Assembly (NCBI GenBank): GCA_027013145.1
Contig: JALUXX010000056.1
Span: 88,975 to 152,974, forward strand
Direction: 5' to 3'
Source of the DNA: Gammaproteobacteria bacterium
Lineage (GTDB): Bacteria > Pseudomonadota > Gammaproteobacteria > 21-64-14
Length of the DNA stretch: 64,000 nt
Shown: positions 1 through 64,000 of the stretch, piece by piece
Layout of the letters: each line of letters begins with the position of its first letter
How positions within the stretch are numbered: position 1 is the first letter of the stretch
Notes under the pieces: generated by a model
Seen by the model: the letters and a program-made list of their open reading frames with translations, nothing else
Database searches by the model: none
Told to the model about the DNA's origin: nothing
Translations under genes and position numbers: made by a program

Positions 1-95
1 GACGCAACCCGCAGACGGGCGAAACCATCCGGATCAAGGCCGCGAAGATCCCGAGCTTCAAGGCTGGCAAGGCCCTCAAGGATGCCGTAAACTGA
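1..95 (+). CDS. hupB: DNA-binding protein HU-beta, C-terminal fragment. The gene starts upstream of the window.
   Basis: Frame 3 translates to [30 protein letters not shown], the conserved HU C-terminus. The hupB-tRNA-ppiD order matches known enterobacterial synteny. Confidence 0.8.
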
Positions 96-281
96 CGGCT
101 TGTCGACGAGGTCCGAAGCGGGCTCCTCGACACGTCGCGCCCGGCACGGGTCCGTGCGCGGATCCGCCGAATCAAGTACTTCCGTATTTGATTCGGCGTG
201 CGGGGTGCTCGCCCCGCATTGGCGGGCGGTTGATCGACGGCCCGCCGATCGGCCGCTCGGAACGGTGGATATACCGTCCGG

Positions 282-357
282 GGGTGCTTAGCTCAGTTGG
301 GAGAGCGTCGCCCTTACAAGGCGAAGGCCGGGGGTTCGAACCCCTCAGCACCCACCA
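282..357 (+). tRNA. tRNA-Val (anticodon TAC)
   Basis: 76-nt cloverleaf GGGTGCTTAGCTCAGTTGGGAGAGCGTCGCCCTTACAAGGCGAAGGCCGGGGGTTCGAACCCCTCAGCACCCACCA. Anticodon loop is CTTACAA. Acceptor stem pairs, T-loop is TTCGAAC, 3' CCA is encoded. Confidence 0.9.
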
Positions 358-369
358 AGCCGTACATTC

Positions 370-446
370 GGAGTGGTAGTTCAGCTGGTTAGAATACCGG
401 CCTGTCACGCCGGGGGTCGCGGGTTCGAGTCCCGTCCACTCCGCCA
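370..446 (+). tRNA. tRNA-Asp (anticodon GTC)
   Basis: GGAGTGGTAGTTCAGCTGGTTAGAATACCGGCCTGTCACGCCGGGGGTCGCGGGTTCGAGTCCCGTCCACTCCGCCA. Anticodon loop is CTGTCAC. Near-identical to the canonical bacterial tRNA-Asp. Confidence 0.9.
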
Positions 447-457
447 TCCAGTCGGCC

Positions 458-492
458 CGGAAAGGGCGCCTTCGCAGGCGCCCTTTCCGCTT
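458..492 (+). terminator. GC-rich hairpin following the tRNA pair, a putative intrinsic terminator.
   Basis: ggaaagggcgcc-ttcgca-ggcgccctttcc is a perfect 12-bp stem. The downstream tail is only weakly U-rich. Confidence 0.45.
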
Positions 493-589
493 TCGCGCCG
501 GCGGGTTATGGTAGGCGCGGCGCGCGGGGATGCGGTGCGGTTTGCGGTCCCGCGCACCGGGTCGATTCGTTCCCACGGAGCCCGATAGT

Positions 590-2506
590 ATGCTGCAGAC
601 GATCCGAGACCGCGCCACCGGGTGGTTCGCCTGGTTCGTGGTGATCCTCATCTCCGTCCCCTTCGCCCTGTGGGGGATCAACCAGTACTTCGGGCATTCC
701 GGAGAGGCCGACGTCGCCAAGGTCAACGGAACGGAGATCACCCTGCAGGCGTTTCAGCAGCGCTACGAGCAGGAGCAGGCGCGCCTGCAACAGCAACTGG
801 GGCCGCGCTATGCGGAACTCGTCAACGACAAGACGCTGCGCAAGCAGGTGCTCCAGCGGATGATCGACGAGACGCTGCTGGTGCAGGCCGCCGCAAAGGC
901 GGGTTTCCGCATCGGTGACCAACTGCTCGCCGCCGAGATCCACGGCATCCCGGCCTTTCAGGGCAAGAACGGGTTTTCGACGCAGCGCTACCAGCAGGTC
1001 CTGAGTTCCCAGGGCATGACCCCGTTCACGTTCGAGCCGAGGTTTCGCCGTGCACTGTTGATCGCGCAGGTGGAGAACGGCATCTCCGGATCGGCGTTCG
1101 CCACGCCGCTCGAGGTCGACCAGTTCATCCGGCTGGTGGGGCAGAAGCGCGATTTCTTCTATCTGACGATCCCGCTCGCGCGTTTCGAGGCCAAGGCGCC
1201 GATCGACGAGGCGAAGATCCGCGCCTACTACGACGCTCACAAGGACCGCTTCATGCGCCCCGAAGAGGTGGCGCTCAATTACCTGGACCTCGATGTCGCG
1301 AAGCTGGCGCGGAAGATCCCCGTCGACGAGCAGGCGTTGAAGAACCTCTATCAGCAGGAGGCCCAGCGTTTCGTCACGCCCCCCGAGCGGCGCGTACGTC
1401 AGATCCTCATCCGCGTCTCCAAGGGCGCCGACGCGAAGGCGGTGGCCAAGGCGCGGGCGCTGGCGGAGAAGCTGCTGGGCGAGATCCGCCACGGGGCCTC
1501 CTTCGCGAAGTTGGCGAAGAAGTATTCTCAGGATCCAGGCAGCGCGGCGAAGGGCGGGGATCTCGGGTTCATCACACCCGGAACCACTGTGCCGGCGTTC
1601 GACAAGGCGGCGTTCGCCATCAAGAAGGTCGGTGAGGTGGTGGGGCCGGTGCGCAGCTCCTTCGGCTTCCACATCATCCAGCTCGAAGCGGTGCGCCCCT
1701 CGCACGCGATCCCGTTCGCCCGGGTCAAGGACGAACTGGCCGCGCAGTACCGCCGGCGCAAGGCGGAGGACCGCTATTACGATCTCGCCAACCGGCTCAC
1801 CAACCTGACCTATGAACACCCCGATACGCTGGAGATCGCGGCCACGAAGCTCGGCCTCGAGGTGCTCCATACGGGGCTGTTCTCGCGCCAGGGGGGCGTC
1901 GGTATCGCGTCCAATCCGAAGGTCGTGCATGCGGCGTTCTCCTCGGACGTTCTCGAGGGCAACAACAGCGATCCGATCGAATTGGGCCAGAATCGCACGG
2001 TGGTGATCCGCCTGCGCGAACACAAGCCGGCTGCGCTGCGGCCGCTCGCCGAGGTTCGCAAGCAGGTGGAGGAGGATCTGCGGCGCCAGTACGCCACCGA
2101 GCAGGCGCGCAAAATGGCGCAGATGCTGCTCGCGAAACTGCGCGCCGGGGAGCCCGTCGCCGGGCTTGCAAAGGCCTTCGGCCTGAAAGTGAAGGAGGTG
2201 CGGGCCGCGACGCGCCGCGATACCGGCGTGACGCCCGGCGTGCTCGATGCCGTCTTCAACCTGGCGCCGCCGCCGAAGGGGGGCGCCCGCTACGCCTCGG
2301 TGGCGCTCCCTGCCGGCGGATATGCGGTTCTCGGGGTCACGGGGGTGACCGACGGCGATCCGGCGACGGTCGCTGAGGCACAGCGATCCGGCGAGCGGCG
2401 CGCCCTGGCGCGGATGTATGGGCAGAGTGAATTCGCGGCCTTCCTGAGCGACCTGCGGCGTCACGCGAAGATCGAGATCGAGCGGCAGCAGTTGGACGAA
2501 CAGTGA
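590..2506 (+). CDS. ppiD: Periplasmic folding chaperone / peptidyl-prolyl isomerase PpiD
   Basis: N-terminus MLQTIRDRATGWFAWFVVILISVPFALWGINQYF is the PpiD membrane anchor. A parvulin-like PPIase region lies near residues 280-380. The ATG at 590 was chosen inside the longer ORF. Position after hupB and the tRNAs matches known synteny. Confidence 0.85.
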   Translation: MLQTIRDRATGWFAWFVVILISVPFALWGINQYFGHSGEADVAKVNGTEITLQAFQQRYEQEQARLQQQLGPRYAELVNDKTLRKQVLQRMIDETLLVQAAAKAGFRIGDQLLAAEIHGIPAFQGKNGFSTQRYQQVLSSQGMTPFTFEPRFRRALLIAQVENGISGSAFATPLEVDQFIRLVGQKRDFFYLTIPLARFEAKAPIDEAKIRAYYDAHKDRFMRPEEVALNYLDLDVAKLARKIPVDEQALKNLYQQEAQRFVTPPERRVRQILIRVSKGADAKAVAKARALAEKLLGEIRHGASFAKLAKKYSQDPGSAAKGGDLGFITPGTTVPAFDKAAFAIKKVGEVVGPVRSSFGFHIIQLEAVRPSHAIPFARVKDELAAQYRRRKAEDRYYDLANRLTNLTYEHPDTLEIAATKLGLEVLHTGLFSRQGGVGIASNPKVVHAAFSSDVLEGNNSDPIELGQNRTVVIRLREHKPAALRPLAEVRKQVEEDLRRQYATEQARKMAQMLLAKLRAGEPVAGLAKAFGLKVKEVRAATRRDTGVTPGVLDAVFNLAPPPKGGARYASVALPAGGYAVLGVTGVTDGDPATVAEAQRSGERRALARMYGQSEFAAFLSDLRRHAKIEIERQQLDEQ

Positions 2507-2552
2507 GGGTGGTGCGCGCCGCCGCCTGCCCGGCGCGCGCTCGCGGGGTGCG

Positions 2553-3857
2553 ATGCGCCTGAAGCTGCACTGGCAGATCCTGCTGGCCATGCTGCTCGCC
2601 GCGGCGGCGGGTCTCTGGAGCGGCACCACCGGCGGTGTCTTGGGGATCAGTTTCTACGCGGTCTACGACTTCGTCGGGACCCTTTTCCTCAACGCGCTGA
2701 AGATGCTGATCGTTCCCCTGGTGGTCTCGTCGATCATCTGCGGGATCGCCGGCATCGGATCGGGGGAAGGCCTCGGCCGTCTCGGCGGGCGTACGCTGCT
2801 CTACTATGCGGTGACCAGCCTGCTCGCGATCCTGGTCGGGCTGGCGATGGTGAATCTCGTCACCCCGGGGCTGATCGACGGCCGGCCGGCGAGCGCGTCG
2901 ATCGGCCTGCATGCGCCGCCGGCCGAGGTGGCCGCGCAGATGGGTGGGCGCGGTGCGGCCGATCTCGCCGGCGTGTTCCTGCGCCTGATCCCGGACAACG
3001 TGTTCGCGGCCGCCGTGCACGGACAGATGCTGGGGCTGATCTTCTTCAGCCTGCTGTTCGGGTACTTCATGATGCGGGTCGAATCGGGCGTGTCCGAGAC
3101 CCTGCAGCGCTTCTGGCAGGGAGTGTTCCGGGTGATGATGCGCATCACGGATCTGGTGATGCGCTTCGCCCCGCTGGGGGTGTTCGCGCTTGTCGCCAAG
3201 GTGGTCGCGGGGACCGATCTCGGGCAGCTCGGCGGGCTGCTGTCGGTCCTGATCCGTTTCGTGGTCACGGTGCTGGCGGCGCTCGCGATCCACTTTCTGG
3301 TCGTGCTCCCGCTGCTGCTGCGTCTGATCGGCCGCGTCCGTCCCCGGCGCCACTACCGCGCGATGGCGCCGGCGCTCCTGACGGCCTTCTCGACCGCTTC
3401 CTCCTCGGCGACGCTGCCGCTGACGATGGAGTGCGTCGAGAAGAACGCCGGCGTCTCGAATCGGGTCAGCAGCTTCGTGTTGCCGCTCGGGGCGACGGTG
3501 AACATGGACGGGACCGCGCTCTACGAGTGCGTGGCGGCCCTGTTCATCGCTCAGGCCTACGGCGTGCACCTCGGTGCGGCGGCGCAGTTCACGGTGGTGG
3601 CGACCGCGCTGCTCACCTCGGTCGGCGTGGCGGGGATCCCGGCGGCGAGCCTCGTGGCCATCACGATCATCCTGGCGGCGGTGGGCCTGCCCGCCGAGGG
3701 GATCGGCCTGATCCTGGCCGTGGACCGGATCCTGGACATGTCGCGCACCGCGGTCAACGTCTTCAGCGACTCCTGCGGGGCGGTGATCGTCGCCCGCCTG
3801 GAGGGCGAGCGGGACATCCTGGAACCGGCCGGCGCGCCGGTGGAAGGCGGGCGCTGA
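2553..3857 (+). CDS. Dicarboxylate/amino acid:cation symporter (DAACS family, GltP/DctA-like)
   Basis: 434-aa polytopic membrane protein with typical DAACS N-terminus ([22 protein letters not shown]) and conserved C-terminal re-entrant loop region ([25 protein letters not shown]). Confidence 0.8.
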
Positions 3858-3872
3858 GGGCCGCGGGCGTAT

Positions 3873-4667
3873 TCAGCCGGTCTCGAGGCCCGCGCCGACA
3901 CCGACCATGTGATAGCCGGCGTCGACATAGAGGATGTCGCCGGTGATCCCGGTGGCGAGGTCCGAGCACAGGAACGCCGCGGCGTTGCCGACCTCCTCGA
4001 TGGTCACGTTGCGCCGCAGCGGGGAGCTGCGCTCGGCGTAGTCGAGCAGGCGGCGGAAATCGCCGATTCCGGCCGCGGCCAAGGTCTTGATGGGTCCGGC
4101 GGAGATGGCGTTGACGCGGATCCCCTCGGGGCCGAGGCAGTTGGCCATGTAGCGCACGTTCGCCTCCAGGCTCGCCTTGGCAAGGCCCATGACGTTGTAG
4201 TTGGGCATCGCGCGCTGGGAGCCGAGATAGGTGAGCGTGAGCAGCGCCCCGTTGCGCCCCTGCATCATGTTCCGTCCCGCCTTGGCGAGCGCCGCGAAAC
4301 TGTAGGAGCTGACGTCGTGGGCGACCCGGAAGCCCTCGCGGGTGATCCCGTCCAGATAGTCTCCCTGGAGCTGTTCGCGCGGGGCGAAGGCCACCGAATG
4401 CACGATGATGTCGACGTGATCCCAGTAGTCGTCGAGGCGTTCGAACGCGGCCTCGATCTGCTCGTCGCTGGTGACGTCGCACGGGATGACGATGTCCGAA
4501 CCGCACTCCCCGGCGAGCTTCTCGGCGCGGTCCTGGAGCTTTTCGCCCTGGTAGGTGAGGGCCAGCTCGGCGCCCTCCCGCCGCATCGCCTGCGCGATGC
4601 CCCAGGCGATCGAGCGGTTGCTCGCCAGGCCGGCGATCAGGGCGCGCTTTCCGGTCAGCAGTCCCAT
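3873..4667 (-). CDS. fabI: Enoyl-[acyl-carrier-protein] reductase (NADH) FabI
   Basis: [40 protein letters not shown]... matches FabI, including the catalytic Y...K region. Start trimmed to the ATG at 4667 inside the longer ORF. Confidence 0.9.
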
Positions 4668-4821
4668 GTCGTTTTCCCTGCGGCGCGGGCGGGCGGAGCG
4701 CCCGCCCGCGCGTCGTGTGCTATTGGATGGTCGCGCGTCACTGCGGTAAGGTACCGGAATTCCCGATTCCGGGGAAGGGGCCGCGCATGGAGAGGGTCGT
4801 GACGGGGCGTGGACTGCGGGT

Positions 4822-7047
4822 GTGCCGCAAGGCGTGCGACGCGCGCGCGTGACCGGTGCGGTTCGCGGAGCGGTGCGCGGGTACGGCATCCGGGTCCTGT
4901 GCGCGCTCCTGGTCGCCGTCGCGCTGGGCGGTTGCGGGAAGACGCCGTGGAACGATCCCTATCCCGCCGCGGATGCGCGCGCGAACGTTCTGTATGCGGC
5001 GTTCTCGGAGCGGCCGAAGCATCTCGATCCCGCGCGTGCCTACAGCGCCAATGAATACGAGTTCATCGCCCAGATCTACGAGCCCCCGCTGCAGTATCAA
5101 TACCTGGATCGCCCCTATCGCCTGGTACCGCTGAGCGCCGCGGCCATGCCGGAGGTGACCTATCTCGACGCGCACGGCCGGGCGCTGGCGCCGGGCGCGC
5201 CGGCACGGCGCATCGCCTATACGGTCTACCGGATCCGGATCCGGCGCGGTATCCGGTATCAGCCGCATCCCTGCTTCGCGCGCGGGCCCGATGGACGGCC
5301 CTTGTATCTCGATCTCAAGCCGGGCGCGCTCGCCGGGATCCGCACGTTGTCCGGGTTCCGCCATACCGGTACCCGCGAGTTGACGGCGGCCGACTTCGTC
5401 TACGAGATCAAACGGCTCGCCGACCCGCGCCTGCACTCGCCGATCTTCGGCCTGATGAGCGGCTACATCGTCGGGCTGAAGGGGCTGGAGCGGCGGCTGG
5501 CGAAGGTGCGCCGCGACGATCCGCACGGCTATATCGATCTGTCGCGCTACCCGCTCGCGGGTGCCCGCGTGACCGGACGCTATACCTACGAGATCACCAT
5601 CCGCGGCAAATATCCCCAGTTCCGCTACTGGCTGGCCATGCCGTTTTTCGCGCCGGTGCCGCCGGAGGCGGACCGGTTCTATGCGCAGCCGGGGATGGCG
5701 CGGCGCAACATCACGCTCGACTGGTATCCGGTCGGGACCGGCCCCTATATGCTGACGGAGAACAACCCCAACCGGCGCATGGTGCTCAGCCGCAACCCGA
5801 ACTTCCACCCCGAGACCTACCCGCGCCACGGCGCCCCCGGCGACGCCGCCCAGGGGCTGCTGAAGGACGCGGGCAGGAGGCTCCCGTTCGTCGACCGGGT
5901 CGTCTTCAGTCTCGAGAAGGAGAGTATCCCGTACTGGAACAAGTTCCTGCAGGGATACTACGACATGTCGGGGATCTCCTCGGACAGTTTCGATCAGGCG
6001 GTACAGATGGGCGCCCAGGGGCAGGCCCGGCTCACGCCCGCGATGCGCGCCAAGGGCATCCGGCTGCGCACCAGCGTCGTGCCCGCGATCTACTACATGG
6101 GTTTCAATATGCTCGATCCGGTCGTCGGCGGCTACGACGCGCGGGCGCGCGCCCTGCGCCGGGCGATCTCGATCGCCGTGGACGAGGAGGAGTACATCGC
6201 CATCTTCCGCAACGGGCGCGGCATCCCGGCCCAGGGGCCGATTCCCCCGGGCATCTTCGGCTACCGCAGCGGGCGCGCCGGCATCGACCCCTACGTCTAC
6301 GACTGGGTCGACGGACACGCCCGGCGCAAACCGATCGCCGCCGCGCGCGCCCTCCTGGCCCGCGCCGGCTATCCCGGGGGCGTCGACCGCCGGACCGGAG
6401 AGCCGCTGACCCTGTACCTGGACGTCGCCTCGTCCTCGGGCCCCGACCAGCAGGCACTGCTGGACTGGTATCGCAAGCAGTTCGAGAAGCTCGGCGTCCA
6501 GCTCGTCGTGCGCAGCACCTTCTACAATCGCTTCCAGGACAAGATGCGCAAGGGTACCGAGCAGATCTTCCTCTGGGGTTGGAACGCGGACTATCCGGAC
6601 CCGGAAAACTTCCTGTTCCTGCTCTACGGCCCCAACGGCAAGGTACGGCACGGCGGCGAGAACGCCGCGAACTACGACAATCCCGAATTCGACCGCCTGT
6701 TCGACCGGATGAAGGACATGGCCGACGGGCCCGAGCGCCTGGCGATCATCGACCGTATGGTCGCGATCGCGGATCGCGACGCCCCGTGGGTGTGGGGTTT
6801 CTATCCGAAGGAGTTCCGGCTCTACCAGGCGTGGGACCACAACGTGAAACCCAATCCGATGGCGAACAACTCCCTGAAGTATCTGCGCATCGATCCCGAC
6901 CTGCGCGCCCGGCTGCGCGCGCGCTGGAACCGGCCCGTGCTCTGGCCGCTGCTCGCGATGGCCGGACTGGGCCTGCTGTTTATCGCCCCGGCGGTGATCA
7001 CCTACCGGCGCAAGGAGCACCGGCCGCCGCGTCGCGGGCCGGATTGA
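4822..7047 (+). CDS. yejA: ABC transporter periplasmic substrate-binding protein, family 5 (YejA / oligopeptide-microcin C-type). Lipoprotein-like signal peptide.
   Basis: Signal and lipobox [16 protein letters not shown], large cluster-C SBP fold, followed by yejB-yejE-yejF-like genes. The exact start is uncertain and an in-frame GTG downstream is possible. Confidence 0.7.
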
Positions 7048-7062
7048 GGAGTCCACGGCGCC

Positions 7063-8040
7063 ATGCTCGCCTATATCGTCCGCCGCATCCTGTACGCGAT
7101 TCCGATCCTGATCGGGGTGAACGTCATCACCTTCGCGCTGTTCTTCGCCGTCAATACGCCGAACGACGTGGCGCGCATGCAGTTGGGGGTCAAGCGGGTC
7201 ACGCCTCAGGCGATCGAAGAGTGGAAGCGGGAGCACGGTTACGACAAGCCGCTGTTCTACAACGCCGCCCGCAGCGGTCTCGCCAGGCTGACCGACACGA
7301 TCTTCTTTCAGAAGTCGGTGCGCCTGTTCGCCTTCGATTTCGGTCGTTCCGACAGCGGCCGGGACATCGGCGCCGACATCCGCCAGCGCATGTGGCCGAG
7401 TCTCGCGATCGCCGTTCCGGTATTCATCGTCGGCCTGCTCACCAACATCACCATGGCGCTGCTGATCGTGTTCTTCCGCGCGACCTACCTCGAGGTCTCC
7501 GCGGTCGTTCTTACCGTGGTGATGATGTCGATCTCGAGCCTCTTCTATATCATCGCCGGTCAGTTCCTGATCGGGAAGCTCATGCATCTGGTGCCGATTT
7601 CGGGCTATTCCGGGGGGCTGAGCGCGTTCAAGTTCCTCGTGCTTCCGGTCGCGGTCGGGGTGATCTCCGGGATCGGGTCGGGCACGCGCTGGTATCGCAC
7701 GATCTTTCTCGAGGAGTTCGGCAAGGACTATGTGCGCACGGCGCGCGCCAAGGGGCTCTCGGAGCTGCGCGTGCTGTTCCGCCACGTGCTCAAGAACGGA
7801 ATGGTCCCGATCCTGACGGGCGCGGTGGTCATCCTGCCGCTGCTGTTCACCGGCAACCTCATCCTCGAATCCTTCTTCGGTATCCCGGGCCTGGGCAGCT
7901 ACACCATCGACGCCATCCAGGGCCAGGACTTCGCCATCGTGCGCTCCATGGTGTTTCTCGGCTCGGTCTTCTACATCGTCGGACTGCTCCTGACCGACAT
8001 CTCCTACACCCTCGTGGATCCGAGGATCCGCCTGCGATGA
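7063..8040 (+). CDS. yejB: ABC transporter permease (DppB/YejB-like)
   Basis: MLAYIVRRILYAIPILIGVNVITFALFF is the typical N-terminus of DppB-family permeases. Six TM segments and an EAA-like loop are present. Confidence 0.8.
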   Translation: MLAYIVRRILYAIPILIGVNVITFALFFAVNTPNDVARMQLGVKRVTPQAIEEWKREHGYDKPLFYNAARSGLARLTDTIFFQKSVRLFAFDFGRSDSGRDIGADIRQRMWPSLAIAVPVFIVGLLTNITMALLIVFFRATYLEVSAVVLTVVMMSISSLFYIIAGQFLIGKLMHLVPISGYSGGLSAFKFLVLPVAVGVISGIGSGTRWYRTIFLEEFGKDYVRTARAKGLSELRVLFRHVLKNGMVPILTGAVVILPLLFTGNLILESFFGIPGLGSYTIDAIQGQDFAIVRSMVFLGSVFYIVGLLLTDISYTLVDPRIRLR

Positions 8041-8071
8041 CCCGAACGACGGCGCGCAACGGGGTGGGGCG

Positions 8072-9490
8072 ATGGTGAAGCCGGTCTTCCTGTGGACCGA
8101 CACGCTGCTCTATGTGCTGGTCGCGGCGGTGGCGGTGCTGGTGTGGTACGTGCGCCGGCACGAACACCTGCGGGCGCCCTGGCGCGAGGTCTTCCGCAAC
8201 CGGATGGGGGTGGCGGCGATGGTCGTTCTCGCCGCCTACGTGACCGTTGGGCTGCTCGACTCGGTGCACTTCCGGTTGCCGCTGGAGTCCTCCGCGGCGG
8301 GCGGGGAACGCTACTCGGGGCAGGTCCTGAGCGTCCTCGATCTGCTGCTCACCCCGCTGCGCACGCACCAGGAGGAGACCTATTCGGCGCCGCTGGCGAC
8401 ACGACTCTATTCCAAGGAGACGGTGCGGCTCCCGGACGGGCGTGACGTGCGCATCTACCCGCGGTTGCGCTTCGGCGGCGCGCAGTTGCGCGATCCGGCC
8501 CGTGACCGGCTCCCCGACATCGAGCGCACCATCCTGCGCGGCGTCGGCTTCGCGCTGCTGGTGTGGGGCGCGCTCGCGGCGGTCGTGATCCTGGTCCTGG
8601 CGCGCCGTCACCGCTGGGCGCCGCGCGCCGCGCTGCAGCGGGTGCTGGCGGGGCGTACCGACTACCCGGTACACGTGGCCCTGTATACCGCCGGCGCGTT
8701 GATCCTGTTCGCCTCGGTGACCGGGCACCTGGCGGTGCACTATCACGTCTTCGGGACCGACAAGGTGGGGCAGGACGTTTTCTACGAGACCCTCAAGAGC
8801 ATTCGCACGGGGCTGGTGATCGGCACGCTGACCACGCTCGTGATGCTGCCGCTGGCGATCGTGCTCGGCATCACCGCCGGCTATTTCCGCTCCTGGGTCG
8901 ACGACGTGATCCAGTACATCTATACGACCTTGAACTCCATCCCCGGGGTGCTGCTGATCGTGGGGGCGATCCTCATGCTGGAGGTCTACATGGCGAACCA
9001 CCCGGGGGATTTCCAAACGGTGATCGCACGCGCCGACCTGCGCCTGCTGTTTCTGTGCATCATCCTCGGGATCACGAGCTGGACCGGGCTGTGCCGCCTG
9101 CTGCGGGGGGAGGCGCTGAAGCTGCGCGAGCTCGACTACGTGCAGGCCGCACAGGCCTTCGGCGTGGGACACACGAAGATCCTCGCCCGGCACATCCTGC
9201 CGAACGTGATGCACATCGTACTCATCACGGTGGTGCTGGACTTCAGCGGGCTGGTGCTGGCCGAGGCGGTCCTGACCTATGTCGGCGTGGGCGTCGATCC
9301 CACCACCTATAGTTGGGGCAACATGATCAACGGGGCACGCCTGGAGCTGGCACGCGATCCGGTCGTGTGGTGGTCGCTGGCGGCGGCTTTCCTGTTCATG
9401 TTCGGTCTGGTACTGTCGGCCAACCTGTTTGCGGACGCCGTGCGCGACGCCTTCGATCCGCGCGCCGGCGGCGGGCGGCGGGGGGGGTGA
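8072..9490 (+). CDS. yejE: ABC transporter permease (DppC/YejE-like) with a long N-terminal extension
   Basis: C-terminal 300 aa match DppC/YejE permeases (ITSWTGLCRLLRGEALKLRELDYVQAAQAFG). The ~130-aa N-terminal extension means the true start may lie downstream. Confidence 0.75.
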   Translation: MVKPVFLWTDTLLYVLVAAVAVLVWYVRRHEHLRAPWREVFRNRMGVAAMVVLAAYVTVGLLDSVHFRLPLESSAAGGERYSGQVLSVLDLLLTPLRTHQEETYSAPLATRLYSKETVRLPDGRDVRIYPRLRFGGAQLRDPARDRLPDIERTILRGVGFALLVWGALAAVVILVLARRHRWAPRAALQRVLAGRTDYPVHVALYTAGALILFASVTGHLAVHYHVFGTDKVGQDVFYETLKSIRTGLVIGTLTTLVMLPLAIVLGITAGYFRSWVDDVIQYIYTTLNSIPGVLLIVGAILMLEVYMANHPGDFQTVIARADLRLLFLCIILGITSWTGLCRLLRGEALKLRELDYVQAAQAFGVGHTKILARHILPNVMHIVLITVVLDFSGLVLAEAVLTYVGVGVDPTTYSWGNMINGARLELARDPVVWWSLAAAFLFMFGLVLSANLFADAVRDAFDPRAGGGRRGG

Positions 9491-11541
9491 TGGCGGACGT
9501 ACTGCTGGAGATCGAGGACCTCGAGGCACGCATCGGTGCCGGTCCGCGCGCGGTGCGCGCCGTCGACGGCGTGAGTCTGCGCATCCGCCGCGGCGAGACC
9601 TATGCCCTGCTGGGCGAGTCCGGCTGCGGCAAGTCGATGACGGCGCTCTCGATCATGCGCCTGCTGCCGGCGCCGGCGGGGCGGATCACCGGCGGGCGGG
9701 TGCTCCTGGACGGGATCGATCTCCTCGGCCTGTCCGAGGCGCGGATGCGCGCCGTGCGCGGCGGGCGCATCGGCATGATCTTCCAGGAGCCGATGACCTC
9801 CCTCAATCCGGTCCTGACCGTCGGCGAGCAGATCGCCGAATCGGTGCGGATACACCGGGGATTGCGGGGCGGGGCCCTGCGTGGCCGCGTGCTGGAGTTG
9901 CTCGACGCGGTCGGCATCCCGGATGCGCGCCGGCGCGCGGGCGAGTACCCGCATCAGCTCTCGGGCGGCATGAAGCAGCGGGTCATGATCGCCATCGCCC
10001 TGGCGGGCGAGCCCGAGCTGCTGATCGCCGACGAACCGACCACCGCGCTCGATGTGACCATCCAGGCCGAGGTGCTGGAGCTCCTGCGGCGGCTGCGGGC
10101 CGAGACCGGCATGGCGCTGCTGCTGATCACGCACGATCTCGGCGTGGTCGCGCAGACCGCCGACCGCGTCGGGGTCATGTACGCCGGGCAGCTCGTCGAG
10201 GAGGCGGCGCGGGCGCCGTTCTTCGCCGATCCCCGCCACCCCTACAGCCGCAAGCTGTTCGACTCCGTGCCCACGATGGCCAAGCGTGCGCGGCCGCTGG
10301 CCGTCATTCCCGGTTCGGTGCCGGAGCTGACCGCGACGTTCTCCGGTTGCCGCTTCGCCGAGCGTTGTGCCCGCGCCTGGGACGCCTGCCGCGAGCGCGT
10401 CCCGCAGTGGCACCGGGTCGCCGACGGTCACGGCGTGCGTTGCCACCTCTACGATGCGGCGCTGGTCGCCGGCGCTCCGGGCGCCGCGGTTTCCGCGGAT
10501 GCCGCTGCGGATGCGGACACCGCGGCCGCTGCACCCGCGCCGGAGGCGGGGGGTCACGGACCCGGCGGCGCGGACCTGCTCCGGGTGCGGGACCTCGCGG
10601 TGCATTTCCCGGTCCGGTCGGGGTTGTTCGCGCGCACGCGCGCCAAGGTGTATGCGGTGGACGGCGTCTCGCTCGCCGTGGGCGTGGGCCGCACGGTTGC
10701 CCTGGTGGGCGAGTCGGGCTGCGGCAAGACCACAGTGGCGAAGGCCATCCTGCAGCTCATCCGCCCCACGGCGGGGAGCGTGCGCTTCGACGGCGTGGAG
10801 TTGACGGCGCTGCGCGGGCGCGCGTTGCGTGCGCGCCGGCGCGACTTCCAGATCGTCTTCCAGGATCCCTATGCCTCGATGAATCCCCGCATGCGCGTGG
10901 GCGAGATCGTCGAGGAGGGCATGGCCGCCCTCGGGCTGGTCGCCGATCGCGCGGCGCGCCGCCGCCGCGTCGCCGAGCTGCTCGCGCAGGTCGGCCTCTC
11001 GGAGCCGGCGCTCTCCCGCTACCCGCACGAGTTCTCCGGCGGGCAGCGCCAGCGCATCTGCATCGCACGCGCCCTGGCGGTCGATCCGCGGCTGATCGTG
11101 TGCGATGAGCCCACCAGCGCGCTCGACGTCTCCGTGCAGGCCCAGATCCTGAACCTGCTCAAGGGACTCCAGGACCGGCTGGGACTGTCCTATCTGTTCA
11201 TCACCCACAACCTCTCGGTGGTCTCCTACCTCGCCGACGAGATCGCCGTGATGTATCTCGGCCGCATCGTCGAGCACGGACCGGTGTCGGCCGTGCTCGC
11301 CGCGCCGCGCCACCCCTATACCGAGGCCCTGCTCGCGGCGGTCCCGACCCTCGAGGCCGGGGCGCACCGGCCGGTGATCCGGCTCGAGGGCGATCCGCCT
11401 TCGCCCGTGGATCCGCCCCCCGGCTGTCACTTCCAGCCGCGCTGTCCGCGCGCGATGCCCGTGTGCCGCGAGCGCTACCCGGTCGGGACCGTGGTGGGTG
11501 CCGGCCACGAGGTCCGCTGTCACCTCTACCCGGGCGCTTGA
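9490..11541 (+). CDS. yejF: Fused two-domain ABC ATPase (YejF-like) of the peptide/microcin C importer
   Basis: Two Walker A motifs (GESGCGKS and GESGCGKT), two LSGG signatures, and C-terminal oligopeptide-ABC domains. An Ala/Asp-rich linker separates the halves. Start set at the ATG at 9490 ([16 protein letters not shown]), which overlaps the yejE stop. Confidence 0.85.
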
Positions 11542-11564
11542 GGCCTGCGCGAGCCGTTGACGGC

Positions 11565-11800
11565 GATCCCGTAGCCGGGCTGCGCGCCGGGATCCGGAGG
11601 ATCCCGGCGGCGGGGGGATTTCCTCCCCGGATTGCGCTGCGCTTCATCCGGGCGACATGGACGACGCAATCCGATGCCGATCCAGTGTAGCCCGGATGCA
11701 GGCCGCAGGCCGGAGTCCGGGGGTCGCGCTGCGGCGCGAACTCCTTCCGCCGTGCTTCATCCGGACCCCATCGTAGGGCTACGGGTGCCGGGTATTTCCG
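11565..11800. repeat. Two tandem units of a ~115-125 bp REP-like intergenic repeat. Each unit has two 7-bp-stem hairpins.
   Basis: Units contain gtagcccggatgcaggccgcaggccgga(a/g)tccggg and ccggattgcgctgcgct(t/c)catccggg. The same composite unit recurs at 17341-17610. Each copy is preceded by gttgacggc. Confidence 0.6.
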
Positions 11801-11939
11801 CGCGCCTCGGCCGGCGGGTCCGATCGACGTGCACGTCGCCGGGCGGCGCCCGTTTCGGCTATACTGCGGCGGCCCGGTCCGGTAAAAACCACCTGATCGG
11901 TAACGATTTTCGTAAATTCCTCGTCGACGGAGAGCCGGC

Positions 11940-13127
11940 ATGGCCAGCCAGTCCTTCCACCCCCCGCAGCGCACGCTCATGGGCCCCGGCCCCTCGGACG
12001 TGCACCCGCGCATCCTCGAGGCGCTCGCGCGCCCGACGATCGGCCACCTCGACCCCGCCTTCGTCGAGATGATGGAATCGCTCAAGGAGCTGCTGCGCTA
12101 CGCGTTTCAGACCGGGAACACCCTGACGATGCCGGTCTCGGCCCCCGGATCCGCGGGCATGGAGACCTGCTTCGTCAACCTCGTGGAGCCCGGAGACAAG
12201 GTCGTGGTCTGCCGCAACGGGGTCTTCGGCGGGCGCATGGTGGAAAACGTCGAGCGCGCCGGCGGCGTTGCGGTGCCGGTGGACGACCCCTGGGGCCGGC
12301 CGGTGGATCCGGACCGGCTGGAGGACGCACTGAAGGCCAACCCGGACGCGCGCATCGTGGCCTTCGTCCATGCCGAGACGTCCACCGGCGCGGCCTCCGA
12401 CGCCGCGGTGCTGGCCCAGATCGCCCACCGCCATGACTGTCTGGTCATCGTCGACGCCGTGACCTCGCTCGGGGGCATCCCGGTCCGGGTGGACGATTGG
12501 GACCTGGATGCCGTCTATTCGGGCACCCAGAAATGCCTGTCCTGTACGCCGGGGCTGTCGCCGGTGACCTTCGGCGAGCGCGCGATGGAGAAGATCCGGG
12601 GGCGCAAGACGCGCCCGCAGAGCTGGTTCCTGGATCTCAACCTGGTGCTCGGCTACTGGGGGTCGGAGGGGCGGCGCACGTACCACCATACCGCGCCCGT
12701 AAACGCGCTGTACGGCCTCCACGAGGCCCTGGTGCTGCTGCACGAGGAGGGGCTGGAGTCAGCCTGGGCGCGCCACCGGCGCAACCACGCGGCCCTGCGC
12801 GCGGGGATCGAGGCGATGGGGCTGTCGCTGCCGGTGCCCGAGGCCGCGCGGCTGCCGCAGCTCAATGCGGTGAGCATCCCCGCCGGGGTCGACGACGCGG
12901 CCGTACGCCGTCGCCTGCTCGAGGACTACAGCCTGGAGATCGGTGCGGGGCTGGGGGCGCTGGCTGGCAAGGTGTGGCGCGTGGGGCTGATGGGGCACAG
13001 CAGCAACCCCCGCAACGTGCTCCTGTTCCTCGGGGCACTCGACGCCGTCCTCGGCGAGATGAATGCCCCGATCGAACGCGGCGTCGCCGTGGACGCCGCG
13101 CGGCGCCGCTACCGCGACGCGGACTGA
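11940..13127 (+). CDS. Class V aminotransferase (serine-pyruvate / alanine-glyoxylate aminotransferase-like)
   Basis: 395 aa. N-terminus ...LMGPGPSDVHPRILEALARPTIGHLDPAFVEMMESLKELL is typical of AGXT/SgaA-type PLP enzymes. An internal Lys (SGTQK) is a candidate PLP site. Confidence 0.8.
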   Translation: MASQSFHPPQRTLMGPGPSDVHPRILEALARPTIGHLDPAFVEMMESLKELLRYAFQTGNTLTMPVSAPGSAGMETCFVNLVEPGDKVVVCRNGVFGGRMVENVERAGGVAVPVDDPWGRPVDPDRLEDALKANPDARIVAFVHAETSTGAASDAAVLAQIAHRHDCLVIVDAVTSLGGIPVRVDDWDLDAVYSGTQKCLSCTPGLSPVTFGERAMEKIRGRKTRPQSWFLDLNLVLGYWGSEGRRTYHHTAPVNALYGLHEALVLLHEEGLESAWARHRRNHAALRAGIEAMGLSLPVPEAARLPQLNAVSIPAGVDDAAVRRRLLEDYSLEIGAGLGALAGKVWRVGLMGHSSNPRNVLLFLGALDAVLGEMNAPIERGVAVDAARRRYRDAD

Positions 13128-13146
13128 TCGCGGTCTGCGCCGCGTA

Positions 13147-14790
13147 TCAGATGCTGCCGCTTTGGCGCGTGACGTTCACGCGCACGGTCAGGCGCTGGCC
13201 CGGGTGCAGGATGCTGCGCGGAGAAATCGAGTTCCAGGCGCACAACTGGCGCACGCTGACCCGGAAGCGCTGCGAGATGCGCGCGAGCGAGTCGCCGCGG
13301 CGGACGATGTAGCGGATCGTCTGCACGACCCCGAGCGCATCCGGGGGGCCGGCGGGCGGGACGTAGGCGACCTGTCGCGCCAGTCCCCGTTTCCAGATGA
13401 CCAGCTTGCGGCCCGGGCGCAGGACGTCGCCGGGTGCCAGGCCGTTCCAGCGCGCCAGCGCGCGCAGCGACACCCCGAAGTTGCGCGCGATCTGCCACAG
13501 GGTGTCTCCGGGCCGTACCACGTGGACCTCGCGGCGCCCGGCCCGCGGCGTGCGCCGCAGCGCCAGCAGGCGCTGTTCGGCGCTGAGGCGATAGCGCGCG
13601 AGCGACTCGCTCGCCACCGGGATCAGCAGGTGATGGCCGGCGCGAATCGTGGTCCCGCGCAGCCCGTTGATGCGCCGAAGCACCGCGACGGTCGTGTGGT
13701 AGCGGCGCGCGATCACCGACAGTGTCTCCCCCGGGCGGATCCGGTGGCGCGCCCAGCTCACGCGCTCGCGCCGCGGCAGCTCCGCGAGCTTGCCGAGAAA
13801 CGCGGCCGCGTCGTCCTGCGGGAGCAGCAGCCGGTGCGGGCCCCCGGGGGCCGTCGCCCAGCGGTTGAAGCCGGGGTTGAGTCGGTAGATCTGGTCCAGC
13901 GACAGCCCGGCGAGGTCGGCGGCGCGCGCCAGATCGATCTGCGAATGGATCTGCACGACGGCGAGGTACGGCTTGTCGGGGATCGGCTGCAGCGCGATCC
14001 CGTAGCGCGCGGGATGCTTGACCAGCTCCCCCAGGGCGAGCAGCTTGGGGACGTAGGCGCGGGTCTCGCGGGGCAGGTCCAGGTGCCAGAAGTCGGTCGG
14101 CAGCCCGCGGCGGCGGTTACGCGCCTGCGCCGCCAGTACGGTCCCCTCTCCCGAGTTGTAGGCCGCCAGCGCCAGCAGCCAGTCGCCGTTGAAATCGTCC
14201 TTGAGCTGGTTCAGATAGTCGAGCGCCGCGCGGGTCGAGGCGTAGACGTCGCGCCGCCCGTCGTACCACCAGTTCTGCTTCAACCCGAAGCGCCGGCCCG
14301 TCGACGGGATGAACTGCCACAGCCCGGCGGCGCGCCCGTGGGAATAGGCGAAGGGCTGATAGGCGCTCTCGACCACCGGGAGGAGCGCGATCTCGCTCGG
14401 CATGTGGCGCGCCTCGACCTCCTGCTCGATGAAGTGCAGAAACGGCTCGGCGCGGGTGAACGCCCGCTGCAGATACTCGGGGTGGCGGGCGTACCAGTCG
14501 AGTTGCACCCGGACGCGGGCGTTGTCCGGCTCAGGGAGGGCGAAGTGGTCGCGGATGCGTGCCCAGAGGTTCTCCGGCTCGGCCGGCTTGTCCGGGTGCG
14601 CGTCCGGTCGCGGCAGCGCCGCGTCGAACGGCGTGCAGGCCGGGCCTGCCAGGTGTGCCAGCGGCGCCGGTCCGGCACCGCCCTGCGGGCCGCCCGCGGT
14701 CGGCAGGCGCAGGGTCCCGCAGCCGCCCAGGATCAGCAGGGCGGGCAGCCCGAGTGCGAACAAGATCTCCTTGGCGCCGCGCGTGTTCAT
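13147..14790 (-). CDS. mltD: Membrane-bound lytic murein transglycosylase D with C-terminal LysM repeats
   Basis: Lipoprotein signal MNTRGAKEILFALGLPALLILGGCG, SLT catalytic region (..AYNSGEGTV..) and two to three LysM motifs at the C-terminus. Start trimmed to the ATG at 14790. Confidence 0.85.
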   Translation of the reverse strand: MNTRGAKEILFALGLPALLILGGCGTLRLPTAGGPQGGAGPAPLAHLAGPACTPFDAALPRPDAHPDKPAEPENLWARIRDHFALPEPDNARVRVQLDWYARHPEYLQRAFTRAEPFLHFIEQEVEARHMPSEIALLPVVESAYQPFAYSHGRAAGLWQFIPSTGRRFGLKQNWWYDGRRDVYASTRAALDYLNQLKDDFNGDWLLALAAYNSGEGTVLAAQARNRRRGLPTDFWHLDLPRETRAYVPKLLALGELVKHPARYGIALQPIPDKPYLAVVQIHSQIDLARAADLAGLSLDQIYRLNPGFNRWATAPGGPHRLLLPQDDAAAFLGKLAELPRRERVSWARHRIRPGETLSVIARRYHTTVAVLRRINGLRGTTIRAGHHLLIPVASESLARYRLSAEQRLLALRRTPRAGRREVHVVRPGDTLWQIARNFGVSLRALARWNGLAPGDVLRPGRKLVIWKRGLARQVAYVPPAGPPDALGVVQTIRYIVRRGDSLARISQRFRVSVRQLCAWNSISPRSILHPGQRLTVRVNVTRQSGSI

Positions 14791-15295
14791 GGTAACTCCT
14801 TGGTTAGCGGCGAATGCGTCCGGATCTGAAGGTCCGGCCGGGCCCGCATATCCGCGCCGGGCGCGCGCCGCGCGCCGCGGCAGCATAGCGGCGGGAACGG
14901 GGCGGAACTGTGCGCCCCGTCACGGTATATCGGGGAACCGAAGCGTCGTTTCGGGTCGGGTGCGCCGCGGGAGCGCACCAGGAGCGGGGCGGATGGAGGG
15001 TGGAAATGCGGGGGGCGGCGTGCGGCGGCGGTGGGGATTCGTCGCAGGCGCGTTCCCATCGGCATCGGCTTTCCTCGCCTCCAGCGGGACCACGGGGTCC
15101 GTCGATCGTTTGTAGAAGATGATGGGCCGGGGCTGCCGGACGGGTCCGGCACCGCGCCAGGATGGTGCCAGGATTTACCCTTTCAATCAAGGGGGTGAGT
15201 GCCGTTTCCAGGCTCGTCCTGAAGCCGGTGGCGATCTGTGGGAGAATAGACGACGATGCCGCGACAGCCGGTCTCCGGTGCGGCGGGAGTCCCGA

Positions 15296-16072
15296 ATGCA
15301 GCGGTTCCATACTCAGGCGCCCACGCCCGCAGCGCCATGCCGACGGCTGGAGGACTGGTACGCAGGACGGCTCGGAGCGCTGCTCTGGGACGCCGAGCGG
15401 GCGCAGCTCGAGGGACTGGTCCCCAACCTCTTCGGCTATCATGCGCTGCAGCTCGGCTCGCTCGGGCCCGATCGCGACCGGGAGCTGCTCGGCATGTGCC
15501 GCATCCCGCACCGCGTCGTGATCGGTCCGAAGCGGGATGCCACGGTCGGTCTGGCGGCCGCGCCGGACGCCCTCCCCATCGCCTCCGACAGCGTGGACGT
15601 GGTCCTGGTCCCGCACACGCTGGAGTTTGTCGAGCGTCCCCATGAAGTGCTGCGGGAGGTCGACCGGGTGCTGGTCGCGGAGGGTCACGTGGTGATCCTC
15701 GGATTCAACCCCTGGGGCAGCTGGGGCTGGCGGCGGCTGTTCCGATCGCGCGCGGTGCCCTGGTGCGGGCGCTTCTTCAGCCAGACGCGGATCCGCGACT
15801 GGCTCGCCCTGCTCGGCTTCGACACGGTCGCCGGACGGGGTTACTTCTATCGCCCTCCCCTGGAGTACGAGGGCCTGATGCGACGCATCCGCTTCGTCGA
15901 GCGCCTCGAACATCACAGCGGCTGGTCACCGCTGGCCGCCGCCTACGTCCTCGTGGCGCGCAAGCGCGTGGTCACGCTGACGCCGCTGCGTCCGCGCCGT
16001 GCGCCCGCGCGCCGGCGGCTGGTGGCCGCGGGCCTGGAACCCTCGGCGCGTGTGGTCAAGCGCGGTGGATGA
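15296..16072 (+). CDS. Class I SAM-dependent methyltransferase (YafS-like), in the conserved position upstream of rnhA
   Basis: Methyltransferase-11-like core ([39 protein letters not shown]). The methyltransferase-rnhA-dnaQ gene order matches enterobacterial synteny. Start chosen at the ATG at 15296. Confidence 0.7.
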
Positions 16073-16523
16073 GGTCGAGGCCTACACGGACGGTGCCTGT
16101 CGCGGCAATCCGGGTCCGGGGGGGTGGGGGGTGCTGCTGCGTTTCGGCGACACCGAGAAGGTCCTCTACGGCGGCGAGCCCGAGACCACCAACAACCGCA
16201 TGGAACTGACGGCGGCGATCCGCGCGCTGGAGGCCCTCAAACGCCCCTGCCGGGTGCGGTTGACCACGGACTCGGAATACGTCATGAAGGGTTTGACGGA
16301 ATGGCTCCCGAACTGGAAGCGCCGCGGCTGGAAGACGGCGGCGCGCAAACCGGTCAAGAACGCGGATCTGTGGCGCCGGCTCGATGCCGCGGCGGCGCGT
16401 CACGACGTGGAATGGCGCTGGGTGCGGGGTCACAGCGGCCACCCGGAGAACGAGCGCGCCGATGCGCTGGCCAACCGCGGGATCGACGAGTTGTCCGCCG
16501 CACGCACGGCGAGCCCGCCGTAG
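16065..16523 (+). CDS. rnhA: Ribonuclease HI
   Basis: [22 protein letters not shown]...[14 protein letters not shown]...[16 protein letters not shown] matches RNase H. The likely GTG start at 16065 overlaps the methyltransferase stop. Confidence 0.85.
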
Positions 16524-16586
16524 GCGTCGCCCGGCGCGCCCCCGGCCGGCGTCGCGGGCGAAACGGGTAATGGCGAAGGACGAGGT

Positions 16587-17318
16587 ATGCCGATGAGGCA
16601 GATCGTACTCGACACCGAGACCACCGGACTCGAGCCTGAACAGGGGCACCGGATCATCGAGATCGGCTGCGTGGAGCTGCTCAATCGCCGGCCGACCGGA
16701 AACAACTATCATCAGTACCTGCAACCCGACCGCGAGATCGACGCGGGCGCCCGCGAGGTGCATGGTATCGACCCCGCCTTCCTGGCCGACAAGCCGCGCT
16801 TCGCGGACATCGCGCGCGAGCTGACCGACTACCTGCGCGGGGCGGAACTGATCATCCACAACGCCCCGTTCGACACCGCGTTCCTGAACGCGGAACTGCG
16901 CCTCCTCGGCGCGGAGTGGGGCGCGATCGAGGATCTCTGCTCGGTGCTCGACACGCTGGTCCTCGCGCGGCGTCTGCATCCCGGTCAGCGCAACAGCCTG
17001 GACGCGCTATGCAAGCGCTACGGCATCGACAACTCCCAGCGGACCCGGCACGGGGCGCTGTTGGACGCCGAGATCCTCGCCGACGTCTATCTCGCCATGA
17101 CGGGCGGGCAGGCGGCCTTGTCCCTGGGTGACGGTGACGAGCCCTCCGCCGCCGCAGCCGCGGCCCCGCGGCGCGTGGTCGAGGGCGCGCGCGGGCGCCT
17201 GCGGGTGTTGCGCGCCGACGCTGCGGAATGCGCCGCACACGCCGAGTACGTGGCACTGCTCGACGACTCCGCGGGCGAGCCCTGTCTGTGGCACGCCATC
17301 GACGCCGACGGCTCGTGA
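16587..17318 (+). CDS. dnaQ: DNA polymerase III epsilon subunit (3'-5' proofreading exonuclease)
   Basis: MRQIVLDTETTGLEPEQGHRIIEIGCVEL (Exo I motif), HNAPFDTAFL (Exo II) and a YHGALLDAEILADVY-like Exo III motif. Confidence 0.85.
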   Translation: MPMRQIVLDTETTGLEPEQGHRIIEIGCVELLNRRPTGNNYHQYLQPDREIDAGAREVHGIDPAFLADKPRFADIARELTDYLRGAELIIHNAPFDTAFLNAELRLLGAEWGAIEDLCSVLDTLVLARRLHPGQRNSLDALCKRYGIDNSQRTRHGALLDAEILADVYLAMTGGQAALSLGDGDEPSAAAAAAPRRVVEGARGRLRVLRADAAECAAHAEYVALLDDSAGEPCLWHAIDADGS

Positions 17319-17340
17319 GTCTGTCGAGACCTGCGCAATC

Positions 17341-17610
17341 GGTTGACGGCCTCCCGTAGCCCGGATGCAGGCCCGGCGGGCCGGAATCCGGGGAATCGCG
17401 GTGCGGAGGAGACTCCTTCCCCGGATTGCGCTGCGCTCCATCCGGGCTACATCGATTCCTCTACGGGCCAGCGATCGTAGCCCGGATGCAGGCCGCAGGC
17501 CGGAATCCGGGAATCGTGGCGCCGGAAGAGATGCCATCGCCGGATTCTGCTGCGCCCCATCCGGGCCGCGGTGGCGCGGTATCTCCGCCAGCGTTGACCG
17601 ACTCACGCCG
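17341..17610. repeat. Second locus of the REP-like composite repeat (two tandem units)
   Basis: ggttgacggcctcccgtagcccggatgcaggcccggcgggccggaatccgggg...ccggattgcgctgcgctccatccgggc, followed by a second unit gtagcccggatgcaggccgcaggccggaatccggg...ccggattctgctgcgccccatccgggc. Homologous to 11565-11800. Confidence 0.6.
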
Positions 17611-17618
17611 CGGCGGGT

Positions 17619-18971
17619 CTACGCGAGGTAGCGGAAGTACACGTATACGCTCGCGATTGCGACGCTGAGCAGCATCAGCGGAAACGCGCGCAGCAGAAAC
17701 GGGACGAAGCGCATCGGATGGCCGGCGCGCTCGGAGAAGCCCGCCACGATCAGATTGGCGCTCGCCCCGATGATCGTCCCGTTGCCGCCCAGGCACGCGC
17801 CGAGCGCCAGCGACCACCACAGCGGGAGGAGCGCGTCGGGACCGCCCAGGGCCGGGCCCATGCTCTTGATGAGCGGGATCATGGTGGCGACGAAGGGGAT
17901 GTTGTCGACGATCGAGGAGGCGATCGCCGACACCCACAGGATCGCCATTGCGGTGACGGGGAGGCTGTCGCCGGTGAGTTCCAGGACCCGGTGGGCGAGG
18001 ATCCTGAGGATCCCGGAGCGGTCGATGCCAGCGACGACGATGAACAGGCCCACGAAGAAGAAGATCGTCACCCATTCCACTTCCCCGAAGGCGTGATGCA
18101 CCTGGTGCGACTGCTCCTCCGCCTGGCGCGGCCAGTTGTCGAGAAGCAGCAGCAGCGCCGCGCCGAACATCGCGATCGTCGCCGGTTCCACCCGCAGCAC
18201 GTGCGCCAGGACGAAGCCCAGGATCACCAGCCCGAGCACGCCCAGGGACTGGCGCAGCAGGCGCGGATCGGTGATCGCCTCGCGCTCGTCGAAGTTCATG
18301 ACGCGCCCGCGCGCCTCGTCGGTGGCGCGAAGGCCGCGGCCGTAGATCAGATAGATCGGGATCAACGTCGCCGCCATGATGACCAGGACGATCGGAGCGA
18401 GGTTCACCACGAAGTCCACGAAGTTCAGGTGGACGGCCGATCCGATCATGATGTTCGGCGGGTCGCCGATCAGCGTGGCGGTGCCGCCGATGTTGGAGAA
18501 CAGGATTTCGCTGAAGAGATACGGGTACGGGTTTACCTTCAGCTCCTCGGTGATGAGCAGCGTCACCGGCGCGACCAGCAGCACCGTGGTCACGTTGTCC
18601 AGGAACGCGGAAAACAGCGCCGTCACGAGGGAGAGCATCAGCAGGATGCCCCAGGGGCTTGCCCGGACCTTTTTCGCGGACCAGATGGCGACATACTGAA
18701 ACACCCCGCAACGGCGCGTGATGGCGACGATCACCATCATTCCCGCGAGCAGGCCGAGGGTGTTGAAGTCCACGCCGTTTACCGCGGCCTGCTGGTTGAG
18801 CACGCCGGTGAAGATCATGAGGCCGGCGCCGAGCAGGGCGACGATCGCGCGGTTGACGCGTTCGGTGATGATCACCGCGTAGGTGAGTACGAAGATGATC
18901 GCGGAGACCCAGAGGGGATCCCAGCCGAAGATCACGTGCGGGACCCAGGCCCCGGTGTCCGCGCCGTGCAT
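17619..18971 (-). CDS. ArsB/NhaD-superfamily permease (CitMHS-like anion/cation transporter)
   Basis: 450-aa polytopic membrane protein. The conserved segments GGTATLIGDPPNIMIGSA and LGGNGTIIGASANL are typical of the ArsB/NhaD/CitMHS fold. It overlaps the upstream CBS gene by 4 bp. Confidence 0.7.
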   Translation of the reverse strand: MHGADTGAWVPHVIFGWDPLWVSAIIFVLTYAVIITERVNRAIVALLGAGLMIFTGVLNQQAAVNGVDFNTLGLLAGMMVIVAITRRCGVFQYVAIWSAKKVRASPWGILLMLSLVTALFSAFLDNVTTVLLVAPVTLLITEELKVNPYPYLFSEILFSNIGGTATLIGDPPNIMIGSAVHLNFVDFVVNLAPIVLVIMAATLIPIYLIYGRGLRATDEARGRVMNFDEREAITDPRLLRQSLGVLGLVILGFVLAHVLRVEPATIAMFGAALLLLLDNWPRQAEEQSHQVHHAFGEVEWVTIFFFVGLFIVVAGIDRSGILRILAHRVLELTGDSLPVTAMAILWVSAIASSIVDNIPFVATMIPLIKSMGPALGGPDALLPLWWSLALGACLGGNGTIIGASANLIVAGFSERAGHPMRFVPFLLRAFPLMLLSVAIASVYVYFRYLA

Positions 18972-18974
18972 GAC

Positions 18975-19475
18975 TCAGCCCTTCCGTGCGAGTTTGCCGA
19001 AGACCTCCCAGTAGAACACCACGCCGAGCAGACGCCCGCTCGCCTCGTCCACCACGGGGAGGCTGCTGCGGGTACGGTAGAGCAGCAGCAGGGTCTCGAG
19101 CAGGGGCATCCCCGGGCGCAGCAGCGCAGGCGCGTCGTCGGCCTCGCCGCCGCCGGCGCCCTTGGCCGCCTCCGCGCGGCCTTCCAGGTAGGCGCCCACG
19201 GTACGTGTGCCGACTTCGCGTACGCGCGCCCGCAGGTCCTTTAGATCGTCGCGCACATAGGTCAGATCGGTCAGCCCCCCGGGGACGGTGGCGGCCCGGG
19301 GGAGCAGGGATTCGAGCAGGTGGTGCACGCCGAACATCCCGACGAAGCGTCCCTCCGGGTCGACCACCGGGAGGACACGGTGGCGACGCGCGAGCAGCAG
19401 ATGCAGGGCGTGGGCGACGGTCTCGTCGGCCCGGAGGGTCGGGGGCGTCGGATTCATCAGGAGTTCGACCGTCAT
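18975..19475 (-). CDS. CBS-pair domain protein, a putative regulatory partner of the downstream permease
   Basis: MTVELLMNPTPPTLRADETVAHALHLL...VLPVVDPEGRFVGMF and a second repeat ...SSLPVVDEASGRLLGVV give two CBS motifs. Start trimmed to the ATG at 19475. Confidence 0.65.
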   Translation of the reverse strand: MTVELLMNPTPPTLRADETVAHALHLLLARRHRVLPVVDPEGRFVGMFGVHHLLESLLPRAATVPGGLTDLTYVRDDLKDLRARVREVGTRTVGAYLEGRAEAAKGAGGGEADDAPALLRPGMPLLETLLLLYRTRSSLPVVDEASGRLLGVVFYWEVFGKLARKG

Positions 19476-19594
19476 CGCGCGCCTCGTTCTACCGCGCCGC
19501 CGGTATACGGACCGGCCCCGGGCCATTGTCGCACCATCGGGCGCGTCGCTTCGACTCGCCGCCCCGCCGCGAACGCCTGCACCGGGCGGACGGG

Positions 19595-20602
19595 TCAGAC
19601 CTTGTAGTACTCCCGATACCACTCGACGAAGCGCGCCACGCCCGTCTCCACGCTGGTCGCGGGGCGGTAACCGACGTCGCGCACGAGATCCTCGACATCG
19701 GCATAGGTGTCCGGGACGTCGCCGGGTTGCAGCGGCAGGAGGTTCTTCTCCGCGGTGCGCCCCAGGCACTGCTCCAGCACCTCGATGTAGCGGGTCAGCT
19801 CGACTGTCTGATGGTTGCCGATGTTGTAGAGGCGGTAGGGGGCCGCGCTGGTCGCCGCATCCGGCGCGTCGCCGGACCAGGCGGGGTCGGGCTCGGGCAC
19901 CCGGTCGAGGACGCGGATGACGCCCTCGACGATGTCGTCGATATAGGTGAAGTCGCGGCGGTGGCGGCCGTAGTTGAACACGTCGATCGGTTCGCCGGCG
20001 AGGATACGCCGCGTGAACAGGAACAGCGCCATGTCCGGACGGCCCCAGGGACCGTAGACGGTGAAGAAGCGCAGCCCGGTCGTCGGCAGGCGGTAGAGGT
20101 GGCTGTAGGTGTGGGCCATCAGCTCGTTGGCCTTCTTGGTGGCGGCGTAGAGGCTCACGGGGTGATCGACGTTGTCGTGCACCGAGAACGGCATCCGCGT
20201 GTTCGCGCCGTAGACTGAGCTGCTGGAGGCGTAGACCAGATGTTCCACGCCGTTGTGGCGGCAGCCTTCCAGGACGTTCAGAAACCCGATCAGGTTGGTG
20301 TCCGCGTAGGCGTGGGGGTTCTCGATGGAGTAGCGAACCCCGGCCTGCGCGGCGAGATTGACGACGCGTTCGGGGCGCAGGCGCGCGAACGCATCCGCCA
20401 CCCCGGAGCGGTCCTCGAGGTCCATGCGCAGTTCGGTGTAGCCGTCATACGCGCGGTTGCGGGCGAGGCGCGCCTCCTTGAGCGTCACGTCATAGTAGTC
20501 GTTGACGTTGTCGAGGCCGATGACCTCGTCGCCGCGCTCGAGCAGGCGCAAGGAAAGGGCCGAGCCGATGAAGCCCGCCGCGCCGGTTACCAGTACCCGC
20601 AT
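19595..20602 (-). CDS. NAD-dependent nucleotide-sugar epimerase (UDP-glucuronate / UDP-GlcNAcA 4-epimerase, TviC/WbpP/Cap1J-like)
   Basis: [46 protein letters not shown]... is a Rossmann GxxGxxG fold with a YxxxK catalytic dyad region. It is paired with the adjacent UDP-sugar dehydrogenase. Confidence 0.8.
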
Positions 20603-20683
20603 GCAATCCCCCACGCCGGCCTCCGGGGCCGGATCTGCGGTGGCCGGCGACCGGCCCCCGTTACGGATGCGCCCAGGGAAGCC

Positions 20684-21961
20684 CTACAGCCGCGCGTCCA
20701 CGGCCTCCCTGGGCAGGATGCCCTTGACGTCGAACAGGACCGAGTTCGACTTTCCGAAACCGCGGATACGCTCGGCGCCCCAGTCGCGGAAGCGGCGATG
20801 TCCGACGGCGAGGACCACGGCATCGTAGGCCCCCGGGACCGGATCCTCGGTCAGTTCGATCGCATACTCGCGGCGCGCCTCTTCCGGTTCCACCCAGGGG
20901 TCGTGTACGTCGACCGCCGCCTGATAGCCGCGCAACTCCTCGACGATGTCGGTCACCCGCGTATTGCGCAGATCCGGGCAGTCCTCCTTGAAGGTCAGAC
21001 CGAGCACCAGGATACGCGCCCCGACGACCTGAACGCGCCGCTGGGTCAGCAGCTTGACCACCCGTTCGGCGACATAGGCACCCATCGCGTCGTTGATGCG
21101 CCGCCCGGCGAGGATCATCTCCGGATGGTACCCGATCTCCTGCGCCTTGTGCGTGAGGTAGTAGGGATCGACGCCGATGCAGTGGCCGCCGACCAAGCCG
21201 GGTCTGAACGGGAGGAAATTCCACTTGGTCCCGGCGGCCTCCAGGACTTCATGCGTGTCGATGCCGAGACGGTGGAAGAGGAGCGAGAGTTCGTTGATGA
21301 GTGCGATGTTCACGTCGCGCTGCGTGTTCTCGATCACCTTGGCCGCCTCGGCGACGCGGATACTGCCGGCGCGGTGGGTACCGGCGGTGATGATCCGCCG
21401 GTAGAGGGCGTCGACGAAGTCGGCCGCTTCCGGCGTCGATCCGGAAGTCACCTTTAGGATCGAGGTCACGCGGTGTTCCTTGTCGCCGGGATTGATCCGC
21501 TCCGGGCTGTAGCCCACGTAGAAGTCGCGATTGAACCGCAGGCCCGATTCCGCCTCGAGGATGGGGACGCACACCTCCTCCGTGGCGCCGGGATAGACCG
21601 TCGACTCGTAGATCACCACGTCCCCGGGAGCGAGCGCGCCGCCCACCGTACGGCTGGCCGATTCGAGCGGGCGCAGGTCCGGACGCTTGTGGCGGTCGAT
21701 CGGGGTCGGGACCGTGACCACATAGACGTTGCACCCGGCCAGATCGGCGGTCTTCGCGCTGAACGTGAGCTGGCGGGCGGCGGCGAGCTCCTCGGAGGTG
21801 ACCTCGAGGGTGCGGTCGCGACCGTCCTGTAGTTCCCGGATGCGCCGCGCGTCGATATCGAAGCCGACCGTCGGCAACCGACGCCCGAATTCGACGGCGA
21901 GCGGCAGGCCCACGTAACCCAGCCCGATGACTCCGACGCGCGCGTCCTCGACGTTCAGCAT
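20684..21961 (-). CDS. UDP-sugar 6-dehydrogenase (TviB/WbpO/Ugd family)
   Basis: [25 protein letters not shown] (N-terminal NAD-binding motif). 425 aa, a typical length, with a central catalytic Cys region ([12 protein letters not shown]). Confidence 0.8.
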
Positions 21962-22191
21962 GATGGGGTGTCCCGTTGCCTGTCAGGGTTTACCGGAAGC
22001 CGCCCGCGGGCTGCGATGATTGCGGCGCCCCCTTCCGTGGTCGCAGCGACGGCGACATGGATGCGGCATTTTACCCGACCGACGGCGCCTTAGCGAGGGT
22101 TCGCGACGCGCATGCGGAATACGCCGGAGGGTTTCGACGTCCCCCGCTCGACGGCGTTGTCGTCTGGAACGGAGTGATCGTATAATCGGAG

Positions 22192-23733
22192 GTGTCGCCG
22201 AACCAGGGAGGGACGGGGGCGCGGCCCAAGGCCCTACGGCGGGTGCGCGAGGTCCCCGATCGGACGGCGGCAGCCACGCCGGGCGGTTCCAGCCGGATCG
22301 GGACCGAACCGGCCAGGGATAGCGAGAATACTGTGGGGACCATCCGGCTTTTCCGGCACTACGTTCGGGTGCCGATCCTGGTGTTGATGTGCGTCGAGGC
22401 GCTCGTCTTCGCGGTATCGGTCTACGTCGGCGCCTACATCCGTTTCTTCCCGGAGTTGCAGGTCATCCGCACCAGCCTCGGGCCGCTGCCGCCGCGGGCG
22501 GCAGCCTACGCCCTGGTGATGGTACTGAGCCTCGCCGCGGTGGGCCTGTATCACGCCCGCTACCGCGAGGGGCTGCTCGGCGTGCTGTTGCGCGTGCTGG
22601 CCGGGTTCGCGCTGGGCGTCGTGGTGCTCGTCGTGTTGTTCTACGTGTTTCCCTCGCTGTTTCTCGGTCGCGGCGCCCTGGCCCTGACGATTGCGATCTC
22701 GCTCGCGGGCATCCTCGCCATCCGCGGCCTGTTCTTCGGGGCCCTGCTCGATCCCGGCGCCCTGCGCCGGCGTGTGCTCGTGCTCGGCGCGGGCGCCAAG
22801 GCCAATTCCATCACCCGCCTGCGCCGGCGCGCCGACCAGCGCGGATTCCGCATCGTGGGTTTCGTGCATGTGGAAGGCGAACAGGACGTCGTCGAGGCGG
22901 AACGGATCTTTCACCCGGACATGCCCCTCGCGGAGTTCGCCGCCCGCCACCGCGTCGACGAGATCGTCGTCGCCGTCAACGACCGGCGCAAGGGGTTCCC
23001 TCTGCACGAACTGCTGGATTGCCGGCTCAACGGGATCGACGTGGTCGACATCCTTACTTTCTTCGAGCGCGAGACCGGCAAGGTACGCATCGATCTGCTC
23101 AATCCGAGCTGGCTGGTATTCTCCGACGGGTTCCAGCAAAGCACCGTGCGCGAACTCTCCAAGCGGTTTTTCGACGTCGTCGCGAGCCTGCTCCTGCTCG
23201 CCTTAACCTGGCCGGTGATGCTCATCGCCGCCGCGGCGGTGTACGTGGGGGATCGCGGACCGGTCTTCTACCGGCAGATACGGGTAGGCCAGGACGGCAA
23301 GCCCTTTCACGTCCTCAAGTTTCGCAGCATGCGGGTGGACGCGGAGGCGGTCGGCGGTGCGCAGTGGGCGGGGGAGGACGACCCGCGCATCACGCGCGTG
23401 GGTCGGATCCTGCGCCACTACCGTATCGACGAGCTGCCGCAGATCCTCAACGTCCTGCGGGGCGATATGAGCTTCGTCGGCCCGCGGCCCGAGCGCCCGG
23501 AGTTCGTCACCGATTTCACCGAGCGCCTGCCATACTACGCAGAGCGCCACCGCGTGAAGCCCGGCATCACCGGGTGGGCGCAGCTCTGCTTCCCCTACGG
23601 GGCCTCGGAGCGCGCCGCCACCGAGAAGCTCCAGTACGACCTCTACTACGTCAAGAACCACAGCCTGCTGCTCGATATCCTCATCCTGCTGCAGACCGCC
23701 GAGGTGGTCTTGTTCGGCAAGGGCGCGCGCTGA
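22192..23733 (+). CDS. Polyprenyl glycosylphosphotransferase (bacterial sugar transferase, EpsB/WbaP-like priming enzyme)
   Basis: C-terminal catalytic domain DELPQILNVLRGDMSFVGPRPERPEF, with an N-terminal TM region. The true start is probably the in-frame GTG at 22333, giving (M)GTIRLFRHYVRVP, which resembles the TIGR03013 EpsB N-terminus. Confidence 0.8.
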   Translation: MSPNQGGTGARPKALRRVREVPDRTAAATPGGSSRIGTEPARDSENTVGTIRLFRHYVRVPILVLMCVEALVFAVSVYVGAYIRFFPELQVIRTSLGPLPPRAAAYALVMVLSLAAVGLYHARYREGLLGVLLRVLAGFALGVVVLVVLFYVFPSLFLGRGALALTIAISLAGILAIRGLFFGALLDPGALRRRVLVLGAGAKANSITRLRRRADQRGFRIVGFVHVEGEQDVVEAERIFHPDMPLAEFAARHRVDEIVVAVNDRRKGFPLHELLDCRLNGIDVVDILTFFERETGKVRIDLLNPSWLVFSDGFQQSTVRELSKRFFDVVASLLLLALTWPVMLIAAAAVYVGDRGPVFYRQIRVGQDGKPFHVLKFRSMRVDAEAVGGAQWAGEDDPRITRVGRILRHYRIDELPQILNVLRGDMSFVGPRPERPEFVTDFTERLPYYAERHRVKPGITGWAQLCFPYGASERAATEKLQYDLYYVKNHSLLLDILILLQTAEVVLFGKGAR

Positions 23734-23824
23734 CGGAAGGTGCCCCCGGGGGGCGGGGCTGGCGATCGGCCGTTGCGCCGAAGGGGCGCGGGCCGGGCGC
23801 GGGCCGGGGCCTGACAGGGGGTGG

Positions 23825-23870
23825 ATGGTGGGCGATGCTGGGATCGAACCAGCGACCCCTGCCGTGTGAA
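23825..23870. repeat. Distal att direct repeat, a partial duplicated 3' half of tRNA-Val(CAC)
   Basis: Identical to 56495-56540. Not part of a complete tRNA here. Confidence 0.8.
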
Positions 23871-24040
23871 TCGTATTCGCCGAATTTACGCCAACCCCTG
23901 CAAAAAACTATCATAAAACCAATTGGTTATAAACCCTCATTGTCGATCAACAGGTTACAAATAACATTTGCAAAGTCAATAACTTATACCGCATCAAACC
24001 GCAACCCGCCGCACCGATCCGCAGGGGAGTGGCGCGGCAG

Positions 24041-24060
24041 TGGAGCAAATTGGAGCAAAC
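24041..24060 (+). promoter_or_regulatory. Tandem TGGAGCAAA(T/C) motif, a candidate arm-type recombinase/AlpA site. A second copy pair lies at 56430-56450.
   Basis: tggagcaaattggagcaaac sits ~170 bp inside the distal att. ttggagcaaattggagcaaa sits between the int start and the tRNA at the other end, in the same orientation. Confidence 0.4.
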
Positions 24061-24154
24061 CTGAGTGTTCCACTCAGGAAGGAGCCGGCCCCGCCTCAAT
24101 TCGCTCGCCATTCCCTATACAGGTCGTCCCCAATCGCTTCAACGGAGATGACCC

Positions 24155-24400
24155 ATGATCGAAGACAAGCCCCTGCTGACGAAACAGGACCTGCAACGAA
24201 TCCTAAGTATATCCGAACGCACCCTCGAAACGCGCGTTCGGCGCGGTGAGCTCCCCCCGCCAAGACGTCTCGGCGGGGGGCGCCGGGTCTACTGGGAGGC
24301 GCGGTCCTTCCGCGCGTGGCTTCGCACCCAGTTTGCCTCTGCAGCGCCTGCGAGCCCGCGCCGCCGCGGCCGGCCTCGGAATTCGGAACACTCCAGGTAG
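24155..24400 (+). CDS. AlpA-family phage/island transcriptional regulator (excisionase-like HTH)
   Basis: MIEDKPLLTKQDLQRILSISERTLETRVRRGELPPPRRLGGGRRVYWEARSFRAWL is the AlpA/Xis-type MerR-like HTH. A GGAGA RBS precedes it, and it follows an AT-rich segment. Confidence 0.75.
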   Translation: MIEDKPLLTKQDLQRILSISERTLETRVRRGELPPPRRLGGGRRVYWEARSFRAWLRTQFASAAPASPRRRGRPRNSEHSR

Positions 24401-25185
24401 TCGCTATCCAATTCGGTCGGGCGGTCGAAGCCCATCACAGCCGAGCGCCATTCGCGATTCCCACGCCCGCGTTTGGAGGGACAGCTTCGGCAGCGCGTCC
24501 CGCGGAATCGTTTATCGTTTTCGTCGCCGGGATCTTTCGTGTTGGCGCTCCGCCACAAACCATAAAATCGCGAATGTGATGGTGATTGCGATTGCGGCGT
24601 ACCCAAAAGGACCCATTGGAAGCCCTCCTGTTCGCTTTCGAGGTAAGAAATCTCCACATCGAATCCCGGATGCCCTCCGCCGGTTTCGCCGTCACGCGGT
24701 GCGTTCGCCCGTTGCCGATGCGGCTCCATACACAATAAACCAAGCACGGGCATTCCGCTCGGCGAGGACGTGGCCCGTGGTGGCCGGTGCGGGTTAGGTC
24801 GCGCCGCCGCAACAACACTTTGTGACGTTACCTCATAAATCGGCGACAGTTTAGATCCGCCCAGGGTTGCGATCTGGGGCCCTCCATCGACGGAGAGAGG
24901 CGGGGACGATGAAGCGCTCGAGGTTCAGCTCGGCGCAGGGGACCTATGCCCTGCCCCAAGCCGAGGTCGGGATCTCGGTCGTAGACATGCGCCGGCGTCG
25001 GCTTCCCGTCAGCGGTGGGAAGAATGACTCGATCTGATTTTGGCGGTATCCTTGACGCTGACTATCGGTCACTAAGCTTATATGGGGCATAACAAGCATA
25101 AGTATCGGAGGGATCACGCTGATCCTGGGCGGCATCTCACTTTCCTGATCCTTGATCTGCACGAAAGGGTCATTGTCAAAGCGGC

Positions 25186-26187
25186 ATGAACCGCGCGGAG
25201 CGCATTTACCGGCTGCATGCCGTCCTCGCCAGGGGGCGGACGGTTTCGATGCGCAGGCTCATGGAGGAATTGGATGCTTCCCGCGCCACGGTGGTGCGCG
25301 ACATTGCGTATCTGCGCGATTTCATGGGTGCCCCCATCCGCTACGATCGCGAGCGTAACGGCTACGGGTATGAGCCCGACGCACCGGAGTTTCAACTCCC
25401 CGGTCTGTGGTTCAACGACAGCGAGCTCTACGCGCTCCTTGCCAGCGAGCAATTGCTGGATGCGGTGCAGCCGGGCCTTCTTGGTCCTTATATTGGTCCG
25501 CTCAAGGCGCGTATCCGCGGGTTGCTTGAGCAGAGCGGTCATACCGCGGATCTCGTCAGCTCCCGCGTTTTGCTCCGCCCCTTCGCCCGGCGCCAGGTAG
25601 ATGACGAAATCTTCGGGCGCGTGTCCGCCGCGGTGCTGAGCGGGCATACGCTCGAAATTCAGTACCACGGCCGCGAACGCGAGGCGGTCAGCCGGCGGCG
25701 GATCCACCCCTACCGGCTGCTCCACTATCGCGACAACTGGTACCTGATCGCTTGGTGTGAACGGGCCCGTGGACTACGGACATTTTCCCTGGATCGCGTC
25801 CTTGCGGCCGCCGACACCGGGCAGGCCGTGCGCAAAGTCGAGGAAGCTACGCTCGACCGTCATCTCGGGGCCAGCTTCGGCATTTTTACCGGCGAGGCGA
25901 GTGCTTGGGCAGTTCTCCGGTTCACGCCGGAGCGTGCCCGCTGGGTTGCCGATGAGAACTGGCACCCGGACCAGATTGGGCGATGGGTCGGAGAGAGCTA
26001 CGAACTCCAGGTTCCGTACTCTGATGCGCGCGAGCTTCTGATGGATATCTTGAAGTACGGCCCCGATGTCGAGGTCCTGGCCCCGGATTCGTTGAGAAGC
26101 ATCGTCGCGGAGCGGCTATGCCGCGCGGCGGCTCGCTACGGCACTGCCCCGCATCCACCCCGTCCGGCCGGACCCGAAGCGGCGTGA
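25186..26187 (+). CDS. WYL-domain transcriptional regulator (HTH-WYL-WCX), a putative regulator of the adjacent cas operon
   Basis: N-terminal wHTH (MNRAERIYRLHAVLARGRTVSMRRLMEELDASRATVVRDIAYLRD), central WYL region (HPYRLLHYRDNWYLIAWCERARGLRTFSLDRV) and a C-terminal extension. Located immediately upstream of cas3. Confidence 0.75.
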   Translation: MNRAERIYRLHAVLARGRTVSMRRLMEELDASRATVVRDIAYLRDFMGAPIRYDRERNGYGYEPDAPEFQLPGLWFNDSELYALLASEQLLDAVQPGLLGPYIGPLKARIRGLLEQSGHTADLVSSRVLLRPFARRQVDDEIFGRVSAAVLSGHTLEIQYHGREREAVSRRRIHPYRLLHYRDNWYLIAWCERARGLRTFSLDRVLAAADTGQAVRKVEEATLDRHLGASFGIFTGEASAWAVLRFTPERARWVADENWHPDQIGRWVGESYELQVPYSDARELLMDILKYGPDVEVLAPDSLRSIVAERLCRAAARYGTAPHPPRPAGPEAA

Positions 26188-26981
26188 GCGCAGAATCCTC
26201 CCGAGTTCTGGTGACCCTAGAGCACCTCGAGCGGTCGGTCTGGCGATGCATAAAGCTTGGTCGCCTGCGCCGGGCGCTGCAGGCGATCGGGACTTGGGGC
26301 GTCTGCCACCTCCACGCCATTCGGACCTTCGGCAGCCAGGGCCGCGTGCCCGAACCCCGGTACCCGGAGAGCGGGATCTGTGGCGAGCGCCACATCTGGG
26401 TCGGGAAGATCGCCACCCGGGGGGCAGCCTATACCAAAGCGACTTCGCCGATGACCGGGAGCACGGGTTGCCTATCGACCGGATGCTGGCTGCGAAGCCG
26501 ATCGTTTATTAAACCTGCTGTATCGCCGGTGCGCACGCTTGCTCGCCCGAGAACTGCGGCGGGCCGCCCGGCAGACAGCGGCCACTCGCGCGATAGACGT
26601 CCCGCAGCGCGGCACCCGCGGAGCGCGTGCTGCCGCCGGATTTGGCGCCGAGGGTGCTGAAGTGAGCGTACTCGCCTGTCGCACAAGGAGTGCACCCCCA
26701 CAAGCTCAACCGGTGAGCCACCGGGGGTGGTATAAATCGGGGGAGCTGTGTTTGAGGTCGCGACTACCACCCCTTTGGTAGGTTCTGGGCGTCGGTATGG
26801 AGAAGGATCCCGCGCACGCCTGGCCCCCGCCATCTTGGGTGGATCACTTGTTGGAATGAGCGAGCAGGATCAGGCGACCCTCTGAGACGCCAGCGGGCCC
26901 ATGGGGGGCGTGTGGTGGGGTTCTTCGCGCGAGCGGCATAACGTGATGAATTGCATGAAGTAGCGAAATAGGCCACAGCAA

Positions 26982-29384
26982 ATGGCATTTCACGATTTCT
27001 TCAACGAAGCATATGGCAAATCCGGCGATCGGGCGTTCGAGCCATACTCTTACCAACGTCGTCTAGCTGAAGAGCCATGGCCGCATCTGCTAGACGTGCC
27101 GACCGGCATGGGAAAAACCGCGGCGGTGGTCCTTTCCTGGATATGGAAGCGTGGCTGGCGGCAAGGTGCGCGCGGCGGCGGACTCGATCCTCAAACTCCG
27201 CGCCGTTTGGTCTACTGCCTGCCCATGCGCGCGCTGGTAGAACAGACAGTGGCCAATATAAAGAGCTGGCTGAAACACCTCGATCTATGCGGCGAGCCCG
27301 GTGAAAAAAAGATCAGCATCAACGTTCTGATGGGCGGCGATGAGCACGCCCGCAAGGCCGAATGGACGAGCTATCCAGAAGAAGACGCCATTATCGTCGG
27401 TACGCAGGATATGTTGCTCTCGCGCGCCCTGATGCGCGGCTATGGTATGAGCCGCCACCAATGGCCCGTCCACTTCGCGCTGTTGCACAATGATGCGCTG
27501 TGGGTATTTGACGAAGTTCAGTTGATGGGTGCGGGGTTGGTCACTTCTGCTCAATTGGAGGCCTTCCGCCGCGATTTTCCACTTGCCAAAAACAGTCGTA
27601 CGCTCTGGGTGTCCGCCACGCTGAATCGCGACTGGCTGGGCACGGTGGACTTTCAGCCCCACATAGATATGCTTATCACGCACGCAATCGGGAACGAAGA
27701 CCGGCAGCAGGCCGGTGACCGGCTGCAGGCGCAGAAGTCGCTTGCGAAAGCCGATATTTCGCTGTCGCAGGACGCCGGCAACAAGGCGGGGTTGCAAACG
27801 TACCTGGAGAACCTGCGCGACCTGGTGCTGCAAGCGCACGATCCCGCTACGCAAACGCTGGTCATCGTTAATCGCGTCGAACGGGCGCAGCGCTTGTTTC
27901 GGCTGCTGCGTGACAGCCGGCCGGACAAGGCTGATCTTCTGGTCCATGCCCGGTTCCGAGCCGCCGAACGTTCCGAGCAAGCGAGCTGTCTGCGCGATGA
28001 CGATAATGTAGACCGCATCGTCGTCGCCACACAGGCCGTCGAGGCTGGCGTGGACATTTCCTCAAAAATATTGGTGACCGAGCTGGCGCCATGGCCTTCC
28101 ATGGTGCAACGCTTCGGTCGCTGCAATCGATATGGAGAGCACAATGCGACAGGCGCGCGCATCCTGTGGGTGGATATCGAGGATGACAAGGGCTTGTCGC
28201 TTCCCTACGAGCGCGAAGCGCTATCCATTGCGCGTGACAAGCTGAATGGGCTTGATAACGCTTGTCCGCAACACCTTCCGCCCACCGATACGGCGCGACT
28301 GCTCACCGCCGTGCTGCGCCGCAAGGATCTGCTCGACCTGTTCAATACCGAGCCCGACCTGTCCGGCTTCGACGTGGACGTTTCCGATTACATCCGTGAC
28401 ACCGGAACGCCCAGCGTGCAAGTATTCTGGCGCGAATTCGGGAACGATCCGAACACCCCAGAACCGCAAGGCAGGCCTAGTCGCAGAGACCTATGTCCCG
28501 CGTCTCTAAGCCAAGCCAGGGAATTCGCCAAGCGCAAAGACGTTACTCTTTGGTGCTGGGATATGCTTGACCGCCGATGGGCGAAGCTCATACGCGATCC
28601 TCGTCCCGGGATGATCTTGCTCGCACATTCGGTAAGCGGAGGTTATGACAGAGATATTGGCTTCGATCCGGCATTAAAAACACCTGTTTCCGCCATTGAG
28701 GTCGAACAGGTACCCGAAGAAGACGCCTTTTCCGAAGACTGGCGTTCATATCAGAACAAGCCAGTGCCACTGGCCGATCATTTGAGCCACGTGGCTGCCC
28801 AAGCTGACAAACTATGCTTGGCGGTGGGTGAGACATCACATCGCGGCATCGTTGTACGTGCCGGACGCTGGCACGATCTCGGCAAAGCGCACGAAATCTT
28901 CGACGCCACCATGCATGCTTGCGACAAGGCGCCTGCCGGCTTTCTCGCCAAATCGCCCTGCAATGGTCGGCACAGTCGCAAGTTCTTCCGTCACGAACTG
29001 GCCTCCATGCTCGGCTGGTTGGCCCAGCACAATGGTGAACCCGATGCTGATCTGATCGCCTACCTGATTCTGGCCCACCACGGCAAGGTGCGCATGAGCC
29101 TGCGCGCTATGCCTGGTGAAGAAGCGGGCAATGGCGTCAAGCGCTTCGCACGTGGTATCTGGGAAGGTGACGCCCTGCCCGCATTGGGTTTCGATGGTGA
29201 GCACAGCAATGCAACCACACTCAAGCTTGCGCTGATGGAAATCGGCGAAGGCGAGCAAGGACCTTCCTGGACCGAGCGCAGCCTGAACCTGCTGGATCAC
29301 CACGGTCCGTTCCGATTGGCGTGGTTGGAAACCTTGGTGCGCTTGGCCGACTGGCGCGCTTCGGCTGAGGAGCAGCAGCCGTGA
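26982..29384 (+). CDS. cas3: Cas3 helicase-nuclease with C-terminal HD domain (type I-G/I-U architecture)
   Basis: Helicase motif I VPTGMGKT and DEAH-like DEVQ. C-terminal HD motifs (GRWHDLGKAHEIF, LILAHHGKVR) follow the helicase, which is the I-U/I-G hallmark. Confidence 0.85.
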   Translation: MAFHDFFNEAYGKSGDRAFEPYSYQRRLAEEPWPHLLDVPTGMGKTAAVVLSWIWKRGWRQGARGGGLDPQTPRRLVYCLPMRALVEQTVANIKSWLKHLDLCGEPGEKKISINVLMGGDEHARKAEWTSYPEEDAIIVGTQDMLLSRALMRGYGMSRHQWPVHFALLHNDALWVFDEVQLMGAGLVTSAQLEAFRRDFPLAKNSRTLWVSATLNRDWLGTVDFQPHIDMLITHAIGNEDRQQAGDRLQAQKSLAKADISLSQDAGNKAGLQTYLENLRDLVLQAHDPATQTLVIVNRVERAQRLFRLLRDSRPDKADLLVHARFRAAERSEQASCLRDDDNVDRIVVATQAVEAGVDISSKILVTELAPWPSMVQRFGRCNRYGEHNATGARILWVDIEDDKGLSLPYEREALSIARDKLNGLDNACPQHLPPTDTARLLTAVLRRKDLLDLFNTEPDLSGFDVDVSDYIRDTGTPSVQVFWREFGNDPNTPEPQGRPSRRDLCPASLSQAREFAKRKDVTLWCWDMLDRRWAKLIRDPRPGMILLAHSVSGGYDRDIGFDPALKTPVSAIEVEQVPEEDAFSEDWRSYQNKPVPLADHLSHVAAQADKLCLAVGETSHRGIVVRAGRWHDLGKAHEIFDATMHACDKAPAGFLAKSPCNGRHSRKFFRHELASMLGWLAQHNGEPDADLIAYLILAHHGKVRMSLRAMPGEEAGNGVKRFARGIWEGDALPALGFDGEHSNATTLKLALMEIGEGEQGPSWTERSLNLLDHHGPFRLAWLETLVRLADWRASAEEQQP

Positions 29385-29879
29385 AGCTCGCTGCCTTCGA
29401 CGCAGTCGCAAAGGCGCTGGATGCCGCACAGGTACGCTACCTCGTGGCCGGCGGTCTCGCCGTCAACGCGCACGGCTACGTCCGTTTGACCATGGACATC
29501 GATCTGGTGATCGCGCTGGATGCCGCCAATATCCGCCAAGCGTTCCAAGCCCTGGCAGGGATCGGTTATCGCCCCACCGTGCCGATCGACGCGGACGCCT
29601 TCGCCAGACCGGAACAACGCCAGCGCTGGCGGGAAGGAAAGGGCATGCAGGTGCTCAATTTCCAAAGCGACGCCTTCCCTGGCACCTCGGTGGACGTATT
29701 CGTCTACGAACCGTTCGATCTCGCAGAAGAATACGACATCGCCCTGTGTGGCGAACTGTTGCCGGGCATTTACGTGCGCTTTGTGTCCATCCCTACCCTG
29801 ATTCGCATGAAGCAAGCGGCTGCCCGCCCGCGCGACCTGGACGACATCCAGCACCTCAAGTGGTTGCAGGAGAATCCCG

Positions 29880-29887
<8 letters not shown>
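29381..29887 (+). CDS. Minimal nucleotidyltransferase-fold protein inserted between cas3 and csx17 (function unknown)
   Basis: 168 aa. LVAGGLAVNAHGYVRLTMDIDLVIA resembles the hG[GS]...DhDh NTase motif, and the later IRMKQAAARPRDLDDI resembles NTase C-terminal motifs. Its start overlaps the cas3 stop and its stop overlaps the csx17 start. Confidence 0.45.
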
Positions 29888-33411
<3,524 letters not shown>

Positions 33412-33414
33412 ATC

Positions 33415-34905
33415 ATGCTCGCCTTGTCCTTCACCTTTCCCGCGGGACGCTACCATGCCACACCCTGGGACCGGCATGTCAACGAAGGCGCCGTGGCATG
33501 GCCGCCGGAACCATGGCGGATCCTTCGCGGGCTGATTGCCACTTGGCATTGCAAGGTCAAATACAGCGGAAGGTATAGCGAAGCCGCACTGCTAGGCCTG
33601 ATCGAAGCGTTGACGCAGGAGCTGCCTGAATACGGGCTACCCACGGCGAGTCACAGCCATACTCGTCATTACATGCCGCAGTTCGCGACTGATAAGACGT
33701 CGCTGGTCTTGGACGCGTTCACAGGTGTCAAACGTGACGAGGCATTGACCGTGGTTTGGCCGAATGCAGAGCTTTCCAAGGACCAAGTTGATCTGCTGGA
33801 CGAGCTGTTGTTCGTCATGGGCTACCTTGGTCGCGCTGAATCCTGGGTGGAGGCAAAGCGCCTCACCGATGCGCCGGAAGTCAACTGTAAGCCCGACGCA
33901 ACGCCGCTGGATACCGGAACCGGCGAGCTGAAAGGTGAAACTGTAACCCTCTACGCCCCCTTGTCGCCGAACGAATACCAGTCACTGCGCCAGAGGTTTC
34001 TTGCCGACAAAAAGTCTGCAAAGAAGCTGGAAACGACGCTTCCTGAAGGATTGCTTCACGCGCTCAGCGTGGATACAGCGGAACTGCGCAAGCAGGGCTG
34101 GAGCCAGCCGCCCGCCGCACGCAGGGTCAGCTACGTGCGCCCTGTCGATGCACTTCGGCCGCGCTACGCCACGCCTCGCATACAGGTCCCCGATGCCACC
34201 ACCGGGAGTTTTATTGTCGTCGGCAAACCTTTGCCCCGAGTGGAGGAGGCGTTACGCATCGGCGAGCTGATGCGCATGGCGGTCATGAGTCAGGCGAAGC
34301 GCATATGCGGCGAAGACAAGGTGCCGGCCATTCTCTCAGGTCATGAAATGCCTGAAGGCAATCGTCATCGACACGCCTTTTACCTGCCCTGGGACAGCAA
34401 CCACGACGGGCGCATCGACCGCGTGGTGGTTCACGTGCCGGATGGCATGGAGGCTGACCAGCAGCGGATTGTCGAAAGCGTCAGAAGGCTATGGAGTCGA
34501 GACGGTGGCGAGTGGCGTCTGGTTTTGGAGAGTATCGGCGGTACTGGAATCGCGAACACTCTGACACAACCCAGCAGGGTTTGGGAGTCCGTCACGCCGT
34601 ACCTGCATCCCTGGCACGTCAAGAAGCATTTTGGGGTTGTGGCGCAGATCAAACGCGAATGCCGCGAGCGCGGCTTGCCCGAGCCGGCGATTCTGGAATC
34701 GTTCGATAAAGTGGAGGTGGGCAAGAACCGGGAACGACGCCCGATTCATTTCCGGCGCTTCCGCAACCGACGCGGCTTCACGCAACCCGACCGATTGGGC
34801 AGCTTCTGGCGCCTTAGTTTTCCGGAGCCTGTGGAAGGACCGCTAGCCCTTGGGTTCGCTTGCCACTTTGGCCTTGGGCTTTTCGTTCCTGTCGGCGATA
34901 CCTGA
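33415..34905 (+). CDS. csb2: Csb2 (Cas5-Cas6 fusion, type I-G)
   Basis: 496 aa. N-terminus MLALSFTFPAGRYHATPWDRHVNEGAVAWPPEPWRILRGLIATWH is typical of Csb2/GSU0054. Glycine-rich C-terminal loops and an AGGAGG RBS. In I-G loci the Cas6 function resides here. Confidence 0.7.
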   Translation: MLALSFTFPAGRYHATPWDRHVNEGAVAWPPEPWRILRGLIATWHCKVKYSGRYSEAALLGLIEALTQELPEYGLPTASHSHTRHYMPQFATDKTSLVLDAFTGVKRDEALTVVWPNAELSKDQVDLLDELLFVMGYLGRAESWVEAKRLTDAPEVNCKPDATPLDTGTGELKGETVTLYAPLSPNEYQSLRQRFLADKKSAKKLETTLPEGLLHALSVDTAELRKQGWSQPPAARRVSYVRPVDALRPRYATPRIQVPDATTGSFIVVGKPLPRVEEALRIGELMRMAVMSQAKRICGEDKVPAILSGHEMPEGNRHRHAFYLPWDSNHDGRIDRVVVHVPDGMEADQQRIVESVRRLWSRDGGEWRLVLESIGGTGIANTLTQPSRVWESVTPYLHPWHVKKHFGVVAQIKRECRERGLPEPAILESFDKVEVGKNRERRPIHFRRFRNRRGFTQPDRLGSFWRLSFPEPVEGPLALGFACHFGLGLFVPVGDT

Positions 34906-35125
34906 GCAACTTTTGATCTGGAGGTTTGGAATAGCCAGCTCATGCACCTGCTCGGTTAGGGGATGTTTGAAGCGCATGTTCTTAGCCACCTATTGCGTTT
35001 CGCCGCTGTTTTGTGGCGGAGGCAGCACACGGTTACCAAGCCATCCACGAGATGGCAAAGGACTTTGGTATCGGGAGAGCTGTGAGTTTGTAGCGGCAGT
35101 TTTTCCATAGGCGCGGCAGCGACGA

Positions 35126-35527
35126 CTAGAGGCGAATGACCCGAACGAGTTTTCCGAGGGCGGCGAAGTCGGACGGGTTGCGGGTATAGAGCGGTAAGCC
35201 GTTGGCCGCAGCGGTCGCGGCGATGAGCAGGTCGGCAAGGCGGGCGCGGGGCGCTTGGCCCGCCGCGCGCACGGCAGCGAAGGCGCGGCCGTACATGCGC
35301 GCGGCATCGGCATCGAAGGGCAGGGGATCCCAGGTCGCCGCGGCCCATTGCAGGCGATCCTGGCGGCGGGCGCGCTCATCCGCATCGCGTGTGGCGTGCG
35401 GCCCGGCTGCGAGTTCGGCGAGCGTCACGGCGGAGATGGCGGATTCGTCCGGAAGCAGGGATGCGTCGATTACGTCGTGGTCGATGACCACCGACGTATC
35501 CAGCAGGCCGCGGCTCGGCTCAGCCAT
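35126..35527 (-). CDS. vapC: VapC toxin (PIN-domain ribonuclease)
   Basis: MAEPSRGLLDTSVVIDHD... with acidic PIN residues (D at the N-terminus, ...AELAAG..., ...DLLIAATA...NGLPLYTRNPSDF). Its start overlaps the antitoxin stop (ATGGCTGA). Confidence 0.8.
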   Translation of the reverse strand: MAEPSRGLLDTSVVIDHDVIDASLLPDESAISAVTLAELAAGPHATRDADERARRQDRLQWAAATWDPLPFDADAARMYGRAFAAVRAAGQAPRARLADLLIAATAAANGLPLYTRNPSDFAALGKLVRVIRL

Positions 35528-35768
35528 CGACCGATGGATCGATCACTGCGTCCAGATCGGCGCGAAAGCGTTCGGCGTCGATCCGGGGTGCCCGAGCGGC
35601 GGCCTCGGCGATGGTCGCCCGGGGCACATACCGGCGCGGCTGGATCGGCCGCAGTTCGGCGATGGGGACGCCGTTGCGGGTGACGATGATCGTCCGCCCC
35701 GCCTGCACCTCGCGCAACACCTTTGCGGAGGCGTTACGCAACTCCCGTTGATTGATGACCTTTTCCAT
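35520..35768 (-). CDS. Phd/YefM-family type II antitoxin
   Basis: MEKVINQRELRNASAKVLREVQAGRTIIVTRNGVPIAELRPI is the canonical Phd/YefM N-terminus. Start trimmed to the ATG at 35768. Confidence 0.7.
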   Translation of the reverse strand: MEKVINQRELRNASAKVLREVQAGRTIIVTRNGVPIAELRPIQPRRYVPRATIAEAAARAPRIDAERFRADLDAVIDPSVDG

Positions 35769-36383
35769 GCGCCGAATGTAGCATATGTAGCACAATGTAG
35801 CAAACTATACCGGCCGTGAGCGGGTGGGGCGAGGGGCATCAATACAACATGATGGTTTTATTTGGTATTCCGTTTGGTGCCTTGCTTTGGCGTCCCCCTG
35901 CATCCGTTGCCGACTGGTCCGGAAATGGCGGTGGTATATCGCTGCCGACTTCGCGAATCGCCGTTCAGGCTTCGGGTTACCGGCGGGCGCCCGTTCGTAC
36001 TGGGCGGCGACCCGAAACAGGTCATGATCACCGGCAGCCCGATCGTTCGCAATGCCGAGGCGTTGTGGCGTTCCATTCCCACCTGTAGGAGAACTCATGG
36101 AAGACGGCGAATCCCAGGCAGAAAATCGGGCAGGCCAACCGCGCATTTGCTCGCCCTCTACACGCATTCGCGACGGTATCGCGTCGGAGGGGCGAGATCG
36201 CTGGTGCGTCCTCATGGCCACGAGGCTGGAATTGCGGTTGTGTCGGGGGCGCGCGCCGTGTCTTGTATGCCGAGCCCGTCTGCGTGTGGCCGTCGGATCC
36301 CCGCAATCGGATCTTAAGGCCTGCCCAGGCGTGTCGATTACGGGGAAGGGATATGGAAGCCATCTCGCCAAGAGGGAGCGCCG

Positions 36384-38093
36384 ATGGACGAACCGCGCCA
36401 GGGGGAACTCCCCATGCCGTTCCCGGACCTTTCCGGGGACATGCCGCTGTTGCCGGCCCGAATGGTCAACGAGTACGAATACTGCCCGCGGCTCGCTTAC
36501 CTCGAATGGGTACAGGGGGAGTGGGCAGACTCGGGTGATACGGTTGAGGGCCGTCATGCCCACCGCCGCGTGGACCGCCCAGGTGGACGGCTCCCCGAAT
36601 CCAGCGGCGATCCGGCCGAGCGCTTGCACGCCCGCTCCATCACACTTTCCTCAAACCGCCTCGGCTTGATTGCCAGGATGGATCTGGTCGAATCGGAAGG
36701 TCACACCGTCACGCCTGTGGATTACAAGCGCGGCAAGCGCCCGCACGTGGCCAAAGGCGCCTACGACCCGGAGCGGGTTCAGCTCTGCATCCAGGGTTTG
36801 ATCCTCGAGGAACACGGTTACGCGTGCCCCGAAGGCGTACTCTATTTCTCCGGATCCCGCGAGCGTGTCCGTGTCGTCTTCGACGAGGAGTTACGCATTC
36901 AGACCATGGCGGCGGTCGACGGCCTCCGACTTATAGCGGCTGGCGGGCAAGTTCCGCCACCACTTCAGGACAGCCCAAAGTGCCCACGCTGCTCGCTGGT
37001 GTCCATCTGTCTTCCGGATGAGGTCAACTTCCTGCACAGCGGAAAACTGGAACCACGTCCGATGGCGGTCGGGCGGGACGAGAGCCTTCCGCTCTATGTC
37101 CAGGCCAATCGCGCGAAAGTCGCGAGGAAAGGGGAAACCCTGGAGATCACGGTGGACGACGAAAAGGCCGCATCGGCCAGGCTGCCGGAGGTGTCCCAGC
37201 TCGTGGTGATGGGTAACGTCTATGTCACGACGCCGACGCTGCATGAGCTCATGCGCCGCGGGATTCCGATTACCTGGTATTCCTACGGTGGCTGGTTCCT
37301 TGGCCACAGTATCGGTACCGGGCACAAGAACGTGGAGCTGCGGACCGCACAGTACCGTGCTAGCTTCGACAGCCGGGCCTGCCTGCATCTGGCTCGCGAT
37401 CTGGTGCGCGCCAAGATTCTGAACTGTCGAACGCTACTCAGGCGAAACTGGCGCGGAGAAAAATCGGTTGATTCGGTACTCGCGCTATTGAAACGAGATG
37501 CGGAAGCCGCTTTGCGGGCGAGTAATCTCGAGACGCTGTTGGGAGTGGAAGGCGCTGCCGCTTCGCGGTATTTTGGATCGTTCTCCCAGATGATCAAGCC
37601 GGAAGGCGATTCGAGCTCATTCTCCTTCGACTTTTCGCGGCGCAACCGTAGACCACCGACCGATCCTGTAAACGCGTTACTTTCATTCGCGTACGCTATG
37701 CTGACGCGCGTCTTTTCAGTGGTCCTGACTGCCGTAGGTTTCGATGCCTACCGCGGCTTCTATCACCAACCTCGCTATGGTCGTCCGGCTCTGAGCCTTG
37801 ACATGATGGAGCCGTTTCGCCCGCTACTGGCCGATTCCAGCGTACTCACCGCAATCAATAACGGTGAGGTCCGCCCAAGCGACTTTGTTTCGGCCGCAGG
37901 CAGCGTCGCTCTGAGCGCGGATGGACGTAAGCGGTTTATTGCGACCTTCGAGCGGCGTTTAAGCCACGAGGTGACTCATCCGCTGTTCGGCTACCGGGCT
38001 AGCTATCGGAGGGTGTTGGAGATCCAGGCTCGGCTGTTGGGGCGCCATCTGCTGGGTGAGTTGACTGAGTACCCTAATTTCCTGACGCGATGA
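36384..38093 (+). CDS. cas4-cas1: Cas4-Cas1 fusion protein (adaptation module of type I-G)
   Basis: N-terminal Cas4 RecB-nuclease with Cys motifs (EYEYCPRLAYLEW...; CPRCSLVSIC). C-terminal Cas1 (...LVVMGNVYVTTPTLHELMRRGIPITWYSYGGWFLG..., catalytic E/H/E region). An alternative start is the Met at 36414. Confidence 0.85.
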   Translation: MDEPRQGELPMPFPDLSGDMPLLPARMVNEYEYCPRLAYLEWVQGEWADSGDTVEGRHAHRRVDRPGGRLPESSGDPAERLHARSITLSSNRLGLIARMDLVESEGHTVTPVDYKRGKRPHVAKGAYDPERVQLCIQGLILEEHGYACPEGVLYFSGSRERVRVVFDEELRIQTMAAVDGLRLIAAGGQVPPPLQDSPKCPRCSLVSICLPDEVNFLHSGKLEPRPMAVGRDESLPLYVQANRAKVARKGETLEITVDDEKAASARLPEVSQLVVMGNVYVTTPTLHELMRRGIPITWYSYGGWFLGHSIGTGHKNVELRTAQYRASFDSRACLHLARDLVRAKILNCRTLLRRNWRGEKSVDSVLALLKRDAEAALRASNLETLLGVEGAAASRYFGSFSQMIKPEGDSSSFSFDFSRRNRRPPTDPVNALLSFAYAMLTRVFSVVLTAVGFDAYRGFYHQPRYGRPALSLDMMEPFRPLLADSSVLTAINNGEVRPSDFVSAAGSVALSADGRKRFIATFERRLSHEVTHPLFGYRASYRRVLEIQARLLGRHLLGELTEYPNFLTR

Positions 38094-38097
38094 AGCC

Positions 38098-38388
38098 ATG
38101 GAGGAGAGGCTTTACATCGTCACCTACGATATTGGAGACCAGAAGCGCTGGAGGGCCGTGTTCAAACTCATGCACGGGTACGGCGAGTGGCTCCAGCTAT
38201 CCGTATTCCAGTGCCGGCTCAGCCGGAGGCGGCACGCGGAACTGGTTGCTACGCTCGACCAGATCATTCATCATAAAAGCGACCATGTGCTGCTCCTGGA
38301 TCTTGGACCAGCCGACGGCGTGGTTCCGCGGGTGATAAGCCTCGGGAAGGATTTCAATCCGGTGGTGCGAGAACCGATCATTGTCTAA
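38098..38388 (+). CDS. cas2: Cas2
   Basis: MEERLYIVTYDIGDQKRWRAVFKLMHGYGEWLQLSVFQCRLS is canonical Cas2. 96 aa. Directly precedes the CRISPR leader. Confidence 0.85.
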   Translation: MEERLYIVTYDIGDQKRWRAVFKLMHGYGEWLQLSVFQCRLSRRRHAELVATLDQIIHHKSDHVLLLDLGPADGVVPRVISLGKDFNPVVREPIIV

Positions 38389-38590
38389 GCTCGCCGGAGA
38401 TTTTCGAGGGGTGCGGTGCCGCTCATAACCCGGGTAGCGCTCGCGGTTCAGTAGCTCTTTGAAAATATGGAATTTTATAGCCAGTGTCCCAGCGATCCGT
38501 GGCATCGCGACTGCACGCCCGCCGCTTTCGGCCCAACCGCTCGCAATGTCCGGGAGACGGTGGCTGTTTTCCAGTACTTGCGGACGGGCT
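38389..38590 (+). promoter_or_regulatory. CRISPR leader
   Basis: ~200 bp between cas2 and the first repeat. Contains an AT-rich stretch (ctttgaaaatatggaattttatagcc) unusual for this genome. The repeats end in ATTGAAGC on the + strand, consistent with transcription from this side. Confidence 0.5.
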
Positions 38591-41500
38591 GTATTCCGCA
38601 GCATCACGCTGCGGCCTCATTGAAGCTCGACGATCGGCGCGCCCTGCCAGTAGACGTATGCGGTATTCCGCAGCATCACGCTGCGGCCTCATTGAAGCAA
38701 GCAAAACATCGCCGGGGAACAACTCCTCGTCGCCGTATTCCGCAGCATCACGCTGCGGCCTCATTGAAGCGACGTCGAGCAGGTCGGCGCTTCCGATGCG
38801 TCCCTGATCGTATTCCGCAGCATCACGCTGCGGCCTCATTGAAGCGTGCTATGGGGGCGATTGTCGAGCCATATACCACCGTAGTATTCCGCAGCATCAC
38901 GCTGCGGCCTCATTGAAGCCCGTAACCGTCAAGCCGGTCGATACTACACCGAGTGTATTCCGCAGCATCACGCTGCGGCCTCATTGAAGCCGGCACTACC
39001 TGAACCGCCCTTCATGTATTCATACAGGTATTCCGCAGCATCACGCTGCGGCCTCATTGAAGCCGTACAGCGTGGTGTTGATGGGCTGCCGCCGATTACT
39101 GTATTCCGCAGCATCACGCTGCGGCCTCATTGAAGCGAGACAACCAGATGTTGTCAGCGAGCCAAAACACTAGGTATTCCGCAGCATCACGCTGCGGCCT
39201 CATTGAAGCTAGGTGCGCGTCGAGGTGCCGTCCAACGTCGCGGGGGTATTCCGCAGCATCACGCTGCGGCCTCATTGAAGCACGCCGTACTAGCGGTTGT
39301 AAGTTGAACGTGAACACGTATTCCGCAGCATCACGCTGCGGCCTCATTGAAGCACTACGGCTGCAGGCACGCCGTGCTCTCTGTACATCGTATTCCGCAG
39401 CATCACGCTGCGGCCTCATTGAAGCTTCAACGCCGCCACCGCTGCAGTATCTGCCGCCGGGTATTCCGCAGCATCACGCTGCGGCCTCATTGAAGCGACC
39501 AAACAAAGGGGGGAGTTACTTTGGCACCTTTTGTATTCCGCAGCATCACGCTGCGGCCTCATTGAAGCTGAGGTGCCGCTCTCGGACGTGATCAAGAGCT
39601 ACCAGGTATTCCGCAGCATCACGCTGCGGCCTCATTGAAGCCCTGATGAATTGATCGGAATGTTTCCCCATTATGCAGGTATTCCGCAGCATCACGCTGC
39701 GGCCTCATTGAAGCGGTGCCCTACGCAGACGGCTGGGCGGCCGGCGGATCGACGTATTCCGCAGCATCACGCTGCGGCCTCATTGAAGCTCCAGCACGTA
39801 CTGGCGCGCCCGTGTCTGCCCCTACCGGTATTCCGCAGCATCACGCTGCGGCCTCATTGAAGCGCGGCGAGAACTCCGAGATCTGGGTCACGTTCAATCC
39901 GTATTCCGCAGCATCACGCTGCGGCCTCATTGAAGCGTCGTCGCGCACCCGGCCAAAATACCCAGGGAGGGAAGTATTCCGCAGCATCACGCTGCGGCCT
40001 CATTGAAGCACGGCATCGACCGCCTGCTTCGCCTGCTTGGCGGTGGTATTCCGCAGCATCACGCTGCGGCCTCATTGAAGCAAGTGGTGCCCGTTCTGCG
40101 GCTGGGCCATCAACGTGCTGTATTCCGCAGCATCACGCTGCGGCCTCATTGAAGCGTCTTTTCGCAGCAAAGTCTTCCCTGTCAGAGACGCGGTATTCCG
40201 CAGCATCACGCTGCGGCCTCATTGAAGCTACCTCTCGTTCGTGGATTGACGTTATTAAATGCACCGTATTCCGCAGCATCACGCTGCGGCCTCATTGAAG
40301 CGATCGAGTCAAAAGACGAGGGGTTGGTTCCGTTTCGCTGTATTCCGCAGCATCACGCTGCGGCCTCATTGAAGCACGGTGCGGGAACCAATAACCGCTA
40401 CACCAGCAGACGTATTCCGCAGCATCACGCTGCGGCCTCATTGAAGCCCCGCCAGTAATGCGGTTCCTGCTTCCCGCTTCCCTGGTATTCCGCAGCATCA
40501 CGCTGCGGCCTCATTGAAGCTAAAGGCGGTTTGCCTTTTCTAATTATGGGTCAAATGGTATTCCGCAGCATCACGCTGCGGCCTCATTGAAGCGTCGGAT
40601 ATGCGTACCGCTTGCGTGCGCTCTCCAGGGTATTCCGCAGCATCACGCTGCGGCCTCATTGAAGCATATCAACACCAAATTGCTTCATTGGCATTGATAT
40701 ACGTATTCCGCAGCATCACGCTGCGGCCTCATTGAAGCTTCGCTTCTTTTCTTGATATGATTTTTTTCATGATTGTATTCCGCAGCATCACGCTGCGGCC
40801 TCATTGAAGCCCTGGCGAAATGGAGCGCAATCAACGAGTTGGTGGACGTATTCCGCAGCATCACGCTGCGGCCTCATTGAAGCGCTGAGATCGTGGCGCA
40901 GGAGGTGGCACGGTTCAATGTATTCCGCAGCATCACGCTGCGGCCTCATTGAAGCACGCTTTCGCGCTCACGTGGGGGATGGCGTTTGGTCGTATTCCGC
41001 AGCATCACGCTGCGGCCTCATTGAAGCTCGGCCAGGGTTGCCATGCCGTTCTTTGAATCCCTCGTGTATTCCGCAGCATCACGCTGCGGCCTCATTGAAG
41101 CACGACACTCCAGCACCTGACCGATCAAGACAGGTTGGTATTCCGCAGCATCACGCTGCGGCCTCATTGAAGCTTATAGTTGATGGGTGAACGTCGCGGA
41201 CGGCTTTCATGGTATTCCGCAGCATCACGCTGCGGCCTCATTGAAGCCGACAAAATGGCTATTCTGAGAGGCAAAGAAGCTCTGTAGTATTCCGCAGCAT
41301 CACGCTGCGGCCTCATTGAAGCCCGACAATCGAAACCGAAACGCGCGAAATTTTTAACGTATTCCGCAGCATCACGCTGCGGCCTCATTGAAGCGGCTTT
41401 ATCTTCTACCGCTTCCGCTTTTGCTTCCGCTGTATTCCGCAGCATCACGCTGCGGCCTCATTGAAGCTAGGGAAGCTGTGATGTATAAAATCTTTCCTCG

Positions 41501-42049
41501 GTCGTATTCCGCAGCATCACGCTGCGGCCTCATTGAAGCAACTTGATGCCCTTCGCATCCTTGACGATTGCCATCGTATTCCGCAGCATCACGCTGCGGC
41601 CTCATTGAAGCGTGCCCTCCTTTCCTGGCGGCGGCGAACCACCGACGATGTATTCCGCAGCATCACGCTGCGGCCTCATTGAAGCCGGACGGGTCGGGCG
41701 GGTGCGCGAATCGGTTCAACATGTATTCCGCAGCATCACGCTGCGGCCTCATTGAAGCTTTTCCACGGTCAGTCCTCCTCGTAGTCGTCGACGTAGGTAT
41801 TCCGCAGCATCACGCTGCGGCCTCATTGAAGCGCAAGCTGAACGGTCACGGAATGCTGGCCTACGGCGGGTATTCCGCAGCATCACGCTGCGGCCTCATT
41901 GAAGCTGCTCGTCTCCTTACTGCTCTATGTCCGCCGCGCCAGGTATTCCGCAGCATCACGCTGCGGCCTCATTGAAGCCAGACCACGCGGTCCCCGTTCA
42001 CCGATACGGAGTTGTATTCCGCAGCATCACGCTGCGGCCTCATTGAAGC
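38591..42049 (+). CRISPR. CRISPR array, proximal part. ~48-49 copies of a 36-nt repeat GTATTCCGCAGCATCACGCTGCGGCCTCATTGAAGC.
   Basis: Exact 36-nt repeats with a period of ~71-73 bp and 35-37-nt unique spacers. The repeat has a CCGCAGC/GCTGCGG palindromic core and an ATTGAAGC 3' handle, resembling type I-U repeats that end in ATTGAAAC. Confidence 0.95.
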
Positions 42050-42076
42050 ATTCCAACTGGTGACGGTGTTTTTTTA

Positions 42077-43399
42077 GGTTCATCGCAGAAGTCCGGGGAG
42101 GTTGAGCTGGTGAAGCTGGCTCCGTACCGTTGCGCTGTGGCGACGACGGGGGGTGGGGCCATGTTTGACAAGGGTACTTTGAGCGAGCTGGGTGGCTGGA
42201 CGGGCTACCGGGTTGCGGACCTGGAGTACCGGCCCGGTGAAGGCTGGATGGGGCGAGGCAAGTTGCTGATCCGGTTGGAACCTCGCGGCCAGACGATGCG
42301 CTGCTCGCGCTGCGGGCAGGAGAGCCGGTCGGTGCATGACACCACGGTCAGGCGCATCCGCGACCTGCCCATTCTGGACTGGGATGTGGTGTTGATCGTC
42401 CCGCGCCGGCGGCTGTGGTGCGGGCACTGTGGTGGTCCCCGTCTGGAAGCGCTGGAGTGGCTGTCGGCGCACCGCCGGGTGACGCGGCGGCTGGAGGAAG
42501 CCATCGGGCGGCTGAGCCGGATGATGCCGTTGAAGCAGGTGGCGGCGTTCTATGGCGTGGGCTGGCACACGGTCAAGGCCATCGACAAGGCCCTGCTGGA
42601 GCAGGGGGTGCTGGAGCCCGACTGGCGCGGCATCGAGTACCTGGGCATGGATGAGTTTGCCCTGCACAAGGGGCATCGCTATGCCACGGTCATCGTGGAG
42701 CCCCTGCGTCGCCAGGTGCTGTGGGTGGGCGAAGGGCGCAGCCGCGAGGCCATCCGGCCCTTCTTCGAGGGTCTTGACGAGGCCACCCGCCGGCGTATCA
42801 AGGCGGTGGTGATGGACATGAACACCGCTTTCGATCTGGAGGTTCAGGCTCATTGTCCCCATGCGGAGGTCGTCTACGACCTGTTCCACGTGGTGGCCAA
42901 GTATGGCCGGGAGGTGATCGACCGGGTGCGGGTGGATGAGGCCAACCGGCTCAAGAAGGATCGCCCGGCCCGCAAGGTCATCAAGTCTGCCCGCTGGCTG
43001 CTGTTGCGCAACCGGGAGAACCTGGAGACGCCCGAGCAGGCGGTCCGCCTGGATGAGTTGCTGGCGGCGAATCAGGCCCTGATGACGGTCCATGTGCTCA
43101 AGGAGGACCTCAAGCGCCTGTGGCGCTATCGGCATGCCGGGTACGCCAAACGACTCTGGGAAGGCTGGTATCAGCGGGCCATGGAAAGCGCCATCGCGCC
43201 CCTGATGCAGTTTGCCCGGCGCCTGAGACCGTATCTCCAGGGCATCCTGGCCCATTGCCGCCACCCGCTGCACACCAGCGTGCTCGAGGGTATCAACAAC
43301 CGCATCAAGGTCATCAAACGCATGGCCTACGGCTTCCGGGATACCGACTACTTCTTCCTGAAAATCCGCGCCGCCTTCCCCGGAAATTTACGATGAACC
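42077..43399 (+). mobile_element. ISL3-family insertion sequence (1323 bp) inserted in a CRISPR spacer, with an 8-bp target site duplication TTTTTTTA
   Basis: Terminal IRs ggttcatcgcagaagtccgggga and tccccggaaatttacgatgaacc (imperfect, ~23 bp). Flanking direct repeat ttttttta at 42069-42076 and 43400-43407. Single transposase ORF. Confidence 0.8.
42110..43396 (+). CDS. ISL3-family transposase
   Basis: 428 aa. N-terminal zinc-finger region (RCSRCGQESRSVHDTTVRRIRDLPILDWDVVLIVPRRRLWCGHCGG) and a DDE core, typical of ISL3 transposases. GTG start. Confidence 0.85.
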   Translation: MKLAPYRCAVATTGGGAMFDKGTLSELGGWTGYRVADLEYRPGEGWMGRGKLLIRLEPRGQTMRCSRCGQESRSVHDTTVRRIRDLPILDWDVVLIVPRRRLWCGHCGGPRLEALEWLSAHRRVTRRLEEAIGRLSRMMPLKQVAAFYGVGWHTVKAIDKALLEQGVLEPDWRGIEYLGMDEFALHKGHRYATVIVEPLRRQVLWVGEGRSREAIRPFFEGLDEATRRRIKAVVMDMNTAFDLEVQAHCPHAEVVYDLFHVVAKYGREVIDRVRVDEANRLKKDRPARKVIKSARWLLLRNRENLETPEQAVRLDELLAANQALMTVHVLKEDLKRLWRYRHAGYAKRLWEGWYQRAMESAIAPLMQFARRLRPYLQGILAHCRHPLHTSVLEGINNRIKVIKRMAYGFRDTDYFFLKIRAAFPGNLR

Positions 43400-43416
43400 T
43401 TTTTTTAGACCCATTA

Positions 43417-43889
43417 GTATTCCGCAGCATCACGCTGCGGCCTCATTGAAGCCAACGGAGATCGCGGCGCGCAGCCCGTCGGTCGCGTCGGTATTCCGCA
43501 GCATCACGCTGCGGCCTCATTGAAGCTCATCGGGGTGGAACCTTTGAAAATCGGCCCCAGGAACGTATTCCGCAGCATCACGCTGCGGCCTCATTGAAGC
43601 AATTCCAGGAGCCCCGCCGCGCCCGTGATCCGCTCGGTATTCCGCAGCATCACGCTGCGGCCTCATTGAAGCGGCATCGCGTCGACCTCGGTCTGAACCT
43701 GACCGATGTATTCCGCAGCATCACGCTGCGGCCTCATTGAAGCCCGTTCAGTTTCAGGCGGAGGTTGGTCACCTGCGCAGGTATTCCGCAGCATCACGCT
43801 GCGGCCTCATTGAAGCATGTAGGGGGCGGCGGAGTTGAGATTCGTGCCCCATTGTATTCCGCAGCATCACGTTGCGGTCTCATTGAAGC
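43417..43889 (+). CRISPR. CRISPR array, distal part. 7 repeats with a degenerate terminal repeat.
   Basis: Same 36-nt repeat resumes 10 bp after the IS. The last repeat (43854-43889) has 2 mismatches (gtattccgcagcatcacgTtgcggTctcattgaagc), typical of a trailer-end repeat. Confidence 0.9.
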
Positions 43890-45287
43890 ACGCCTCACTT
43901 GACATGATGATGCGCAGGGCCACCGCGGCCTATGCTTTACGCTGTGGGCTTCTGCATTTTCCGGGCCAACGCCCAAACTGGCCGCAGGCGGAATCGGGCC
44001 CCCACCCTTCAGGGTGGGGGCGCCATAGGCTGGCCGGGCCCGAATCAACTGGCCGATTTTCACCATTTGACCTCCTTTCATCGCTACGTTGAACGCTCAA
44101 TCGAGTCGCCGGGAACCACCCCGGCTGCGCCCGGACAACCCGCGGCACCACCCGCAGTATCCGAACGCGCTCACCACCACTTGGACTACCACGCCCAGTC
44201 ACTTTTCGCACACGCCTGGTGCTTTCGACACCGGGGTACCACCCCCCCGGTCGGCTTGCGCCTCTCCCACGGCTTCGACTGAATCGCCGATGAGATTTAT
44301 CGTCTACTCACACCGCTCCCAGCCATAGAACCCGCCCCTTACCGGGGTCAGGATTCCTTAGGCCTTCCCGCGTTAGCTACGAATGTCGCGCGATTAGCCA
44401 GCGCCTCACACAGACGTCGGGGTGTCTTCCACCTCACCGGTCGGTTTTCAGGGGCCCGGGACTCCAAGGCAGCTCCCTTACCGACGTCTGTGCTTGCAGC
44501 TTCAGTCATCCACACGCTTTCGGGTGGAAACTGGCATCATCGAACTCACTCGACAGCGACCTCTGCGGCCGCCGTTACTGGCTTAAGCTATTCTGCGATC
44601 GTCCCAGGTTGCCCCGAGGCGTACCAGCCGTTCCAAGTTTCCTCTTACGGCCTCAAGAAGGTTTCCCTTCCCGCGTGCAGCCCACCAGTCGAGTCCCGGT
44701 TGTACCCTCTCGAGCACCCCCGGGCCGGGATTCTCACCCGTTCATCCGCAGCAGGGTTCCGCCGGTTTCCGTGACAAAGCACGTTCCCCCTTTGGCCCGT
44801 TTCCGCGTCGCCCAGTCCCGCCCCGTCGGGGCGGATTAGGTCGAACATGGCATTGCAGCCATGAGCGCCCGTTGCAGCCGCACCAGCCCAATTACGGGCA
44901 TGCAGCTACGGCGCGTGCACGACTTGGATTGGTGGTCCAAGTCTGGCCGGATGGTTCCGGCCGAGCCCCTTTCGGGGCAGTGACAGTGGTGTCCGGGGGC
45001 TGGTGAGACCCCCACGGAACTACGGTGGTGGACTCGACCCCCGGGCGAGTGTCCGTCGGTGCGACGTACACACTCACCGGTTTCCTATCCCGGTATAGGG
45101 AAAAAAATCGCTCTGGTGTCTCCCTCATAGGAGTCCCTAGTCGTTTGTCCTGAATCGACCCTTGGGAGATTCAAGGCAAACTGTCCGATCAATCGGTTAG
45201 CCTCGCTCCTTCCTGATAGTCGGCCGATGCCGGATTTCCGGACGGTTCGCTATACCCGGGTATCTACCCGAGAGGAGTGAACCGATC
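43890..45287. other. ORF-free, hairpin-dense 1.4-kb segment. Candidate structured ncRNA or degraded element. Identity unknown.
   Basis: No ORF longer than 120 aa with plausible composition on either strand. Many perfect GC hairpins with 3-4-nt loops (ccccaccc-ttca-gggtgggg, gcccc-tttc-ggggc, gccccg-tc-ggggc). On the minus strand, a strong SD+ATG (aaaggaggtcaaATG) sits at 44066-44083 but the reading frame runs into the CRISPR trailer. Confidence 0.3.
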
Positions 45288-45983
45288 ATGTACGATCCAC
45301 CCGTCCAGATTCACAAAACTGTACTGATGCAGCGCATTCTCGATGCCGTGAGCCGCGGCTATCTTCTGTACACTGCCGGGAAGGTTCCGGCGGACAAGGC
45401 CCAGCGTCTCGCCGGCAAGTTTGCGACCCGTTACGCGGTACATCGGAACGAGAACCAAAGGGCGTACGCCCGTCGCAAGGGGCGGGCCAACGCCAGGCTC
45501 TTTCTCTACGCTCCGCCCAACGACACCGATCTTCGCTGGTGGTTGTGCGTCACGTCCGGGGCAGGGGCCGTGCATGAACTGGAAAAGCTCGCCGATGCCC
45601 GGAATCGGCACACGAGGGTTTGGATCGAGGAGGACTATGAGTTGATTCAGCTGAGCCGGAAAAAGGGGCAGGGGACCGGAACGGTCTGGACATGGAGGAT
45701 GACCCACGGCTGCGACGAGCGGTGGCGCCTGCGGCTGCGCCATGCCTGCCGCACGCCGGGCACCTCGGAGATCCGCTTGGCGATCGGCTCGCTGTCCCGG
45801 ACCCCGGGCTTCTCAGGCATCCGCCGGCAGGTCGGGGACCTGATGGTCTTTGCGCGGGCCGAGTGGCGCCGGCGCCATGGCAATTTGGATCGGTTTCCGG
45901 GGCTGCTCAGGCTGCGGTATGTCGAGCGCCTTTCGAACACCGCCGTGCCGTTGACCGCGTGGAAGCGGCGAAGCAGTCGGTAA
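45288..45983 (+). CDS. Hypothetical protein (231 aa), no recognised family
   Basis: GAGGAG RBS lies 10 nt upstream of the ATG. Basic protein (many R/K) with motifs WWLCVTSGAG and WTWRMTHGCDERW. A competing antisense ORF (45264-45743) makes the coding call uncertain. Confidence 0.35.
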   Translation: MYDPPVQIHKTVLMQRILDAVSRGYLLYTAGKVPADKAQRLAGKFATRYAVHRNENQRAYARRKGRANARLFLYAPPNDTDLRWWLCVTSGAGAVHELEKLADARNRHTRVWIEEDYELIQLSRKKGQGTGTVWTWRMTHGCDERWRLRLRHACRTPGTSEIRLAIGSLSRTPGFSGIRRQVGDLMVFARAEWRRRHGNLDRFPGLLRLRYVERLSNTAVPLTAWKRRSSR

Positions 45984-46771
45984 ACTCACTTGTGGTCGAT
46001 GCCGCAGAGGACCGTCAAGTCGGCTACTGAAGGCAGACGGCTTGCAACGGCAAAAAGGCCTGAATTGAGGCCCAAACCCAGGGCATTCCGCGATAAGAAA
46101 AATGCTATTTTTCCGAAGTAGATACTTGGCGGCCCCCAAGGGATCGGCAGCGTGTTTCTCGAAGAAATAACTTCGAAATCTCGAGACGACGATAGGCGGC
46201 GTGATGCGTTTCTCGGACGCCCCAGACCGGAATCCTAGTGGTAGCGGCAAGAGTGCGCCGGAGCGGGGTGGGCGCGGTACGCCGCCGGACCCCAGATTGA
46301 GTCATTATTTTTACTACACAACTCGAGTGATGGATCTTTAGGGCCTAGGGCTTACGGCGGCACTTCCTTTGTGTGTGTCCGGTAGTGGCGTTATTCTGCT
46401 TCTGTGCACACCGAATTCGATTCTGGATTCGGGGGTTCCGCTTGGGGGGGCTCTATGGGATCCGGATCACGCTGCCGGCGTGACGAGTAGGTTGTGTACG
46501 AGCACCAGTACGGCGTTCGGTGGAATTGGCCCGATAAAGGAAGATCTTCCGTCGGGTCAAATGCTTCATTAGCGTACGGCGTTGGCGTCGAAAGCTGGCG
46601 CCAAATATAGCTAGGGTGTGGGGTTCCTGGAAGGAGTCCGTAGAGCAAGACGAAGAACTGAACAGGGACGCGCGCCCCGGATCGGCAAGCTGGCTGGTGC
46701 CGGGAAATATTCACACGTATCGCCTGCAGTCCCTGCTCATCCCTTGATAAGAAAAACAGGGGGGATGCGCG

Positions 46772-49700
46772 ATGTCGTCGGAGTCAATAGCAGCAAAGCG
46801 GTTCCTGCCGCGGGTGGTGAACGTCGTGCCTCGCCCGCGTTTGTTCGAGAAGTTGGATGGTATCCTCGCCGACTCAACGGTCGTGTGGGTGTCCGCTCCG
46901 GCTGGCTCTGGAAAGACCAGCTTGGTCGCGGGCTACTTGCAAGAGCGGGGCCTCTCCAGCCTGTGGTACCGCATCGAGGACGAGAATCCGGATTATAAAA
47001 GGTTCCAGGAACCGGACGGGACAAAAATGGGCGGGGAGGCGGCGGTAGCGACGCAGGTCGGGCTGGGCTGGGTTATTCGAACCCTCCAGCCGGGCACGAT
47101 TCTGGTGTTCGACAATTTGGCGTTTGCGCCCGACTCCACGCCCGTCGATTGGCTGCGGAAGGCTCCCTACGAACTTCCTCAGGGCAGCAAACTCATCGTA
47201 ATTTCCCGGGATAGCCCGCCCGCGGCGTTGGCTCGTCCGCGTATCAATGGGGCGCTGTTCGTTCTCGAGGGAGCCGAACTCCGCCTGACGGTCGAAGAGG
47301 CCCATGCCTTGGCCGATCTGCGCGCCGCGGAGGGCCGGCAGCCGCCGGCGGATACGATCCGCGCGATGTGGGAATGGGTGGACGGGTGGCCGGCGGGGTT
47401 CGCGGTGCTGTTCAACGGTCTCGGCGCCGGCGACTTATCAAGTCAGCCGCCGCCATGGCCCGACGAGCGCCTGCTGTTTGACTACCTGGCGGTCGAGGTT
47501 TTCGGGGCCCTGGCACACCACGAGCGGGATTTTCTGCGCTGCGTCTCCATCCTGCCCGTTGTGACGCCGGAGATCGCCGCGGCCGTTTGCGAAGTCCCGG
47601 ACACCGTGGCGATGCTGGAGTCCGTTTCTCGCCGGCTCGGGATATTCGTCCGTGAGATACCGCCGGGCGGGCGGAGTTATACCTTCTCCCCGATCTTCCG
47701 GGCATTCCTCGCCGAGCGGCAGCGGGAAGCGACGACCTCGGGCGAGCGGGGGGCGCTGGCACGCAACGCTGCCGATGCGCTTTCCAACGCCGGCAGGGTA
47801 GACGACGCCGTACACGTCCTTGCCACCCACGGCGAGTGGGCGGCGCTCGGCGCTCTGGTTTCCCGGGAAGCGCGCGGGCGCTTCGCCAAAGGCGACGGCG
47901 CATCCGTGCTGAGTTGGCTGAAACCGGTTCCGCCCGGTGTTTTGGAGAAGGATGCCGATCTCTGCTACTGCATGGGCGCGGCCAAGACCCCGCTCGATTT
48001 CGCCGAAAGTCTCAGATGGTTTGAACGCGCCTATACCCTGTACTCGGAACAGGGCGAGCGATTCGGGGCGCTGAACGCCTGGTCGGCGATCGTGGAGACG
48101 ATCTTCTTCCAGTGGGGAGACTTTTCGAAACTCAGGAGCTGGATCCATGTCGGGGAGAAGTTGTTGGCGGGCGGCTCGGACATACCGGACGGGCCCGTCG
48201 GACGGCGCGCGGTAGGCGCTATGTTCAACGCCCTGATGAACGGCCAGCCGGACCATCCGAAAATCGGCGCCTGGGCGCAGCGAATGCGCAGAATACTGCG
48301 CGAGATCGACGACGACAGCGAACGCCTCCTGATGGGGACGGGGCTTTTCATCTACTACACCAAGTGGCTGGGAGAGCACGGCCAGGCCGAGATCGTGCTG
48401 GAAATGCTCTGCCCGCCGCCGGAACGGAAGCCGCAGCTCACGCCTATGGCGCGGATCTTGCTGGCCATGGCGCAGTGCACCTACCACTGGAACCGATACG
48501 AGCTGGCAGCTGCGGATAGCGCGATCCAGGACGGGTTCGCGACGGCGGAGCGCTGCGGTATCCGGATCTGGGACTTTCTTTTGCACGCGCAGCCCATTTA
48601 CGCGGGCCTGAGCAGCGGCGACCTTCCTAAGGCCGACCGCTACCTCTCCCGCATGCGGGAACTGCTTCCGAGGAGGGCGCCGTTGGACCATGCGCACTAC
48701 CACTATCTCGCGGGCTGGGAAGCGATGCTGCGGGAGGACTCTCATCGGGCGCTGGAGCACGTCCAATACGCCCTGGAACTGGTTACTGAGGCGAGGGGGC
48801 CGATGCAACACGCCTTGACCTGTCTGGCCATGGCGCAGGTTCGCCATACGCTGAAAGAGGATCAGCACATCCCCGCGCTATTGGCAGATGCGCGGAAGAT
48901 GGCTGAGGGGGCCGGCAGCGCGTTGCTGAAATTCCTGATCGCCTACTCGGAAGCCTGGTTTGCTCTTGATGAGGGAAATGGCGCCGCCTGCCGGGCATCG
49001 CTTTCCCGCGCGTTCGCTTTGGCCAGAGAGCATGGATATGTCAACTTCACATGGTGCATTCCGACCGTTCTGGTACGTCTGTGTGTGGAGGCGTTGAAAG
49101 CTGAAGTCGAGACGCCGTTTGTTCAGCGCCTTATCCGTTCCCGAGGCTTAAGGTGTAGCGCGCCGCCGGTACAGCTGGAACACTGGCCATGGAGTATACG
49201 GGTCTACACCCTGGGCCGGTTCGGCGTGGTGAAAGACGACACACCGCTCCGTTTCTCGGGGAAGGCACAGCGCAGACCGTTGCAGATGCTGAAAGTACTG
49301 ATCGCTTTAGGCGGCCGTGAGGTACCCGAAAGTCGCTTGAGCGAGATTCTTTGGCCCGATGCGGAGGGCGACAAGGCTCACTCGGCGTTTACGACCACTT
49401 TGGCACGCCTGCGCAAGCTGGTCGGTGAGGAGTCGCTGTGTTTTCGGGACGGCCGATTGTCCGTTGACGCCCATCGCTGCTGGGTGGATGCGTGGGTTCT
49501 TCAGCGGCTGCTGGGAGAAGCGGAGACTGCTCCGAGCAGCGAAAGTGCACGGGCCCTGATGCACAAGGCACTGGATCTTTATCGCGGAGCGTTTTTGGGT
49601 TCCGAAGAAGATACCCCATGGGTTCGGGGCGCGCGTGAGCGCGTACGCAGGCGTCTCGTTCAGACGGTGAAGGTCGGTGCACGCTATTTTGGTTCGGGTC

Positions 49701-49774
49701 CAGCTCGCACTCAGACCGCGGCTATGCTCAGCCAATTTGTAGCCGTAGACCCCAGCCTGGAAGATATAATCTGA
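46772..49774 (+). CDS. MalT-like STAND NTPase regulator with C-terminal SARP module (OmpR-type winged helix + BTAD)
   Basis: N-terminus RFLPRVVNVVPRPRLFEKLDG...VVWVSAPAGSGKTSLVAGYL...SLWYRIEDENPD parallels the MalT pre-NBD, Walker A and WYSLDE region. Long helical/TPR-like middle. C-terminus YTLGRFGVVKDDTPLRFSGKAQRRPLQMLKVLIALGGREVPESRLSEILWPD...LARLRKLVG...YRGAFL matches the trans_reg_C + BTAD pattern of SARP regulators. Confidence 0.7.
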   Translation: MSSESIAAKRFLPRVVNVVPRPRLFEKLDGILADSTVVWVSAPAGSGKTSLVAGYLQERGLSSLWYRIEDENPDYKRFQEPDGTKMGGEAAVATQVGLGWVIRTLQPGTILVFDNLAFAPDSTPVDWLRKAPYELPQGSKLIVISRDSPPAALARPRINGALFVLEGAELRLTVEEAHALADLRAAEGRQPPADTIRAMWEWVDGWPAGFAVLFNGLGAGDLSSQPPPWPDERLLFDYLAVEVFGALAHHERDFLRCVSILPVVTPEIAAAVCEVPDTVAMLESVSRRLGIFVREIPPGGRSYTFSPIFRAFLAERQREATTSGERGALARNAADALSNAGRVDDAVHVLATHGEWAALGALVSREARGRFAKGDGASVLSWLKPVPPGVLEKDADLCYCMGAAKTPLDFAESLRWFERAYTLYSEQGERFGALNAWSAIVETIFFQWGDFSKLRSWIHVGEKLLAGGSDIPDGPVGRRAVGAMFNALMNGQPDHPKIGAWAQRMRRILREIDDDSERLLMGTGLFIYYTKWLGEHGQAEIVLEMLCPPPERKPQLTPMARILLAMAQCTYHWNRYELAAADSAIQDGFATAERCGIRIWDFLLHAQPIYAGLSSGDLPKADRYLSRMRELLPRRAPLDHAHYHYLAGWEAMLREDSHRALEHVQYALELVTEARGPMQHALTCLAMAQVRHTLKEDQHIPALLADARKMAEGAGSALLKFLIAYSEAWFALDEGNGAACRASLSRAFALAREHGYVNFTWCIPTVLVRLCVEALKAEVETPFVQRLIRSRGLRCSAPPVQLEHWPWSIRVYTLGRFGVVKDDTPLRFSGKAQRRPLQMLKVLIALGGREVPESRLSEILWPDAEGDKAHSAFTTTLARLRKLVGEESLCFRDGRLSVDAHRCWVDAWVLQRLLGEAETAPSSESARALMHKALDLYRGAFLGSEEDTPWVRGARERVRRRLVQTVKVGARYFGSGPARTQTAAMLSQFVAVDPSLEDII

Positions 49775-49918
49775 CCGCGGGTTGTCGAGTCACCGGTAGA
49801 ACTAGTAAGGTGTCATTCTCTAATCTATAGCATTCCATTCAGGCCGACTGAAGTCCGTTCGTTCCCGCACTCATGGTTGGTTCCTCAGGGGATCCTCACA
49901 GCGCGAGCCTGGATGCGC

Positions 49919-49955
49919 ATCTGTGACCTATCTGTGACACACCCGTCGGTATACT
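49919..49955 (+). promoter_or_regulatory. Two direct repeats with 11-bp phasing (ATCTGTGACCT ATCTGTGACAC) followed 9 bp later by TATACT. Candidate SARP-type activator site plus -10 element.
   Basis: Seen directly at 49919-49940 and 49950-49955, between the STAND-SARP regulator gene and the downstream low-GC operon. SARP proteins bind direct repeats with 11-bp periodicity overlapping the -35 region. Confidence 0.4.
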
Positions 49956-50298
49956 CGCATAGGCCTCCCGAAAAGGACTTGGCCATCCGGCGGAAATGGC
50001 AACTTTCAGCAGGCCGGATTCAATAAGCAGAAACGATCATTTTCACAAAAACGACCGAAAAGTTTTGGGCTGTGCAACTGAGATTGCTGATGGGGTACCA
50101 ATCTGTTCCAACCCTAAAGCTCGGCAACCGAGCATATCGAAGTACACTGGCGGCTTGTGTGGTGCGACGGCAAGTGCAGTCACGGGTTCGTCTGGAAGCC
50201 GCAACTCCGGCGAAGCGCCGCCGTGCTTTATACGAAGGGCTAACCTGGATTTCGATCCATAAAGGTGTCAGTGATGTTCCAAAATTACAAAGCCTCCT

Positions 50299-51123
50299 GT
50301 GGCAGAGGGCGGTAACATGCCGATCAAAATAAAAATTCCGTCGACGCTCCGACGGTATGCCGTATCCGTAAAGCAGATACCTGGAAGCTCCACTTCTAGA
50401 TTTATTTTTGTCATAGCTGTCTCCTTGCTCTCGTCCGCATGCAGTCCAATGACATTTACGCGCACTGTTATGGACTGGCAGCCCTACGACCACAATGAAA
50501 TGAGCCAAAGGAAGAGCGGCGTCGTAGCTCAGCTAAAGTGGATAACTCCAGGATCTCTTCCTTCCGACTTCTACTTCCGCGTCCAGGCCTGCAATAGGTA
50601 TGGGCAGCTGCTCGTTGATCAACTCGGCCACCCGGTATTTGAGAACGTCAGCCCAGCGAGCAATCAGCAGATGTGGGAGAAGATTGCGCTAACAAACAAC
50701 ACGCGGCATGTGATTCGCTTGAACCAAGTCGTCATCCGGCTGTTCGACCCCAATGGGAATCAAATCAGACCCCTGACCAGAAACGACGTTGCGTCCGCAT
50801 TTCTTCAGCGGCGCCCCTGTTCGTCGTCCAATATCGCGTTAGACGAGTTTCGCAGGATAAATATATTCAATAGAAATCTCGAAGTCGTGCCTGGAACGAC
50901 CTCCACTTTCTGGGTTGCATTCCCGACCGTAGCGGCAAATCTTCCAGGTGTTTGGAAATTTGCACTGTACGAAGTACCGGTCCGGGTTGATGCTACTGGC
51001 CGCGCGACTAAGACTACACAATTTGATATCCGGATGGTCGCCAAGGAGGTGGTGGAGACATATAGAGCGGCCAACATTTTCGCGCCGTCAGTTCTGGTCA
51101 GTGCGAAAACGAAAGCTCCGTAG
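50299..51123 (+). CDS. Hypothetical lipoprotein in a low-GC cargo segment
   Basis: Signal/lipobox FIFVIAVSLLSSAC. ~48% GC versus ~68% in the backbone. No recognisable domain. An internal Met (MPIKIKIP) is an alternative start. Confidence 0.5.
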   Translation: MAEGGNMPIKIKIPSTLRRYAVSVKQIPGSSTSRFIFVIAVSLLSSACSPMTFTRTVMDWQPYDHNEMSQRKSGVVAQLKWITPGSLPSDFYFRVQACNRYGQLLVDQLGHPVFENVSPASNQQMWEKIALTNNTRHVIRLNQVVIRLFDPNGNQIRPLTRNDVASAFLQRRPCSSSNIALDEFRRINIFNRNLEVVPGTTSTFWVAFPTVAANLPGVWKFALYEVPVRVDATGRATKTTQFDIRMVAKEVVETYRAANIFAPSVLVSAKTKAP

Positions 51124-51890
51124 TGTCTGGCGCCCAACCGCTCGGCGGCTGGTGTCGCATCGAGTCACATTTTGCCACCTTGGCAATCTTTCGGAGTTCA
51201 TTCGGAACCGAAAAATGACCGTGGAATAAAGCTGGAAAGATTCGGCGCACCGACCGTTTCTAAAAGGGATGGCGGATATTTGTATACCAGAATGTCCGTA
51301 CGATAGCGACAATCCGCGGAGGATATGAACCCGGCCGACAGGCGACAGCCTGGACGCTTGCCCCGGTACTTGGTGAGAGGGTGCGGCGAGTCCCGGATGG
51401 AAGCAATGGGGGATTCTGGGCTGAAAATCAACGGGTGCGTTGAATTCCACGTGTTTAAGGGATGGGAGGATCCGCCTGATTGCCGGGGCACTTGCAAGTG
51501 CTGGCGCAGGCTTCAATAAAGCAGGTTAACGGCACCTCGGATTTTCTGAGCGCGTGGCTAAGCGGTGCGGGCCAAGGAGTGCGTTGTGGGATGGGGGAGG
51601 TAAGACAGGCCCGGCCTATCGTGTGGGCTGATCGAAGGCTATGGGCCGCGTACAGTGGACCGGCGGCGCCTCCCGTTGGGTCCCGGGTTTTTTGTGCTGT
51701 GGGCGGTGCTCTGTACAGTTGGGCAATCGGGCTGGTCAAATTGCTGAGTGCCGGTTACGTAGGCCGGCGTGTCTGTCTGCATGGATAGATTTGGGGGCGG
51801 TGGTTGATGAGTGGAATTTAGACGTTAGAAGGGGCAATGGCCCAGCTGTGAGTGTCTGAGATGGTGTTTCGCTGGCAGGGGCGGGGGGCA

Positions 51891-54821
51891 ATGAAGAAGA
51901 TGCTAAAGCTTCTGAGAGCGGCATTGATGCTGGTCTTAACGATGCTTGTCGCCGCGTGTCAGAGCGGCGGAGGGTCGGGGGGGGCGGCGCCACCTGAGAC
52001 ATCGGCGACTTCGGTGATCTTGCGAATCGCGCCTTTCGGGAGCGGTAGCATCGTTAGCTTGCCCGACGGGATCGACTGTGGAACAGCCTGTTCGAGGTCT
52101 TTTCCGACCGGCACGAAGGTGGTGCTTACGGCCAATGCATCGCCTGGGGAGAAACTGGTCAACTGGGCGGGGTGCGATAGCAGCAGCGGAAATCAGTGCA
52201 CTGTAACTTTGGATCATCAGCGCTTGATCTTACCGACCTTTGCCTCATCGGCGCCGACCGAGATTCAGCCGTCAGTTGTAGTACTCAATGCCGCGACTAT
52301 CGGCGCAATCGTTAAACAAGTTGGGAGTATCTATTATTTTGCGCCTGGCACCACAGCCGCCTCGGATTTGCGGACGGGGAATGTAATTGTCAGGCACGGA
52401 ATGACTTCCTCCGGGGTGGATATAGGAATCCTTGCTCGAGTTGTTACTGTTACTAATGAACCCGATGGGACGATTGCGGTTTCGACGACTCCGGCTAGAC
52501 TAACGGATGTAATACAATCAGGCACCGTCTGGTACAGTGCGCCTCTTGTTCCGGCGCAACTCACGGCGGCAAAGGCGTTGGTGGCGGGAGTATCGGTAAC
52601 AGGCGCATCGGTGGCTTGTTCAGCGCACTCGACAAGCCAATTCGCCGTACCACTTAATCATGTTTTGGTCGGTAGCGGGGGAAATCAGATCACGATAAGC
52701 GGCTGCTTGAAGTTGTCCTTTGCGCCAGATTTCGCTCTTGATATTAGTCCGTTCTCTGGTGTCAGCGAATTCCGGGCAGCTCTTATCACGACGAGCAGCC
52801 AATCTCTAAATCTTGATGCCGCAACAGGGATCAGCCTTAACGCGCAAACGGCTATCGCGCGGTATTCTTTTAGTGCTATTCCTGTCTATCCGCCCTTTGT
52901 CTGGATTACCCCTACGGTAACCGTGTATCTGGGTACTCAGGTGCAAGCGGATGGCTCTGTGCATCTTGGCGTCATGGTACAGGAAGACGCGAAAGGGGGG
53001 GTGGAATATCGGCAGGGTATCGGTTGGGGGGCTATCGGTGAATTTACCCCGACCTTCACGGGACCGAGCTCTCAGTTCGCAGGCCAGGCGACTGCCACTG
53101 GCTACGTAGAACCGAACTTCTCAATGCCAGTCGACGGTCTGGCGGGCCCCTTTGTCGCATTAAAGGGCTACCTCCAAGGGGATTCTTGGGCCGCAACGGG
53201 AAGAAGTGACGCCGTAGGATGGGAATTATATGGAGGAGCTGCCGGGTACGCCGGGATGGCAGCCGAGCCTCTGGGGTGGAACCTGGGGGAGGTCCAGCTC
53301 CAACTCTTCGACGACCGGACTCTATTGGCGAGCAGCGTGGGTACGGTGGCGGATACGGCGCCGCCCTCGGTGCCCGAAAACGTTGTCGCCACGGCAGCTT
53401 CGCCCAGCGAGATCGACCTTTCCTGGGGTGCAGCTACGGACGATACTGCGGTCAAGAACTATAAGGTCTACGTGGGCGCCAATTTATGGAAGACCATTAG
53501 CGGTACATACGCTGCGGACAAAGGTATTCCGCCAGGAACGGAAGTCTGCTATTCGGTGGAGGCAGTGGACGAGGGTGGAAACGTTTCGGCGCCGTCAAAG
53601 ACGGTGTGTGCGACCACGCCGCTGGCGAACGATAGCACACCGCCCACCGCTACGACGGCCCCTAACATTACTGCTGTAACCTCCAATTCGGTGACGCTAT
53701 CCTGGAAGGCGGCGACTGACAATGTCGGTGTTGCGGGCTATACGGTCGATCGTAACGGGTCGCCGATCGCAACAGTGTCGACCACAGGATATACGGATAG
53801 CTCGCTTACGAAAGGTGCGAAGTACTGTTATACAGTCCAGGCATTCGACGCTGCGGGAAATGTTTCGGCGGCGAGTGGGCAAGCTTGTGCGACCACGGCA
53901 AGCGGTGGTGTGAGGACAGTGGACCTGTATGTCGTAAACGGAGCGCCCGTGGGCATCACCGGATCCGTATCGGTGATCGATCCTGCAATCGGAAAAATCG
54001 TCGGAAGTATTCCTGTGGGTACGGGCTCGGGTGACATTGCGGTGAGCTCGGACGGGAGCCGGGCCTATGTCACGAATTCTGTCGATAATACGGTCTCGGT
54101 CATCGATACCGCCACTGACCATGTAGTCGCGGTCGTACCTGTAGGCAACAATCCTTCGGGTGTTGCGGTGAGTCCCGATGGTGGGCAGGTCTACGTCATA
54201 AATACTCTACTATATCCTTCGGTGTCCGTGATTAGCGCCGCTAGCGATAAAGTGGTCGCGACGTGGCCTATGAGTGTTCCGGCCGCGGGTATTGCGGTGA
54301 GCCCAGATGGCAGTCACGTTTACATCACGGCTTTTGCTTCTCCCGCTACGATGTACGTGGTCAACGCCGCGAACGGTCAAGTCGTCGCGGGGGTCGACTT
54401 AAGTGCTGGCGCTGGGCCTGTTACAGTTAGTCCGGACGGAAGCAAGGTCTATATTCCGAACGATTCTGTGTTGTATGGAGCGCTATCGGTAATTGACGCG
54501 GCAACCGATAAGGTGGTTGGGACCGTGCCCGTAGGCGCCGGGCCCAATGCTGTTGCGGTGAGCCCAGACGGCAGCCGGGCCTACGTCGTGAACGGAGTGA
54601 GTGGTACGGTATCGGTGATTGACACGGCAACCGATAAGGTGGTTGGGACCGTGCCCGTAGGCGCCGGGCCCAATGCTGTTGCGGTAAGCCCGGACGGCAG
54701 CCAAGCCTACGTGGCGAATAGCCTGGAAGGTACAGTGTCTGTAATCGATACCGCGAGTGACGAAGTGGTCGTGACGTTGTCGGGGCTCTATAATCCATCA
54801 GGCATTGCGGTCGGGCCATGA
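51891..54821 (+). CDS. Large surface lipoprotein with Ig-like/fibronectin type III domains and a C-terminal YVTN-family beta-propeller
   Basis: Signal and lipobox MKKMLKLLRAALMLVLTMLVAAC. Fn3-like segments (PSVPENVVATAASPSEIDLSWGAATDDTAVKNYKVY; TAPNITAVTSNSVTLSWKAATDNVGVAGYTVDRNG). At least 7 tandem ~42-aa repeats of the form VSPDGS.AYV.N.....VSVIDTATDKVV.TVPVG..P..VAVSPDG form the YVTN beta-propeller. Confidence 0.7.
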   Translation: MKKMLKLLRAALMLVLTMLVAACQSGGGSGGAAPPETSATSVILRIAPFGSGSIVSLPDGIDCGTACSRSFPTGTKVVLTANASPGEKLVNWAGCDSSSGNQCTVTLDHQRLILPTFASSAPTEIQPSVVVLNAATIGAIVKQVGSIYYFAPGTTAASDLRTGNVIVRHGMTSSGVDIGILARVVTVTNEPDGTIAVSTTPARLTDVIQSGTVWYSAPLVPAQLTAAKALVAGVSVTGASVACSAHSTSQFAVPLNHVLVGSGGNQITISGCLKLSFAPDFALDISPFSGVSEFRAALITTSSQSLNLDAATGISLNAQTAIARYSFSAIPVYPPFVWITPTVTVYLGTQVQADGSVHLGVMVQEDAKGGVEYRQGIGWGAIGEFTPTFTGPSSQFAGQATATGYVEPNFSMPVDGLAGPFVALKGYLQGDSWAATGRSDAVGWELYGGAAGYAGMAAEPLGWNLGEVQLQLFDDRTLLASSVGTVADTAPPSVPENVVATAASPSEIDLSWGAATDDTAVKNYKVYVGANLWKTISGTYAADKGIPPGTEVCYSVEAVDEGGNVSAPSKTVCATTPLANDSTPPTATTAPNITAVTSNSVTLSWKAATDNVGVAGYTVDRNGSPIATVSTTGYTDSSLTKGAKYCYTVQAFDAAGNVSAASGQACATTASGGVRTVDLYVVNGAPVGITGSVSVIDPAIGKIVGSIPVGTGSGDIAVSSDGSRAYVTNSVDNTVSVIDTATDHVVAVVPVGNNPSGVAVSPDGGQVYVINTLLYPSVSVISAASDKVVATWPMSVPAAGIAVSPDGSHVYITAFASPATMYVVNAANGQVVAGVDLSAGAGPVTVSPDGSKVYIPNDSVLYGALSVIDAATDKVVGTVPVGAGPNAVAVSPDGSRAYVVNGVSGTVSVIDTATDKVVGTVPVGAGPNAVAVSPDGSQAYVANSLEGTVSVIDTASDEVVVTLSGLYNPSGIAVGP

Positions 54822-55342
54822 GCGCATGGTTTGCAGTAGCTGCGGCCGAAAAGGGCGGGGGTATCAACAGCCACTCTCGATAGGCGTATTGCTGGAGCTT
54901 AGTGATTTCTACGGGCGATATCATTGGCGTGCGGCTGGTAGATCATACTCCTCAGGCCAATGGGCTGTTGGGACGTGCAACGCGGCGGGCTATGCGGGGT
55001 TTTGCCATCTTTCTTATGGGGGGATAACGGAGGCGGTCCAGGAGTTGATCGCTCGATGGCGCGAAGGGATGTGGACGGGAATCGGATGCTGGTGCTAAGC
55101 AGCGCCGGTGGATTTGCCTAGAGCGTAGCCGTGGCGATCGTGTTTTCGTTGGAGGATTAATGGAAATTATCGAAAATTTCATGTGCGGAGACGGTCCTCG
55201 ATGATGCCTCTACCGGGTTCGGGTCCGGGAGGAAGATCTTTGACCTCGATTAGGCTCTGACCATAGTCAGACCATCGGTGATGATGTGGTCGCGACGTCC
55301 CGCGACCGCGGTTGAGCGGGAGTGTATGGCAAAACGAAAAGT

Positions 55343-56347
55343 TCAGGGCTTGGCAAGTTGGTCGAGCTTGTCTATGAGATGCTGGGTGCTTGGATGGGCA
55401 TAGCGCCGAAAGACCCGCATGTCCTTATGCCCACTGACCGCCATCGCCTCGATCACGTTCCAGCCGGCTTCCACCAGGCTGGATACGCGTTCGTGGCGCA
55501 GATCATGCAGTCGAAAATCCTCGAGTCTCGCCCGCATCCGCAGCCGCTTCCAGGCCAATTTCACCGCATTGACGGTGAGCCCCTCGAAGACGTATGTCCC
55601 GCTGCCCGTGAGTCTGCGCAGCCCGCGCAGCGCGGCGGTCGCGCGTCGTGAGAGCGGCACTTGCCGGCCCTGGCCGTTCTTCGTCTGTGCGTCTCGCAGG
55701 CCGATGACACGCTGCTTCAAGTTGACCTGTCGCCACTCGATCCCGAGCAGCTCGCCGCGGCGCATGCCGCTCTCGCGCGCCAGGGTCACGAAGGTCCGGA
55801 ACAGCGGGTTCCGGCACCGGCGAAGCGCGGCGTCCAGGCGTCGGCGCTCGTCGGGATCCAGGCGACGGGTGCGGTTGGGCGAATTCTTGGGGCGATCGAC
55901 ATCCGCCATCGGGTCGTGGGGGAGGAGATGGCGTTTGCGTGCCCGACGCAGGGCGCGGGAGAGGATGGAAAGCTCGCGGTTGACCGTGGAGCCCGAGACC
56001 GTGGTCAGCCGCGACTCGATGTAGTCTTCGATGACGCCGGCGTTGATCTCGGCCAATGACAGCGTGGCGAGGGGGTGGCGCATCATCGCCAGTACGCGTT
56101 TGTTTTCGATGGCGGCCCCGCGGTGCAATGGGACGACCTTGCGCCGGTAGTCCTCCAGGACATCGCTGAGTGTCGTCTGTTGGGCGGCCAGGGTTTCGGG
56201 AAGGGCGCCGAAGTCGATATCCCGTTCTTTGGCGCGGACCCAGGTCTCGGCCTCGCGGCGGGTGTCGAAGGTGGCGGTGAGTGTCGCATACCCGCGCCGG
56301 CGGATTCGGGCTTGATAGGCGCGACCGCGCCGCGTGATGGATGCCAT
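55343..56347 (-). CDS. int: Tyrosine-type phage integrase / site-specific recombinase
   Basis: MASITRRGRAYQARIRRRGY... N-terminal arm-binding/SAM-like domain. C-terminal catalytic region with RHDLRHERVSS...VSGHKDMRVFRRYAH (R..HxxR..Y). GAGGAG RBS. Start trimmed to the ATG at 56347. Confidence 0.85.
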   Translation of the reverse strand: MASITRRGRAYQARIRRRGYATLTATFDTRREAETWVRAKERDIDFGALPETLAAQQTTLSDVLEDYRRKVVPLHRGAAIENKRVLAMMRHPLATLSLAEINAGVIEDYIESRLTTVSGSTVNRELSILSRALRRARKRHLLPHDPMADVDRPKNSPNRTRRLDPDERRRLDAALRRCRNPLFRTFVTLARESGMRRGELLGIEWRQVNLKQRVIGLRDAQTKNGQGRQVPLSRRATAALRGLRRLTGSGTYVFEGLTVNAVKLAWKRLRMRARLEDFRLHDLRHERVSSLVEAGWNVIEAMAVSGHKDMRVFRRYAHPSTQHLIDKLDQLAKP

Positions 56348-56495
56348 ATCGCTTCTCCTCGTCTGTGGGGACAAGGGGTGTAGCGAATGGCGAGGCGGAT
56401 TCGACCGGCGGTCGGGCGAATTTGACCGAATTGGAGCAAATTGGAGCAAATTGCCCCGACGTGCCCGGCCCGGATGCCGTAAGTCATTGAAAACA

Positions 56496-56570
56496 TGGTG
56501 GGCGATGCTGGGATCGAACCAGCGACCCCTGCCGTGTGAAGGCAGTGCTCTCCCGCTGAGCTAATCGCCC
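56496..56570 (-). tRNA. tRNA-Val (anticodon CAC), the island integration target
   Basis: Reverse complement GGGCGATTAGCTCAGCGGGAGAGCACTGCCTTCACACGGCAGGGGTCGCTGGTTCGATCCCAGCATCGCCCACCA. Anticodon loop TTCACAC. Acceptor stem GGGCGAT/ATCGCCC. Its 3' 46 nt are duplicated at 23825-23870. Confidence 0.85.
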
Positions 56571-56723
56571 GTAGGTGCCGGATGCGGGGGACGGCCGGGC
56601 GGCCCCCGCGGCAGATTCTAGGGGGCGGCCCGCCCGGGGTCAATTTCCGCGGCGGTGCCGGCTTTGCTACAATCGCGCGCCTGCCGGCCGTTGCCGGCCC
56701 GGCCGCGCCGATCGCCGATTTCC

Positions 56724-58172
56724 ATGCCTCCAGAGCCGACATCCCGCGCCGTCCCGCCGCGGACGCGTTTCGCCCCCAGCCCGACCGGATACCTGCACAT
56801 CGGGGGGGTGCGCACGGCGTTGTTTTCCTGGCTGCACGCCCGCCGGCACGGCGGCGTATTCGTGCTGCGCATCGAGGACACGGATCGCGAGCGCTCCACC
56901 GAGGCCTCGGTGAACGTGATCCTGGAGGGGATGCGCTGGCTCGGGCTCGACTGGGACGAAGGCCCCTTTTTCCAGACGCAGCGCTTCGATCGCTACGGTG
57001 AGGTGTTGCAGCGGCTGCTCGACGCGGGCCATGCCTATCGCTGCTATTGTTCGCGCGAGCGCCTCGAGGCGCTTCGCGCCGAGCAGATGGCGCGCAAGGA
57101 AAAACCCCGTTACGACGGGCGCTGCCGCACGCGTACCGGCCCGCCCCCGGAGGGGGTGGCCCCCGTCGTGCGCTTCCGCAATCCCGTCGACGGCACGGTC
57201 GTGGTCGAGGACCTGATCCGCGGGCGGGTCGCGTTTCAGAACCGGGAGCTGGACGATCTCATCCTCGCGCGTGCCGACGGCACCCCGACCTATAACTTCA
57301 CCGTCGTCGTCGATGATCTCGATATGGCGATCACGCACGTCATCCGCGGCGACGATCATCTCAACAATACGCCGCGGCAGATCAATATTATGCGCGCGCT
57401 GGGGGCCGAGCCGCCGGCGTATGCGCACGTGCCGATGATCCTCGGGCCCGACGGCAAGCGCCTGTCGAAGCGCCACGGCGCGGTGAGCGTGCTCCAGTAC
57501 CGCGACGAGGGCTACCTGCCCGAGGCGGTTCTCAACTACCTGGTCCGGCTCGGCTGGTCCCATGGTGACCAGGAGGTCTTCTCGCGCGAGGAGATGATCG
57601 AGCTGTTCGATGTCCGGGAAGTCAACAAGGCGCCTTCGGCGGTCAATCCGGACAAGCTGCTCTGGCTCAACCAGCACTACATCAAGACGCTGGATCCGGC
57701 GCTCGTCGCGCGCCACCTCGCCTGGCACCTGGAGCGGCTCGGACTCGATCCGACCGGCGGGCCGGCGCTGGAGGAGGTGGTCGCGGCGCAGCGGGAGCGG
57801 GCCAAGACCCTGGTGGAGATGGCGGCCAACAGCGCCTTCCTGTTCCGCGAGCCGGAGGGGTTCGACGAGAAGGCCGCGGCCAAACACCTGGGCGCGGCGC
57901 AGCGCCCGATCCTGGAGGTGCTGCGCGCGAAACTCGCGGATCTGGAGCCGTGGACGCGGGAGGCGGCGCACGCCGTCGTGACCGGCGTCGCCGAGGACGC
58001 GGGAGCCAAGCTCGGCAAGGTCGCACAGCCCCTGCGCGTGGCCCTGACCGGCGGCACGGTATCGCCCCCGATCGACGTTACGATATACTTGCTCGGGCGC
58101 GCGCGCACCCTTGCCCGGCTCGACCGTGCGCTGGCCCATGCGGCCGGTGCCGGCGCGGCGGAGCCCGGCTAA
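56724..58172 (+). CDS. gltX: Glutamate--tRNA ligase
   Basis: [32 protein letters not shown] (HIGH motif), ...KLSKR (KMSKS-like) and YRCYC zinc-binding motif. Start trimmed to the ATG at 56724. Divergent from a tRNA-Val gene, as in E. coli gltX-valU. Confidence 0.9.
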
Positions 58173-58226
58173 GTCCTTGACATGGAAAGAGTCCTGTCGT
58201 AGAGTTCGCGGCTCGTTTGCCGCAAC

Positions 58227-58302
<76 letters not shown>

Positions 58303-58346
58303 GGTTCCCCAGGGCCGGTCGCCCGGCCCTGGTAAGTCGCCGCAAC

Positions 58347-58422
58347 CCGTCCCCATCGTCTAGCTGGCCCAGGACACCGCCCTTTCACGGCGGCAACAGG
58401 GGTTCGAATCCCCTTGGGGACG
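58347..58422 (+). tRNA. tRNA-Glu (anticodon TTC)
   Basis: GTCCCCATCGTCTAGCTGGCCCAGGACACCGCCCTTTCACGGCGGCAACAGGGGTTCGAATCCCCTTGGGGACGCCA. Near-identical to E. coli tRNA-Glu. Confidence 0.9.
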
Positions 58423-58543
58423 CCATCCCTCCGGTCGTTATAGAGGTCGTACACCGCCCGGGTCGGGCGCGGCGCCGGGACCGCAGGGGTCCGCGCCGCG
58501 GCGGCGGATTCGACGGGGCGGAACCATCGACCGGCGGCCTCCG

Positions 58544-59806
58544 ATGACCAGTCGTCTGCGTGAGAACATCACGGCGCTGTTCGTGCTCAAGGGGGCGAAC
58601 GCGCTCCTGCCGCTCATTCTGGTGCCCTATCTGGTCCGGGTCCTGGGCCCGGAGAAGTTCGGGCTGATCGCCTTCGCACAGGCGTTCATTCAGTATTTCG
58701 TGCTCTTGACCGACTATGGGTTCAACTTGAGCGCGACGCGGGCCGCCGCGGTCTGTCGCGATGACCCTGGGCGGTTGGGGCTGCTGTTCGCCTCGGTGAT
58801 GCTGATCAAGCTGGCCTTCTTCGCGCTGGGCGGGCTGGTGCTGACCGCGGTCCTGGTGCTGGTGCCGCGCTTCGGGGCGCACTGGCCGCTGTACGCGCTG
58901 ATCTACCTCTCGGTGCTGGGCAGCGTGCTATTTCCGGTATGGCTGTATCAGGGTCTGGAGCGGATGCGTCCGATCACGGCGGTGACGGTGGTCGGGCGCC
59001 TGCTGGTGGTGGCTGGGGTGCTGCTGTGGGTTCACGGGCCCGGCGATTATCTGATAGCGGCGGGGCTGCAGTCGGGGGCGTCGGTAGTGGTCGGGATCCT
59101 CGCGCTCGGGCTGTTGCGTCGGGTGATGCGGGTACATTGGAGTTGGCCCGACCTTCGGCAATTGCGGGCCACGCTCGCCGACGGCTGGCACGTGTTCCTG
59201 TCGACGGCGGCGATCAGCCTGTATACGAGCAGCAACGTGTTCATACTGGGACTGCTCACCAATCCGGTAGCGGTAGGCTACTTCAGCGCCGCTGAGAAGG
59301 TGGTCAAGGCTTTTCAGGACGCGCTCGGTCCGGTCTCGCAGTCGGTCTACCCGCACATCGCGGGGCTGGGGGCGGGCTCGCGCGCGGCGGCGTTGGGATT
59401 CATCCGCAAGCTGTTGCGCGTGCAGGGGCTGGTGACGTTCGCCACCTCGGCGCTGCTGTTTGCGGCGGCGGGACCGATCGTTCGGGTGGTGTTCGGAGGC
59501 CAATATGAGCCGAGCGTGGTGCTGATCCGCTGGATGGCCTGGCTGCCGTTCATCATCGGGCTGTCGAACGTCTTCGGGATCCAGACGATGCTCAATTTCG
59601 ACATGAAGCGCAGCTTCACCCGCATCCTCATCGCCTGGGGGCTGTGGAACCTGGCCCTGATCGTTCCGCTCACTTTGTGGCGGGGGGGCGAGGGCACGGC
59701 GATGAGCATCCTGATCACCGAGATCGGGGTCACGGTGACGATGGCGGCGGCCTTGGCCCGAAAGGGGATCTTTCGCGAGATGGCCGTGGCGGGGCAGAGC
59801 CGGTGA
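58544..59806 (+). CDS. wzx: Polysaccharide/O-antigen flippase (Wzx, MOP/PST family)
   Basis: 420-aa protein with ~12 TM segments. N-terminus MTSRLRENITALFVLKGANALLPLILVPYLVRVLGPEKFGLIAFAQAF is typical of Wzx/RfbX. Confidence 0.75.
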   Translation: MTSRLRENITALFVLKGANALLPLILVPYLVRVLGPEKFGLIAFAQAFIQYFVLLTDYGFNLSATRAAAVCRDDPGRLGLLFASVMLIKLAFFALGGLVLTAVLVLVPRFGAHWPLYALIYLSVLGSVLFPVWLYQGLERMRPITAVTVVGRLLVVAGVLLWVHGPGDYLIAAGLQSGASVVVGILALGLLRRVMRVHWSWPDLRQLRATLADGWHVFLSTAAISLYTSSNVFILGLLTNPVAVGYFSAAEKVVKAFQDALGPVSQSVYPHIAGLGAGSRAAALGFIRKLLRVQGLVTFATSALLFAAAGPIVRVVFGGQYEPSVVLIRWMAWLPFIIGLSNVFGIQTMLNFDMKRSFTRILIAWGLWNLALIVPLTLWRGGEGTAMSILITEIGVTVTMAAALARKGIFREMAVAGQSR

Positions 59807-60918
59807 GCGCCACGCGGCCGATCCTGGTCGTGGGGGCGGGGTATGCGGGCTCGGTGTGCGCGCGCGCCCTCGCCGAGGCGGGCCTGCGGGTGCGGGTGAT
59901 CGACCGGCGGCCCCATATTGCAGGCAACGCCTACGACGAGTACGACGGCAACGGAATTCTGGTGCACCGCTACGGCCCGCACATCTTCCATACCAACTCC
60001 CAGCGCGTGTTCGATTGGCTGTCGCGTTTCACCGAGTGGCGTGACTACGAGCACCGCGTACTGGCGAGCGTGGACGGGATGCTGTTGCCCATCCCGATCA
60101 ACCGCACGACGATCAACCGGCTCTACGAGTTGGATCTCGACGAGGCCGGGGTCGAGCAGTATCTCGAACGGGTGCGCGAGGTGCGCACGCCGGTACGCAC
60201 CAGCGAGGACGTGGTCCTCGGCAGCGTCGGGCGCGATCTGTGCGAGAAGTTTTTCCGTGGGTACACGCGCAAGCAGTGGGGGCTGGACCTCTCGGAGTTG
60301 AGCGCGGGGGTGGCCGCGCGCATCCCTACGCGCACCAACGACGATGACCGTTACTTCGCGGACACCTATCAGGCCATGCCCCTCAATGGCTATACGCGCA
60401 TGTTCGAGAACATCCTCCATCATCCCCGCATCGAGGTGCTGACGGATACTCCCTTCGAGCCCGCGTCCGCGACCGGGGCGTTGCACGTGGTCTATACCGG
60501 GCCGATCGATGCCTATTTCGGCTACCGCTACGGACCGCTGCCGTATCGATCCCTGCGCTTCGAGCACGAATACCTGCCCGGCGTGGAGCGCCACCAGCCG
60601 GTGGGGACGGTCAACTACCCGAACGAGCATGCCTACACGCGGATCACCGAATTCAAGCACCTCACCGGTCAGTCCGCTCCCGGTACCGCGATCGTGCGCG
60701 AGTATCCGCAGGCGCATGGCGATCCCTACTATCCCGTGCCACGCGCGGAGAACGAGCGACTCTACCAGCGGTACAAAGCGCTGGCGGAGCGGGAGCCGGG
60801 CGTGACCTTCGTCGGGCGCCTCGCCCAATACCGCTACTACAACATGGATCAGGTCGTCGCCGCAGCGCTCAAGGCGGCGGAGAAGGTCCGGGAACGGCTG
60901 CGGGGTGGAGGGACATGA
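59803..60918 (+). CDS. glf: UDP-galactopyranose mutase
   Basis: ILVVGAGYAGSVCARALAEAG (FAD-binding GxGxxG), ...HRYGPHIFHTNSQRVFDWLSRFTEWRDYEHRV... and ...YFGYRYGPLPYRSLRFEHE... are highly conserved Glf motifs. The GTG start overlaps the wzx stop (GTGA). Confidence 0.85.
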   Translation: MSATRPILVVGAGYAGSVCARALAEAGLRVRVIDRRPHIAGNAYDEYDGNGILVHRYGPHIFHTNSQRVFDWLSRFTEWRDYEHRVLASVDGMLLPIPINRTTINRLYELDLDEAGVEQYLERVREVRTPVRTSEDVVLGSVGRDLCEKFFRGYTRKQWGLDLSELSAGVAARIPTRTNDDDRYFADTYQAMPLNGYTRMFENILHHPRIEVLTDTPFEPASATGALHVVYTGPIDAYFGYRYGPLPYRSLRFEHEYLPGVERHQPVGTVNYPNEHAYTRITEFKHLTGQSAPGTAIVREYPQAHGDPYYPVPRAENERLYQRYKALAEREPGVTFVGRLAQYRYYNMDQVVAAALKAAEKVRERLRGGGT

Positions 60919-61895
60919 ATGATGGGCCGGCGGTCGGCGACGGGCGGGTCTGGATCTATTGTCCGGCCAACCGGGTGACGGGCGGCCCGGAGGCGCTTCA
61001 CCAGCTGGCCCGGGCATTGACCGACCTCGGGGTGGACGCGCGGCTCGTGTACTATCCGGAGAGCGGCGCCCCCCACAGCGTGCCGGGCGAGTACCGCGAA
61101 TACGCCCCGCGGATCGCGACGCACGGCGCGGATGAGCCGGGGGATGTGGTCGTGGTCCCGGAGGTGGCCACGCGTCGGCTGCGTGGGATCCAACGCGCGC
61201 GTCGCATTGTCTGGTGGCTCAGCATCGACAACTATCTGGTCAAGCGCTCGCTGCTTGGGTTGCTGCGCGGGCTGGCATACCGGGACACGCCGCTTCGAAT
61301 TTCCCAACTGACCACGTGCAGCCACTGCGCACAGTCGGCCTATGCCGCGGATTTCCTGCGGCGCAAGGGAATCGCGGCCGCCCTCCTGACCGATTATCTG
61401 CGGCCTGTACACCATTCGGACGACGGTCCGGATGCGGGCGGCGATCGCGGCCGCGTCGTGCTCTTCAATCCGAAGAAGGCGGGCGGATTCACGCGCCGGG
61501 TGATGCGTCTTACCGCTTCGCAGTGCGACTGGGTCGGCCTCGAGGCGATGAGCCCGGAGCAGGTCGCCGCGGCGATGCGCCGGGCCCGGTTGTACGTGGA
61601 CTTCGGGCCGCACCCGGGGCGCGACCGGATGCCCCGCGAGGCCGCCGTTAACGGGTGCTGCGTGTTGACGGGCCGGCGTGGCGCGGCGGCGTACGAGGCG
61701 GACCTGCCCATCCCGGAGTGGTACAAGGTCGACGAGCGGGTACGCGACGCGGATGTGCTTGCCGCGGGGAAGATCGCGGCGATCCTCTCCGATTACGCCC
61801 ATCACCACGCTCGGCTGGCCGCCTATCGCGCGTGGATCGCGCGCCAGCGGGACGAGTTCACCCGTCAGGTCCGCGCCGTCTTCCTGAAATCCTGA
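60915..61895 (+). CDS. Hypothetical protein, a putative glycosyltransferase (possibly galactofuranosyltransferase) coupled to glf
   Basis: 326 aa. The start overlaps the glf stop (ATGA). Weak GT-B-like C-terminal features (..PREAAVNGCCVLTGRRG..). No firm family assignment. Confidence 0.4.
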   Translation: MNDGPAVGDGRVWIYCPANRVTGGPEALHQLARALTDLGVDARLVYYPESGAPHSVPGEYREYAPRIATHGADEPGDVVVVPEVATRRLRGIQRARRIVWWLSIDNYLVKRSLLGLLRGLAYRDTPLRISQLTTCSHCAQSAYAADFLRRKGIAAALLTDYLRPVHHSDDGPDAGGDRGRVVLFNPKKAGGFTRRVMRLTASQCDWVGLEAMSPEQVAAAMRRARLYVDFGPHPGRDRMPREAAVNGCCVLTGRRGAAAYEADLPIPEWYKVDERVRDADVLAAGKIAAILSDYAHHHARLAAYRAWIARQRDEFTRQVRAVFLKS

Positions 61896-61924
61896 AAACA
61901 ACCACCTACCCCTCCGTACCCCTC

Positions 61925-62113
61925 CGGGTCGGTGACAAATGCGTCTCATTCTTGTTTGATGGGGCGCCCGGTCGGCGGTATAAGGAGCGAGAGGCAACAA
62001 GCCGTGTGATGCGGGACCGCGTCCCGGAAGCGCGTCTGATCCGTGGCGGACGATGGGCGATACGGTCGATTGATCGGCCGTATCGCGAATGGGACGCATT
62101 TGTCACCGACCCG
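61925..62113. repeat. MITE-like element or long structured RNA. 189 bp bounded by ~27-bp imperfect terminal inverted repeats, with a nested internal palindrome.
   Basis: Left end cgggtcggtgacaaatgcgtctcattc. Right end gaatgggacgcatttgtcaccgacccg, containing a perfect 19-bp inverted repeat. Inner palindrome gatacggtcgattgatcggccgtatc. The element ends 16 bp before the GTG start of the cytochrome c' gene. Confidence 0.4.
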
Positions 62114-62128
62114 AGGGGGTAAGTTGTT

Positions 62129-62578
62129 GTGGTGAAAGGGTGTAGAGGGTTGGCTTTGGGTCTGGTTTGCGCCATGGTGGCCCCGGTCGCCGCGGCGCGG
62201 GCAGAGGGACCGGTGGTCGTGGATTTCCCGCCGGCATTCCGCGCGCAGCAACTCGCCGAGATGCGATCCCACCTCGCGGCGCTGCAGGGGATCACCGCGG
62301 CGCTCGCGCGGAAGGACTACGGCGCTGCGTCCCGCATTGCGCGCCGCCGCTTGACGGCGGCGGCCATGTCGCCGCAGGAGCGCCGCGAATCCCGGCGCTA
62401 TATGCCGAAGCGAATGCTGGTCATGGGGATGGCGATGCACCGCGACGCCGAACGCTTCGCGTTGGCCGCGCAGGACGCCACGGTCACCGGAGACCGCTCG
62501 TCGGCGCTGCGCGCCTTGAGCCGCGTCGAGGCCCGGTGCGTCGCCTGTCACGCGGTCTTCCGTTACCGCGGCCGCTGA
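62129..62578 (+). CDS. Cytochrome c' (class II c-type cytochrome)
   Basis: Signal peptide LALGLVCAMVAPVAAARA. ~130-aa mature helical protein with a single CxxCH heme-binding motif (CVACH) near the C-terminus, the class II/cytochrome c' signature. Confidence 0.7.
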   Translation: MVKGCRGLALGLVCAMVAPVAAARAEGPVVVDFPPAFRAQQLAEMRSHLAALQGITAALARKDYGAASRIARRRLTAAAMSPQERRESRRYMPKRMLVMGMAMHRDAERFALAAQDATVTGDRSSALRALSRVEARCVACHAVFRYRGR

Positions 62579-62791
62579 CCGCCGCCCGGGGCTCTGCGGG
62601 GGCAAGGTGCGGCGCCGCGCTGCACCGGATTCGGTCGGGCGGGCGATCGGCGGCGGGAGGTCCCGAGCCGCGTTGCCGCGTGAATGGAAGCCCGGCGACC
62701 GCGCACGGGCGGGGCGACACTCGCGGACGGGGCTTCGCGCGGCGGGTTGCGTTCGGGGAGGCGGCCGGCGCGTAGAGGGTGCGGGGGTCGC

Positions 62792-63403
62792 CTATTCGGG
62801 CTCCCGGTTGCAGTTCCAGCGCTCGATCGCCGGTGTTCCATGTTCCTGCCCGAGGATGCCGAGTGATCCGGCGGACAGAATGAGCGACCGGCCCTCCCGG
62901 GCCGCGAGCCCGAGGTAGCGGGCGGTGAGGATCCGCAGCAGATGCCCGTGCGCGAAGACCAGGATCTCGCCCTGGCCTTGAGTGATGGTATGCAGCGCGC
63001 GGTCGGCGCGCGCGCCCACCTCGGCGAGGGTTTCGCCGCCGGGCACCGGTCCCTCCCAGATGTTCCAGCCCGGCCGCTCCGTGCGGATCTCCGCGGTCGT
63101 ACGGCCTTCGCACTCCCCGTAGTCCCACTCCATGAGGTCGTCCAGGACACGGACGTCGGCGGACTCGAAGCCCGCCAGCCGGCAGGTGTCGCGGGCACGG
63201 CGCAGGGGACTGCAGAAGACGCATTCGAAATGGCGGCCGGCGAGGAGATCGCGCAGCGCCCGCGCCTGCCGCTCTCCGGTTGCGGTCAGCGCAACGTCGG
63301 TTCGACCGGTATGGCGTCCGGCGCGACTCCACTCGGTCTCGCCGTGGCGCACCAGCCACAACCTCGGGGCGCGGACAGACTGCGGCGCGGCTGCGGTGGT
63401 CAT
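62792..63403 (-). CDS. Histidine phosphatase family protein (phosphoglycerate mutase-like, SixA/GpmB-type)
   Basis: LWLVRHGETEWSRAGRHTGRTDVALTATGERQARAL is the RHG catalytic motif. A second conserved His lies in the ..ILVFAHGHLLRIL.. region. Confidence 0.75.
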   Translation of the reverse strand: MTTAAAPQSVRAPRLWLVRHGETEWSRAGRHTGRTDVALTATGERQARALRDLLAGRHFECVFCSPLRRARDTCRLAGFESADVRVLDDLMEWDYGECEGRTTAEIRTERPGWNIWEGPVPGGETLAEVGARADRALHTITQGQGEILVFAHGHLLRILTARYLGLAAREGRSLILSAGSLGILGQEHGTPAIERWNCNREPE

Positions 63404-63428
63404 CGGGCGGTCTCCAAGGACGGAATCG

Positions 63429-64000
63429 CTACTTCGGAGATCGACCGCCGGGCGGGCCGGACGGATCGCCGTCGTCAGGCGGCGGGGGCGACGGCGCGAG
63501 GTCGGGATAGGCGTGAACGCAGTTGCGCCCGTGCGCCTTGCCGAAGTAGAGGGCGTCGTCGGCTTCGCGGATGAGCCGGTCGAGGACGGCGGCCGGGTCT
63601 TCGGGATAGCCGGAGTCCCGGCAGGCCACGCCCACGGTGATGGTCGTGCGCCGCTCCTGCTCCTGATGGCGCAGCGTGTGGGCGGCTACTTTTTCGCACA
63701 GCCGTTGGCCGAAGCGCTTGGCGCCCTCGCAGTCGGTATGCGATAGCAGCAGGACGAACTCCTCGCCTCCGAAACGGGCGAGCAGGTCGCCGCGGCGCAT
63801 CCCGGCCTCGAGCAGGCGCGCGATCTCGCGCAACACCGCGTCGCCCGGCCCGTGACCCCAGGTGTCGTTGATCTCCTTGAAGTGGTCGAGGTCGAGCATG
63901 ATGAGGCTCAGGGGGTCGCCGTAGCGCAGGGCGCGCTGCACCAGCACCTCGCCCTCGGAGAAGAAGAACCGCCGGTTGCGCAGGCCGGTGAGTTCGTCCA
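63429..64000 (-). CDS. GGDEF-domain diguanylate cyclase, C-terminal part. The gene continues beyond the window end.
   Basis: ...LDLDHFKEINDTWGHGPGDAVLREIARLL...ARFGGEEFVLLL... is the GG(D/E)EF active site. The reading frame is open through position 64000 on the minus strand (...ELTGLRNRRFFFSEGEVLVQRAL). Confidence 0.75.
   Translation of the reverse strand, partial: DELTGLRNRRFFFSEGEVLVQRALRYGDPLSLIMLDLDHFKEINDTWGHGPGDAVLREIARLLEAGMRRGDLLARFGGEEFVLLLSHTDCEGAKRFGQRLCEKVAAHTLRHQEQERRTTITVGVACRDSGYPEDPAAVLDRLIREADDALYFGKAHGRNCVHAYPDLAPSPPPPDDGDPSGPPGGRSPK

Follow-up and report, generated by a model that had tools for sequence, protein, structure and literature searches.

Tandem 11-bp repeats as the predicted operator of a MalT-type STAND ATPase with a C-terminal SARP module

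Introduction

SARP activators have so far been studied almost only in actinomycetes, as switches of antibiotic production. AfsR of Streptomyces coelicolor, a 'large' SARP, combines a SARP module with a STAND-type oligomerisation domain and a helical-repeat sensor, as does the regulator described here. Its 22-bp afs box consists of two 11-bp direct repeats that overlap the -35 region in a promoter whose own -35 element is poor, an arrangement that is also found at our locus. Two SARP modules sit side by side on this box as a dimer and replace the contact between sigma region 4 and the -35 element, a mode of action called 'sigma adaptation' (PMC10936776). An AfsR protomer touches bp 1-8 of the 11 in its repeat, with T88 and R92 as the base-contacting residues of the helix, and the contacts to sigma region 4 and alpha-CTD involve R240, E246, L247, L263 and BTAD helices 6-7 (PMC10936776). 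The SARP domain of AfsR is able to activate transcription in vitro on its own (PMC10936776). In SARP promoters generally, 8 bp separate the 3' repeat from the -10 element, and the AfsR box covers -40 to -19 (PMC10936776). SARPs activate through contacts to sigma region 4, the beta flap and alpha-CTD.

Small SARPs of the ActII-ORF4, DnrI and RedD type resemble our locus in having 11-bp direct repeats by the -10 element and in being encoded beside their targets (PMC10936776). They have no part other than the SARP module, which in our 1000-aa protein serves as the output domain of a sensor. Between their heptamer repeats and the -10 element there are 8 bp, against 11 bp behind the conserved core described below. 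EmbR of Mycobacterium tuberculosis carries a SARP module together with a different signalling domain and is structurally like our model of the module; unlike the protein studied here, EmbR has its SARP module at the N-terminus, is controlled through an FHA domain and phosphorylation, and contains no STAND ATPase. MalT of Escherichia coli is alike over its N-terminal two-thirds, which comprise a P-loop NOD, a MalT-type winged-helix domain and a helical sensor. MalT oligomerises with ligand and ATP and binds short asymmetric direct-repeat boxes near -35. It ends in a LuxR/GerE helix-turn-helix, in place of which the family described here has a SARP module.

Here we analyse a locus in a 64-kb stretch of DNA (the window) where a pair of 11-bp direct repeats follows a regulator gene. 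Our results indicate that these repeats are very probably the operator of the upstream regulator and that, with the TATACT 9 bp further on, they would form an activator-dependent promoter that has no -35 element.

Results

The initial annotation of the window had reported 11-bp-phased repeats and a TATACT hexamer at 49919-49955, and both are present exactly there (Table 1). Read directly, positions 49915-49960 are gcgc ATCTGTGACCT ATCTGTGACAC acccgtcgg TATACT cgcat. The repeats begin 145 nt beyond the stop codon of the regulator gene (49774) and lie, as had also been described, between this gene and the next one, an open reading frame that runs from a GTG at 50299 and for which gene callers start at the ATG at 50317. 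Between the 22-mer and the -10 box there are 9 bp, and between its conserved 9-bp core and the box 11 bp; the tandem core with the start of the -10 box can also be written ATCTGTGACnnATCTGTGAC-N11-TA. A simple sigma-70 scan of the + strand found no complete -35/-10 promoter at the site, which fits a -10 box without a -35 box, and the GTGAC(A/C) stretches inside the repeats stand 10 and 21 bp from the -10 box, the wrong spacing for a -35 element. The 355-nt leader gave no match to an Rfam element and no unusual folding (folding z-score +0.72).

Table 1. Features of the regulator locus, with positions in the 64-kb window.
Feature	Position	Strand	Remarks
Regulator gene, 1000 aa	46772..49774	+	MalT-like STAND NTPase, helical/TPR-like middle, C-terminal SARP module
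Coding region of C-terminal SARP module	49184..49771	+	OmpR-type winged helix ~805-905, shortened BTAD 905-1000
Recognition helix AHSAFTTTLARLRK, residues 869-882	49376..49417	+	Counterpart of AfsR residues 82-95 in the alignment
Upstream direct repeat unit ATCTGTGACCT	49919..49929	+	Predicted site of the upstream protomer
Downstream direct repeat unit ATCTGTGACAC	49930..49940	+	Predicted site of the downstream protomer
-10 hexamer TATACT	49950..49955	+	Separated from the 22-mer by 9 nt; -35 hexamer absent at 16-18 nt
Predicted transcription start	49961..49963	+	Predicted from the position of the -10 box; leader ~355 nt
First predicted target, 268-aa lipoprotein-like protein	50317..51123	+	Function not assigned; signal peptide ...VSLLSSAC
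Second predicted target, ~980-aa lipoprotein (...LVAAC)	51852..54821	+	fn3 domain, YVTN/lactonase-type beta-propeller repeats

How much can be read from the window alone is limited. The exact 9-mer ATCTGTGAC occurs in two places only, which are the two repeat units, and copies with one mismatch are not in excess (11 observed, 8.9 expected from shuffles). At period 11, runs of 9 or more matches are expected 0.54 times per 64 kb, with P = 0.43 for one or more, and this frequency is what speaks for a chance tandem duplication without function; match runs at periods other than 11 have similar counts. Within the 543-nt intergenic region alone the same run has P = 0.0016. By itself, the window sequence gives the repeat weak to moderate support, barely above chance, and the significance of the repeat rests on its conservation between loci.

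Two further candidates near the site, a second 11-bp-phased pair (GGTTCCTCA/GGATCCTCA, 49879-49898) and an inverted TCACAG at 49894, are not kept in orthologous loci and were treated as chance. A second, autoregulatory site upstream of the regulator was not found in the window, and in related loci that region gave weak, chance-level matches only; divergent sites upstream of the regulator occur solely in the loci L016 and L027, described below.

The regulator had been annotated as SARP-type. That description holds for its C-terminal module, while the protein as a whole is not a classical SARP. The NCBIfam model for MalT (NF003420) matches residues 134-397 with an E-value of 6.8e-33, below the equivalog cut-off, and the N-terminal part matches the MalT structure 8BOB (E 5.6e-11). 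PF25873 (WHD_MalT) is precomputed for the regulator and is found in its relatives together with BTAD and sometimes Trans_reg_C. The protein has a P-loop NOD with a MalT-type winged-helix domain; its Walker A motif reads G45-x-G47-K48, and G45, G47, K48 and D114 (Walker A/B) are invariant in the family.

At the other end of the protein, the NCBIfam AfsR model aligns regulator residues 809-964 with AfsR residues 29-183. A family profile (A2), made from the last ~205-278 residues of ten members, aligns over its full length with the SARP domain of AfsR, residues 29-264 (8HVR, 8K60, 8JKE; E 2.4e-15), and matches EmbR (2FEZ) with an E-value of 1.8e-8. BTAD was found in all ten members and Trans_reg_C in nine of them (best E 8.5e-6), whereas the window protein alone gives a weak match to Trans_reg_C (E 0.083). 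An AlphaFold2 model of the C-terminal 205 residues (pLDDT 86, pTM 0.84) had AfsR (8K60/8HVR) and EmbR as its sole significant structural neighbours in Foldseek. The OmpR-type winged helix that belongs to the SARP family is present in the module by both profile and model. The module is placed at the C-terminus (~805-1000), behind the STAND ATPase and the helical region, and not at the N-terminus as in the SARP family. The LuxR/GerE-type helix-turn-helix PF00196 is absent from the window protein and from its full-length relatives, and was seen only in far more distant matches (E above 1e-21) that have no BTAD. From the domain and structure matches, the profile and the model's neighbours we therefore conclude that the regulator is a MalT-type STAND ATPase in which a C-terminal SARP module replaces the LuxR-type helix-turn-helix.

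The BTAD of this module is shortened. It is the only Pfam domain reported for the regulator (residues 905-998, E 7.5e-7, above the curated cut-off) and spans positions 1-97 of the 146-position model, where the protein ends. A full BTAD is present in more distant relatives. In the clade of the window protein (P0001-P0007) the domain stops about 50 residues early, near AfsR residue 219, and the contact residues of AfsR BTAD helices 6-7 have no counterpart in the truncated protein.

At E <= 1e-30 the family comprises 3,626 representatives of 50%-identity clusters, and the best 150 of these are nearly all full-length, at ~1,050-1,100 aa. A phage association was considered and rejected, as no relatives of the SARP module were found in IMG/VR. 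PADLOC gave no match to an anti-phage defence system for the regulator or its neighbours. A conserved partner gene upstream was considered and rejected: the 231-aa ORF at 45288-45983 shows no relationship to the gene that precedes the L006 orthologue.

The initial annotation had named absence of the repeat from homologous loci that retain the regulator as an outcome that would count against an operator. The outcome speaks for an operator. The repeats and the -10 box are kept in all four close orthologous loci with enough downstream DNA (50-58% protein identity). The layout is ATCTGTGACCT ATCTGTGACAC -N9- TATACT in the window, ATCTGTGACCT ATCTGTGACCC -N9- TATGGT in L003/L004, ATCAGTGACCT ATCTGTGACCT -N9- TATATT in L005 and ATCCGTGACCT ATTTGTGACCA -N9- TATAGT in L007. 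When the intergenic DNA of the window, L003, L005 and L007 is aligned, the invariant columns fall almost entirely in the 22-mer and in G-TAT..T.

A scan of metagenomes with the module alignment A2 gave 80 more distant loci, whose regulators are 38-58% identical in the module. They were chosen by protein alone, and 76 have at least 120 nt of downstream DNA. Our strict detector asked for at least 10 of 12 matches to ATCTGT over both units and at least two of three identical bases at positions 7-9. It gave 70 matches in 504,638 nt (both strands), against a mean of 6.2 and a maximum of 13 in shuffles, and 48 of the 70 lie on the strand of the regulator between -40 and +400 nt of its stop codon. 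Under this strict rule 46 of the 76 loci have (ATCTGTnnnnn)x2 in the same orientation as the regulator and shortly behind its stop; counted by eye the element is present in ~55, and 20 to 30 of the 76 show no clear site. A TA stands exactly 9 nt past the 22-mer in 40 of the 48 sites, with TAnnnT there in 23, and every other TA offset is found in 7 or fewer; many sites have TGn directly before the -10 box. The repeat spacing is exactly 11 bp across loci, as in the SARP family with its direct repeats at 11 (or 22) bp. With spacing this fixed, a clear strand bias and conservation across many divergent loci, a chance duplication is effectively refuted, and we give it next to no credence.

The reverse test started from the motif. 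One genome per GTDB species was scanned for the 20-mer ATCNGTGACCTATYTGTGAC, and 21 stretches matched. Two of them were the L003 locus again. In eight of the matched 8-kb tiles there is a relative of the regulator (26-34% identity). The site is downstream of it and on the same strand in six (L012, L013, L018, L020, L021, L023) and upstream and divergent in two (L016, L027). L012 and L016 are adjacent tiles of one contig, on which a single regulator gene stands between two outward-facing sites, each followed by a gene for a secreted protein. A contig of a viral collection (L112) has the -N9-TATGGT layout in front of a two-partner secretion operon.

Not all copies of the motif are next to such a regulator, and the window locus itself is on a mobile element. 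We therefore weighed whether the repeats are arm-type sites at which the island's tyrosine integrase or excisionase would act in recombination. The locus lies on a 32.7-kb tRNA-Val island that has an integrase and also carries CRISPR-Cas. Four alphaproteobacterial MAGs have the same 22-mer in tiles that lack a regulator; in L009 and L015 it lies at 63-73 nt from a tRNA-Arg 3' end, and in L024 and L025 it stands directly upstream of an integrase gene. However, an exact copy of the 46-nt 3' portion of tRNA-Val (56495-56540) at 23825-23870 places the ends of the island, and the site is remote from both, by 6.5 kb on the tRNA-proximal side and by 26 kb on the far side. The island has candidate arm repeats of its own (TGGAGCAAATTGGAGCAAA) near both ends, at 24041-24059 and 56432-56450, and no tyrosine-integrase gene was called in those regulator-linked loci for which neighbours are listed. 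By our estimate ~9 chance matches to the search pattern are expected in 596 Gb, so that a few unrelated tandem-repeat elements are unsurprising. For the repeats of the window, a role in recombination seems highly improbable; the alphaproteobacterial copies may be arm-type sites or members of a regulon. Judged by the GltX encoded beside the island, the host is an uncultured gammaproteobacterium: this protein shares 85% identity with its counterpart in 'bacterium BMS3Bbin12' and 73-75% with the counterparts in Inmirania and Thiohalobacter.

If the repeats are the operator of the linked regulator, the two units would be read by two copies of one protein. We compared the units in 36 non-redundant sites that had been picked on their ATCTGT parts only. 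Position 7 is identical between units in 92% of the sites (47% expected from base frequencies), position 8 in 89% (65% expected) and position 9 in 75% (34% expected). Positions 1-9 are conserved or co-vary between the units and positions 10-11 behave as a free spacer, a pattern that parallels the contacts of AfsR to 8 of 11 bp. Judged by these sequence comparisons, the co-variation of the units is as expected for two copies of one protein.

The recognition helix of the regulator retains, by alignment, the base-contacting T88 and R92 of AfsR. For 44 loci, the 36 above and eight more (seven from the GTDB motif scan and L007, all with GAC-type operators), we compared helix and operator. In counts uncorrected for shared ancestry, helix position 10 is S, A, N or Q in 14 of 14 regulators with GAC-type operators and H, Y, R or K in 30 of 30 others. 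E, D or Q at helix position 6 goes with a G at operator position 9 in 10 of 11 cases and with another base there in 0 of 33. The helix of the window protein has A878 at position 10 and T874 at position 6. The pattern holds across the dozen operator classes that occur among the 44 sites (GAC, AAC, AAG, GAG, TAC, ACT, CCC and others). An acidic side chain can accept a hydrogen bond from cytosine N4, and an acidic residue opposite a G·C pair is therefore chemically sensible.

This correspondence bears on whether the repeats are instead bound by a different protein, such as a response regulator of the OmpR/PhoB type whose gene is located elsewhere. The tandem repeats bound by OmpR-family proteins are phased at 10-11 bp, about one helical turn, and the phasing of our site resembles this. 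Moreover, copies of the motif are found in 8-kb tiles without a regulator gene (L010, L011, L017, L019, L112); unlinked copies are, however, also how extra members of a regulon are expected to look. In dozens of loci, which come from several phyla, the site consistently stands directly behind the regulator gene, and operator positions 7-9 follow residues of that regulator's own recognition helix, which ties the site to the linked regulator rather than to another protein. We regard binding by another protein as very unlikely. The annotated assignment of the site to its neighbouring regulator is thus supported by locus conservation and by helix-operator co-variation, as a prediction from sequence comparison.

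Genes downstream of the sites are on the same strand and mostly encode signal peptides or lipoboxes. Their identity varies by locus. In the window they are two lipoproteins, in L003 a 1,152-aa lipoprotein with beta-propeller repeats and in L007 a TraT-like lipoprotein. Predicted targets across the family include TpsB/TpsA, a PEP-CTERM protein and proteins with fn3/CBM96, with SLH plus InlB-type repeats, with a metallo-beta-lactamase fold or with a beta-helix. Homologues of the 268-aa lipoprotein usually also carry the peptidoglycan-binding domain PF01471. A conserved pairing of regulator and target was considered and rejected, as these homologues occur elsewhere without the regulator, and the targets thus appear to be variable cargo.

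Discussion

We propose that the regulator is a signal-sensing MalT-type STAND ATPase with the SARP module as its output domain. The MalT-like ATPase would presumably gate its activity by ligand, as in MalT and AfsR. In the active regulator two SARP modules would occupy the repeats (49919-49940) as neighbours on the same DNA face, each on its own unit, of which its recognition helix would read positions 1-9. By analogy with AfsR the modules would take the place of sigma region 4 at -35 and recruit RNA polymerase to TATACT, and transcription would run from ~49962 into the lipoprotein genes at 50317-51123 and 51852-54821. Binding of the regulator to the repeats, activation as the direction of control, the start site and the sensing of a signal are in each case what we infer.

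The comparison with AfsR supports parts of this scheme and departs from it in others. In both systems reading is confined to the 5' 8-9 bp of the unit, with 2-3 free bp behind them, and the T and R of the helix are conserved. The domain order is reversed, with the SARP module at the C-terminus here and at the N-terminus in AfsR, and the NTPase is closest to MalT and not to the NB-ARC of AfsR. The repeat sequence (ATCTGTGAC) is unrelated to the afs box, and the BTAD is shortened in the clade of the window protein. Hosts are Gram-negative and other non-actinobacterial organisms, and the predicted targets are exported proteins, where AfsR-type regulators act on antibiotic pathways.

Spacing is a further difference. 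The initial annotation had claimed an exact match to SARP geometry. Of this, the phasing at 11 bp stands, as does the overlap with the -35 region, but the spacing to the -10 box does not. In place of the 8 bp of the SARP rule there are, consistently across the family, 9 bp from the 22-mer or 11 bp from the core. Compared with AfsR, the box here is ~3 bp further from the -10 element (2-3 bp against the SARP rule; the published register is possibly defined differently), and its centre is ~23 bp from the -10 centre as against ~20 bp in afsS, by our own arithmetic on the coordinates in PMC10936776 with the -10 box taken as -12 to -7.

This offset, the long leader (~355 nt) and the lack of the AfsR region that contacts sigma region 4 and alpha-CTD (PMC10936776) in the truncated BTAD of the window's clade are what would favour a reading in which the regulator binds the repeats and yet acts as a repressor or as a roadblock to read-through, or activates through different polymerase contacts. 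Against this, a -10 box at a fixed 9 nt with no -35 element is kept in the truncated clade (window, L003, L005, L007) as well as family-wide. A fixed distance to a -10 box that has no -35 partner is the signature of an activator-dependent promoter, and a repressor site needs no such spacing. We consider this reading improbable, although less so than the rivals weighed above, and prefer AfsR-like activation. Since the clade of the window protein is without the AfsR contact helices, activation in it may, on the AfsR analogy, work differently or more weakly.

SARP modules, 11-bp-phased repeats and STAND-gated activators are already known. What appears to be new is a very large non-actinomycete family with the reversed MalT-SARP architecture, together with its family-wide operator and promoter layout and the correspondence between helix and operator. 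In the literature we covered, which is incomplete and does not prove absence, we came across neither a STAND protein that ends in a SARP module, nor its operator, nor a helix-operator correspondence.

A wider reading, which we put forward tentatively and would not yet favour, is that these proteins are a large undescribed family of signal-sensing activators, each encoded with its own promoter cassette, (ATCTGTnnn-nn)x2-N9-TAnnnT, and divided into specificity classes by two or three residues of the helix. This family would comprise at least 3,600 clusters at 50% identity in Proteobacteria, Nitrospirota, Deferribacteres and others. If it were correct, the family would hold a natural code for recognition by SARP-type winged helices that can be read out, together with potentially orthogonal activator/promoter pairs driving variable, mostly secreted or surface cargo that is often on mobile islands. 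The specificity classes, if truly orthogonal, would be useful parts for engineered gene circuits.

Our results indicate a very large uncharacterised relative of the SARPs in Gram-negative and other phyla, where the module is the output of a MalT-like ATP-dependent sensor. What the family gains is a consensus operator, a fixed promoter architecture and a candidate rule for amino-acid-to-base recognition. For genome annotation this would allow a direct prediction of the genes under these regulators, which mostly encode exported proteins without an assigned function.

Results and Discussion

On contig JAFGNJ010000031.1, covered by two adjacent tiles from our motif scan of GTDB genomes, two copies of the operator/promoter (L012 5618-5637, minus strand, and L016 1427-1446, plus strand) face outward and flank a single regulator gene. 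Because each of these outward-facing copies precedes a gene for a secreted protein, we infer that the regulon at this locus spans both sides of the regulator gene. Locus L059 has three or more units in tandem, not two: on its minus strand, at about 1854-1898, ATCTGTAACCT ATCTGTAAGCG ATCTGTAAGTA follow a weaker fourth unit that lies upstream of them; the units lie about 2.6 kb downstream of the regulator and on the opposite strand. In L112, a contig from the viral collection IMG/VR, a perfect ATCTGTGACCTATCTGTGACCT-N9-TATGGT site at 14010-14051 (minus strand) precedes by about 40 nt an operon for two-partner secretion, which encodes TpsB (ShlB/FhaC type) and then a TPS-domain exoprotein; the regulator was absent from the 14 kb fetched. 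At three other loci a recurring small protein starts 18-76 nt past the -10 box. Its N-terminus has the form ...(I/V)(V/Y)R(I/V)YR.E...P..(I/L)(T/V)G(V/I)VE..., and neither a signal peptide nor a convincing Pfam match was detected in it.

Within the window itself a further 11-bp-phased pair, GGTTCCTCA / GGATCCTCA, lies at 49879-49898, 21 nt upstream of the operator, and contains TCACAG, which is inverted relative to CTGTGA. Conservation of this pair was absent in the orthologous loci and it is probably due to chance.

The 22-mer ATCTGTGACCTATYTGTGACCT also occurs, in the same form as elsewhere, in four alphaproteobacterial MAGs, where either 63-73 nt separate it from the tRNA-Arg(acg) 3' end or an integrase gene lies directly downstream of it. 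A tRNA-Arg 3' fragment lies about 115 nt upstream of the copy in L024, and in L025 a third copy, AGGTCACAGAT, is present in inverted orientation. All four tiles lack the regulator as well as a -10 box at +9, and one possibility is that these copies serve an unrelated family of islands as arm-type sites. In two Bacteroidota gut MAGs the 22-mer is followed by GTTTTC.ATTTT and the upstream sequence is similar too; the two stretches are homologous to each other, and no regulator was seen in either.

Coordinates of the features described
Feature	Location	Strand	Remarks
Integrative island	window 23825-56540		32.7 kb; tRNA-Val 3' duplication, adjoining integrase
cas operon	window 25186-38093		same island as CRISPR array and regulator
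WYL-domain regulator	window 25186-26187		cas operon
Cas3 helicase	window 26982-29384		cas operon; HD domain C-terminal
Cas_GSU0053	window 32296-33411		cas operon
Cas4-Cas1 fusion	window 36384-38093		cas operon
CRISPR array	window 38591-43889		55 repeats GTATTCCGCAGCATCACGCTGCGGCCTCATTGAAGC, spacing 71-75 nt
ISL3-family transposase	window 42110-43396		inside CRISPR array
Tyrosine integrase gene	window 55343-56449	minus	abuts tRNA-Val
tRNA-Val(cac) gene	window 56496-56570	minus	
Recurring small protein	L047 2309-2839; L071 6507-6983; L092 6737-7012		
ATCTGTGACCTATYTGTGACCT copies, alphaproteobacterial MAGs	L009 803-822; L015 37-56; L024 7461-7480; L025 614-633		
22-mer, Bacteroidota gut MAGs	L014 1240-1259; L029 333-352		Bacteroidaceae, Alistipes

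An ISL3-family insertion sequence interrupts the CRISPR array of the window, with the repeat at 42014 on one side of it and that at 43417 on the other. Two large proteins of the cas operon gave no Pfam match, and the combination of cas genes is presumably that of type I-G (formerly I-U), a candidate assignment.

At window 23825-23870 the last 46 nt at the 3' end of tRNA-Val(cac) recur exactly. GC content is about 0.50-0.65 across 40000-55500, compared with about 0.64-0.74 in the flanking DNA past the tRNA (56500-64000). The 19-mer TGGAGCAAATTGGAGCAAA, a 10-bp-phased direct repeat, occurs in identical copies at 24041-24059 and 56432-56450, about 170 nt inside one end of the island and, at the opposite end, 45 nt away from the tRNA; these copies are candidate arm-type integrase-binding sites. 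The regulator, its predicted operator and its predicted targets are cargo of the island.
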